The notes under the pieces are model-generated. The model was not told where the DNA came from. It did no database searches and was given only the letters and a program-made list of their open reading frames with translations. Positions 1 to 64,000 of a stretch of 64,000 nucleotides of DNA are shown here, piece by piece. This DNA is from Hydrolagus colliei (lineage: Eukaryota), in assembly GCA_035084275.1 (NCBI GenBank), contig CM068757.1, positions 2,232,001 to 2,296,000 of the forward strand, given 5' to 3'. How positions within the stretch are numbered: the first letter of the stretch is position 1; each line of letters starts with the position of its first letter. The translations under genes were made by a program, and so were the position numbers.

Positions 1-221
1 TGTTTGCTCTCCCGTCCTCACGGCAATTTACTCTTTAATTGCTTTGCTTGAAGCTTCAACTCTGGGACACATAGGCACATGAAGCTAATTTAGAACTTCA
101 AAAGAGGCATACTGACCTTTTAACTTTCTCGTATGCTCAATCTCCCGTTCACTTGGATGAGGTTGCGATTGAATATTGATGCAAATACATAACATGCTCG
201 TGAGCAGTCCACATCACCAAG

Positions 222-577
222 CCAGTCAGGAACCTCGGTGTCTAGTTTGATCCTCAACTGTCTTTTCTCCCCCACATCCAGAGGATTCAATTCAAGATCC
301 TGGTCCTCACCTTTTAAAGCCCTCCATGGCCTCAACCCCACCCTACCTCTGTGACCTCCTAATCCCCCTACCAACCTGCCTGCCCTCTCCGCTCAGCAGG
401 ATCCGGCCTGCTCCATGTCCATCGACCCACCCGCCTCACCATTGACGGGTGAGCCTTCAGCCACTCCGCTCCCAACCTCTTGAACTCCATCCCGCGGTCA
501 TTCCCCCTCGCCCCTTCCCTGGCCTCCTTCAAATCTCTCCTCGAGTCTGAAGGACTGACTTTCCAGCACCTTGGGAC
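222..577 (+). mobile_element. L2 LINE 3' fragment (internally deleted); its 3' end is split by an antisense L2 insertion
   Basis: 222-278 reads PVRNLGV*FDPQLSFLPHI, a typical L2 ORF2 post-RT segment. It then jumps to QRIQFKILVLT..KALHGL-like sequence and a C-rich 3' region ending in CAGCACCTTGGGAC. Confidence 0.85.
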
Positions 578-1210
578 AACAACAACAACAACAAATTACA
601 TTTATAGAGCGCCTTTCACGTCGGGAGGACGTCCCAAGGCGCTGCACAGGAGGCGTGTGACCCGAGCTGGGAGGGGAGTGTTTGGGAAGGGGTGAAACAC
701 GAAGGGGAGGTCGAAGAGTTCGGGGTGGAACAAAAGGCACGATCGAAGAGGAAAGTCTTCAAACCGGCCTTGAAAGAGGAAAGGGAAGAAACGAGACGGA
801 TGGATTGAGGGATGGCATTCCATAGGGTGGGAGCGGAGAAACTGAAGGCCCGGCCTCTGATGGTGGGGCGGTTCGGGCGGGGGGCTTGGAGCAGGCCAAG
901 TCCTGCTGAACGGAGGGTCCGGGTGGGCTTGTAGGGGGAAAGTAGATTGGTTAATTAGGGCGGGGCAAGGCCGTGTAAGGCCTTGTAGGTGAGGACGAGG
1001 ATCTTGAACTCGATCCTCTGGAGGATGGGGAGCCAATGGAGACGGGCGAGGGTGGGGGTTATGTGATCGCGGAGGCGGGTGCGGGATAGTACACGGGCTG
1101 CAGAGTTTTGAATGACCTGCAGCCTGTGAATGGAGGAGCTGGGGAGGCCGACGAGGAGAAAGTTTCCATAGTCCAGCCTTGAGGTGATGTACGCATGCAC
1201 GAGTGTTTCC
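578..1210 (-). mobile_element. L2 LINE, 5'-truncated copy with 3' stem-loop and (GTT)n tail
   Basis: The minus strand encodes [84 protein letters not shown], the canonical L2 ORF2 C-terminus. It ends CAGCGCCTTGGGACGTCCTCCCGACGTGAAAGGCGCTCTATAAAATGTAATTT(GTT)n. Confidence 0.95.
955..1210 (-). pseudogene. Non-functional L2 ORF2 (reverse transcriptase C-terminal) fragment
   Basis: [15 protein letters not shown] and [14 protein letters not shown] motifs are present. The fragment is 5'-truncated and has a stop right after HGLAPP, where L2 ORF2 normally continues. Confidence 0.9.
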
Positions 1211-1262
1211 GACATCCTCGCGACGTGAAAGGCACTATACAAATATAAATTTGTTGTTGTTG
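1211..1262 (+). mobile_element. Remaining 3' tail of the + strand L2 at 222-577
   Basis: GACATCCTCGCGACGTGAAAGGCACTATACAAATATAAATTT(GTT)n completes the ...CCTTGGGAC left at 577. Confidence 0.85.
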
Positions 1263-3090
1263 TCCTGCGTTGATGATAAATGCAATTGCATTGGAATATA
1301 CTGGCCAATCGTACCTTCAGCTCTGAATGTGTTCAAATGCCAAAAAAAATTGCCTTAGCTGACTCTCCATGAGTTTGGCCTTCAGCGCTCCACTGGAGCT
1401 GGAAATGTATCACTTTCTGATTAGGCGTTTCAAACTTGCTCCAAGGCTGAACTTGTTGGGGAAGAAAAAAAACCCAAGATGGATTAACTTAGATCGCTGG
1501 TAATGGTAAAGCTGGGGTCTTTTACGTTGGAACAAACAAACAGTTGTATTTTACTACTGCTAAAGGCAATCAATCTCCGCGCTTGCCCATTTTGAAGCTG
1601 ACAACATTGGGTGAAGACTGCTGTTTTTTTGTCCTCTGGCTGTTGCTATCGGTGCAGATTACAAAGTTTGCTGTTTACCTCGATTAACACTGCGATCCGT
1701 GACTGCTGGGAGGACATTTCAAAACGATCTCGAGATAACTTTGCCGTTTACACACAGTCAAACCTGTCTACAACAACCTGTCGGGATTGTAGCCAAAGTG
1801 GCCTTTGAGAACAGATGGCCTCTGACCGAAGGTTTATGTGGAACGTTTGTTCGGGCTGCTGCGGATGGGTGTTTGGTGTACGGAGGTGGTTGCTTTAACA
1901 GGTTAGACAATATTGTCCAGCGTCCTTTGTTTTACTGCTGAAGTATTGCTGTGTCCTGTACCTATTTTCCACAAGTAATGTATCTCCTCTCAACTAGCTT
2001 CACTGTTTATATGCCAAGTAACACAGAAGAAGTAATACCACTGTCTTGGAAAGCAATTATAATTCACTCTGATATTTTACTGCTGACATTTGGTGCCAAA
2101 CATTCTGGAATATTAGAATTCTTTCCATTTTATTTTCCGAAAGTGATGGTGAGATTGCCGCTCTCAGGCAAGATGTCTAGTTATGTGGAGAATGCAAGGC
2201 AATTTTATTATTTGTGCGCAAGTTATATGCCAAATATTCTAGACTGAGAAATTGCAGTTGAGTGCAAGCTGTTCATGCTGATATTTAACCCCCACCCCCA
2301 CCATACAGCTACGTACTGTAATACTTTTAATGTATAGAATCGATTTTATATCAAAACATTTCCCAGTCCCTGCATAGTCTTTACCTGTTGAGTGGTGACT
2401 CACATCAAGGCTGCAGTGCAATTGGGTGTTGCGTCTTATCCCTTCGTAGCATTGCATTGATCCACCATGCCACAGTATTCTGCTCTGACAACAGACCTAA
2501 TTGAATTCCACAGAATCCTCTCATCATTTACATGTTTTATACAGGAGCATGGCTTCAGGAAACTTTCACCTTGTTACTTAGTATTGATTCCGACTGAACA
2601 ATATAAATGACTGTCTTTGTCACAATTCACCAGCATCTTTTGACCTGTGGGATTTTGTCTATTTCAAAAATTGTCAACGCTTCAATTGGAGTTTTAATAT
2701 CAGGCTCCCTTGAACTGTTTAAAATCCCTTTTATTTTATTTCCCCCATTCTTCTCCACGTCACTGATGAACAATTACTGTATTTTCGGGCTGTTTTAATT
2801 GCGAAAGGTGCAAAAATCTCTCTGGTCCACGTAATCCGAAGTATAACCAGATCTAATCCTTTCACTGATGAACCAGTGGTCGTCTGGTGGTTTCATTCAT
2901 GAGGTGGATAGGTAAATAATTCATCTATTCCATGACACGTACATGTTAAGTTGTAATTGACTATTCATGAATTTATTGTTCAGTTATATCTGAGATAAAT
3001 TTGTGGACAATCTTAATTGTAGTACTATATTTAAAGTCAGCACTCAGTCATTGCTGTAGTTTATTCCTACAGTTAAGTTGATTTTATAAA

Positions 3091-3174
3091 AATACTTGCA
3101 TTTGATACAGCGCCTTATCAGGTATTTGAGACGTCCCGAAGCGCATTGCAGAATAAACCGCAAAGTGAATTGAT
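3091..3174 (-). mobile_element. Deu-SINE 3' tail fragment
   Basis: Reverse complement matches the tail of the full copies at 18090 and 57309. Confidence 0.75.
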
Positions 3175-4739
3175 ATAGTGTTAGAATTAATAATCTGAGT
3201 GAACTAATAATCTTAGAATTTATATTAGTGTTCTGTGTGTTTGCTTCATAATACTGTGATTGGGATTAGCATCCAAGGGACTGTTTAATGACGAATAATG
3301 TAATGTAATCTTTATCCACTGCATCAGCGTCTCTAATTACAGTTTTCAGCAGTGTCAAGATGGAAAATATTGGTCAACTCCAGTGTCTGAAATGAATGAT
3401 GTACTGGAAACAAAAGCTAATTTTGTGTGGCTGCAATTTCCTGATGATGATTGGCTTTTATGGTGCACCCTAACAATGTTTTGAATAGTAGCACTTAGAT
3501 TTAGCTATACATGGTTAGCTGAATATGGAAAGAAAATTACACAAACATTGCCTACTCAAGATAATGTTTGATGTTAGCAGCCATTTGGCAGTTGGTTGAG
3601 TGTATGAAATTAATAAGAGGGAACCTAAGAATGTATGCTGCAGTATTTTAATAAAAAACAGAAAATGCTTGAAATCACAGCAAGTCAAATTGACCTGAAT
3701 TTCAGTTTGAGATGTTAACATTTTGGTTGAGGAGTCCTCGTTGGAACAGGTATGTTCTGTGTGCTTTAATGTACAAATACCTGTCACAGCAAATGACAAA
3801 TTAGGTGTTAAACTGCAAAAACCTGCCGACAAAATATGCGTTTCAAACCTTGTCCTAAACTGCAATATGAGAATGACCTATTTAAGATGATTTACATTGG
3901 TTAAGCTCCTTTGGGAATAGTTATAGGTGTATATTTTGTGTGGTCCAGTGGCAGTGATACATACGTAGCCTGAAGCAATAATCACTTAGGCAAATTGTAA
4001 CATGCATAAAAACAGTAATTCATAGATATTATATCGGACAAGCAAATAATTATATGTCATTATTTCTGATAAATCTTGGATAGCGAGCATCATGGCAAAA
4101 TGTGATTTTTATTTTTTTTAGTGTATTTTCAATGGCTTCTGTCCTTTTCTCATATAATGAGGATACACTTTACAGTATTTACCAATGTGTCACCTACATT
4201 CAACAGCCTTAATGGTATTGCCAGTGATAAAAGAAGATTGGCATCTCTGGTACGTATTCTCTCCGATAATCACTGATAAATGACAGCCAGCACTGATTCA
4301 GGCAGCATACCTTGTCTGAGCAATCCCACAGACTTATTAAAAAATAATGAACTGAGAATGTCCTTTTTCCTTTATTGATACTGCAGCGTCTGAACCTAAT
4401 AGATGAAATCTCTCTGCTGGGGATTGACGACTGTGTAACATTTCTGTCAATTAAAAAAGTCTGTCTTTTGAATGTTTTAAAATGCCTGTGGTGGCAGGCA
4501 GTGTGCGACACGGAAGTGCAGTGCCATCAACACTCGGTGCCACAATGATGTTGGAATCTAGATTCAATCTACCCAATACTTTTTTCTTTCTTGATCTCAG
4601 CCACATTTGCCGTGGGGAGGTGTCAACGGAGGTTGGAGATTGACTAAAGGTCTTTGAGCTTTGGCGTATTTGACTTGTCCACTGGCACTGCGGAGTAGTT
4701 TATCCATATTTCCTGTGATCTTAGTGACCAGAAGGTCAG

Positions 4740-4754
4740 TTGTGTGTGTGTGTG
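4740..4754. repeat. (TG)n microsatellite
   Basis: TGTGTGTGTGTGTG run. Confidence 0.85.
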
Positions 4755-4995
4755 AGATACATGCCTTTGCATTGGTTAAGCTCCTATAATACAGTAGTGT
4801 TGTCTGGATACATAATTAACAACCGATATGTATCGAATATTAGGTATAAACTTAAATTTTTTGCTACCTCCCCCAATATTTTCAGGTACTGGTCCATTTT
4901 CAGTGGAAAATAACTTTAATACTGTATTTTCAGTCCTTTCACCCATTCAGAGATTGTTTTGAAAAAAATGTTTTAATTAAGAATAACACATACAT

Positions 4996-5132
4996 CTGCC
5001 GCATTTTGCCCTCAAATATACAGTCAATTGACTTTACAGTATATTCTGTGAAGCGCTTTGAGACGTCTAGAAGACATGTAAAGCAATATATCAAATGCAA
5101 GGATTATTATTACTGTTATTATTATTATTATT
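4996..5132 (+). mobile_element. Deu-SINE 3' half with (ATT)n tail
   Basis: CTGCCGCATTTTGCCC..AAATATACAGTCAATT..GAAGCGCTTTGAGACGTCTAGAAGAC..TCAAATGCAAGGATTATT. Confidence 0.9.
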
Positions 5133-5602
5133 CTTATCTGGTTGGAAACAATGACCAGGAAATCATTTATTTCCAATAAAGTATTTCTACAAGAACTTTA
5201 AAAATAAAAATAAAATATTTAGCTGCCCTTTTTGTTTTGGCTGAGGCCTTCTGAGGTACACATTGCAGATCACAGATGCAGTGCATTGATCTGACGGAAG
5301 ATAAAATTAATCATCAAATGAAAGGCAGGAATTGAAAAGGCTTTGAACCGAGTGAATGGTATCTACAACGTCAGCTTCAATAACAGGGGAATCAAATGCT
5401 GGTGATCTGAATGCAGCAGGAATGAGATTTCAACCGGTTAAAGTTTTCACTTGAATTCTTTTGAGGATTTTCTTTTTGTTGGAAGCATTGTAAATAATTC
5501 TGCCATGAATCACAATTAATTAGTGCGCAGTCTCAGAGATGTAGGATTTTGTCCAAAAAGTTAGGGAAAAAAAGAGATGCTTCCAATATTTGTCTGAAGT
5601 AA

Positions 5603-5650
5603 TGAATTTCAGCCAATAGTTTTTGTCTGAATTTCAGCCAATAGTTTTTT
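5603..5650. repeat. Short tandem duplication
   Basis: TGAATTTCAGCCAATAGTTTTT occurs twice with a 25-bp period. Confidence 0.85.
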
Positions 5651-5898
5651 TTTGAATACAGACATACTTACATACATATAATATACGCACAAGCACAATG
5701 AAAGCTCTAATTTTCTGGTTTTGTGGCAGTTAGTATAACAATTTTCCGATTTTTAAAAAACAAAACAACCTCACCATGGTCACAATGTTCAGCACATGCG
5801 CTGCTTACAGTCGGACATACTTTTATGCTCTTTTGATAGAATTTGGTATTGAATATGCCAAATATGCAGTATAACATGTATGTATAATATTATAAGAA

Positions 5899-5985
5899 AT
5901 AATAATCCTTGCATTTTCTACAGAGACTTACCACGTCTTTGAGACGTCTCGAAGTGCTTCACAGGATTTACTGTCAAGTGAGTTC
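5899..5985 (-). mobile_element. Deu-SINE 3' tail fragment
   Basis: ATAATAATCCTTGCATTT..CACGTCTTTGAGACGTCTCGAAGTGCTTCACAG. Confidence 0.8.
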
Positions 5986-6702
5986 AGTAATATACCTCAG
6001 TGCTTGATTGGGAAATAACCAAGTCTTTTATGGGGGTGAACAGTATTTGATTCTTATTTAGGCTTGAATGCACGCCTCTTACAGTTCTCTCAAATTGAAC
6101 TGTCGGCTTTGTCGGGCTATTTTCACTGGGTTTTCACTTGTCCTTCTGAAGCGATATTTTTAAGTTCTGGACCTCCATTGTGTTTTGACCTGCTCTGAAC
6201 TCAACCTCACTCCAGCTGCGATCTCTCTTTCCTCTGGCACACACACTTTAAATGGAGATTTGCTAGTTCACGCCAGCTAGTTAAAATATCCTTCATCAGA
6301 GATACCGGCTACGTTTAACACTTTGAATTCAGGATGATCATGACATGTGTCACGTGTGGCTGGCTGGGTACCATTGTTAGTTCATGATTCTGCAGGCTGA
6401 ATGAAGGCTTGAGTTTTGTGTTGAATTTTATTTTGCGATTCACGCTCCCACCTTTTATCTTGGTGTGGACAGACTCTCTACAGTGCCGGGGCCTCGCCGA
6501 AAGTGGAAGTATTTATAAATGAGTTGTCGCTGCATATGGTGGTAATGTTTTGCATATTTTCATTAAACCCAATCCCCAAAGGATGTCTGTCCGTGTGTTA
6601 ATTGCTGTGTAATGCAGCTGCAGCTCTGACAGATACAAGCAGAATGCCCGTGGACTGATTTTGCAGCACTGTGACGTGCGGAGTCAAAACACAATGAATA
6701 AA

Positions 6703-6724
6703 AGAGAGAGAGAGAGAGAGAGAG
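6703..6724. repeat. (GA)n microsatellite
   Basis: Perfect AG dinucleotide run. Confidence 0.9.
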
Positions 6725-8086
6725 TTGCTCCAATTGCGTGGATCTGCTCATTCACTTGTCTCTCTTGCAGACAATAATAATTCAGGCTTTTTCCAGCTAG
6801 ACATATGCCTCCCATCCATTGGTGGTGTTTGGTTTTGCCGCTAGTTGTGAACAATTACAGTGCGCATGATTATTTTGAAGAATTTAAGAACCTGGCATTA
6901 CATTTGCTGTATTGGGTACTGAGGCTTTGCTGTCAATAACATACGGTTATTAATGCCCTCCCATCCTTTTTCTACATTATGATGACAGCTGCTCTTGTTA
7001 TTGTGAGACACAGCAGGTCATGAGAAGTGATTGCAACAGTAGGAGGAACGAACAGCAAAATCATTCGGGAAACACTTAAGACAATGGTCTAAGTACTGTT
7101 GGCTGTGACATTTACAGTACAAATAAACTTATGCAATAGTTCTTTCTGACCGCTCATATAACTGAACAAAAATTAGAACTACTTTGTAGCTCTGTTCCAA
7201 ATAATAATATGATAATATTAAGAATATTAATGACGATAATATTATTACAAATTGTTATAATATTGCATTTGATCACAGAAAACCGTAACCTCACATTAGC
7301 CTGACCCTAAAATGGACTTCACAACCACCCATTCCTAATGTACTGAGATAAATCTTGAGATGTTGACTGCTCAGCAGCCTGGCGGAAAGAAAAATAAATG
7401 GTTGTTTGCAAACCGTACACGGTGTGATCACTTAGAGTTTGCCATAACTGGTACCGCTAACCAAAGTGATAAAACGCACATGGCCTGCTTCGCTCCCACA
7501 GGGCTGTTAAGCATGAAATTATAGTAGTTTAATTTCCAAAGATTGCACTTGTCTAATGATTCATGTTGACTGTTTAAGTGTTCATTAAAAAGAAAGTAAT
7601 TGAGCTAAGAAGGCTGTGTGTTTTGTTTTTTAAAAAAGCCTTGCATAACTATTTTATTGAATCCTACTGTAACTTCACAGTCCGCAAATGAGACTGCAAC
7701 CTCATTAAATAGAGCAACGTTGTCGAGTAAACGAAAACTAGTAAAAATTGGTGACTGATTTAAAGTGGAACAGTGTGGTAAATAGCTGGTATCAGTTACG
7801 TTCCATGATAGTTTAGCAAATCATTTGCTTAAGCAGCCCCTATAAAGTTTGTTAATGTTCTGTTGCTCAATTTCATAAATGATCAGGCACAGTGGCATTT
7901 TCTTAACATCTTAGTATGCTCTTTTGAAGTTCCGCAGCTGCTCAAATCGTGCCCGTAAATCAGACTTGCCCCGAGTTTTAAGAGAATTACTCTTTTAGTC
8001 AATCATGAGATTCAGAGCATTGTGTTTACTGGGTTAGCTAAATTCCAGTGCCAAATGGGTGACCACTTTACAAGTATTAACAACTT

Positions 8087-8165
8087 ACAAATGACAAGCG
8101 TCTGCTACTGCTCTTTGCAAATTATTACAATTGAGACGGTGCAGTAGCAGAAGCTTGTCATTTGT
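8087..8165. repeat. Inverted repeat / hairpin (25-bp arms, 29-nt spacer)
   Basis: ACAAATGACAAGCGTCTGCTACTGC (8087-8111) versus GCAGTAGCAGAAGCTTGTCATTTGT (8141-8165): 24 of 25 positions complementary. Confidence 0.9.
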
Positions 8166-10656
8166 TGTGGTTTTCATGCTGTTTGACATTAATTGGCAAT
8201 ACAGACATAGTATTGGGGGGGAATTATTTTGATCAATGTTACCTGCTTTCCTTCAAACTGGTACAGCATGAGTTGACAGTGACAGCTGAAGTGAATCAGC
8301 AAGAGAAGCTAATTCTTTAACTAAAGCTAATTATTTCTCCAAGGACATATCCCATGGCATTGTGTGAGTGTGAAAGAGAGAACTTTACCTGGGAGGGCCT
8401 AATGCGAAGATTAGACATAAACAAATTTCATCTTTTAATCTCATCAATATTCCCCCTGAAAATGCAAGCTAACATTCAAATTCCCCAATTCTGTTTATAA
8501 AGTGACAAAAAAAAACCTCACATTAGCAGCTAACCTTCGCAATAGCTGAAATATATACAAGTCTCGACGTGACACTGTCAAGTCTTCAGTATTTTAATAA
8601 GGTGCACATTTTATTCAAAAATGGCTTAAATTCCATATGATGAATGGACTAAAATTCTGCTTTAATTAAATGATCCCAAGCGTTCAGCTGAAATTAAATA
8701 TGGAAAATGTGATCTTGAATACAAAAAGGAGCAATTTGCATTGACTGCTCTGTGGGGATCACTGCATCCTGCAATAATTACGTCACTATTTTCATAACCT
8801 GTGTTTGTATGAAACTGAATTGGAAAAAAATCCATCTCTGTTTGGAGCTGGTGGAATTTGGAGCTGGTGAAAATTCACTCATGATATTCTGTTTATGCTG
8901 AAGTACTCAATGTTTTAAAGTATTTTGTAGGTTAAAGGAATTTTTGCTATTTATACTGGAAAATGCTGAAGCTGCCTCTTTGTGACGTTTCTGTTCCATT
9001 CACCCACCAAGATCCCAGCTACAAACCCTGGCAACGTTGATAGCAGTGTGTTAGCCTCAGTGTGCCCCTAACAAGCGATTGGGTGGGGGTTGGGAAGGAA
9101 GGGTTCTTACTATACCGAAAGCAATGATTATTTATAATAAATCTTATTGATTCAAAATGTGTTTACTTTCGAATAAAAGTCCTATCCTGTGTGGACTCTC
9201 ATTGGTTTGGGGGTGAAATTAGTTCCATTGAAAATAGAATTCCAAAAAGATATCACCCACCCCTAAAACTTGCCTGTGAGTTTCTCTACCATTGTGAATG
9301 GGCTGGAGTGGGGGGTGGAGTGTGGGGGAGACAGGATTATTTTGAATAGAAAATCAATTGTTTTTCATCCCCTCAAGCAATCCTCTGTACCATGCTGAAA
9401 GAAACCATCCTGCGAATAATTAGCATGCAATATCATTGACGATTTCACAGTCCCAGATGAGAGAGAAGTCTCCCTTTCTCTCTTTTCCCCGACACACACA
9501 ATGCTGTTTCACAAGGCCATTCATGTCCCCTGTGTCTCTTTCTGTTTTGTTCTTGCTCTCCGTGCATGCATTTCACAGGCTTTCAAATGGAAGATTTTAT
9601 TTGGAAAGGAGGAGGAATTTTGTCTGCTTGACCCTAGCCTTGGATGTGATGGACAGACGTCAGTGAAAAATGTATGGCTGCTTTGTATAAAATAAAGATG
9701 TAGATAAGTAAATGTGCATAAAATGAAAGGGTTCCATAGGCAGAGGTGGCAAAGGAAATGGAATTGGGGATAATTATTAATTGTTCAGTGATGGCCTTCA
9801 GATGATAAGAAGCTGCTGTGACCAAAATACAGTACAAACACGACTTTGCATCTTCAGACATTTGATCATAAGATCATAAGTTATATGACTTACTGATGTG
9901 GCCACCTTTGAAATACACTTTCAGTGCAGTTCGGGGCATGCTAGCCTCATATATGCACACTAATTAAAGTTCTTAAAGTGTTTACTTTTTTGTTACTTCT
10001 ATTGAACTGCAGATAAGTGAGATAGATATTGATCAATGTTGAATAAAATGCATTGAAAATATATATTTATGAAATGCATTTTGGATGCTGTATTTGTGCA
10101 CGAGCTAGAGATGTTTCATCAGAATCATAGATTACTATTGTCACAGGAGTGCGTATAGTTAACAGTGGTATTGCCATAGAAACCGATCATGACAGCTGTT
10201 ATTACTTGCTCCCTGGAGTTGTGGTATATGATAATGGTGGTCAAAGGGGGACTAGAGATGGGGGGATGGGTAAGCAATAAAGAATTGATAGCATATCAGC
10301 AGCTAAACCATGACAATCTTTGTGTTGAAATTAATTACAATAGCATATTTCCTTGTGTATGAGGGAAAAATTTTATTACTCAACGTAAGGATGATAATTT
10401 TTTGTGTCACGCCGTTGGTTTTATTTCTCTCAAAGCAAGCAGTGTCGTTTATAGATTTCATGATTAATTTAATCAAATTTAAAATTGGAATTTCATGGGA
10501 GTAGAAATGAATATTTTAACCTTACCTGCCCTTATAAATCACATCTTAATTAAAGCATGTGAATTCTAGACCTAATCCTTTGTTTCTCTGGGGTTTGAAC
10601 ATGTTCTCTGTCCATTCTCATCTATAAAGCAGCATTTGTCAATTTTGTTCTTTATT

Positions 10657-10757
10657 AATACTAATAATAATACTTACATTTTATGAAGCGCCTTATCACA
10701 ACTTTGAGACACATCAAAGCAGTTTATAGAATATACTGCAAAGTGAATTGACTGTAT
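10657..10757 (-). mobile_element. Deu-SINE 3' tail fragment
   Basis: AATAATAATACTTACATTT..GCGCCTTATCAC..AGAATATACTGCAAAGTGAATTGACTGTAT. Confidence 0.8.
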
Positions 10758-12479
10758 CTTACATTGCCTGTGGGCTCAGTACTTTAATCCATAGTGTACA
10801 GTATTCAGTTATCTGTAACTTCCACAAATACATTTTCTTGTTTGCTGCACACGTCCGTCCCTCATGAACCAGTATGATTTAAGAGACTGGCAAGTGATTC
10901 CGCTCTCATGAATCTCAACCTCTTTGAGCCAGCCAGTCAAACTGAAGGTATTTCTCATTACCAGTACAAGTGCCTTCAGTGACTCAATCTCATGTGGTCC
11001 TGCCCAGAGCAGCCCAAAAGAGCCTCAGCTTTTGTTTCCTACACCTACGTTTCAAATGCTGGTACTAAAATATGGCATATTCAATATATTCCCAATGGTG
11101 CCCACCATTCGTATGAAGGAGGTCAGCATCTGTTGTTACCTAAATAATTCCAATTAGCGACGGCTTTAAGTGTCAATTCACAAGGTGTCCAGGACTTGTT
11201 TTGTGCATTTGTCGACTTTGACCTTGTGCGCCACAATTGGTACGTACGTGTGCTAGGCACAGCCTCTGTGATCTTCCTGCAGTAACGATAACAATGATGG
11301 AAGTAGCTGCAGTTGCATCTGGATGGCAATTGTTGGGATGTCAAGGAGCAATGGAGAAACTAGCTATTCTGTGTCATAGGGTATTGATTGGCTGGTAGCG
11401 TTTGACTGAAAAGCTCGACATTTTCTGGAACTGCGACAGAACGTATCTACAGTATGTCACAAGATTTTGTCTGTCATGTTGGGAATTTTGCCTGGCAGGT
11501 GTTGATTGCTGCCCTTGATCTGGCTGTCAGCAGACTGAATGACATTGTTCAGTTCTGCCTAAACGTATATCAGCAATGATTGCAATCTCCAGCCTTGGCT
11601 GCAGAGTCGATAACTTGTTCAATACAGCAAACTGCAAGAGAAGAATGCAGTTCTGATTCTACACTGCTGCATACACGTGGCGCAAAAGAGTTCCTTAACG
11701 CATAATAACATACATAAATAGGACACCTGATTTTTTTGCTGTATCATGTTATAGTGCCAGGCTGAAGCTACCAAGCAAATTAAGAGTGGAACCACTTGCT
11801 GTTAAGATGGCTTGTTTGCTCCTTGCTTTTCTAATTTCTTTGTCACTCGCTGGGTTAGGAGAATTTGAAATTAGTCTTAATGTAATGAAGGCTACCGCTT
11901 GCAGGTCTTGCTTTGTCCAAAGAATGAAATACTAACTGATAATAGTAATTTACTGTGTAATTAAGTTACCATGAAATGACAACCGGTTTGAAAGAAAGTC
12001 TATTGTAACCTCGATAAAGCTGCTATAATTCAAATGGCAATGCCAAATCTTATCTGGAATTAAGTTCTAACCAGTTTATGTGATTTAATTTTTTTTTGCC
12101 CTCAGGACCACTAGACAATGTAATTATATGCTTACAGTACAATGCATATTTCTACAGTGGTAGTAGATTGACAGCCTCCAAATGGTTTGCAGAACTTTCT
12201 GAGAAACAATGTTAATGGCTCAAGGCAGTTTTTTTTTCAATCATGCGTGTGTTGAAACTGTGTGTGTATAATACATATAGAATGTATATTATTATAACTA
12301 TGTGTATATATTACATATATATATACACACACACCACAGAGAATTGTGTAGTACAGTATATGTTTACTTTTATATAACACTGTGTTACTTCCAGAAAATG
12401 GTTATTTAGACATTTAGGTTATGAGAACAAAAGTCTGTTTACAAAGCATGTGCAGAACTAGAATATATGTGTTATGGGC

Positions 12480-12757
12480 GAATATACAGTCAATTCTCTT
12501 CACAGTATATTCTGTGAAGTGCTTTGAGATATGTCAACGGTGTGATAAGTTGCTGTATAATAATAATAATCCTTGCATTTGATATAGTGCTTTTCACATC
12601 TTATCAACGTCTCAAAGCGCTTCACAGAATATACTGTAAAGTGAATATTTGTGGGCGAAACGTGGCAGCCAATTGCACACAAACAGTCCAACAAACAGTC
12701 GTGGATTGAAATGACCAATTTTTATTATTGCGGTTTATATCAAATGCAAGAATTATT
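12480..12757. mobile_element. + strand Deu-SINE tail (12480-12557, 12736-12757) interrupted by a - strand Deu-SINE 3' half (~12558-12728)
   Basis: The + tail stops at ..GCTGTATA and resumes as TATATCAAATGCAAGAATTATT after an antisense copy containing GCAGCCAATTGCACAC. Confidence 0.85.
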
Positions 12758-13696
12758 GTGTCTTATATATTCTAACATTGCAAAAAAAAGTTACGTTTTC
12801 TTCTCCACTCCTGAAAGTATGTTTTTTTTATACCCAGCAATTACCGTAAGATTCGAAGTGAAAAGCAATTGGCTGCAGCGGTCGCTAGGAGAGAGGGATT
12901 TTTAAAGTCGATCGTAAAGAAAAAAAATAGAATTGTACAGTATTACTGTGGATTTGCATTACATCAGCTGTCCAGTTTCTCGTACAGTATTTGTTTGATT
13001 TTGCTGTGGCCTATGGATCTGTAAGTGTGTGTGTGTATTCAACACATAAAGGCCATGCTGAATTTGTGGTATATGTAATTAACAACAGAAAGTGCATGGT
13101 ATCACATGTATTACATAATGACCCTCTTCCTTATGCCAGCTACAGATATTTGAACTGCTTGTGAGTAGTGTATATGCCATGCTCAGCGAGTATTGAACAC
13201 ATCACAAAATCCCCCGGGTGGCAGCCCACTTACTTTAATCCACTTTTGCAAATATAGTTTTCTCAAGCAATAAAGATAATGTGCTTGATTTTGAAGGAAA
13301 GCTCTGACATGTTCATACATCAAATCATTTCCTGATTTCTGAGCATTTGGGACCCCAGCAAACGGTTTGCCGTTCTCACGATGATTGTGGAGTAGAATAA
13401 CTCCAGTCTTTCTTTTTGGCAGTATCATAATACAATACCAGTGATACAAATATATAATTCATCAAAATATCCCATTACGTTAAATGAAACTAAGCACAAA
13501 ATAGTGAATATTCCCACGTGAATACGGCAGTGATTCAATTATTTTTTCCCCCCCTGAAACCTGGAAACCAAGAAACTCTAGAGAAGTGAATAGAAGCAGT
13601 GAGTAAAACCTATTCGTGGCTCTTCATTTCAAATGAGACCATGGAGAATAATAGCATTCCAGGCAAAGTGTGGTTTTGGAGTTTTAGATAAATAGG

Positions 13697-14437
13697 TGTC
13701 AAGATTAGCTCAGTTGGTCATTCCATCACCTTTGAGTTAGAAAGCTGTCTGCCTCAAGCTCCACGTCAGGACTTGGCATGTCTTGCTTGACACTTCAGTG
13801 CATCGCTGGTGGCACCCTGCATTGTAAGATAAAATTTCAAACTAAATTGCCGTCTGCCTGGTCAGGTGGACGTTAAATATCCCACCGTCGGGACGGTGCT
13901 ATTGTGGAGCTCCTATGGCTCAGTGGTTAGGCTGGGGAGACCTGTGTTCGAATCCAGGCAGGTCAGGGCGAAACCTGAAACCTTGGGCAGGTTTCCTTAC
14001 TCCACGCGCCTAATAATAATCCGTCCAAAAAAAACCACAATAATAAAATTGGTCATTTCAATCCATGACTGTTTGTGGGGGACGCTGCTGTGCGCAATTG
14101 GCTGCCGCGTTTCGCCCACAAATATATACAGCCAATTCACTTCACAGTACATTCTGCGAAGCGCTTTGGGACGTCGATAAGATGTGAAAAGCGCTATATC
14201 AAATGCAAGAATTATTATTATTATTATTATTCCATGGGAGTTTCTCTAGATGTCCTGACGAACAATCCCCTCAATAAAATTGGCAACCACTTGCGGGACA
14301 TCGCTGTGTACAAATTGACTGCCGCGTCCGCCTACAAAATAAATATACAGTTGCGGCACTTTAACAGTACTGTATATCCGTTGAAGTGCTTTGAGACATT
14401 GTCTTGACAGTGAAAGGCGCAATGTCAAAAGCAAGGA
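13697..14437 (+). mobile_element. Older SacSINE1/AmnSINE-like Deu-SINE interrupted by a young SINE
   Basis: tRNA-like head TAGCTCAGTTGG and body GTCTGCC..CAGGTGGACGTTAAATATCCCA. After the insert come GGGAGTTTCTC..TGTCCTG, the Deu core GCTGTGTACAAATTGACTGCCGCGT and an L2-like tail. Family name assigned from recalled consensus. Confidence 0.75.
13904..14230 (+). mobile_element. Young tRNA-derived Deu-SINE (SINE2-1_CM-like), near full length
   Basis: A box TGGCTCAGTGG, B box GTTCGAATCC, Deu core GCTGTGCGCAATTGGCTGCCGCGTTTC, L2-like 3' stem-loop and (ATT)n tail. Confidence 0.93.
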
Positions 14438-14664
14438 CTATAAAAGCAAGGACAGGAGCAACACAGTCAAACACTGCTGACAGTAAGGGTGCCAGATGAT
14501 ACTGTTTGTTTTCACCTCCAGCATCTCAAGCAGACAACCTGTTAGGAGGAGAAGTGCCAGACATGCTTTTAACTCTTCATCCCACACGTCTACAAATAAC
14601 ACTACATTTACAAAATTGCTTGTGTTTCTCAATAAACATTTTAACGGTCACAATGAGCTCTGGA

Positions 14665-14776
14665 TATTTCCTACTCTTACTTCCCTCCCCCCCCACCCCC
14701 ACCCCGAACTCAGCGCCTTGGGACGTCCTCCCAATGTGAAAAGCACTGTAGAAATGTAATTTTGTTGTTGTTGTTG
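14665..14776 (+). mobile_element. L2 3' end with (GTT)n tail
   Basis: C-rich tract followed by CAGCGCCTTGGGACGTCCTCCCAATGTGAAAAGCACTGTAGAAATGTAATTTT(GTT)n. Confidence 0.85.
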
Positions 14777-16827
14777 AGAGTGCTGATGTAGCTATAGCAA
14801 CCAACAGGACTGAATCGATGACAAGTTGTACAGGATCTATGCGCATGCATACTCCAGCCTGAAAAGGCCACTTAACAGTCAGGATACACAGAGAAGTGTA
14901 TAATTTAACATCCTTGTGGTCTTGTTACAGGATGTTACAAGCGCTCACACTTCAAAAATAGCTCAGTTTCAAGTCCTTGAACATGCTAACCTTACGACCT
15001 TGAAAGCTGTTCACACTTTATAAACCAATTATCCAATGAGGAAAGATCTGAAATCTCTGCGAACTCTTTCATATTCCGGATGGAAAGTGGCCCTACTCAA
15101 ATCTTGTTGATCACCATGACTGAAGATATGTTCTGTGATACTTCTCAAATCTAGTAATAAAGTGAGTGCATTTGAGGATCTGCAAACAAGCAGTTTTCTT
15201 GTTGCTTTCGATCCATTGGAAGACACACTGAACTCAGTTCCCATTTGCCTGTTCGTGTGGGCATTCAATGTCCTGCAGAAGTACACAATTTCTTTTTTAG
15301 CACAAAGTCCTTTTCATGTGGGAAGAATCCAGATGTTGCGATAAAACTGTGAGCATAAGACACAGATTGTATTGCAGACTACACCATTTATGGTGTTAAT
15401 TTGCACCTGTTGTGATCTGTTGCTTTTGAAAATGTGAAACTTGCTGATTACTGTGTGATAGTAACTGCTATGTCATTATCAGACTTTATTTCTTCAGAAA
15501 GTTCAAAGTGTTCTACGGAAATGCTGTGGGGACATATTGTGTCTAAAACCATAGAATAGATTGCATCTTAAAACAGCTATGGTGTAAACAAGATCTGAAG
15601 GGTGATCTGATGTGGTGAGTGTAGGTAAGTTCCTTGAAAAATGCTCTTTGAACTTCAAATTCCAGCAAAATGAGTCATTGCAAGGCTCTTTTTCGACTAA
15701 ATTGTGGTGAAAATGGAGCAGTTGCACGATTTTGGAAAATGAAGCATTCAGGATTTTTCTTCACAATTTTATCACCTTCTTTTCTCCTCTTGAAGGCATT
15801 GACTTGTGCTCGGGTATGGTTCACTGGTTGGCGGCAGTCTTCATTTTTGAGCAAAGACATTGTGAATCCAGACAGGTGTCTGAATAGCTGGAGAGGAAAG
15901 AAAAGATAATCTCAATTTTCATACACTAAGCTTTCCCCAGATATACTTTAAATTGATCCCGAAATAATGCTGTAATCACAATTGGGATAATTCACATATT
16001 ATGAGTGCAGACAGTATATTTACTCAAAAGGATTTGGCTTTTGTGAAAGATAAATATACATCATCTAAAATTCCAAACAAACACAAAGGGCAAAGGTGCT
16101 GGGCAGTTTTTACCATTAGACGAATTTCTGATGAATTGGGACAAGTAATTGGATATCTTCTTTCATCAAAAAGGACAGCAGCAGCTTAGGTACGAGACAT
16201 TGCCTTGTATGATTTTGTCTTGCAGTGTTTTTTTTGTTTGGGTCTATTTACAAATAATGTGGTTTATTGAATGATGGCTTAGGCACTCAATGAAATTCGG
16301 TTTCTATCCCGAGATTATACAATATTAATATTCTTGACTTAACAAAGAAGGATATTGATCTGATTTTAGAAAAAAAAAGTTGATCTACACAGACAAGTAA
16401 TAATTTGTATGTTACTGTGTGCAGAGTGGGAAGGATGCCTAATCCTTTTTAATAAAAGCTGAATTTGGCCAATAGAGCTTTGTTGCTATAGTTACAGGAT
16501 ATAGGAGTGTAGTCTGTAATGAATGAGTTGAATTTGAAGGCTTTTTTTCATGAAATGCGCAGAAGGCAATTGCAATATTTAATATACCGTTTCCAGATTC
16601 TAAGCAAACAGTCTGCCTTGCTTGGAGCAAAAAATAATTCTTTTTTCAAAGGGAAAAGGGAATTTATTCTTAAATGCTTTGTGCCTTCCAAAACTCTGCA
16701 TTGTAGTTTTGTATCTTATCGAAATATCTGACCAGGTTTAGACACCTCCCATAGAAAATATCTTCAGCCGTGTGTTGCAGATCTGGAGCCCTTCATGCTA
16801 ATTCAGCTTGTACAACTCTGTTATGTC

Positions 16828-16902
16828 AACACCTTGGAACGTCCTCCTGACGTGAAAGGCGCTATCTATAAAAGTGTAGTTTTGTTGTTTGTTGATGTTG
16901 TT
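16828..16902 (+). mobile_element. L2 3' terminal fragment
   Basis: ACACCTTGGAACGTCCTCCTGACGTGAAAGGCGCTAT..TTTGTTGTTTGTTG. Confidence 0.8.
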
Positions 16903-18089
16903 TAAATCCAAGCTCCAGATAATATCCAACGCAAAAACGTATTTGAGAATGTCATCACAGTTGGGGGAAGATACAGGAAAGGGTTGAGGTGATGACTTAC
17001 AATCCCCTTGCCTGCACAGGTTGATTGGATTATTAAAGAGGATTAACTGATAACAGAATTGGGAGCTTCGCATACTGTACTGACATTGAATGCAGTTAAT
17101 AGGGTCAGGCAAGGGTCATTTGTGCGGTCACCTAATCGGTCAGCTGTAAGATTTAACTTGAACTGTGTGCGGAATGCTGTTGACGTACATGTACCGTACA
17201 GAGTATATAACACCACACCACAGCTGGAGTGAAGGGTAGACATTTAATTAAATTGACATTGAATTCTTCAGAGAGCGGTGTACTTACCCGAAAAGCAGAC
17301 ATAATAAATATGTGCCCATGACTCTCTGTACAGTACCTTGCAACCATTTTGCACAATCCAAGACGCACCCTCCATCTTTCCTTTCAACCTAAAGCAAAGA
17401 CAACAGCAACACTTTGTCTCAGAGTGAGGAACATTCCTGATAACCTTAGGTCATCAGCTGGAACCCTGACCAATGCACTGAATTATTCATGAGCAAGTTC
17501 ATTTGGGTTTGAAGTTGATTATAGTGGGATGGATGTATTGTATTGATCTTTTGGTGAAATTGTTCCGCACTTTGGGGTGAGAATGATTGACAAACACAAC
17601 ATTTTGAAATCATTAGATTAGGGTTCTGTACAGTAAAAGGAAATCAGTGAGCTTGGACAATGGAATGTTGTACTTGAATCATATCTGTGTTTCCCCCCCA
17701 CCCTTTTAAGTGTTTTATAGTGAGAAAGGTAGTGGCAAAGGTAAGCAAGAATATTTAAAAAATGGCATCGTTTGTTGGTAAATACTCCGCGGGAACCTCT
17801 GAACCAAGTCTACTTTCCTCCAGTTTGGCTATGGGCCCTTCTATAAACTAAGTGGAATGTACGTAACTCCTCTCATAACAAACCTCAATAAAGTGATTAA
17901 GGAATGGAGGAGAAGGATCCTAAGGAATGAAAAATGAGAATTCAGTACATTAGGAAGACTCATTTCATAAATATGTCTTCAGGGAATCATTCCCAAACCT
18001 GGACTCTTTTTCCCTTTCATTTTATTACTTACCACCTCCATCTTTCTCAAGAGATTGCTTGCATACACTGCATTGGGATAGTTACCATT

Positions 18090-18410
18090 GTGGAGTCCTG
18101 TACCTCAGTGGTTGGAGCACTTGCCTTACACGCGTGAGACCTGTGTTCGAATCCAGGCAGGTCAGGGCGAAACCATGGGCAAATTTCCTTACTCCACACG
18201 CATAATAATAATCCCTCAAAAAAAAAACACAATAATAAAATCGATAATTTCATTCCACGACTGTTTGTGGGATACCGCTGTGCGCAATTGGCTGCCGCAT
18301 TTCGCCCACAAATATGCAGTCAATTCACTTTACGATATATTCTGTGAAGCGCTTTGAGACACCTAGAAGACGTGAAAAGCCGCTATATCAAATGCAAGGA
18401 TTATTATATT
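18090..18410 (+). mobile_element. Young tRNA-derived Deu-SINE, full length
   Basis: GTGGAGTCCTGTACCTCAGTGGTTGGAGCACTTGCCTTACACGCG head, B box GTTCGAATCC, A-run, Deu core and tail. Confidence 0.95.
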
Positions 18411-21400
18411 ACTTATATTATAATCTATTACTGGGATGATGTGTTCATTGGCAATGGGCTGGAGATGGAATTGCTGGGTCTGTCATTGCAGCAGGACCCA
18501 AGAGATTCAGGATGACAAAGTTTCCAGTCTTACCGACAGAAGGAAGCCTCTCTATGAGCAGGCTTTCTAAAAAAAAAATTCCATCCATCTTCCAAAACAT
18601 CTTTGCCTTCCGCTAAATATTATTCTTTCTCAGATTGTTTTTTTTTCCTTGAAAATAATTGGACATTTCATCCTCATGGCGGTGGTGTGATTGGGTTACA
18701 TTTTTCTTGCAAGGATAATGCCTTAATACAGCATTGTGTTTGCTTAAGTGAGACACACACAGGGGCAGTTTCTAAGAGATTGTACACATCTTATTTTTCC
18801 TACCGTACCCTTACCTGTAACAGCGCAGTTGTGTGTCAGGAACGGTGATCGATAGATTTGTGGTACTGTCGTCTTATTTTTGCTGCTGAAATATGAGAAC
18901 GTAGAAGATGGAAGGAGTAAAGGGCCACTCATTATTCCTGCTCCATTTGCAGGCCCTACAAAACCTATCTGATCGTAGAAAATGACAAAAAGAATGTTTC
19001 ATGCAACTACAACTGCACATGTTTGAATATTTCTGAACACACTGGGCAGCTGTACACTTTTGTGCATCTTTGGGAATGGAAAATAATTAAATTGGAGTCA
19101 TAGTTATAATACATTGACATGAAATTGCCTTTCTAATGCGAGACACAAATGCAAGACTTATCCTCCAGTGGTGTGAACTTCGACTCATTTCTATGTTTGT
19201 GCTGCAAAGGTAATTTCAGCAATTTCATGCATTGCAATGTGAGCTGTGTCTTCAAATATCATGAATGCAACATGTTGAGCAGTGTATTTGTTAGTACAGG
19301 ATCCAGTTTATTCTTGTATCTGGCTGTACTTGTAACTTCTAAGGGACTGGGTGTTTTGGGAAAGTAAGTTGTGGTGATCTGGTTATTTTTCCAGCAGTGA
19401 AGGATCATCTAGTCAACGCAAAGCCACTGGCATCAATGCAAAACGTCTCTCTGACTGAATGAAGAAAAGATGGACCGACAGCATCGAAAGAATGAGAATT
19501 TCAGTTGTCATGGGAATTGATAAGGGTGTCAAGCATGATGAAGGCAGGCACGTTCTCTGACAAAGCTTCATGGCAAGTACAGGGAAATACTGAACTGCGT
19601 GCTCTGGGGCTATCTGGTGCTTTACAAATGGATCTCACGTGAAAGCAGATAGAGGCTGCAATTACTGCATTGATTTGAAGTCTTTGGTCATTCACTATTT
19701 ATAGCAGGAAATTCATGCTCAGCTTGAGGGTAAAATGCATTTTGATTGAATTGTTTGGAGCTTTGCGTTTTACTAGCTGCAGTTCGAGCTATCCATTTAT
19801 TATTATTCCACATTTGCTTTCTGAAAATGATAATATGTATCTATCGTACAAAACTGCATTTCAGGTTAAAGGCCCACGATAGCTGTTACCCATTTAGACC
19901 TAATAGCAAAGTTTAATGCCTCACAGTTTTCTCTTACCAAAACCATCAGCGGTACAGTGGACAGCAATGTTTGAATGATCTATGCACATGGTACTTGCAG
20001 TCAGTGCCAATGCTCAAGTAGTTTCATCATCGTGGCAGATTTCTTTCAGACTACTGTTGTTTCATGCCTTGAGTCCAGCCTTGAATCCAGCTCGAAGTAT
20101 AGGACATCCATTAATTTGCCTCAACACTGTGAATATAAGGCAGAAACACCAGAATACATTTGAGTTGTCCCCAGGTTTACTTCTGTTTCTGTGAACAAAG
20201 GGGTAGAGGACACAGGATGAGTTGAAAAGAGTAAGTTTAGCACAGGCACTTGAAAGTATTTCTTTACATAGAAGGTGATCAACAGCTAGAACTTGCTGTG
20301 GGAAGCATGGCCGAGGGCAGGATGTTGGACTTGTGTGCAAGAAACGTCTTGATGCTCCAATGAGGATAGGGCAGGAATGTTATTTTGGAAGGTTAGCATC
20401 AAAAGGATGGAAGGGGCTTCTTCATTTGAACCTCTCTTGTGATCTAGTGATACAAGGTCTGACTTGCTGCGCCAGCATTGTTGAATTCTACTGTACGCTT
20501 CCTCATTCTGCCTTCCAGCACCTATTCCCAATCCATGCGCAGTGAATGCCAATTTAATCAAATAATAGTAACTGTAGCTCGATTCTTTCAATTGCTAATT
20601 TGTTTGACCTTTCAACAATATTTGAATAGCTTTTTCAAATTTATTATACATCGTTTCTGTGCAAATTCAAACTCCATTCACTATTTCAGGTGTTCAGTTA
20701 CAAGACCTTTAGGTATCTGCCCACCCCAAGTTGCAGCTGTTTCTCTAGCCGCAGACAGCCAGAGTAAATCAAAATGCTGAAACGGTGCCAAACGACATAT
20801 GCAGTGCAAATGTACACCCTAATGTCGCCTTGGTCATTTTGCTATTATTTACTCAGTTATCAAAACAGAACCATACTGTGTTTGTTGCACAAGGGTTTCA
20901 ATAAATCCTACTGTTTTGGGTGGCTTTTTCTTCAAAGCAAATAGAACATATAAAGTAGGAAGGACCGCCACTGATCCTTTACAATGTTTATATACGGTTC
21001 ACAAATTCAAGTGCCGTAATCACCAGAAATATTGTGAGTCTGTGTTTATGAAACTTCCTCTGTAGTCCACACACTGGAAAATGACATGCGTGAGTCTCGT
21101 TCCAGGTCACTGCTGAGCTGTAGTCAGTAGAATTGGCAGTAGAACTGCACAACCACGTTACAGGCATTTCATGACTGTATTTTTGTGATTGTACGCTTTG
21201 GAGGCCTGCAGTGAGTGATATGGAGTGTGTGACTAATGCATAATCAGAGGTGAGGATGTAATGGATGCTAAGGAGGGAGTTTACAAGCATGTAATTCGAT
21301 AGCTGGATTTAGGAGACATTGGAAAACTCTACTGGTTTGTGCAATCCGAGCATCCTCCCCAGCACCGATATTTCTCTCTCATTGTTGTGAGGGATGCACT

Positions 21401-21499
21401 GTATTCTGAAGCTATCCTGAGGTATTCTCTCTGTGAATTTTTTTTAATGGGCACAAATTTTATTTTCCACTTTTGGTGGTTGTTCTTCGGTCAACTTTC

Positions 21500-21590
21500 T
21501 CCCCCCTGCCCTTGGCTCGCCCCCGTTATTGTGAAGCTCTCTGAGACGCCGTCCGGCGTGGAGAGCGCTATATAAATCAATGTTGTTGCT
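21500..21590 (+). mobile_element. L2-type 3' end
   Basis: GTGAAGCTCTCTGAGACGCCGTCCGGCGTGGAGAGCGCTATATAAATCAATGTTGTTG. Confidence 0.7.
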
Positions 21591-21711
21591 CTCAAATTGT
21601 TTCCCCACTGTCCAAAACGCTTCTGAATATCTGCAGTGCAGTTGTTCTGGTCAAACAGCTTGATTCACACACGGGCAATGTAATTCTACCCTCCCCTCTA
21701 TCTTTCTCCTC

Positions 21712-21760
21712 CTTCACGTCGGGAAGACATCCCAAGGCGCGGGACCATGTAGCTGGGCAC
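21712..21760 (-). mobile_element. L2 3' stem-loop fragment
   Basis: TTCACGTCGGGAAGACATCCCAAGGCGC matches 615-641. Confidence 0.75.
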
Positions 21761-23109
21761 GATCTATACTTGGAGTTTTCCTGTTGCAGTTTGGAAGATT
21801 TAATTCGGCTAAAACCATCATCTCGTGGATACATATGTGAAACAAAGAGGTGGATATCTTATGGCACAGGGACCCGTTTCTGTTTGGCTTTACGTGAAAC
21901 ATGCTACAAATCAGTGTTCCGATCCCACTTGCATAATCTATCATTTTAAAAGCCTTCTGTTTTTTGTTTGTAAAGAGGGAGCTGCCCTAATTCTCTGTCG
22001 ATTTGTTTGTTAGTATTGTATTCAGGGAGAACACTCGGAAAGGATTGATTGATTGAGCAGCTATCTTGAAAAAAAATGTTCCCCTCTCCAGTTTTCAATT
22101 GTGGGGGAATTCATTTCGGGACAGCCGAAGCCGGCAGATGGTTGACTTCAGATAAATGAGGTTCACTTCAACCTTCTTTCAGACTGTGCTTGACATCGGA
22201 ACCGTACTCCAGACTTAAAAAATGAACAATGATTCAAAAACCAGGCTCAGAAGGTCTTGAAATAGGACTGCTGAGACCATGGCTCGACATCCGTTATGAG
22301 CTTATTTTGAGAGATTTCACTGCACAGACTTAAGTAATAAAATTGTTGAACTGCGCGGAAGGAATTGGTTTCAAATACCATCTGAACCTAATCTCAAGGT
22401 GCGGTGCAGACATGTCGGTACTCAAACAGCAGTAACGCTCTGTCGTGACATATAATATGGCAAATGTCAAAAGGAAAGACATGCCGGGTAGATTTATTGA
22501 TCTCTCGAGACTCATTTTCTCCAGTGGGCCGTTCTGTTTTTATCATTGGAAGCATATCGACTGTATTACACAAATCGTACAATGTACCTCGAAGAAAATT
22601 GACAAGTGTGTATATGTGTTTCATTTTTATAGCTGCCCTATCTGAACAAACTCTTTCCTGTTTGTTTCAGCCACTCCCCAATTTGAAGCTTTTGGCTTTT
22701 TTTTTATTTCTATTTTTTAAGGCGCGGTGTTCGAAATAAAACCTGTTTCCTCAACCGGCTTTAATTTTCATTCATTCCTTGCCCTCTCTTCCGAGCTTTG
22801 TTCTTCTCCTATCATCCGTCCTGGGACTCAGCATGTAAAATCCGCACTTAGACTCGTGGCAGGCAGTGCAGCGTTTGAGTTGCCTGCTCAGAGCTTGTGT
22901 AAGAGTGTCCTGGTGTGACACCATTTGTGTATTATTCTTTTCCTGCCTCTTTCTGATGGGACAAACATGCTGGTTAATGCAAACTGAAGTCCTAATTCCC
23001 TCTGCTTTCTGCTGACATTGCTGATTTATGGCTGAGTTGGAAAGAATTATTCTCAATGTGGGGAGTATAGATTAAATGCCGTGAACCCCACACTGCAACT
23101 GTGGAGAAT

Positions 23110-23147
23110 CTGTGTGTGTGTGTGCATGTGTGTGTGTGTATGTGTGC
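23110..23147. repeat. Imperfect (TG)n microsatellite
   Basis: TG run interrupted by CA/TA. Confidence 0.85.
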
Positions 23148-25631
23148 TTGTTGTGTTGCTTATGTACACCGTTTTTATGTATGATATTTGATCACTTTGT
23201 GTAAAGGAATAGATTGCTGAGCATTTCACTCAGACCCCTGTAGCCTCCACCCTGTCTGGTTCCTATTCAGTCACAGGCTGTAACACTTTTGTTGCGTGTC
23301 ATCAAGTGCAAATATTATACTGTATTTTTTTTAATAGAGAGATACAAACAAAGAAATTTATGTTGTTTTACTCGTGAATAACAGGGGAGGATAGATGGCT
23401 TTATTGCCGCAAGGAACCACCCACTATGGGAAATCCTTTATTCTTTCAGCCAAGAACTGAAGGATTTAGATTGGCTTTGGTTTGGACTCTGGTACTTCTG
23501 GCACTGAGTACATGTGTCGGAATGTGCAGCGCTGAGACTATTTATCACTCCCTTGGTCACTTGTTGAGGAGTTCCTTTACTCCAGTGTTTGAAGATGAAA
23601 CTGCCGTTGAGTATATATTCAGATTGAATCTTTGTGGAAGCTCTTAAAAACTGCACACTCATCCTTGTAACTGCCGAGAACTTGGCCCAAGCTTCAGAGA
23701 CGAAAAAAAAAGGAACTCAACATGTTTTGTTTGTGCAAGCGTTTGAGACATATGAAAGTCTCTGTAACACAATATCTGTTGTAGGGGTAAAGAAAACAAA
23801 ATAATTATTTGGTTAACTTGCGTTCCTCTTAAGAGACTTGTGATAGTGTCTCAATTTCCTCAATACAACTTCCTTATTGCTGTTTGTAGTGTTATTGAGT
23901 AGCTATGCAAACTCACTAGACTTTGGTATATTAACTTGTGTAATTCCCTGCGCTGGGTGGATTGTGCTCTGCAGTCTCAAAGCCTTCACTTGGGAGGGAG
24001 AGAATTAAGAAAACACTTTGAGGAAATGTCAATCAAAGAAACTGAAACCCGTTCTAAATGTTAACTCGAAAAACGCTAATTCCTCAGATACTGTTGCTAA
24101 ATCGTTCCTCAGGGTGTGTAGAAGTGGCTGTCAGCTTTCTAGGCATTGAAGGAGGGAAAGAGCTAATGTTATGTGTTGCTCATAACCTTTATGTGGTTGA
24201 ATTTTATGACACGTTTCAAGCTTGGTTTTAATTATAACTGTTTCAGCATTGATGGTGTCAGTGAGGGCTGGTGTTAAGAAAAGGGAGAAACTATGAGGAA
24301 TGGTTGTGCCAATGAGACTGAGATAGTAGCTCAGGTGAATGGGATAGATAGCAGCTAAGGTGAAAGGGAGAGAGAGGTGGAGAAAGATGTGACAACCACA
24401 GCTGGATAATGGAACATCCTTGAATGATTTAGCACTGATAGCGAGAGATGGTGCCATGACATGAATGCTTCTTTTTTAAAAAAAATAATATTATACAAAC
24501 GTTGGAATTTCTTTTTCTACTTTGAATATCCGAGTCCCAGAATAATTTTCTGAAATTGTAAAGGTTGGTACTCATTTGTGCCAACAGCAAGAGAGCAGCT
24601 CAGCCTTGGTGGCTGTGTGACAGGCTCAGGTACAGATATTATTTGTCAGTACAAAGTTGCACTGTCATTGACTTTTCTCGCACAGCCTCATTACCACAAA
24701 ACCAATTAAACTTAGCAACATGGTGCACAATTCCTGTGAATTGGAGGGGGAAAAAAAACGCTTTCGACTAAATTAATGTTTACTTCACATTTGCAATTAT
24801 AAGCCACAAAAACACAAAATTATTATGTACTTGGAAGTATTACCACAGAAATGCACTTCTCCTGTGTTGTGACCCGGTTCTCGAACTCCCAAGTATTTTG
24901 TTTGTCGTAACAAGTACGTGCGTTAGAGTGAGGACCTCGAGTGTAATGTGGGAATGTTGGAACGAAGGAATGATAGCCTATCCAAACAAGTAATGCTTTT
25001 AAAGTAATTCAATCATTATCGTGTACTTTGCAAACATACACAAAATGCAATTTTTCCCCCTAATTGATTCAACTTTATAGTCAAGGGACGTATCCATTCT
25101 GCTGCTGGGTAGCAAAGTAAACTGACCAGAAGCAAATGTCAAAGTATTTATCACAGTGTCAATGGGTCAAAAAGCTGAGTACCATTTATTAGGTGTTTAT
25201 GTCATTTGAAACTTGTGTAGGTCCATTTCATGCATTAACTGAAGACTTAGATTTAAGTGTCACCTGCATGCATACATGTGGAAATTTAATAAGAAAGAGA
25301 AATGATGATAATCAATGAAGGTGTTACTGTAGGACTTTCTGAGGTTCTGCAGAACAGGGGGTGTGGGCACTATTTATGTTGCCACTGTACTCACTGGAAT
25401 TAATGATGGCCCTGGGGATATTACAGATAATATGAGCATCTATTTCTTGTCACACCCTTGGACCCAGTCTTGGGGTAGTAATTGGCAGAGATTTGTTGGC
25501 CCACACCTGTCTCTTGATGCCTTTGAGGTAATAAGTTGAATGCTCCTGGGAAACAAGGCTGAAGCAAAACAAAGTTTACCCTCAATTTTTAATCATCAGC
25601 CTCATGGTTAAACCTTCACATTTGTTAAGAT

Positions 25632-25820
25632 GCCAGCGGATCAAATTCCAGATCCTTGACCTCACGTCCCAATCACCCTCACAATCCTCACCCCCAACCT
25701 ACCTCTGCAACCTCCTATATCCCCATCTCTGCTCAGTGAATACTGGCCTGCTTAATTCCCCTTATCTTCCCTACACCCCACCCCACCACCCACCCCATCT
25801 TTAAAACTTGTCTTAAGAGC
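25632..25820 (+). mobile_element. Degenerate L2 3' fragment
   Basis: QRIKFQILDLT-like segment and CCCAACCTACCTCTGCAACCTCCT, homologous to 278-400. Confidence 0.65.
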
Positions 25821-27171
25821 GTTGGTTAACAAAATGACTCTCTTGACTGTTGGTGTGGGTTGGTGCATGACCTGAAAAGCAAGTTCACACACATTCTGCA
25901 AAGACATGTGGGAGAGAGTGTTGCTGTTGATTTCCGCTTTTCAAAACAAATGGAACCAGTTTTTCTTTCCCCTTTGAAATAGGATGAGCTTTAAAATACA
26001 TGGTGCAGATAACTTCGGATCACCATTGCTGGACTGTTTTAAGAAACAGATGGGTAAGGCCAATACATTTAAAAAGAAATTTATTGGGCAATTGATGTAA
26101 TTTAAAAAATATGTTCTTTAATGAGTTGTGACAAATGTTATGGTCTGAGTATTGCTTCACTATGTTTGTCATTTGAGTAAGTGCAATTTTACACTGTTTC
26201 TAGGATTTGCATGAGCAGGAAAAATACATTCCATTAGGTCTTTCAACACAATTTGTCTGAGATCAAATTGGAAGTTTCTAAAACATTTATAAGGTTTTCA
26301 TTGCTTGATATTTTTGCTGTCAGTTTTGTAAAAGTTAATTTTTTTTAGTAGAATTATGATAATAAGTGGCTCGATGAACAGCATCCATTTAATTATTTAT
26401 ACTGTACGACTGAAATATCAAGCAAAAATACTCTAGTCGCGTTTGAATTTTTTATTGGCTCAATGGATTTTAGTGCAATGTAATGCTATTCTGAAACAGT
26501 GTTTTCCACAAAGCCTGCATCCGCATTGGTGAACATTTAACACCGTAATCACAGTATAATCTCTGATTTGTCTGCACAGCGATTGGCCAAAGAGATCAAA
26601 CAAAGTAGTCAAGTGGCTCTGTGTTACTTCCAAACAACAGCCAGAATTGATATAATCCCAAATCCAGTGTACGTAAGCCATGACATCCATTGAAAACTTC
26701 TCTTCAAAGTCAATTTTCCCAGTGTGGCATTGTTCGTTGTGCCTCACTTGACTACCTAGCATAATGAGGACATTCCCCACATGTTCACAGATGATGCCGC
26801 TGTGTTGGTTTAAATAATTGGATTTTGTAGGGAAGCTGATCCGCAGTGGTGAGCTAATATTTTTAATTACATCCTCATGTATTTTGCTAATTCAATTGCT
26901 AACAATGCTTCTCAGTCTCTTACTTCATCCAGTCAGCACTCTCTGCACTTATTTATTTAGGCCATTGAGTTACTATAACTTTTTTTTTGGAAAAAAAATC
27001 CTTGCTGTAAGCCAGAGCCGGATAACAAAAAAAGCTCTGAAATCCCTGACCTAGTTTATTAATGAAAATACTTGCGGTTGAGTTCAGTTTTGTCTGCTTC
27101 CTTGCACCTCGTTCTCTCCAGCTTGTTTCTCTTTTAGTTTTCTGATTTCACTTATCCGATTTGATGTCCCA

Positions 27172-27510
27172 CCAACAACAATTTGCATTTATATAGTGGG
27201 CATCATGCACGATGGTATCTTGGAGCAAACAACAATTGATAACAAATTCATCCATTCCTACCAATTTGAATGAAAGAGAAATTTTGACCAGGACATTGGA
27301 AGATGTGTCTCATCCTCTTTGAAAGGATGACATTGGATTCTTGAACTATTTTACCAACTGAATACCAGAACAGACAGACAACACCTTGGTTTATTAATAA
27401 TAATAATCCTGCATCTGATATAACGCCTTATCACGTCTTTCAGACGTCTCAAAGAGCTTCACAGAATATACTGCAAAGCGAATTGACTGTTTAACATCCT
27501 ATCCGATGGG
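27172..27510 (-). mobile_element. Old Deu-SINE relic carrying a young SINE tail inserted at 27394-27490
   Basis: GACCAGGACA..CTCTTTGAAA..CAGACAGAC..CCTTGGTTTA [young tail] GTTTAACATCCTATCCGA. GTTTA is present on both sides of the insert. Confidence 0.65.
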
Positions 27511-28109
27511 CGGTTGTTGCGTGAATGCACGACCTTCTGCTTATTCAGCCAATGAACTGGGTGGGGAGGGGTGGCGGGGTGGCACAGGGAATTTGAGGTG
27601 AGAATCGGGGGTTTTTATTTATTTTTAAAAAAGGCACAAATATTTATTTTAAAGATGGATCATATTTCGAGAATGTGAACAACCGTCGAGCAAAGACGGC
27701 ATGAAACAACGCAGAACGTACGCAATCACAGCCGTGCTCTGAAGCAGCAGACACGTGTTGTACAGATGGTTTGATTGTGCAATTGAATGAATCCCACAGG
27801 ATTAACGGGGATGGTTAAGGGAGACAGTTTTGCCTCCAGCCAAATGGGCATGTGATTTCCACCAGCAAAATAGGTGCTAAAACAGATGGAAAATAGGTGG
27901 ACCAATGGTGTTCCTTTAATACTAAACGCTTGTATCAAAGCACATCTGAAGCCTTTAGCTGGGAAAATGCATGCTAGGAGCTGAGCAAGAGAGAATATTT
28001 GAGGCTGACCTACATAGACTGTATTAGAATTATATCATAACACAACAGCATGAGGTACTGATTTAAAATGTTTTGAATTTTATTGCAGTTATATCTAGCT
28101 TTGAATGTT

Positions 28110-28170
28110 AACAACCACAACTTGCATTTCTGTAGCGCACTTCACGTGGGGTAGAGTCTCGGACGGCTGT
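28110..28170 (-). mobile_element. L2 tail fragment
   Basis: AACAACCACAACTTGCATTTCTGTAGCGCACTTCACGTGGG. Confidence 0.6.
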
Positions 28171-28393
28171 AAACATGTGTCTTACAATTAAATCTTCCAA
28201 TCTGAATCTCGTTTTGGTAACACTTTCTGAACTTTATGGACCAAAGAAGCTAATAGGGTTTGGTGGGAGATGCTTTATTCTTCCAAATTACTGCTTAATA
28301 GTACAAATTGTTTGAGATTATTTGCATATTCCCTCAATGTTATACAGTAATGGGAGCTGATTACTTACTGGTTCAGTTGATTCTTTTTACTGT

Positions 28394-28719
28394 GCCCGCT
28401 CCCCTCCGCCCAGCAGGCTCCGGTCTACTCTATGTCCCCTGACTCACCCGCCCTACCATTGGCGGGCGAGCCTTCAGCCACTCTGCTCCCAACCTCTGGA
28501 ACGCCATCCCACATTCGCTCCACCTCCCCCACCCCTCCCTGGCCTCCTTTAAGTCCCACCTCAAGATCCTCCTCTTCGACAATCCCATCGGTCACCCCAA
28601 ATCCCCCTCCCCTTCCCTCCCCTCCCTGTTCCCAGCTCGGGTCTTAAACAGTGACTGTCCAGCGCCATGGGACGTCCTCCTGATGTGAAAGGCGCTGTAC
28701 AAGTGTCATTTTGTTGTTG
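28394..28719 (+). mobile_element. L2 3' region with tail
   Basis: GGCGGGCGAGCCTTCAGCCACTCTGCTCCCAACCTCTGGAAC (GGRAFSHSAPNLWN), C-rich UTR, 3' stem-loop and TTGTTGTTG. Confidence 0.9.
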
Positions 28720-29569
28720 GGTTCAACTGCTGTGCCAGACCTTGTCAATGGCATTTCTTTTTGAGCAAGTGATATAGTAAATGCTACACTGTACAGATCT
28801 GCTGCTTGATCATTAGCTGCAATGTACTGACCCCTGCAGGCACTCCTTTCTCATTGCACCTCCATAAAGCTTGCCTTTGACATTGATAGTCTCAAATGAG
28901 GCAATATTCCAGTTAAAGAGCTAATTTTCAGCTTGATTGTACAAACAGCGGTAACACTGCCAATACGATAAGTAATCCGCTGGTAGTCTGCAAAGTGGCA
29001 AAAGGCCCATTTTTGCCCTGAGTTGATGCTTCCAACATTGAAAAATAACACAAAAAATTGGAAGGAAATGAACGGCTTGGATTAGAAAATTTGTAGACAG
29101 GAGGAATCAATCTTGGCTTTTTTTTTTGTCAGTGTTTTCACAAGAGCTGATGTGGTGATAAATGCGACTTTGGTTTGGGGGCATTGGTGGATTTTTATCG
29201 ACCTTGGCCCATGCGAGGGACACTGGGTTTGGGACTCGTTTGTGAAACAGTGTGTGGCTTGTCACCTCTGAGCCCCCAAGATTGCTTCCTGGAGATAGAG
29301 AAATTCAAGAGCAAAGCTTTCTGTTTGGCTCCATCCGTTGGCACAAACGCAGTGTGCTGGCAGAAGAAGTAGCATTGACTCTACAGTCTGAGCATTCATT
29401 CCACTGTGACGAGAGGAAACTCAAAATCAATAATATCATGCAGATTTTGCAGTTCATCTCTGTGTTCAGTTCTAAGGCATTTCTCATGGGCTGAACTTCA
29501 AGCAATACAATTTACTATTATGCGTAATTTGAGAAAATTCTTCTATTTAGTGTGGAAAACCATTAAGGC

Positions 29570-29750
29570 TTGGACCAGGAGCAATTTCAGAGGGAGTGGG
29601 GAGGGGGGACGGGGGGAGGGAAAGATGACGAAAGTAGGGTCAAAGAGGTGTCTTCTGAGACGGAGAGAGGGAGGGAGCCGGAGGGATTCTTGAATGGAGT
29701 TCCAAAGAGTGGGGGCAGAATGGCTGAAAGCCAATGGTGGGGTGGGTAAG
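29570..29750 (-). mobile_element. L2 3' fragment
   Basis: The minus frame reads LAFSHSAPTLWNS. Confidence 0.8.
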
Positions 29751-31205
29751 GTGCTGGACAACTGCTGAGTGAATGGAGAACTTATTAGCCTAATCTTTCA
29801 TAATAGCTTTTTAAATCTTTCGTAACCAAACTCCATTTTAAGTTTGGGTTGCCGATGTACACTATTTGAGTGTATTTTTGTGTGCAGTTGTTTTTCTGAG
29901 TAGTGTTCTGATGTTGCTTTGGTTTTACACTGTCCAATCAACTTGATGTAAATACTTATTTTCGTGAAAGCTGTTTTTAGCTTGAAAGCTTGTCTCTGAA
30001 TCGCTTTGGAAAAGTGGTCGCATTCTTCCCATAGTATTTATAATACCACGCACAAAGTATCCAAAGGCTTGGCCAAAAAAACAGCCTGAAAAGGGTTCGA
30101 AGTGCAGCAAACTATTTATAATAATTGGCAATCCTGAGAACTTGTATTCACTGTCTTCTCAGTTGAGTGCTTCTACCGAGCGAGTGGCAAGGCTACGCAA
30201 ATAAATCATTTTAAAAACGGTTTGCGTGAATAATTTTCATTTAAAAAATATATATTGGTTTGAAAATGCCATCAGCCCTTCCGCACAGACCTGTTAGATC
30301 TCTGACCATTGAGATCTAACAGCAGGTTTATTACTGGGATTCCATTTGCTCAAGTATTTCTGAACGTTTTCTGGATTCTAGGAGAGTCTATGATTGGAAT
30401 TTTCAATTTCTTTCAAAGGATCATATTGTAGAGCATTTTGTACAGTGGATATGAACCGATGATGTTCTTTACAAAATTGCTGACTGTTAACAAGGAAGAA
30501 ATAAGCTAGCTGGGGAAAAAAATGTGATGCCTGGATGAAATTCTAAGTGTCCTTAAATAGCTGTCTAATGCCTCTTTAGAGGCTGTGGAGTTTAGCGATC
30601 TGTCACACACACGATTATACAAAGTACATCAATCCTTTTAACTATTAAAGAGCTATTATACGTGGGATGTAACAATTTGGTTCAGGAAACGCTTGGAGAC
30701 TAAGTCTTCCGCTACATTGAATTACATTTGGCGCTCTGCTTAACATCTTGGGTTAAGAGGCCACTGGCTAGTCGCGAGCAAGTTCTTTGCTTGCCTTTTG
30801 AGAATTTATGCCCTGAAGGGTATTGCTCATTGGCGAAAACTTAATGTACAGTGTATCGCAAGATGGTTGGGAAAAGAAGCCCTCGAGGAGTCGGATAATT
30901 TGAAGAACTCAAACAATCTCGAGTGTTTGCCAAGATTTGGTTTGCCGTGCCACGGACAGTTAGAGCGCTGCTCACACAGCGGATGCTGGTGCTTTTTTCC
31001 CCCCCTTATTAAATAATAAAAAAAAGCACGTTTTGACGGACCAGGAGATTGATTTTCATTTTGCTGGAATTCATTGCGGAATGTATAAACACCAACTTCT
31101 GGTCAACATTGGGTTAGTATTGACTGCTCCGTGCAGCGTCACCTGGTTATACGGACTGTAACTGCTGCACATTGTAACAGGCCCTTTTGAAAATTTGTAT
31201 CAGAT

Positions 31206-31268
31206 ACAACAACAACAACTACGATTTCTATAGCACCCTCCACGCCGGCTGGCGTCTCAGAGCGCTTC
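31206..31268 (-). mobile_element. L2-type tail
   Basis: (AAC)n followed by TATAGCACCCTCCACGCCGGCTGGCGTCTCAGAGCGCTTCA; same subtype as 21500-21590. Confidence 0.75.
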
Positions 31269-31526
31269 AAATTCATTCAAAATCCAATTCATTTGATTCT
31301 ATGTTAAGTTATATATAGTTATTCTATAATTTACATCGCAAGTGATTGAGCGATAATAAAGCCACTTATGGAGCACACAACACTGTGTGTAGGTGGGTGA
31401 GAAGGAATATTTTTCTGCACCAAGGAAAACTTATTTCTCTTTGCACTGTTCTCCCTTCCGCTCTGCCGGAACGCGTGAGACTTGTGTTTTGCTTGTGTAG
31501 GGATATAGTTGCCCAGGTGCCAACAA

Positions 31527-31629
31527 TAATACTAATAATGATAATAATAATCCCTGCATTTGATATACTGTAAAGTGAATTGACTGTATGTTTGTGGGCG
31601 AAACGCGGCAGCCAATTGCGCACAGCAGT
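31527..31629 (-). mobile_element. Deu-SINE 3' fragment with internal deletion
   Basis: (AAT)n, TGCATTTGATATACTGTAAAGTGAATTGACTG, then GCGGCAGCCAATTGCGCACAGCAG. Confidence 0.85.
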
Positions 31630-31864
31630 CACCCTGAAATACCTTGCCCAACTGATCATTATTCATGTGTCAGCTTTTAGCGTTGGCGGTTTATAGGGAA
31701 TATCAGGAAATTCAGTGGTTATTATGGGTTTCCTTTTTAATGAAACTCAACATATCTGAGAGAAATGAATATCATTTTCAAAGGGAAGGGGGTGGATTCT
31801 GGTATTTCTAATACATATGCCTGCATATTAATTCTCGTGTAATTGTCATGTCTTAACATGTTGT

Positions 31865-32040
31865 TGTAATGCCTCTAAGCACTTCACAGGAATTGTACTG
31901 TGAAGTCAAGTGACACTTTTTTTGTAGGTTAAAACAGCAGCCAATTTGCACACAGCCATGTCACACAAACAGAAATGAAGAGCTTGACCAACTTGATGCA
32001 CCCTTCTCTTCTTGAATAGTGCCATGGCATCTTTGGCCGT
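31865..32040 (-). mobile_element. Old Deu-SINE relic
   Basis: CAGCAGCCAATTTGCACACAGC..CACAAACAG..TCTTGAATAGTGCCATGGCATCTTT. Confidence 0.7.
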
Positions 32041-32110
32041 CAACAATATAGCACTCCTCCCTCCCACCACTCACGACACACATACACACTTAGATTATAG
32101 ATTATAGTTT

Positions 32111-32219
32111 CTCCCACAAAATATACAGTCAATTCACTTTACAGTATATTCTGTGAAGCGCTCTGAGACGTCTCGAGGACGTGATAAGGTGCGATATCAA
32201 ATGCAAGGATTATTATTAT
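32111..32219 (+). mobile_element. Deu-SINE 3' tail
   Basis: CCCACAAAATATACAGTCAATTCACTTTACAG..TCAAATGCAAGGATTATTATTA. Confidence 0.9.
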
Positions 32220-33540
32220 AACTTCCAGAATGTCAGAAAAATATCAAGGCATTTGTACTCAAACTGAATGAAATAGTACGATTCCCTATATGTACATTGC
32301 TGCAGCAAAAAAATATTCAAAGAAAACATTCAGTATGACTTTTTTGTTAGATATCTCCAAAAGTAATATTATTAAATAGAATCCTGTTTTTTTCCAACTG
32401 TTTCCAGCACTGTAGAAAATTAAGATTTTCAAAAAAGACTATTATCCAACTATAATAAGCGTTTGTCTCCAACAAACTCTAAATGCTTTTACTAAAATTG
32501 AAACCCAAACAGTAGCTGAGTTCAAAAGGTGACTGCTCGGAATCCGTTAGACCGCAAAATGTTTATTTTGTCACAAAATAAAAACGTTAGGCCAGCGATG
32601 TAAGCAAAAGGATTGCACAGTTTGAATTCGGAGATTACTTGGCACTCTCTGAAATGTCTCTTACTGTATTTGCCAACTCCTGCTGCTCACCAGTACTGGA
32701 AGTTTTGGACACAGTTTATTTTTCTTTCCATGTACTGCTGGCGTTTGAACAACATCAAGGTGACCGAAACCCCCCCGAATTTAAATGGTACACCATATGC
32801 TTACACTGTAACAGACACAGTGTGTTCTAAGCTTACATCCAAATTCGGAACAATTGGTACGGTTTTGGTATGTATTTTTTGATTAAAAAATCCAATGGGA
32901 ATGCTATCATTAAAATTATTTAATTTACATCAATTTTAATGAGTATTTTAAAATTGCGTGCCCATTCACGACTCGGGAGTTAACGTTTTACTCACCTATG
33001 GTATTGTGAGTGTTCTGAGATGCTATTTTTATTGATGCAGATATACATCCATGTCAATATTTTTTTAAATTACAATTGAATTGAAACCAATTTTATCATA
33101 GAATCAATTGTGCCACTGTGGTATGTCCTGTAAGAAATCCGCTTAAACCTGAGCCAAATGTTTTGAATGATGCCACGTTTGGATGTCTTGTGGTGAAAAT
33201 GACTAATTGTTTTTTTGCACAGAGAAGTTAACTCACACGGACTGACTTGTACCGTGCTTTCCGTTGAGGTTGTTGAAAATGAAAGGAATTGTAATCGTAA
33301 CAGTTCCGTTTGATTGATTGCTTCAGTTAGAATCTCAACCAGGTTCAACCCCAGATTCAAGGTTCAACTTTCATTCTAATGCGTTGTGTTAACAATGGCC
33401 CTCGATGGTGAGCATTTGTACTTGTATTGACTCCCAATGAATGTCAGAAAACATTACATTCACTCACCTGGAGCCAGAATCTTGTTCTGAGAACAGAATA
33501 CAGGGCTGAGTATTGATTGCGCAGGGTAGTGTATATACCT

Positions 33541-33743
33541 AAAACAACAACAGAAATCCTTGGGAACACTCAGCAGGTCAGGCAGCATCTATGGAGAAAG
33601 GAAAGTGAGTCCGTGAAGTGTTCACAGGAGTGTTCTGAAGTAGGGTCGTGGACCCAAAACGTTGACGCACTTTCCTTTTCCCAGCAAAAGCGATCTGTTT
33701 TTGTTTCAGACTTCCAGCATCCCCAGCACAGTATTTTATGTTC
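33541..33743. mobile_element. Decayed palindromic Penelope-related element with a mutated hammerhead motif
   Basis: Shares CTCAGCAGGTCAGGCAGCATC.ATGGAGAAAGGAAA and CTGTTTTTGTTTCAGA.TTCCAGCATC with the 59884-60123 element. Confidence 0.8.
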
Positions 33744-35807
33744 GGTATATACACCTATTTAGCCCTTTGGGAGAAATGATTGTGAGTCTTCAGTACATAA
33801 AAGTACAAATCACTGCTGTTTCTACGAGGAATTGATTCACCTTTTCTAATGAATACTTCATTGCAGTATTCGTAATTCTCTCTCAGTTTTTTTTTAATGC
33901 AATTCTCTTTACAAACAGCAGAAGGAGCCAGAATAACATTCCGTGCTGCATTAAGGCACTTTATGAAGGGAAACAGTTCATCCAACCAAACAGAATTGTT
34001 TCTTACACGTAGCAGTAAACTGTGCATTAAAAATTCAACACATCTTTCAATACCTTTAAAATGCAGAACAGGATCACCAGAGACGTCTCGATGAAGCAGG
34101 CACTGGGGCCCATTCGATCTCACCTTTCTGGAATACCTGACAGGATATCCATGCAGCTCACATGCTCAATTAACACATAAAATGTAACCATAAAATGTAA
34201 CCTTAATTGAGCATTTGAGCTGCATGAAAAACCGTGAGTTTTTTCCTTGGGGGAGGAGAGTTGAAAAAAATGAAAACTGAAATATTATTTTTACCTCTTG
34301 TAAAATTAAGCATTCAGAGCGTTTTCTCAGAAAACCTACAGACCTACAGATAAAGAATTGCATTGCCCAGAAAAGTGTTCAATCTCTTCCCTAGTTTGGG
34401 CAGCAAATAATTATTGCAGATAAGCGGCCTTGGAGTATTGAGAGAGAAGGTAGTGTTGAATTTGCGCTCACTTGTCCTGTGTGTCTGTCTGTGTGTGTGT
34501 GGGAGAGCAGATGACGCTGCAGTATATGGTTATTGCTAACCTTGCTGACAGGCTGAGATTGATATTGGCAGGCGTTGGGGACAGGCTGGAACTGCTTGAT
34601 AAGGCAGGAAGTGAACCCAATGTCAAATTAATCCCATCTCAAGTGGAGGAATGTGACTTATGCCAGAAATTAGCTTGGCAACGCTCAACTGAAGCCAAGA
34701 GAGGGGGGAAAAAAAAGTATATCCTTTGTCATGTTCAATTAAACAAATAAACTTGTACTGCATTAGCCTTCTAAGAGCCATAGCATCACATTTTTCCAGT
34801 AAATTTTTCCCGAACCCAATTGCCTTTCGCCCCCACCCCCCTAAATGTCTGCCAAATGGTTACTAAATGTTACGACCGTGCCATCAAAATAATGCAATTC
34901 AGTGAATTAGTTTACTGTTTAGCAACACTGTCATGCTCCTGACTCCATATTAAGGAGCATCTGAGATAGATTCCGTTCCTTGAACATCCAAGAATAGTTT
35001 GCTTCAAAGTTTCACCTCGAGTCGTTTTCCCCTCATTTTGTGCGAGTGAAACCACACATACATATATTTAATGGGAGGAGTGGGGATTCTTGATACTAAA
35101 AGCAGCTGGTCAACAAGGAGTACAGACATCTAATGGATTTCAAACTGATTCTCAAGGTTATAGAGTCTGCATTTTTGCCAGAAATGTTGCTTCAAAATTC
35201 ACTGTGGTTAATTTCTTTTGAAAGAAGAAATGATACAAAGTCAAAATGTTGCTGGATGTATTTTATAGGGTTATTCACTTGTGAAATGCAACAATCATTG
35301 CAAACCCCAGATACACAGATCAAATAAATCATCTACTATAGAACCACACACATTAAATAGATAAAATAAGCTTTTTATTTGTTAAATATTTGTGAAGCTA
35401 TGACACAGGGAGAAGGAATTGGAATATAAACGTAAACATAGTTTGATTTTTATTGATAAGCTTTTATCAACAAGCTATTGTTGAGTTTTTCCTTGGATTA
35501 CCTCTAGGATTCAGAGAGAAGTTGTACGATGCTTTTCATCAGAGGATGAAGTTTGGATTGAAGCATCGGACTGAATAGGTTTTCTGTGTCGCAGAGGGAA
35601 TGGACTTGTTGGGGTTGTATCAGTTATTCCATATGTTATGTTCTGAAGTTGCTTGTGGTTGACTAAGTATTGTTACGTTATGATCTGTGTGGAACATAGT
35701 TTCCCATAATCCCGTCCGGCTAGTTTCTCTGGCAAAACTATGTGAGTGAGACCAGATTGAGTGAACATGGGACTCCAGATTCAGACCGGGTGCCACACAA
35801 TCTTCTT

Positions 35808-36121
35808 GTCCTGCAGCTGAGTGGTTAGAGCCCTCGCCTTACAAGCATGAGACCTGTGTTCGAATCCAGGCAGATCAGGGCGAAACCTTGGGCAAGTTTC
35901 CTCACTCCACATGCCTAATATAATCCCTCTGAAAAAAAAACCACAATAATAAAATTGGTAATTTCAATCCTCGACTGTTTGTGGGACTCTGCTATGCGCA
36001 CTTGGCTGCCGCGTTTCGCCCACAAATATACAGTCAATTCACTTACAGTATATTCTGCGAAGCGCTTTGAGGCGTCTCAAAGACATCATAAGGCTGTATA
36101 TCCAATGCAATGATTATTATT
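35808..36121 (+). mobile_element. Young tRNA-derived Deu-SINE, full length
   Basis: GTCCTGCAGCTGAGTGGTTAGAGCCCTCGCCTTACAAGC head, B box, Deu core and tail. Confidence 0.95.
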
Positions 36122-37494
36122 AAGCGTGCAACGCTGAACGAAGAGAGGTACTGTTGACTGCTTCTGTTGAGATGAGTGTTGGTTCAAATAATATATTTTT
36201 TAAAATGACAAATCTTTTACCCATCGTGAGAAAAAAAGTTTACCACCTCCATCTTCAGTTTCCATGGTCTTGAGCTGTTCCATTTTGCTTTCTTTTGCTC
36301 CATGTAGTCAGGGACCTGATTTGCTTGCCTTTCCTGTTGGGATCCACAGGTAGTGTTTTATGTGGCGTTTACGGTTACACATTCTGGAACTCTGACCAAA
36401 CCCAAACATATTTTGCTTAACAATGCTTGACGGTAGTGGTTGGTATCTCCTTTCCCCTCATCGCCTCATTCCTGCGGCCAGCACGGAGTCTTGTTGGAGT
36501 CACTTTCCACATCTGTGTTGCTAGCAGCTTCGTGGTGAGAGTCATTGTCTTGTGGTTCTTGAAACCCGTCAAGCACAAGTGATTATTTTTTCTGCAGTTT
36601 TACAAAAACTATTGATTTTAATTTGACATATAGCGTTCGATCGCTTGAATCTCTCAGGCTCTATGTTCTACTCATACTGTATTAGTGCAGAATAGTCACG
36701 AGTCAATAGTCTTACTATTCATTGCAGCAAAAGTTTGATGTTGTCAGATATTGCCTACATTACAATTTATTTTATTAAAACACCTTTCATGTTGGGAGGA
36801 CTTCTGAAAGCATTTCGAACAGATTCTTTTATTTGTGGAAAAAAGTGGCAAATGTTATCACAAAGCCTGTTCATAATAATCCTGTGTACTGATGTCCTTC
36901 ACTTCACTGTAAAGAACAATGAATAGATGCATGTACACAAGTGTCTTCAAACACTGTGTTGGAATTCTTTTCGTGTATTTTTTCTGATTCCAAATCACAA
37001 TGGAGTGCCAAAAATACATCAGTCAGTTAAACACATTAGTTTCTTCAATTCCAATAAGTGTGTTTTACTGGTATGTTTTTATGTGTTGCATAGTTTGATT
37101 TTTAAAGGAAAGTTCATACTCAAAGAATAACGGGACCACAGTGTTTAAACGCTTATTATAAATATTGTATCTTCAATTCTGTCGTTGCCAGTGGGATGGT
37201 GAACTATTTTCCAAGGAAAAGAGATGTAAATCTGCCCAACCGCTGGGTTAACAATTCTCCTAGAGATGACAGCCTTTGGTATATAAATGGTAAAACTGTG
37301 TATGCTTATAAAAAGCACTGAAGCATATTTTATAACTGGCATAAATTGGAATGCTTGCGAAATTATTCGTCAGACGCACTCAAAAATATTCTTGTGTCGT
37401 AGTGTGGACTGAAATAACTCTTTCTGCAGCGATAATTGCCGGATCTGTTGAGGAACAATTCATTTCAATGAACCACCCTTTATAATTACAGCAT

Positions 37495-37529
37495 GCGTGT
37501 GTCTGTGTGTGAGTGTGTGTGTGTGTGTG
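37495..37529. repeat. (TG)n microsatellite
   Basis: Imperfect TG run. Confidence 0.85.
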
Positions 37530-38814
37530 GGGGGAGAAGGTGGTGGGGATTGGGGAAGAGTTCACTGGCAATAATGGTTGACTGAAATACGTGCTATTTA
37601 TCTTAAAAACGTCATTGCTGGGAATCTGCTGCGTCTGGAAGAGGGTGAGCTGAGCTGACATGCGCAACAGGTGTCTCAGAAAGCGGGCTGTGACGTGTTT
37701 GTGATTGAAGACTCTCTGTGGTCTTGGGTTCAAATCCCGAATCATAGAAGCAGATACGAATGTCTGACTGATGATAGACTTATGACTTAATGTCACTTAA
37801 AAAATTTACCGCCCAGTAACAGTTAAAGTTCTTCCATCTGCAGGTGGCTAAGATGCTATTTTAATGTACTGCACAAAATGATATAGATTAGCTATAACTG
37901 TGATTTTACCATTGCCCACATACAACACTGATGCAGGGTAAAAGCTTTCAACAATAATACTTGTAGTCGCCTTGGGAACATGTGATGAGTTTGTTGGTTT
38001 TGTCTGAGTGATAGATGCTATATAAATGCAAATCTTTGGAGTTGGTATTGCTGTTTGTAGAAGAGTTATCTTATTTCCTTATCAAATCCTGTTTGTAGTC
38101 CCATTCCTTCCTTGTACCTATTTGTGGTCTTAAGAAAAATTCTGTACCGCTGTTTCACTTTCATCTCAAAGCTTAATCGTATTTGCTGGCCATGAAATAT
38201 ATCCTTGGACCCCCTGTCTGTCAGTTGTCTATTTTTCTCCCTGGGATGTGTTAGCCACTGCTCATAAAATCTTTCCTCAGCGTGTGTGTAAAATTTAATG
38301 ATTGCGTTTTTTTTGACATTTAACAATTGTTGGTATTGACATTTATAGAGAACAAAGCTCCTCTTGTCATTTTTCTATGCGCAACTATGACTCCCATTTT
38401 GACACTAACCTTTTAAGTTTCTATCCTGCCTGCAGACACTCGACGATGCAGGTTGTCAATGTCTCTGTGACATTTATAAATTAGTTTTTTTTAAAAAAAA
38501 AAGGAAATTAAGCATCGGTCACGTACCGTGCATTTTTTCTGAAAATAACACTGCAAAAAAAAAAAAAACGCCTGCTAATAGGAGCATTTCAGAAAAGGAG
38601 AATCTGGAACCTCTTGTCTGAAATTATTTTTTCCAGTGCAGTACAGGAAAAAATGTAGCAAAGTTAGCGTAGTATTGCATTACATGTTGGGGTTGCGCTA
38701 CATCAGTATTCTCAATCTTCAGATGTATTTTATCCGCACCTCAGGGACTTGTGGTTATGGTTCTTCCAGTTTGGGCTGCCTTCACTTGTTCCAGGCCCTG
38801 GTGCTTCGGAGCTA

Positions 38815-39200
38815 GGAAGGGGGAAAAAATCAGCTAAGATTCCCTCTCGTGATCTCTGTTCCGTGATTCTCACTAGAAAGTATTTGTGCGTGGATAACAA
38901 CAACAATAACAAGCAGGCCGGACCCTGCTGAGTGGAGGGGGCGGGCAGGTTGGTAAAGGGTTAGGAGGTCATGAATGTAGGGTAGGGTGAGAACATGGAA
39001 GGCTTTGAATGTGAGGACCAGGATCTGGATCCTGGATCCTCTGGATGATGCAGGGTAAAAGCTTTCAACAGCTTTTACCCTGCATCCTCTGGATGATGGG
39101 GAGCCAATGGAGTTGGGCGAGGGTGGGAGAGACGGACTCATGAAGCTTGGAGTGGTGGATAATGGATGAGAACAGAATCCCTGTTTGGGGCGAGGTTGAA
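38815..39200 (+). mobile_element. Ancient unnamed tRNA-SINE body interrupted by an L2 fragment
   Basis: GGGGAAAAAATCAGCTAAGATTCC..GAAAGTATTTGTGCGTGGAT resembles the minus-strand relic at 50440-50670. It resumes GATGAGAACAGAATC after the insert. Confidence 0.5.
38898..39154 (-). mobile_element. Internally deleted L2 fragment with (GTT)n tail and 8-bp TSD
   Basis: Minus frames read SPTLAQLHWLPIIQR and ILVLTFKAFH. GTGGATAA occurs at 38890-38897 and 39155-39162. Confidence 0.85.
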
Positions 39201-41490
39201 GAGGCAGTTGGTACTGATGTCCTGCGGTGTTGTGGCTGGTGGGTTTTAAGCATGTAAAACCCTCCCTATCTGTACACAATATTAACTTGGGTCTCTAAGG
39301 TGTAGCCAGAGTGTTTCAATATCTTCTGCCCAGTCAACCCATTTATAGTTAAAGCAACTTTTTGCAAAAAAAAAGCCAGGTTGTGTAATTGAGCATATCA
39401 TTTTATAGCTTTTGATATGTACTGTGGTAGAGTTCCTCTTTGGACACGAGTGAATTCGCCTTAAAAAGCCATCGCGGGCACCCTGAGAGCTGGTTTTATT
39501 TCTCTGCTCCTTGGAGTAGTTCCACACTTGTACCTTTCTTGCCTGGCTTTTTAACAGCTCAGCAGAACTGTCTCGTTTGTTGGTGCACTTCTTCGAGGAG
39601 AAGAATTGCTATATATGGAAATGTACAGCTTTTGTTTTTCTTTTTTTTAAAAAAGAAGAAAAGTAAATCCATCACCCAGCTACACTCTCCGAAAATATTG
39701 ACAGTTAATGGGCCACTCTTTCAACACTTGTGTTTAAATTTCGACATCGTAGTTTACATCTACCATTTTATTGCTGCAGTTTCTCCTTTGCAAAGTGCTA
39801 CTCGCTTAAATCATGCGATGAGTTCAACAGAGGTTGGAAGAAACATGGCAAAGTATCAACAGACTATATACTGTGCAGTGGGAGCCCCAACTCCACAAGG
39901 ACTGCAAGTGGTTTAAAGGGAAGGTGATTTGCTTCATGGTTGAAGAGCCGGTTCATTTTGATGTTGGGCTCATTTGTGAAGATTGGTCACTTGGTCAGAT
40001 TGTGGACCTCTGCAATTAGCTCAATTTTGTTTTCAGCAGTGATCATTATTGTACTGTAGCGAGCGTTTTGCCCTACGAACTACTCAGGGCAAATGCCAGT
40101 GTAGCCTAATAGTCCTGAGACAAAGTAAACAAAATTACCAATGAGGAACCGTGGGAGCAACATTGATTTGTAATTGAATGTGAAATCTCATTATTTATTC
40201 ATTTTAATAAGAGGAACACCATTAGAATTTTACTTGTTTATTTTGTATTATTTATGGAATGATTTTAAAAAAACTTGGCCAAACGTTTATGTTTGTGCGA
40301 TTAAAATACATTTTGGTTGAAGAAAATACAGGAGTCAAATTATGTCAAGCTGACTATCCACCCCCCCCACCCCAATCCCCCCACCCCTCCACTCCAACTG
40401 CAAAGCCTTGAATCTTCAAGAATGAAGTGATTCTTAAGAAGAGCAACATGTTTGCTTTCATTTGATTGTGGAGGATCCCAACAGAGCACTTAATTTATGT
40501 GCACATCACGACATTTCCTTCTGGATGTTTTGATGGTGCTTTTCCTGCAAGGCACAGTTAAACAGTCTTGCTTGACTTGTTCGACCAAACACCAGGACCC
40601 TCAGGCTCAATTCAGATTTTGATTGAATGCTGCCAAAGTGGCCACAAGTCTGGAGACACCATCGGAGAGCTTTAGTCTACACTGGGGGGGAAATACCGCC
40701 CCATCTCAAATTATCCCAACGGGGCTGGAGTTTCGCAACTTAGCAGAGCCTTCAGGGAAGTCGGTACGCAGAGCTTGAAAGGTTCCCAGGAGGGAATGGA
40801 AATCTGAGGGCAATTAAACCAAGGCTGTTCTCACACGATTCACTTGCAGCTAGCTCAAGAGCTCTTTACCAGGAGCCTGGGAAACCCAGGTTACCTGCTT
40901 GACCTGATAATCGGAGCAAAGGCATCGGGTGAGGTGAAACAAAATTAAAGGGGGTGGTGGGGAGGGGGGTGGTGGAAAGGTTACAACTCCGGCTTCTGGG
41001 TGGTCGAGGCAAGAATGGTTTCAATAACCTTGTTTAGTCCGATCTTCTTTTAAGACGGTTGGCTTGTAAATTTCTCTGCATTTGAATCAGACTTTCAAAA
41101 TCCTTTCTTTGTTTATGTAACTTCTGCCATCCAATGTGGCTCTGGCAACCGATCCACATACTTCTGGCTGACTGGCCTCTCTAAAGAGGGACTCCTGGCA
41201 GAGTGTTAGTTCTGGGATTTGCACAGTTTTTCCATTCCTACTAAAATGCCTGAGATACTTCAGTATATATAGAAAATTAAAAGGAACAAAATTGTTCAAC
41301 TATCAAGCGAGGAGCGAAAGCACTTGTTTCGGCTGTGATTGTAAAGATCCGACCGATACAAGGAAGAAATATTCTCAAAGTATATTGTGCAAGGAAACTT
41401 CTTGATGCCCGTAGTCTCTACAATAATCACCTGTGAAGCTCTTTGAGACATTTCAACAATAACAATAAATGGACATTTATACATTTATAT

Positions 41491-41688
41491 AATAATAATC
41501 CTTGAATTTGATATAGCGCCTTATCAGGTTGTCGAGATGTCTCAAAGCGTTTCACAGGATAAACTGTAAAGTGAAATGACTGTATTTTGTGAGTGAAATG
41601 CTGTAGCTAGTAGCACATAGCAATGTCCTACAAAACAATCGTGGAGTGAGTGACCAATTTTATTTGGGGGATTGTTGGCCAGGACCTC
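41491..41688 (-). mobile_element. Deu-SINE 3' half (older subfamily)
   Basis: AATAATAATCCTTG tail; GACCAATTTTATTTGGGGGATTGTTGGCCAGGAC matches 14251-14285 in reverse. Confidence 0.8.
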
Positions 41689-42169
41689 GATTGTAAGGTT
41701 TTTAACAATAATCTTACAGGTGTATGTATTGCTCCATTCACACTGGGAGGATATCTCAAGGCCCAATTTCAAACATAATAACTAATTGATCAAACACAAG
41801 GATCATGATCATAATAATTATTATGCGTGCAGTAGGAGGCTTTAAATGTAAAAATGCACGTTTATTTTAATGGGAAGATTACTGCTGACATAAAGATGTG
41901 CAGAGAATGTACTGATACCTTGCATTGTTCTCCCAGATGCTGTGTTAGCAAAAATCAAGTGGCTGCAGCAATCTGTAAACCAAGAGTAATTTGTGTCAGG
42001 AACGTACAGCATTTCAATTGTTGTCGAAACCACAGCTCTTTACACTCGTGCAAAACCATTACATTTTGACCATCCCAAAGATTCGGTGTGTCATGTCACT
42101 GCGTTGTATACAACAAACAGGTTAGTGATGGACTTGCTGATCTCCTTCAGATTGGCAGTAGAGTTGCTC

Positions 42170-42335
42170 GTGAGATGGGGGAATAAGACAGGTCCCCAAC
42201 TCTGTGGGGAAAAATGCCTGCCTACGGGGATCGGTTAACAACAGGATCAGGCTTGGCTTTGTTACTTTCCATGTTTAATAGACCGACGACTCAGTAATTT
42301 AGACTCACGCAAGAAGATTGGTCACTTGGGGACAA
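42170..42335 (+). mobile_element. Ancient unnamed SINE body relic
   Basis: ACAGGATCAGGCTTGGCT..AATAG..GACTCAC..AAGA.TGGTCACTTGGG resembles a recalled chondrichthyan SINE body; the assignment is from memory. Confidence 0.4.
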
Positions 42336-44555
42336 GGGCATTTGACATAACATGGAACTAACTGCTCGAACTCTACATTCACAACATCCCATGTGTCTGC
42401 TCTGAGGGGAGATGTTGGTGGAGTTTGAAATGCTCAGCTCAGTTGTCCGCATCTAGGAGCCATTTCTGTTCAGAGTTGTACAGTGCTGAATGTTAATTAA
42501 AATCGCTGGGATGTCCAAATGTGGCTTTTTTTTTGTTTCTTTAACGAAAGCGGATCTTATTAAAACTGGCCAAAACTGACCAGTTGCATCTTAGACTATA
42601 AAGAATCCCCAGTGTTGTCAGTCCCTTCTGGAAAAAGTTTAAGCTTATTGAATTTGTCTTTCATTAAAAATTAGCTTCTAATTTGCCAATCCAAGATGAT
42701 TGTCTGCCAGAAATCATTAGCTCAAATACGTCTGGAGAATCCCTGTAAATAGGAGCTGCTCAATCGCCTGTTAGTGAGCTAAAATTAGAAATATTAGTCA
42801 CTATCTAATAGGCAGAAGCCCACTGGCTCAAAAGTAATCAATGGTTGACACACAATCAATGAAGAAACCTGTTCGGAGGCTTTGAGACAGTTCTTGAAAT
42901 GAAACAGCCGTTGTGTGTGGGTTGTTAAATCTGCCAAGTGGATATTTTTCTTTCTCCCCTGGGTGGCAGGAGAGAATGGGCAGCTGTGGGTAGTGGCTGC
43001 CAACAACCAAACAAATCATTTCTGGGAATCTATGAAATAAAGGCACGGTGGCGTATAAGGAAATTTCAATGCAAGGCTCGGTTCATGGAACAACCCACTG
43101 GGATCACATTGCTCTACAGACACTGTTGCTCATTAGTGAGATTTTGTCTTGTTGTAATTGCCCCATTTGCTTCGGCTTGAACTTGTTCAGTGCAGTCTTT
43201 TAAACGTTTTTTTTTACCTCTTCAGGGAAAAATAAATCAACTCATCAATTGCACCGGCATTCTCTGTGTTCAACGATGGCACGGTATCTTGGGAGACACT
43301 GAGGCTATTCAATGCTTTAAAATTGACTGACTGCTTTCAATATGGTTTCGATGACCCATTGAAAATAACCATTTGGAACTCAAAAGGAGCACTGCGGTCA
43401 CTTTACCTTGTTGGCCATTCGAGAAATGGACTCTTGAATGTCTCGCAGATGCTCTCTTTGTAATGCAAGAACGTCTCCCTCCATTCCAATCAAACCAAGT
43501 CCGAGGGGTTCAATGTCTACTCTTGACTGCCTTACGCCCAAAGTGAAATGATGATCTCGATCCACTTTGCAGCAAGAAGTAGTGCAATATTACACCAATA
43601 TTACCCAAATCACTTCAGCCCCCCACCCCCAGTGTTCTTCCATTTACGAGTTCCATTTTCTCCCTGAAATGGAGGCAGTAGACATACTGATCTGCAGGTT
43701 TCTCCCACTTTGGGAGACATCTCCGCATCTGCTGTCAGGCCAGCCTGGCGTTGGCCAACAGGAGGCATATTTGTCTGTTAATGAAAACAAAGTGTTGTAA
43801 TACAAAGAACGTTGACCAGGTCTTCAAGGGTATAATCATCTAATCGTAACTTAGATGTGTCTGGGTCATGTGGGAATCTGCTGGCATTTAATTTCTGATT
43901 CTCATCAATCTCTTTCGAAATATCGTCCTAAAATAAACCCCTTTTTGAATAAATAATGAAATCAGTTATTGACCCAGCATGAAACTTGTGGATTTTAGCA
44001 GCCATATTTTATTAAAACCAAGCTCTGCGATGTGGTCCAAGGTATCGTTTCTCGGTGATTCAAAGCAGGATTCTGTTCTTCCTCTCTGGATTAAGTTGAT
44101 GAATTATTAACGGGAGCTCTCTGTACTGTACTTATCTTTAAATTAATATGCAGTAAATGGTGTTTAGCAAGCACTTGTACAAGGAACATTTGACAGATCT
44201 ATTGTAAAGAACACATCATATTCACGCAATGCCTTTAATTGTCTGTTGGAACAGTTGACAAATCAGAGATATCACATGGATAATTGATCCTTAAAGGTGC
44301 TGAAGAAGTTGGGTAAACTATGCAACAACGAAGGCAGTTTCCATAGTGACAGTATCTAAGTGCACACACTGCCTCAGAGAACTTGACAGGTTTTTTTTCT
44401 GGAAGGTGTGACGTCAGCGTTCAGTGGAGGCAATTAAGAAATCTGCTTTTCTCCGACTGCCCTTACTGAATTCATAAATTGCCGGTGAATATATTGCTTC
44501 AGGCAATTGCTTCTGTTAACCTGAAGTTTTGAAAGAATATCATATACAGTACTAC

Positions 44556-44639
44556 TAATAATAATCCTTGCATTTGATTTACGGTAGCGCTCAGTAGCGC
44601 TAGGCGAGTGCTCTAATCACTGAACTATAGGAGCTCCAC
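44556..44639 (-). mobile_element. Mini-SINE: tRNA head fused directly to the 3' tail
   Basis: The minus strand reads GTGGAGCTCCTATAGTTCAGTGATTAGAGCACTCGCCT + AGCGCTACTGAGCGCTAC..ATCAAATGCAAGGATTATTATTA. Confidence 0.85.
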
Positions 44640-44675
44640 AGTGGTTGGTAAGCTTCACTGATGGAGCTCCTTTTA

Positions 44676-44738
44676 CAACAGCATCAACAAATTTGCATTT
44701 ATACAATGTCAGGAGTATGTCCCAAGGTGCTGGACAGC
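44676..44738 (-). mobile_element. L2 tail fragment
   Basis: CAACAGCATCAACAAATTTGCATTT..TCAGGAGTATGTCCCAAGGTGCTGGACAG. Confidence 0.65.
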
Positions 44739-46630
44739 CAAGGATTTACTAAGTCCATTTTGTCACATCAAAATATATTTGTTCTGCTCTGTTGGGTTAC
44801 AAATGTGTCAACATTATCGTAGTTTCCTAGTTTCTAATCCTTTATCAAAAGTATCCTCTCTCACTTCATCACCAATAGACTTTAGTGTGTTAAACTGTTC
44901 CTGTTTTGTGAAGTAAATCAAGTGTTAAACTCTCAGCTGGGAAACGCAAATTGGAATATGAATTGATAATCTCAATTAGGTTTCCAACCTCTTTTTAAAG
45001 TTTTAAAAAATCTCTAGTATGTCTTATCACGGTCAATTTCCTGGCACTTGTTTTAATCTAAGTGCCTTCTAAACATTTATAGACAATCTATTTATAGACA
45101 AACTGCAGCAGATGAATGCAAATTGTTTTCGGTGTTGCTGCCGTTTTCTTTCCTTTAATCCTAACAGTATCAAGTATTTTAAAACCTTCTTATATTTATA
45201 ATAAGCAGATCACGAAATCTCAAACCTAAGGCTGCTTATTTTTTTAGGATAACGAGTAGATCCTTTCATTGAAATCCAATGTTTGGATGTTCACTCGCTT
45301 AAATTATGCCCCCGGTTTCCTGACTTCACATGCGCTGTTGCTCGAGCTGATAACATGAGCCGAATAGATAATGTGCGGGAACATGGTTGACATATCACTC
45401 CACCATCCCTTTAAGAACACATTTGGAGACATTCATGCAGGATTATCAAATCCATTTGAACATTTTGGTTTAATAAAACAAATCCATTACTTGTCAGAAT
45501 ATGAGAAGTTGAGGATTTGCTTCATGATGTGCTGCTCTGACGACTGCAGCCACCAGGATTATAAAGATTATGTTAGAATAAGTAGTCAGAGATTAAAGTG
45601 TGAACTTGATTTAAACATAGAAACTCAGAGATGGAACCTGGGTGCTCTCGTGCAGCTCTTCGATATGGTCGTGTTGTTTGGTTTCCTCATTTCTTAATGT
45701 TTCTCCATCTTTACCGTGTCTCCTGATGCCATTCTCTCCAGCTTGTATATTTTTAATAATGAAAATTGTTTTGGGTTGCTTAAAAATATTAATAATATTA
45801 ATTCATAAGTTTATTTTGCTCCTTCTACCCCACCTCCTCCCACACTCCACCCCACCCCAAAAAAGCTACTTTTTACAGAATATTTTGTGATGGGACTAGA
45901 GAGTTTTGATGGATGACTGTTCACATTTAAATAAGCTCAAATAAACCATTTTATTTTTGATCTCTTCATAAATATTTTATTGGCTTTTGAGATTCAGATA
46001 TAAGAAGAATTTCATAGGGGCCCCCTTAATATACTGTATCTTGAATTGATGAAGTGCTTCTTGCTCAGAAGTCTCCCTATCTATATGCCACGGAGCTGTT
46101 ATGTGAGATAGATGATGCTGCACCGATGAGAGTGTTGTGTAAGGGAAATTTTAGGCATTGATTTCTGCCATTTGTCTTGATCGTTGAGTTATCTGAGGTC
46201 TGAAAGTATTATTTATTGTGAAGGCCTGATGCTACAAAGGCAGTTACTGGAATAGCTTATCGTGTTCCCTTCTTGTATGTTTGCTTCTCTTGGTCTGTTT
46301 CGAACAGTTTTCATACTCCCCTGACTGCACAGTTCAACCGATCAATTTCACACATCATCTTTCCTTTGACTCCCACCCACATGTCTTTTGTGCAGTCATG
46401 GGGGGAATAAAGTGGCTCCTTTCTTCTTGACGAGCAACTGTGCATATCCAGAAATTAACATTTATAATTCTGAAATGTTGACACCTTGCAGAGATGCACG
46501 GTGGTTAGACTTTGATGTTCATCGTATAATTTGCTCAACCTGCTCATATTTAATTTCTTCTTTCTGTGTACAATGCGGATAATGTTTTTTTTAAAGTTGC
46601 ATTGAATCACTGGAAACGTTCATCTTTTAG

Positions 46631-46927
46631 TAATAATAATCCTTGCATTTGATATAGAGGTTTCACGTCTTCCAGACGTCTGAAAGCGCTTCACAGAATA
46701 TACTGTAAAGTGAATTGACTGTATATTTGTGGCCGATTGCACACAGCTGTGTGACACAGACAGTCTTGGATTGAAATGACCAATTCATTATTGGGGTTTT
46801 TGCTTGAGGGATTATTACCAAGCCTGTGGAGTAAGGAAACTCGCCCAAGGTTTCTCCCTGCCTGGAGTCAAACCCAGGCCTCTCTCCTGCAGGCAAGTGC
46901 TCTAACCACTGAGCCACAGGACACCAC
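46631..46927 (-). mobile_element. Young tRNA-derived Deu-SINE, full length
   Basis: The minus strand reads GTGGTGTCCTGTGGCTCAGTGGTTAGAGCACTTGCC..; body and (ATT)n tail follow. Confidence 0.92.
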
Positions 46928-47060
46928 ACAGGACTCTTATCACATTCTGAAGTTTATTTTTCTTCTTCTGCTTTGAAACCACAAATCCTCCGAACAGAGA
47001 AAACACCCGCTGTCTTCCTGTTGCTCCCAGCCAACATTATTACCCTTATGTTTGATCAGG

Positions 47061-47148
47061 TATTATTATCCTTTATCACGTTGTTGAGAATCTCAAAACA
47101 CTCACAGGATATACTGCAAAGTGGATTGGCTGTATTTTGCAGGCGAAT
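47061..47148 (-). mobile_element. Deu-SINE tail fragment
   Basis: TTATCACGT..TCTCAAAACACTCACAGGATATACTGCAAAGTGGATTGGCTGTATTTTG. Confidence 0.7.
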
Positions 47149-49496
47149 ATGTTGAGAATTGTTGGCAGGTGATGGCACGATGATTGCATGATGTATTGCT
47201 TCATCCTGCTGCTGATTCACTTTTGCATGCAGATAAGAATCCTGACTATATATTTCGGATGGAACACACACACACTTGGTAGATGGACAATTACATTCTG
47301 TGCATATTGCATTGCTTCACACCATACAGATCGACAGGGAAATTGGTATAGTGCGTGGTATGGGAATAAAAACCCATGTCTTAAAGTAATTAGTGTTACC
47401 ATACTATTCACAAGGAGGCACCTTAGGTGTATGATACCTTGGATGATTTTGACTGATAAGCTATCAAGTATACTTACTTGGCAACTCTTTTTCTTTTCAG
47501 GCAAAAAGATGGATTGTGAGTTCTTGCCTGCTTTGATGTACGTTTGTCCTATTAACAAATTTATGATACAGTAAACTGAAGCTGATAATAGCCAAGCATA
47601 GCCCTTTATTGTGGAATATATCTTGCGTTTTAATTCAACAGTGAATATGAAATAGCTTCACTACTCTTGTAACCATTTCTTAATGCCCCATAAATCAATC
47701 ACAGGACTGTAACTGACTCCAGACTATCGAAGCCTAAGGCAACGTGAGAAACACTGCAGATCAGCTTGGAATATCAAACACTAATTGATTAAACTGAGGA
47801 ATGTCAGAACGTATCACAAGCCTGTACATTCAAGAGGGTTCAAAAGCGTTGGGATGTGAATAGTTATGAATGTTTTATAGCTGTATAAAAATAGAATAGA
47901 AGCTAAATGGGGGTAATTGTGTTGCAAATTCTCGAGATGAATTAGATGAAGACAAATGAGCATGCGTTTTTGTTGTTTTTCTGTTTCTTGTTGATCAGTG
48001 GTACCATTGTTAATCAGTGGTGAATTACAACTTTTGAATGCCACTGCTCACGAGTAAAATGATACAAAATAATTGATCATCACGCATAACGTCTATGGGA
48101 TTGCGCCTACATTATCACGGTTGCAATTATTTTGCATTATTGTAACAGTAAAAATCATGTTCCATTATCGTAACAATTACGTCAGACAGTTGTATTCGCG
48201 GAGTGTAAATACCGGCATATAGGCCAAGTTGGGACAAATTGCCTGTTTCCACGCAGTGACATTCTACATGATCCTTTGTAGTACAAGAATGGTATGAATG
48301 TGCATTGTAGGCACTTCCAAGGGCGCTTTTCAAATTGCTGAGTTTGTGGCGATAACTTGGCCGAGCTGAATTTTAAAGCTTACGATGAAAATGGGATGAA
48401 AATGGTTTCAGGGAGTGCACAAAAGATTAATGGCCAGTGGGCAGTGTAGCCGTAGATGTGGCAAAGGCAGCTGTCTTCCCATAACTGTTGAACGTCTCTG
48501 TATTTTTCAGCTAATGTAAGTCATAGCTAAAATTGAGTGTGCAGCAGCCACTTAAGGGTTTGGACTTGAGTACTTTAGGAGTGGATAATTGTTCAGTATT
48601 TCCATTGTTGCCTATGATAGAGTAGAGCCTTATTAAATCCCTTTAGAAAGTGAAATAATTGTTCTTCAAGAGCTGTGTCCTTTTTTTATAATATATATAT
48701 ATATACATCGTACCAAAATTTTTAATGCAAAAGTTACGACTGGAATACTCCGCATCAACATATTTCCAGCAGAAGAGTCAATTTGTGCAATATCTTTGGC
48801 CAACCGTGGTGTTTTGGATGGAAATCTAGATTAAGGCGGTGCCTCTCAATCGATATTACAGCTGCAAAGTAAAAAAAAAAGTGACTCTGGCAACATTAGT
48901 GAAAGGTTAATGTCTATAAGACTGTGTGGGTCTGGATTTTTACCATTTTGCAATTGCTATCTCGCATTATCCACTTCAACAGCTCAGTGTTTTGCCTTTG
49001 CTCATCCATCACGGAGGCTTCAGTGCCACAATTTGCTCGCATTTAGGTTATATTTAATGTCCTCAAATTCTGCTTTGCGCTTTATCAAATCCATTATTGA
49101 GGGAGAATGAAATGTCCATTAGGGCATTGCAAAAATAACTGGGCCCACCTGTCTCACTGCTGCAGCGGGTAATGATGTATCCACGCTTTTAAAATCATGC
49201 CCAAGGCAAAACCCAGGAAGGTGTGCTGCGATAGAAGGAGAAAAACAATGTTCTTCTGAGGTACTGTACTTGATGGAGAATATTTAACGGCAGAGGTTCA
49301 TTACATACTATAAATATTAAACACGAGACGTGATGGCGTGAATTACACAAGCAGAAGTTGAATATTTACTATTATTCAACTTATTTCCCTCAGCGTGGAT
49401 AAATACCGTACAGACTACCAGCACATGTATTTGCTTACCATGTTGATGGTATGAGCAAATGGTGGTTTATTATGTGCCTTCATTATATTTATTATG

Positions 49497-49560
49497 CGCA
49501 GGGCCTTAGGATGTCCTCCCGACACGTGAAAGGCTCTATCCAAATGTCATTTTGCTTTTG
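49497..49560 (+). mobile_element. L2 tail fragment
   Basis: GCCTTAGGATGTCCTCCCGACACGTGAAAGGCTCTATCCAAATGTCATTTTG. Confidence 0.75.
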
Positions 49561-50439
49561 CCGTTGTCTCCCAAGTATACTGTGTCACATTCAAGTTAAT
49601 GATATACCAACGGTATTAGAGATGTTTTCAATGAATATTGGTATGTTTGACTTGTAGAATGAAGATTATTATGACAATGCATTCGATTGGAACTTTCTTG
49701 ATAAAAGGATTGAGGTCTGCATCTATCCTAATGACTTACTTTAGCTCCTAGTGGTCCATTAGATGAACCAGTCTCGAGTGCCAGACTGCTCCATCATTGC
49801 AGTATAAATTGTTTCCATCATTGCAATTCTGTTGTTTGCGCTTGTTGTTTTCATGCCATATTGCTTTTCTGCTCATAATAATAATATTGATTGTCTCAGC
49901 ATTTGATATTAAGCCTTAAAACACAATTGAAACATCTTGAAGCACTTCGCAGGATTCAATGTACAGTGACTGCATTTGTAGGCAACCGCAAATGAGTATT
50001 GTGCAGAGAAAAATGACACAAATACACACTGTTATGTTCCTTACAAATATGGAATTGTATTTCAGTTGTCATTTCAAAATGCCTTGTAATGTATGACCTG
50101 AAGGAATATCTTTGAAGTGCAAGAATCTTCATGACCCTGCAAGTATATACATATCATGGCAGAACATGATTGATGGAAGATAACCTTTTGAATTATTTCA
50201 TGACTCTGAAGAAGCAAAGGCAACGTGTGATCTAAATGCGAGTAAGTATTTCTGTTGTTCACTTGAAGGAAATATCTGTGTTGAACATAAAATGGAGCAA
50301 AAGTCTGTTCCACTGGGAATTCATTGATCCATGGTATCTTCTTCTCTCGATAGTCACAAGATCCTGTTCCAAAGCTATCTAAGAGCTTTGTTAGTGAGTT
50401 ATAGCAAGCTCTTCAAACCAAAGGCATTGTGACTAAACC

Positions 50440-50670
50440 AAATGCTAGCCGTGCACATACACTTTCAAGGGTTCACAGTATAGTGAACTGAATGTGAACT
50501 ATAACTGATTTTTCCACTACTTTGCTGAGGGCTAAAAGCAATTACAGGATAATGCCACTGCTTAAATGAGAACTTGGGTGAGCCGGGCATTGAACCCGGG
50601 ATTTTCTGCTTCTTCATAGTTTAGTTGCATAGTTGGCAGTGGCTGTACCTACTGAACCAACGAGGGAGCT
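50440..50670 (-). mobile_element. Ancient tRNA-derived SINE relic (second family)
   Basis: The minus strand has an A box TGGTTCAGTAGG and a B box GGTTCAATGCCC, then GGAAAAATCAG..GAAAGTGTATGTG as at 38820-38890. Confidence 0.6.
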
Positions 50671-51655
50671 TTTTTTGTTAGTTTTTAAATGAAATGTGAT
50701 GTGCAGTACGTTCTAATTGTTGGACGGTAAGTTATTCACACTTGTCTTTGCCACTAGTTTATTTTGATTCTTTTTCTTAAGAGCTGGAAAAGCAAAACAA
50801 AACCTATTCCTTCTGTACAACATTTTGAAAATCTGTGAGAACAGACTGGAATTGCGTGATATTATATTATATCCAAAGTGTTTTGTTTCTATGGTAATTT
50901 TTTTGCGGTAATTAATCATTGTAAGAATGGTTTATGATTCACGAAGGGGAGAAAAATATTCCATCACTTGTTTCTATGTTCAGGGGACTGACTTACGACT
51001 GACTGAAACATTGTAAATGTATTAGGATCTTGTTGTTTGTTATTTATTCTGTATCTATGGTATAGAGCTTTTCAATCTACGGTATTTCACACCCAAATGT
51101 TCCCACTGAAACGTCTCCTGGCTGAGTGGAGCCTTACTGCTAGAGATTATTGTTGTCTATTTTCCAAAATATACAAAACCCCATCCTCCACGAGCTGAAT
51201 ATGTCATTTGTGATCAGTAATTTATGGGGGGAAAAATATACATTGGCTTCTCCTGTCTATTGTTCTAATTTTACCTTTATGCTTGCCCCAAATTCCTCGG
51301 GCACTTTCTGCGAACAAGCGAGAGAACATTGAGAATGCTACAGATGCATTGCAGTTGTGAAGAGTTCTTTCTAATAACAATTGTAGCATTTCTTTTCTCT
51401 TGATGTCTCCTTGGAGGTCTTGGATATTGTACAGCCAAGTGGGCAAGCTGCCAACCTGTTTGCAGTGCTTCTCTGCATGAAATGCGTGAGTGGCGGCAGC
51501 CGTTGGTATCCTTGGCTTTTGTATCTGAAACAAAATCTAATATAACGTGAATTTATATCTTTTCATTAAACCTGCCAGCTCTCCATTTCACTGTGACAAT
51601 TTGGAGATAGTATTGACATTTCATTCACTCATTCGCTTACCAATTCTTTCTGGTT

Positions 51656-51675
51656 CCCCCCCCCCCCCCCCCCCC
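51656..51675. repeat. Poly-C tract
   Basis: About 20 consecutive C. Confidence 0.9.
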
Positions 51676-52061
51676 TCCTCCTGTCCATCCCCACTTTCCC
51701 TCTGCCAGTGAAGAACTCATAAACTGGCTTCATCTTTCAGATGGAAAGATGCGGATAGAGAGATTGGGGATTTATAGGAGAAGTAATTAACTCTTAGCTT
51801 AGACTATAAGATTTTCATGTGGTGAAATGAATTCTCAGTGGACTTAAGGTTAATGCAACACTTAAGATGTCATGTTGGACACACAATTCGGAGTTGATCT
51901 GTCATATTCTTTGAAAATATCACCTATTTTTTAACATTTTACTAAGTATTACATGGAAGCACAACACGTGGGCTGTAACATACACAATAGGAATTCAAAT
52001 TTAGAAAAGAAAATCTACAGTTGTTCATATAACAGCCATGGGTTCAAATAATCATTTGGAT

Positions 52062-52172
52062 TGTTTTTTTTAGGGATTATTATTAGGCTTTTTGGAGTGT
52101 GGAGTAAGGAGACTTGGGTTTTTCCCTGATCTTACTGGATAGTAAGGGTTTTGCCCTGATCTTACTGGATAG
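52062..52172 (-). mobile_element. SINE internal fragment ending in a ~31-bp tandem duplication
   Basis: GGGATTATTATTAGGC..GTGGAGTAAGGAGACTTG, then GGGTTTT.CCCTGATCTTACTGGATAG twice. Confidence 0.7.
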
Positions 52173-55100
52173 ACATACATTCACTGCTTGTCGATGCACA
52201 TGTGTAGATGACACTAGATATTGATTAAGGAAAAAAAACAATCTCTGTGAGAAGTTTTCCCCTTCCTTAGACTTTGAACATGGGTTCATTATGTGCCAGT
52301 CACTAACTACAGCAAAGCTTTAGCTACTTGACAATAATAGGCTGGGAAACCCATTCTAAATAAGTTAACATATTTGCTGAGCCAACAGGGAACAGTGATG
52401 AATGCATTTGCGAAAAGTATTTTGATGATAGGTCAAATGCCCTGAGGTGCCATTTTGAATGGATACACAGATTGTATAAAACTGTTTACAGAGCTGAAAG
52501 CTGCTTTTGAATGAGTTTTCTGGCCCGTTGCTGGTAACACCGTTATGTAGTTTATTTTTTGGAACAAAGAGACCAGATGCCAGGTTGTGAACTTTTGAAC
52601 AGTTTATAGTTGATCTGAATGACTTCTAAATGGGTGCACAAGCCGGACACTCTAGATAATTGCTGTGTCGTTACAGAAACAGCCGTTGAAAGTATTAAAT
52701 AGAAAAATAAAAGAAATTCTGGTAGAAGTCCTCATGAGAGGAACTAAAGACTAAAGAGACTCAAAAGCCTCAGGACCATATTCTCAGATGTACTCATGCA
52801 CTTCTTGGAATCTGATGAGGGGCTGGTCTTCTCGTTAGATTACTGCAACCGCACTCTCGATGTGCAACTTGAAGCTATTTCAAACAAAAATCTCCCGTGG
52901 ACTTTTCTATTAGTAGGATTGCATCTATTCATCAGGTAATGCCTGCATTCCGAGTTGACAACAGCATTAACCCTCTCGGAGACATCAGTTGGAGAAGATG
53001 GCCAACAGATATCTTTAAATATGGCTTATTTCAGAGAATAAAATGACTCCTAAATTCATCGTTAGCCTGGTGAGCTGCAGATCACTTTGTCTGTAATGGT
53101 AATTTAACGACGCTCAAAGTCTGGTTTGAATGCACCTATTTGCGTTGCTGCCCTTCGTTCCTCTCCCCTCCACTGACGGATCGCAATAAACAAGATGATT
53201 CTGTTTTTCTGCTCCAGTGATGATCACGAAAATAATACAACCATTTGTGTTAAGCTTGCTCTCTTTATTGTTTTCACAGATCCCATAATTGTCTTGTTGG
53301 CAGAATGTACAGATGTTAATGGCGAGTGTTGCCATGGTTATGCCAGATTCTAAACACATCTCCCCACTTTAATTACAAAGTGAGGTCGTAATTATATTTA
53401 TCAGGAAACACATCTGCAATAGTGTCTCAGTCACAGAGGGAGGAATTGTTCTCTACCCCTCCCCTCACTTCTGAGTCAACAGGAAAAAAAACAACCTCCA
53501 GAGTGCCTTAACCTTCCAATTAATATTCAGAATTCTTGTGAATTGAGTAGGAGCATTTGAGCATTTGATTTGGTTAGAGGAGTGGGGGTGTTGTGAAAAT
53601 TTCTGATTCTGGAAAGATTTGTCTTTCAGGACAGCGGAACAGGCAGTTTTATTCATCTCATTAGCTGTGAAATGATGCACCAATTTCCGCATTCTAATCT
53701 CGGTAATTGAATTGCGTCAAATCCGTTTGAGTCTCCGTCTTGTGGTGCTGCCAAGTATTCGACTGCATTAATATCTCAGAGTACAGGGCTGCAGCATGCG
53801 GCATTAAAATCTCAGGCATACTATTGTATTACTATACTTTGCTGGGCAGCACATTTTGTGTGTGCTACTTAAGCCAGCAATAGATTGTTCGTGCATAGGA
53901 ATATTGTCAGGATGAAAACATTTTTTTTTCAGGATGAAAAAAAAAGCACTCTAGTGTTTGTCTTTGGGAACGTGAATAGCATATGAGAGATTTGCAAGCC
54001 TGGAGACTTTACTTCTGGATGTGCAAATTTGATCAGCTGGCCGCCTGAAGACAAAAAAAAAAGTGGAGTCATCAACAAAAATAAGGACAATCATAAGATG
54101 CATTCGCTTCAGGTCTAATTTCGGTTGTGAATCCGCATTATTTTGTATCTGGTATGACTATATGCTGGATGCCAGCGCGTTGCTGGGTTTTCTAATCTGA
54201 ACCGCTCGACCTGGAAGGGAACTTTTGATTTATCTGTTTTTTCCAATTGTTCCTGGATGAAGTACAGCTAATTGACAGGGAATGGGTGCGTTGGAAGGGA
54301 CTGCGTGGGTTGGAATATTGTCCTTTCATTTCATATAATTCAGTGTCAATCAGCAAGAGACAGCACTTAGGCAAAATTGTCCAACTGGCTTTGAAGAGAT
54401 ATCCAAATCCAAGGTAGAGTTGGAGGTATACACATTCTCTCAAACTCGTCAGCAAAATCCCTAATGGGTGGGGTGATATGATCAGGTTAAAAACTATCCG
54501 TACTATTAGTCATTATTTAATTGTAAAATACTGATATAGATGTAGAATTAAATTGGAATAGAACCATATTTTTAAGGTGTATTTCCGAGGAATGGACTGA
54601 ATAGACTATGTCATGCCTATCATAAACTGTTGCATACCCAAAACACACCAACTAAGGAAGGAGGGAGAGGACAGAGATGCTGGAATACAGATACTGCTGA
54701 TATGTATGAGCTGACGATGAAAATTACATTAAATATTTGGGTATTATCCTAAAGGGAGAAACTGGCAAAATATTGAGCAAAATTCTTTGGGCATTTGCAA
54801 TTATTCTGACGATGACATTAATTAATGATGTTCACCGTATTGTTTTGTTGGTTTAACAATAATTTGACGATGGTTGGAAACTGTGCAGCGAAGCTGTAAA
54901 CTGCATGCATTGGAAGTAAATGTGGTCCGGATGCAATGTGGCAATATGGGGCATTTGGCGTCTTGGCACAGGGCAGTTATTTGTGAGAGAATCAATTGCA
55001 TTGATCTTTTCTTCAAGTGGGAAAGTTTTCCTTTAAGCCGCAATCCAGTTAAGGCGGCTTATTAGTGTTATTGATGCCTAGTGTGTACTGCCTTTGTTGC

Positions 55101-56935
55101 ATTGATCTGAGTATAAGAATTTTGCTGATTCAACATGAAAACCGTACTGTATAAATTTGGCCGCAAATGTGTGAACAAGAAGCGATTTTGCTGAAGCACA
55201 GGAGATGTTGGTATTTCATTGGGGAGGAAAATTTTACCAGGATATTAATTTGCATAAATTTGAAGCCTAATATGAATCAATTTAGCCTCTGCTCAAAATT
55301 GAACTTTAAAGTTCACGAAAGGCCCAGTGTGACATCCCAAACCTCTTGAAGGACCATTTTCATTTTCTAATTACATTTATTTTCTTTCACTCCAAAGGGT
55401 GCTGTTTCTCTTACTGAGCAATGGTTCTGAAGGCAACAACTCCCCTCCTTGTCATGAAGACGTGTTTGCAATATTCAACTCTGAAATTCACTTCTTTGTC
55501 ATTCCCAAGTTGCGTATTCAAATATGAAACTAGACAGTGAGTGTTGTCAAGTTGTCTTTAACAATTGGAGGTATCGCTCTGTAGCCTGATTTGAGTCCTC
55601 GTCTGAAATCAGCATGACCACTTGCATGTAATGCTTGTGCAGCACTCTCCTCTGTTGCTTTTGAGAATGATTGGGGAAGACATTTAGAAATCTAAGCTCC
55701 TTTCTCTAAATTGCTCCCTCAATGAGCGTTGCTTCCAGCGGTGTAAACTTAGCATACCAAATATTGCAACCTGCCTCAATGACATTTTGGAAGCACGTAA
55801 GTAGCCTAACCTTTCTTTGCAAGGAACCTAACAATATTAGCGACATCCACAATCTCATGAACCGTTTTAAGGTTTTTTTGCTTACCCAAATTAAACCCAA
55901 GTCAAGCACCCCAGTGGTACTTGCTTTCCATTGTAATATACAATAAGGCAACAGGCACGTATAACAAAACCTTTGCAAATCTATAGTTAAGTAAAACTCA
56001 GTCATCTCCAGGACTAAGTGGTAGACAATGATTGCACACAACAGCTTTCGGATACCAGACTATTATTTCTCTCTATGTAGGGCATTGTTGGATTTTGGCT
56101 GCTTCAGGTCACTGAATCTTTCTTGCTTTTGGGCACAATTATCATAGCTGTCTTGAAATGAAGCAAATGTATCAAAAATTAGGTGAAAGCTCTATCTGAT
56201 TTGACATGTCCCCGGCTTTCAGGGAAATATCGTAGAGACTTAATACTCCTGAGTGGTCATAGGAGGAGAACATCTGTACCGTGTAGCATTGTAATTATTT
56301 ATATTACATTTATAACAATTCCATTTAATGTTTTATTAAAACATACTCTTTAAGTGGGGGCAAAGATCTGACTGTGCTTCAACCTACTTTCCACGAAGCA
56401 TCCTGAACACGATCAGACCATTAAATATTTGGTTGATTAAATACATAGTGACAGTGTGTTTTACATTAGCTAAATTGCAACGACAACATTGAAATGCTGT
56501 TACAAATGTTTTTTTTTGTAATCTCAGCAGTAAATTTGCTGTCTTGCGTTTTCCCAATCATTGTTCCAACTCTACACATGATTTGTACATGTTATAATAT
56601 AGTCAATTGTTTGAATGGGTCAAAAAAAAATCCACTTCTGGTAACTAACTTCATTATTCATCCAGCAGTTTTCAATCATATTATTCCTGGCTGCTCTGAG
56701 AATCACAGGCGGTATCTTGAATGAATGCACGCACTAGTTTAATAGTTAAAGGTTACTCAGCATGTAATGTATTCCAGGTTCAATACAATGGAGGGAATTA
56801 GAGAGTGAGTTATTTTGCGCTGAGCTTGGGTTCAGATGTACTTGGAATAAATCTACTTGTTCCCACCATTTTGTTTGAGATGCATGACATTGTTAAGATT
56901 TAAAACAAATTCAGTAAACCACGTAACATAAAATC

Positions 56936-57038
56936 ATAATCCTTGCATTTGACATAGCGCCTTATCACGTCTTTGAGACTTCTCAAAGCGCTTCATAGAA
57001 TAAACTGTAAAGTTAAATGACTGTATATTTTGCGGGCG
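56936..57038 (-). mobile_element. Deu-SINE tail
   Basis: ATAATCCTTGCATTTGACATAGCGCCTTATCACGTCTTTGAGAC..GACTGTATATTTTGCGGGCG. Confidence 0.85.
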
Positions 57039-57308
57039 ATTAATGACCGTGTCTCCTGTATAACATTGCACTTTACTACAGTGTGATTGGAAAGTCAAAT
57101 GGGTAGATGAGTAAATTGCCCCAAGCTTCATAATTTCCATGTTTTACCCCACTTTTTCTAGGTGACATAAGATTTGGAAATAAAAAGCCTTCTTTTGGGG
57201 TCATATCATTCCACTATTTATGAAAAATTACACTGAATGTGGGATCATATGTCAGATTTTACTTCCAATGGTAAAATATTGAATGGGTGCTCAAACCTTG
57301 CACATAAA

Positions 57309-57637
57309 GTGGAGTTCAGTGGTCAGAGCACTTGCCTTACAAGCGTGAGACCTGTGTTCGAATCCAGGCAGGTCAAGGCGAAAGCTTGGGCAAGTTTCCT
57401 TACTCCACATGCCTAATAATAATCCCTCCAAAAACGAAACAGTAATAAAATTGGTCATTTCAATCCACGACTGTTTTGTGGGACACTGCTGTGCACAATT
57501 AGCTGCCGTGTTTCGCCCACAAAATATACAGTCAATTCACTTTACAGTTCATTCTGTGAAGTGCTTTGAGACGTCTAGAGGACGTGAAAAGCACTATATC
57601 AAATGCAAGGAATATTATCATTATTATTATTATTATA
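57309..57637 (+). mobile_element. Young tRNA-derived Deu-SINE, full length
   Basis: TCAGTGGTCAGAGCACTTGCCTTACAAGCG, GTTCGAATCC, Deu core and (ATT)n tail. Confidence 0.95.
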
Positions 57638-58344
57638 AATGGACCTAAGCATTTTCAGATGTTTCCTTATTGTGGGCCAACACAAGACTTGCTTGCAAAG
57701 TGTGGTGTCACTGATTCTGTGTGTTTTCCTTCCGGTCACTGTATTTCCAGGAGATTTTCGAATGATTAAGATGAACGTAGCTAATCTTAAATCCTGGAAG
57801 CAGTACCTTTCCGTCACCACAACCTCCTGGTATTTTTTCCCCCCTCCAACAAAGAGGACAATCTATTCTAATCATTTTGAATTAACACAGACTGACTGGG
57901 GGATTGGAATTTATGTCGTTTTATCTCACTCTGAAATGCCACAGTGACTGCCACTGTTGTTGGCCTGCCAACATGGCATTGTGTGGTATTCAAGCAGTGA
58001 ATGAGCCCAGTGTTTAATGTGCCCGAGAGCCAGAAAAACAGCAGTTGACATATCTGCAACCTTGTGGCCCGTTCCAAAGATTAAACACGCAAGACAATTG
58101 TACATTTTACATATGAACTTCTTTTAACTGAACAGGGCGATGCTTCACTTTCTTTGTATTAATGACGCTCCGGCGTTTTAAAAAGAAATCTTTGTTTCAG
58201 TCGGCAGATACCCCATTGTGAAGTGCATTCGAAGCAATCAACACCCGCTTGATAACAAGTGAGAACGTCATGGCAGGACATTTCCAATTCAGAGAGACTT
58301 GTTAATCCACCATTAATAATGGGCAGTTTATTATCTCGTTGACG

Positions 58345-58875
58345 TTTGGAGTTTATAATGGGTGAAATGTTAATCAGAGATTCCCCTGTGGAGGTGGATG
58401 TTCAACATCTATCCTCATGACGCTATTTGAGAAGAGAAGGAAGTTTCTCCAGTGTCCTGAGATTGGACGGCGCAAATTGGCTGCTGAGTTTACCGACACA
58501 TAATAATAATAATAAAAATAATAATCCTTGCATTTGAGATAGTGCTTTTCACGTCTTCTAGACGTCTCAAAGCACTTCACAGAATACACTGTAAAGTGAA
58601 TTGACTGTATATTTGTGGGCAAAATGCGGCAGCCAATTGCGTACAGCAGTGTGCCATAAACAATCATGGATTGAAATGGACCAATTTTATTCTTTTTTTG
58701 AGGGATTGTTATTAGGCGTGTGGAGTAAGGAAACTTGCTCAAGGTTTCACCCTGACCTGCCTGGATTTGAACACGGGTCTCACATTTGTATGGCGAGTGC
58801 TCTAACCACTGAGCTATAGGACTTGACAGCAGTTACCTGTGAAGCACATTGAGATGGTTCAATGTGATATATATA
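58345..58875 (+). mobile_element. Old Deu-SINE relic split by an antisense young SINE
   Basis: GGTGGATGTT..CATGACGCTATTTGAGAAGAG..TCTCCAGTGTCCTG..GCGCAAATTGGCTGCTG, resuming CTGTGAAGCACATTGAGATG after 58830. Confidence 0.7.
58501..58827 (-). mobile_element. Young tRNA-derived Deu-SINE, full length
   Basis: The minus strand reads GTCCTATAGCTCAGTGGTTAGAGCACTCGCC..GTTCAAATCC..Deu core..(ATT)n. Confidence 0.95.
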
Positions 58876-59883
58876 TTTTTTAAAAAGTCATTTATTTCTG
58901 ATATTTTGTAACATTTTACATTGCACGCCTTAGTAATCCCCAATTAATTCGTGCTTATTTTCTGGCACAAAATTGCATTAAAAGATTTCTACATTCCCTA
59001 TCGGAAAACTGGGTAAAAATACAACAGGAATCTGTCAACAGTAGTATTTTGAACAGAACAAGAAGGTGCTCGTGTTTCTGAACGTGCTGAATGAGTACTG
59101 CTGAGGAGGATTTAGTGTTTTTTATAAGTACGTGGTGTGACTTTCAATGATCCATAATCAAAGACCTCCGAATACCCAGAGAGCTGTGGCAAGAGACGGC
59201 ACGAGTAAAAACTGCCTCCTCCTGAATGTATGTAAGCTTCAAGAGCTTCATTACTTTAATGCATTTGCCCTGCTAGAGATGATGTATTCGTCAGAAATGA
59301 AGGGCTATGTAATGAAGGGTTTTTCTTCATACAGCGAATACCTCACTGATTGTGACTCAGCTGGCACAGTTCTGACTGGGTTGATGTTGAATCGAATCAT
59401 CGAATATGTCACTCTGCTGCAGAATAACGCCAATTTCTTTGTCTCTTAAGATCAAATGTAGCAGATGACTATTCAGGTGTATTTTTTGTGTGTAAAGGTA
59501 AATGGAACGTTGATGTGTGCGTGTGCATGTGTATGTGTGTGGGTTAACAAGATTATCCAGATGAATAATCTGGATACCATTCATCCTTTTGCCTCATATA
59601 GGTGTGTGTATCTGTTTGTCAGGGTTTTTTTTTCCCTTGCTGGTCCTCAAAGAAAAAGTTGAGAAAATAAAGCAGGCCCCACATACGTTTTTCTCGTCCC
59701 AACTGCAAACGTTTGCACGAATGTCTCCTTAATATTTTTGCCGGCAGGAGATGAATACAGAAGCTTGAGGTTTGGCTCAATGACTAAATCTCCAGAGTCA
59801 TGTTCATTGCAGATGTTTGCTGGTTTGGCCACTGCAGTATTGCAATGTGGGTGACTTAAAACAAGCGCAATTCTCCTTTGCAA

Positions 59884-60123
59884 ACAACAAACAACAGAAC
59901 GCAAAATACTACAGATGCTGGGAATCTGAAACAAAAACAGAAGTTGCTGGGGAAACTCAGCAGGTCAGGCAGCATCCATGGAGAAAGGAAAAGGAGTCAA
60001 CGTTTTGGGTCTACCATCCTTCAGTTCTGACGAAGGGTTGTAGACCCGAAACGTTGACTCCTTTTCCTTTCTCCATGGATGCTGCCTGACCTGCTGAGTT
60101 TCCCCAGTAACTTCTGGTTTTGT
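59884..60123. mobile_element. Palindromic non-autonomous element (Penelope-like inverted-repeat derivative) with a 13-bp TSD
   Basis: Arms ~59928-60022 and ~60032-60126 are near-perfect reverse complements. TTCTCCTTTGCAA occurs at 59871-59883 and 60124-60136. Confidence 0.85.
60023..60059 (+). ncRNA. Minimal type-I hammerhead ribozyme motif
   Basis: Stem I AGUU/GACU, core CUGACGA(A), stem II GGGU-UGUAG-ACCC, GAAA, loopless palindromic stem III ACGU and a GUU cleavage triplet. Confidence 0.7.
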
Positions 60124-60511
60124 TTCTCCTTTGCAAGCGCTCGTTCGCTTGAGGGTTTTCAAAGCTGCAAATAATGATGTCAACTCCGCCATTTTTCCAT
60201 CTGCAAGAAACTGCAAAAGACGTGTCCATCTGGTGCTACCAACCAATTCTGTTTAGCGATGTTGGAAGGTACTGAAATAAATGGACCCAGTGTCAATAAA
60301 CCCTTTGCAGGTTTTACTTGATTATTCCTTCAATATACAGTAATCTGTAACGTCACTCTGGCTTAACTTGTCACCACCACGTAAGTCATTGTGCTGCTAA
60401 TTTCCCTTCTGCAATTATTTATGTATTCATAATATGTGTCGAAACCGACTGTTTTTCACTTCCACACGGTTGGATACGGTAATATTACTGATTCCGTTTT
60501 ACAATGGATGT

Positions 60512-60566
60512 ACAACAGAGAAACCGGCCACTTGATCCAACTAGTCTGTGCCTGTGTTTATATTCT
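60512..60566 (-). mobile_element. CR1 LINE 3' terminal relic
   Basis: ACAACAGAGAAACCGGCCACTTGATCCAACTAGTCTGTGCCTGTGTTTAT resembles the reverse complement of CR1 3' ends (recalled consensus). Confidence 0.5.
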
Positions 60567-61214
60567 AGGACTCAGATATATTCTTGCTTAACCCAAATCC
60601 AAGCAAGATAGCAGTGCACTGTGCTGTTTTACAATCATTATTCAGAAGTCCGCAGGGATAGGGAGAAAGAGAGAGAGATGGTATAAATAAGTATTTTTAT
60701 GCTGTGCCTTCATTAAAGGGGAAATGCGTTTAGGGATGCCGAAATTTCGACCTTGAACCCCTGCAGAAAAGAATTTTTTTGTTACCTATGACATTTGATG
60801 GTTGACTGGAAGGGCAGCTACTGAAGGAACAGCAGATTTAATGGCAGAGCTTTAAATCAACCCCACACAAAAGTATGGCATGGAGAGTGCACAAATGGTG
60901 CGTTTCTGCAATCTGGAGCTTCAATTGCGCGAACGTTAGCTGTGAATAATTGGTGACTCAGGTTCGATCAGGTGGTGAAATTCTTCAGTTGATAGCGTTT
61001 AATGAAACTCTGGAACATGATGACTGGAATCAGTTCTCGGCCCAATTTATGCAATTACTAGATGCTCACAAATCTCAGGTAGATAAACTTCCATACGAGA
61101 ATCTCCGTCAAAATGTAGAAAGGGTGCAGAGTTCCCACTGGTCAAAGTGATTATCTTCCAGTTTTTGAGAAGAGCCCCCTTTCAAGTAGTTTGGAATCTT
61201 TATAACGATTAAAT

Positions 61215-61524
61215 GGGATGAGGCGGGGTTGACAGGTGGGATGGTGGCTGAATGCATGGTTGAAGAGGAGGATCTTGAGATTGGTCTTGAAGGAGGCAAG
61301 GGAGGGAGCAAGGCAAAGGGGTTGCGTGATGGAGTTCCAAAGCGTAGGGGCAGACAGATTGAATGCCCTGGCCACCAATAGTAAGGCGGGTTTGGCGGGA
61401 GATATGGAGCGGGCTGGATCCTGCTGAACGGAAGAAGCGGACAGGTTGATAGGGTGTCAGCAGGTCAGAGAGGTAGGAGGGGCAAGGCCTTGGAGGGCCT
61501 TGAAAGTGAGGAGGATATTGAATT
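61215..61524 (-). mobile_element. L2 ORF2 C-terminal fragment
   Basis: Minus frames read FEFNILLTFKALQGLAPP and ARAFNLSAPTLWNSITQPLCLAPSLASFKTNLKILLF. Confidence 0.9.
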
Positions 61525-62397
61525 CAAATAAATAGTGATATGATTGCCTGTAGGTGGGAATCTGTTTTTGATGTTTGTTTATCATCTGAATTTCATGCCA
61601 TTCAGTAAATGTATTAAAATTCCCAGACATTGACTCGAAACTTCTGATTTGTTGAAATTGTTTTGACACAGATAGATGACAGTTTTTAATTCCATTGTCT
61701 ATTTTATCTGTTTTCATCAGTGCTGCCTTTTGACAACCTGGTAGATTCTTATTTTTGGCCCTTATCTTATTGTCAATATATTGAGCTCTGTCTGTGCGAT
61801 TTTTCTCTTTATCTGATGAGTACCGGTAGCTAATTCTAGTCTGGCAAGTGTGCATGTTCCAATTTAATCTCTGCAAAGGAGGAAAGACAGTCTGTTGCAA
61901 GTGCAGATCCTTGTTAAATAATAGTAAAATAAAGGACAATTGTCCAAATTGTATTGTGAATCCAAATTAAATAACTTGCTTTCACCCTACATTGAGCATC
62001 AACATTTTCAAGAAGCGCTCGAGTAATATTGGTCGAAAAAGGGCTGTTTAAATTTGCAATCCTGTTCTTACGCAAGTAAATGGCATTTCAAAAAATGCTT
62101 TCAAACATTTCAAAAAAACACCAAAGTTATGCTAACCTGTTCTGCTATTCTGGAAGCATTTTTGCTTTTTTTTGAATACTGGGAGAACATTTGTAGATCT
62201 TGGCTTCTTTTCTACCATAGATTACATTCTGTTTGTTGCCCTTCTTTTCATAATTGAGCTCCAGCTCTCAAAAGCATTCTGCTCAAACATCTCAGATGTT
62301 TCTCTATTCGATATTATCCAAAATGCACTGAACATTACAATCATAGCCTCGGAAATGATCTACACCCCGACTGCCATGATCGTTCGCTGAGGGTCAC

Positions 62398-62670
62398 AAT
62401 AATAATAGTAATAGTCCTTGCATTTCATATAGCATCTTATCACGTATTGATAGACGTCTCAAGGTGCTTCACAGAATAACTAGAAAAGTGAATTGACTGT
62501 ATATTTGTGGGCGAAACGTGGCAACCAATTGCGCACAGCAGCGTCCCATGATAGTTGTGGATTGAAATGACCAATTTAATGTAGGTTTTTTGGGGGATGG
62601 ATTATTATTAGGCATGTGGAGTAAGGAAACTTGCCCAAGGTGTCATCCTGACCTGCCTGGATTTGAAACA
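62398..62670 (-). mobile_element. Young Deu-SINE, 5'-truncated
   Basis: Runs from the B box (minus strand GTTTCAAATCC) through the Deu core to the (ATT)n tail. Confidence 0.92.
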
Positions 62671-64000
62671 CGCATGACTCATCCCTGTTGTACCTTGCTT
62701 TACAGGAGATCTCAGGCCCAGTGAAAGATGGTAAGGTTTGGGACTGAGCTTTCACCTGTAATTTGTCCATTGAACTCCAGACGATACTGTAAATGTGAAC
62801 AGGTAGACACAGAATTTTCAATCAAATGGCTGAATTTTAAAAGGATCTACTCTTTTTCATGGGAGCAGAATAGCCCGGCCTACCCAAGCATTCCCTTTCC
62901 TCCTTTTGCTGAATTACAGCTTTGGCAAAATCCCACAGCTTAGCAGGCAATGAATGGAGACTGTGGAGGAGGTCCCTGGAACAGCACATCTGTCGAGAGC
63001 CACAGGTGTGGTAGACATGGATCTCAACTAATTCCTTCCCAAATTCCATACAGCAAATACTGACTGATTCCTGTGAAGTACATCACAACACTTGATGGTC
63101 TATTCAATTATAGATTCAGAATGATGGAATATTAAATGGACCACACACTTCACATGTGCTTGGCCAATAATTACACCCAATGCCTTTTCATTATGCGACT
63201 TTCCTAACGGACATATATTTCGATGTTTCTTGATCTCTGTTAACGGAGTTAACAGCTCTGCAGTCAGCAAGTTTCTCTCTGTGGCGGATTCAGCAGAAGT
63301 GAATTAAAATGAGGCAGAACAGGAATCGTTAATTGCTTTCTTTATCGTGAGATCTGTCTCATTACTTTGCAATTCCCTTTCAAACAACTCAGCCAAAACC
63401 AGTCCTAAACCATCCAGGCAGACTGCCTCTCTGAAGAATTTCGATCTTTCTATTGAATTGTTTCCGTAAAATAGTCGGGCAGATAACTAATAATATGGAT
63501 TTGAAATATTGAATTGAAATTGGGAGGTATTGTTGTAGGGTAGCCAAATGTAGTATAAAAGGGAAAGGAGAGGGGGGAAAAAAATGAATTAGTTTTTCGT
63601 CCAGAAATCTGTCCTGCTGCTATCTCCTGGTAAAAGAAAAGATAAGGCATATGGCAAATATTCTTTCAGGGCTTACAGGGAAGGGAATCTGTTAAGCACA
63701 TTCGATAAATACAGATCACATTAACCTTTCAGAAAGTGTTAAAAATAGAAAAGTCCTGCTGGTATGACACTGAGGGAATATTTTTCAATCTGAGAGAATT
63801 GTTACGCAAAAGGTTTGAATGCGATAACTCTAATGATGCTTCAAATTGTTCTTTCTTTGAAGCAGCAACTTCAAAAGAGCGTCCTTGTTTAATCTGCCCA
63901 TTTTTATTGATTTGACACAAAAATAATAGTGAATGGGCGATGGCGATACGATGCAGGTTGTCTGAGATATTTCTTCATGCTGCACAGTAAAGATTTATTC

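Follow-up and report, generated by a model that had tools for sequence, protein, structure and literature searches.

At 59871-60136, the window analysed here (the whole stretch of 64,000 nucleotides, or 64 kb) contains a fold-back element in which two 95-nt arms, 59928-60022 and 60032-60126, are 95% complementary across a spacing of 9 nt. The arms differ at five positions, three of which are G.U/T-G wobbles, and the entire interval 59871-60136 folds with a calculated energy of -187.2 kcal/mol (z -21), a stability that none of 200 shuffled sequences reached. The near-perfect hairpin with arms of about 95 bp described in the original prediction is therefore present. An exact 13-nt direct repeat on the + strand bounds the element (59871-59883 on the left, with an A>G difference at 59882 in organism B, and 60124-60136 on the right). 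When pairs of 53-nt stretches were drawn at random from the window roughly 20,000 times, an exact 13-mer was common to both in only about 0.025% of the draws, and one further copy of this 13-mer, at 39781, looks like a chance occurrence. As the right repeat begins with 2-3 nt that still belong to the right arm, the true target-site duplication would be 10-13 nt with microhomology, so that the 13-bp duplication proposed earlier holds as an exact repeat at both ends but may overstate the duplicated length.

The element is asymmetric, its left arm being 44 nt longer (59884-59927), and its earlier description as palindromic fits the 95-nt arms while overlooking a tail on one side only. This PLE (Penelope-like) ‘tail’ of about 31 nt (59898-59928, - strand) is found on a single arm, coincides with the family ends at 59898/59929 in three sets of contigs (X5, X7 and X11, see below) and aligns to the tail of the tailed arm in a second copy of the family. 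Beyond the commonest end of the tail lie 14 A/C-rich nucleotides (59884-59897, - strand), which, from their sequence and from pile-ups of loose contig ends at 59898 and 59901, we infer to be a longer tail variant or an added simple repeat. The tailed arm (59928-60022, - strand) compares as an inverted, 5'-truncated pLTR end with a hammerhead remnant that starts near G8 and carries G12>A. The ribozyme-sense arm (60022-60126, + strand) is a tail-less pLTR end by arm comparison and family ends, and its last 2-3 nt are common with the right repeat. The boundary between arm and tail (59925-59945, - strand) lies just 5' of a CAG that follows a pyrimidine-rich run and resembles a 3' splice site; introns occur in PLE pLTRs.

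The minimal type I hammerhead motif at 60023-60059 (+ strand) has its full core at 60027-60033, an extra A at 60034 and GAAA at 60048-60051. Stem I (60023-60026 with 60056-60059) contains one U.G pair, stem II (60035-60039 with 60043-60047) has 5 bp when a closing U.G is counted, and stem III is the palindromic ACGU at 60051-60054 without a loop, the cut being predicted after 60055. The 4-bp stem I with one U.G and the loopless ACGU are as originally proposed, and only stem II is longer than the 4 bp claimed. A descriptor of the minimal type I hammerhead matched once on both strands of the 64 kb, at 60027, against a mean of 0.017 matches per 64 kb in 60 Markov-2 control sequences, none of which (0/60) gave both stems with at least 4 bp. 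Of the two motif checks suggested beforehand, the descriptor-type search found the motif and the Rfam search did not: Rfam returned no hammerhead match at the gathering score or at E<=10, and only generic hairpin matches below threshold.

Minimal hammerheads of PLEs share a conserved nucleotide separating positions 9 and 10.1, a G10.1-C11.1 pair and a palindromic 15.2-16.2 stem (Cervera and de la Pena 2014, PMC4209133), and all of these are present here as A60034, the pair G60035-C60047 and a palindromic 15.2-16.2 without loop 3. The full core on the + strand, which is the sole descriptor match of the window, and the minimal dimer-type character claimed for the motif both agree with this published consensus, cleavage itself being predicted. 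The extra A after A9 and the GUU triplet had both been suspected of lowering activity. Counted by eye in Fig. S3 of PMC4209133, 54 of the 56 minimal hammerheads shown have a nucleotide at the position of the extra A, U17 occurs in 24 of the 56 and the same C-G-U-U in 15 of the 56, and both features are thus common in this class. A lone PLE minimal motif was uncleaved and dimers were cleaved weakly (PMC4209133), and in isolation the present motif would be a weak, dimer-dependent cutter. In a nearest-neighbour model the double hammerhead reaches -10.7 kcal/mol versus -25.9 kcal/mol for the best co-fold, a comparison to be read with the poor treatment of the junction by such models. The hammerhead is likely an ordinary pLTR ribozyme that was carried along with the insertion. 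In the mirror arm, a damaged copy had been noted on the basis of an apparent CUG; the G12>A change is there, but the CUG is borrowed, being the complement of the first bases of the other arm. Judged by the consensus, the left-arm hammerhead is truncated within the core near G8, carries G12>A and would be inactive.

A second fold-back copy of this family, in a more decayed state, was recognised by a BLAST match and arm comparison at 33540-33745 (+ strand). It has the tailed arm on the right and the tail-less arm on the left, and its centre differs from that of the element at 59871-60136. Its tailed arm has a 31-nt deletion as well as A9>U and G12>A, giving a dead core. Of the three arms that reach the core in the two window copies, only one retains it. 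The flanking repeat of this copy is weak and imperfect, and 1.1% of random pairs score as well. In its centre, at 33612-33624, lies a perfect 5-bp mini-hairpin, possibly a trace of folding back where the arms join. Because the second copy has a centre of its own, the hairpin looks to have been made at each insertion and not copied as a unit, a claim drawn from two fully read copies (the second of them degraded) together with loose-end rows.

The host genome is vertebrate-like, has about 39% GC and abounds in short repeats, whose likeness suggests, tentatively, a cartilaginous fish. An abundant SINE-like family of 320 nt, 75-87% alike, occurs at 13937-14231, 18095-18424, 35808-36122, 46628-46928, 57310-57636, 58500-58823 and 62398-62672 and in many 3' fragments; we take it to have a tRNA-like head and a tail common with LINE-2/CR1-like ends. 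Two inverted 3' fragments of this family form an imperfect hairpin of 154 nt at 12493-12646, and further self-complementary stretches of 62-79 nt at 8087-8165, 34150-34226 and 39036-39097 are unlike the hammerhead family. The frames at 955-1332 (- strand) presumably resemble the reverse transcriptase of a CR1/L2-type LINE at its C-terminal end, and related pieces lie near 28400-28720, 38900-39130 and 61240-61530; Pfam gave no match for 958-1332.

The family was followed in contigs of 4 of 20 runs aligned to 59500-60500, namely X5 (organism A), X7 (organism B), X11 (organism C) and X16 (organism F). The contigs aligned numbered 24,024, 23,419, 2,952 and 19,220, respectively, with nearly all depth on the element. 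In X5 and X7, the depth summed over the arm exceeds that of the flank about 100,000-fold, a ratio that is not a copy number and is read only as very abundant. The family is very abundant. Just downstream, at 60350-60420, lies a second, less abundant repeat with a summed depth about 100 times that of the flank in the same two runs.

Among the 24 rows of loose ends listed of 1,163, contigs ending at 59898 and 59929 numbered 300 and 204 in X5, 207 and 173 in X7, and 52 and 35 in X11. These ends are 31 nt apart in organisms A, B and C, and the flanks outside them are mixed and A-rich (agreement 0.38-0.45). In the distant organism F the ends fall at 59908/59914 and at 59929/59930, the latter with 515 and 337 contigs. 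Two family ends 31 nt apart are the signature of a PLE tail, and the element at this locus uses both of them, one per arm. Behind 59993, the majority sequence (agreement 0.59-0.80; X5, X7 and X11) keeps GAAA intact and forms five Watson-Crick pairs in stem II, and the changes in the copy at 59871-60136 can accordingly be read as decay. This includes its U.G in stem II versus Watson-Crick pairing in the family majority, as taken from majority loose ends only. In one loose-end row of X7 (agreement 0.52) there is a hint of A-U in place of G-C in the stem.

About 200 contigs each of X5 and X7 and 46 of X11 extend upstream of 60022 with a similar, non-mirror majority sequence (agreement about 0.5), and this non-palindromic continuation suggests that a longer parent element may exist. 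The flanks of a further 149 contigs of X7, which start at 60024, are mixed and hint at truncation at the 5' edge of the ribozyme. Neither RT nor GIY-YIG was found by Pfam among 140 of the window's 378 ORFs of at least 55 aa, the three matches obtained all being below curated cut-offs, and a protein search with a 46-aa frame across arm and tail returned no longer homolog. A 71-aa singleton from a 1.5-kb contig, which matched this frame, was considered spurious, a frame that lies over a related repeat. All six 21-mer matches in metagenomes were chance matches of 21-23 nt in GC-rich contigs, and a 17-nt match at 59287-59303 was dropped as BLAST did not extend it (E 0.07-0.16). Scans of viral contigs, prokaryote genomes and phages returned no copies of the family. 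At the level of title listings, the literature search returned no description specific to this hammerhead-bearing family, which is probably already catalogued in Repbase/Dfam.

The insertion is old. A contig of organism B (X7 record 25) runs across the left junction and 42 nt into the element, and another organism B contig reaches 25 nt into the element from the right, below the 31-nt rule for crossing. The same insertion in this related organism places it before the split of A and B. Between A and B the flanks differ at 18 of 677 nt (2.7%), versus 5 of 95 nt (5.3%) between the two arms, and the copy apparently decayed neutrally, with no sign of constraint. No empty site was found among the 15 joints listed of 253.

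The original prediction had also proposed that the antisense arm acts as a folding switch. In the fold model, a ribozyme fold with stems I and II imposed and the core left open comes at a cost of 3.3-3.7 kcal/mol when the right arm stands alone, and of 41.1 kcal/mol once the left arm is included. A + strand transcript would have its antisense arm synthesised before the ribozyme, and a - strand transcript holds only the broken motif in sense. With this energetic cost and this order of synthesis the switch finds no support. The ribozyme in any transcript spanning the locus is predicted to be locked in a 95-bp duplex, and on these models the hairpin is far more likely a permanent lock than a switch. 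No host gene was found around the element, and none of the 20 runs listed with this sequence is an RNA run, which bears on expression in neither direction.

Taken together, the locus is quite probably an old, dead-on-arrival PLE insertion in which two 5'-truncated pLTR ends stand head to head, one of them tailed, within a duplication of 10-13 nt. The Penelope-like origin inferred in the original prediction is strengthened by the inverted pair of truncated pLTRs, the one-sided tail of about 31 nt and the fit of the hammerhead to the PLE consensus, as is retrotransposition with target duplication by the exact 13-mer and its null of 0.025%. The further idea of a distinct, non-autonomous element that is transcribed and copied as a hairpin unit by PLE proteins, with its antisense arm regulating the ribozyme, would account for a short and very abundant sequence, for the clean duplication and for the fact that both window copies are fold-backs of similar size, and pLTRs suffice for mobilisation in trans (PMC3846280). 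It is nevertheless improbable: the centres of the two copies differ, the roughly 200 contigs each of X5 and X7 that run upstream of 60022 share non-mirror sequence, the ribozyme fold is disfavoured by 41 kcal/mol when both arms are present, and the core survives in one of three arms. The differing centres and the upstream continuation fit an inversion made per insertion, which is a known PLE trait (PMC8557442 Fig. 2; PMC3846280).

Less probable again is that a single PLE end inserted first and gained its mirror arm later or during repair, through a template switch or an inverted duplication, or that the hairpin was retained as a precursor of small RNAs. A single integration is indicated by the fact that the two arms end at the family's two preferred ends within one duplication; the divergence of the arms (5.3%) exceeds that of the A-B flanks (2.7%) with no sign of constraint, and every Rfam microRNA match scores far under its gathering threshold. 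In favour of this possibility, the insertion has been retained in organisms A and B, and a long near-perfect hairpin, if transcribed, could be a substrate for Dicer or ADAR. A DNA transposon, either a MITE or a fold-back element bearing long terminal inverted repeats, in which the hammerhead would be incidental, shares with the element that it is short, palindromic, very abundant and flanked by a duplication. Its termini, however, are not inverted repeats, as one arm is 44 nt longer; the ends of the family fall at two positions separated by 31 nt, the motif agrees with the PLE consensus and would seldom arise by chance, and a duplication of 10-13 nt is longer than those of Tc1/mariner, PIF and hAT elements. 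The MITE reading is largely refuted already and is very improbable.

How a PLE insertion would acquire this layout can be proposed as follows. A PLE RT/GIY-YIG protein on element RNA would make a staggered cut of 10-13 nt, and each freed 3' end of the target would prime reverse transcription, the top-strand end at the start site of the tail and the bottom-strand end at the tail-less site, aided by the 2-3 nt of microhomology. Synthesis of the two cDNAs would end after about 105-140 nt, at the hammerhead or within it, and the cDNAs would then be joined mid-element. Double priming followed by joining would explain why the tail is one-sided, why there is a single duplication and why the centre differs from copy to copy. 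With a PLE protein of anole, both strands of the target are cut and extended, and copying begins at two internal sites of the RNA that lie as far apart as the tail is long (Frangieh et al. 2024, PMC11167929); the hammerhead of this PLE cleaved only when the protein was present and is dispensable for insertion in vitro (PMC11167929). Perhaps the fold-backs record the PLE enzyme priming both target strands at once, one per internal start site, with the ribozyme as a stop to copying, marked by the accumulation of copies starting at its 5' edge, and, at the boldest, with part of the family being a self-propagating, ribozyme-bearing hairpin retroposon, although this extended proposal is tentative and we consider it rather unlikely. 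A literature search at the level of title listings found no statement of double priming for PLEs.

The element is real and PLE-derived, is ordinary in kind and has a layout that is already described for PLEs. As one old copy among many, the single locus carries little weight; the family could be useful for studies of PLE integration. Inverted PLE structures have been attributed to ‘still undefined features’ of how these elements transpose (PMC8557442). With tens of thousands of short, cleanly duplicated insertions, tail placement, cut stagger, microhomology and truncation relative to the ribozyme could be counted, and if the fold-backs are a record of double priming, both steps of PLE integration would be testable from sequence alone at this family size. 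For annotators, such hairpins mimic MITEs and microRNA precursors.

In twin-primed LINE-1 insertions both target strands prime and an inversion arises inside one duplication, as is proposed here. The two pieces of such LINE-1 copies come from different parts of one RNA, whereas both pieces of the present element represent the same 3' segment, so that two template copies or two rounds would be needed. Among PLEs, insertions with an adjacent inverted, 5'-truncated copy and a tail of 30-40 bp at one end only (Craig et al. 2021, PMC8557442 Fig. 2) and insertions with inverted pLTRs, a 31-bp tail and duplications of 8-10 bp, one of which an empty site confirms (Arkhipova et al. 2013, PMC3846280), have been described; further background is given in PMC6155905, PMC6765202, PMC8969392 and PMC4350176. 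The present element shares with canonical EN+ PLE insertions the inverted pLTR ends, the tail of about 31 nt on one arm, the duplication, the 5' truncation and the hammerhead within the repeat. It differs in being extremely short, in that both copies stop at the ribozyme and no coding sequence remains, and in a duplication of 10-13 nt compared with 8-10 bp; the comparison is with EN+ PLEs as a whole and does not extend to placement in the Poseidon, Neptune or Nematis clades.

With the metazoan PLE minimal type I hammerheads the motif shares the CUGANGAH core with an extra nucleotide, the G10.1-C11.1 pair, a short stem I, the lack of loop 3 and C-G-U-U (PMC4209133). The 56 examples listed there, which have no row for a cartilaginous fish, do not include this family, which appears to be far larger than the 4,000-9,000 motifs that the same source reports for coelacanth and Xenopus. 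Dual minimal hammerheads on opposite strands, 100-700 bp apart, were considered ‘probably related to truncated PLEs’ (PMC4209133); in contrast to those pairs, the two motifs here abut and pair with each other. Retrozymes, finally, consist of units repeated in tandem head to tail, each with its own ribozyme (PMC7229834; bioRxiv 10.64898/2026.07.22.740005). Like animal non-LTR retrozymes, the present element is non-coding, carries a type I hammerhead and is related to PLEs. An identity as a retrozyme was rejected, as tandem head-to-tail units with intact hammerheads are lacking at this locus; the units instead form a head-to-head pair with one intact minimal motif, an arrangement in which release of a monomer by double cleavage would be impossible.
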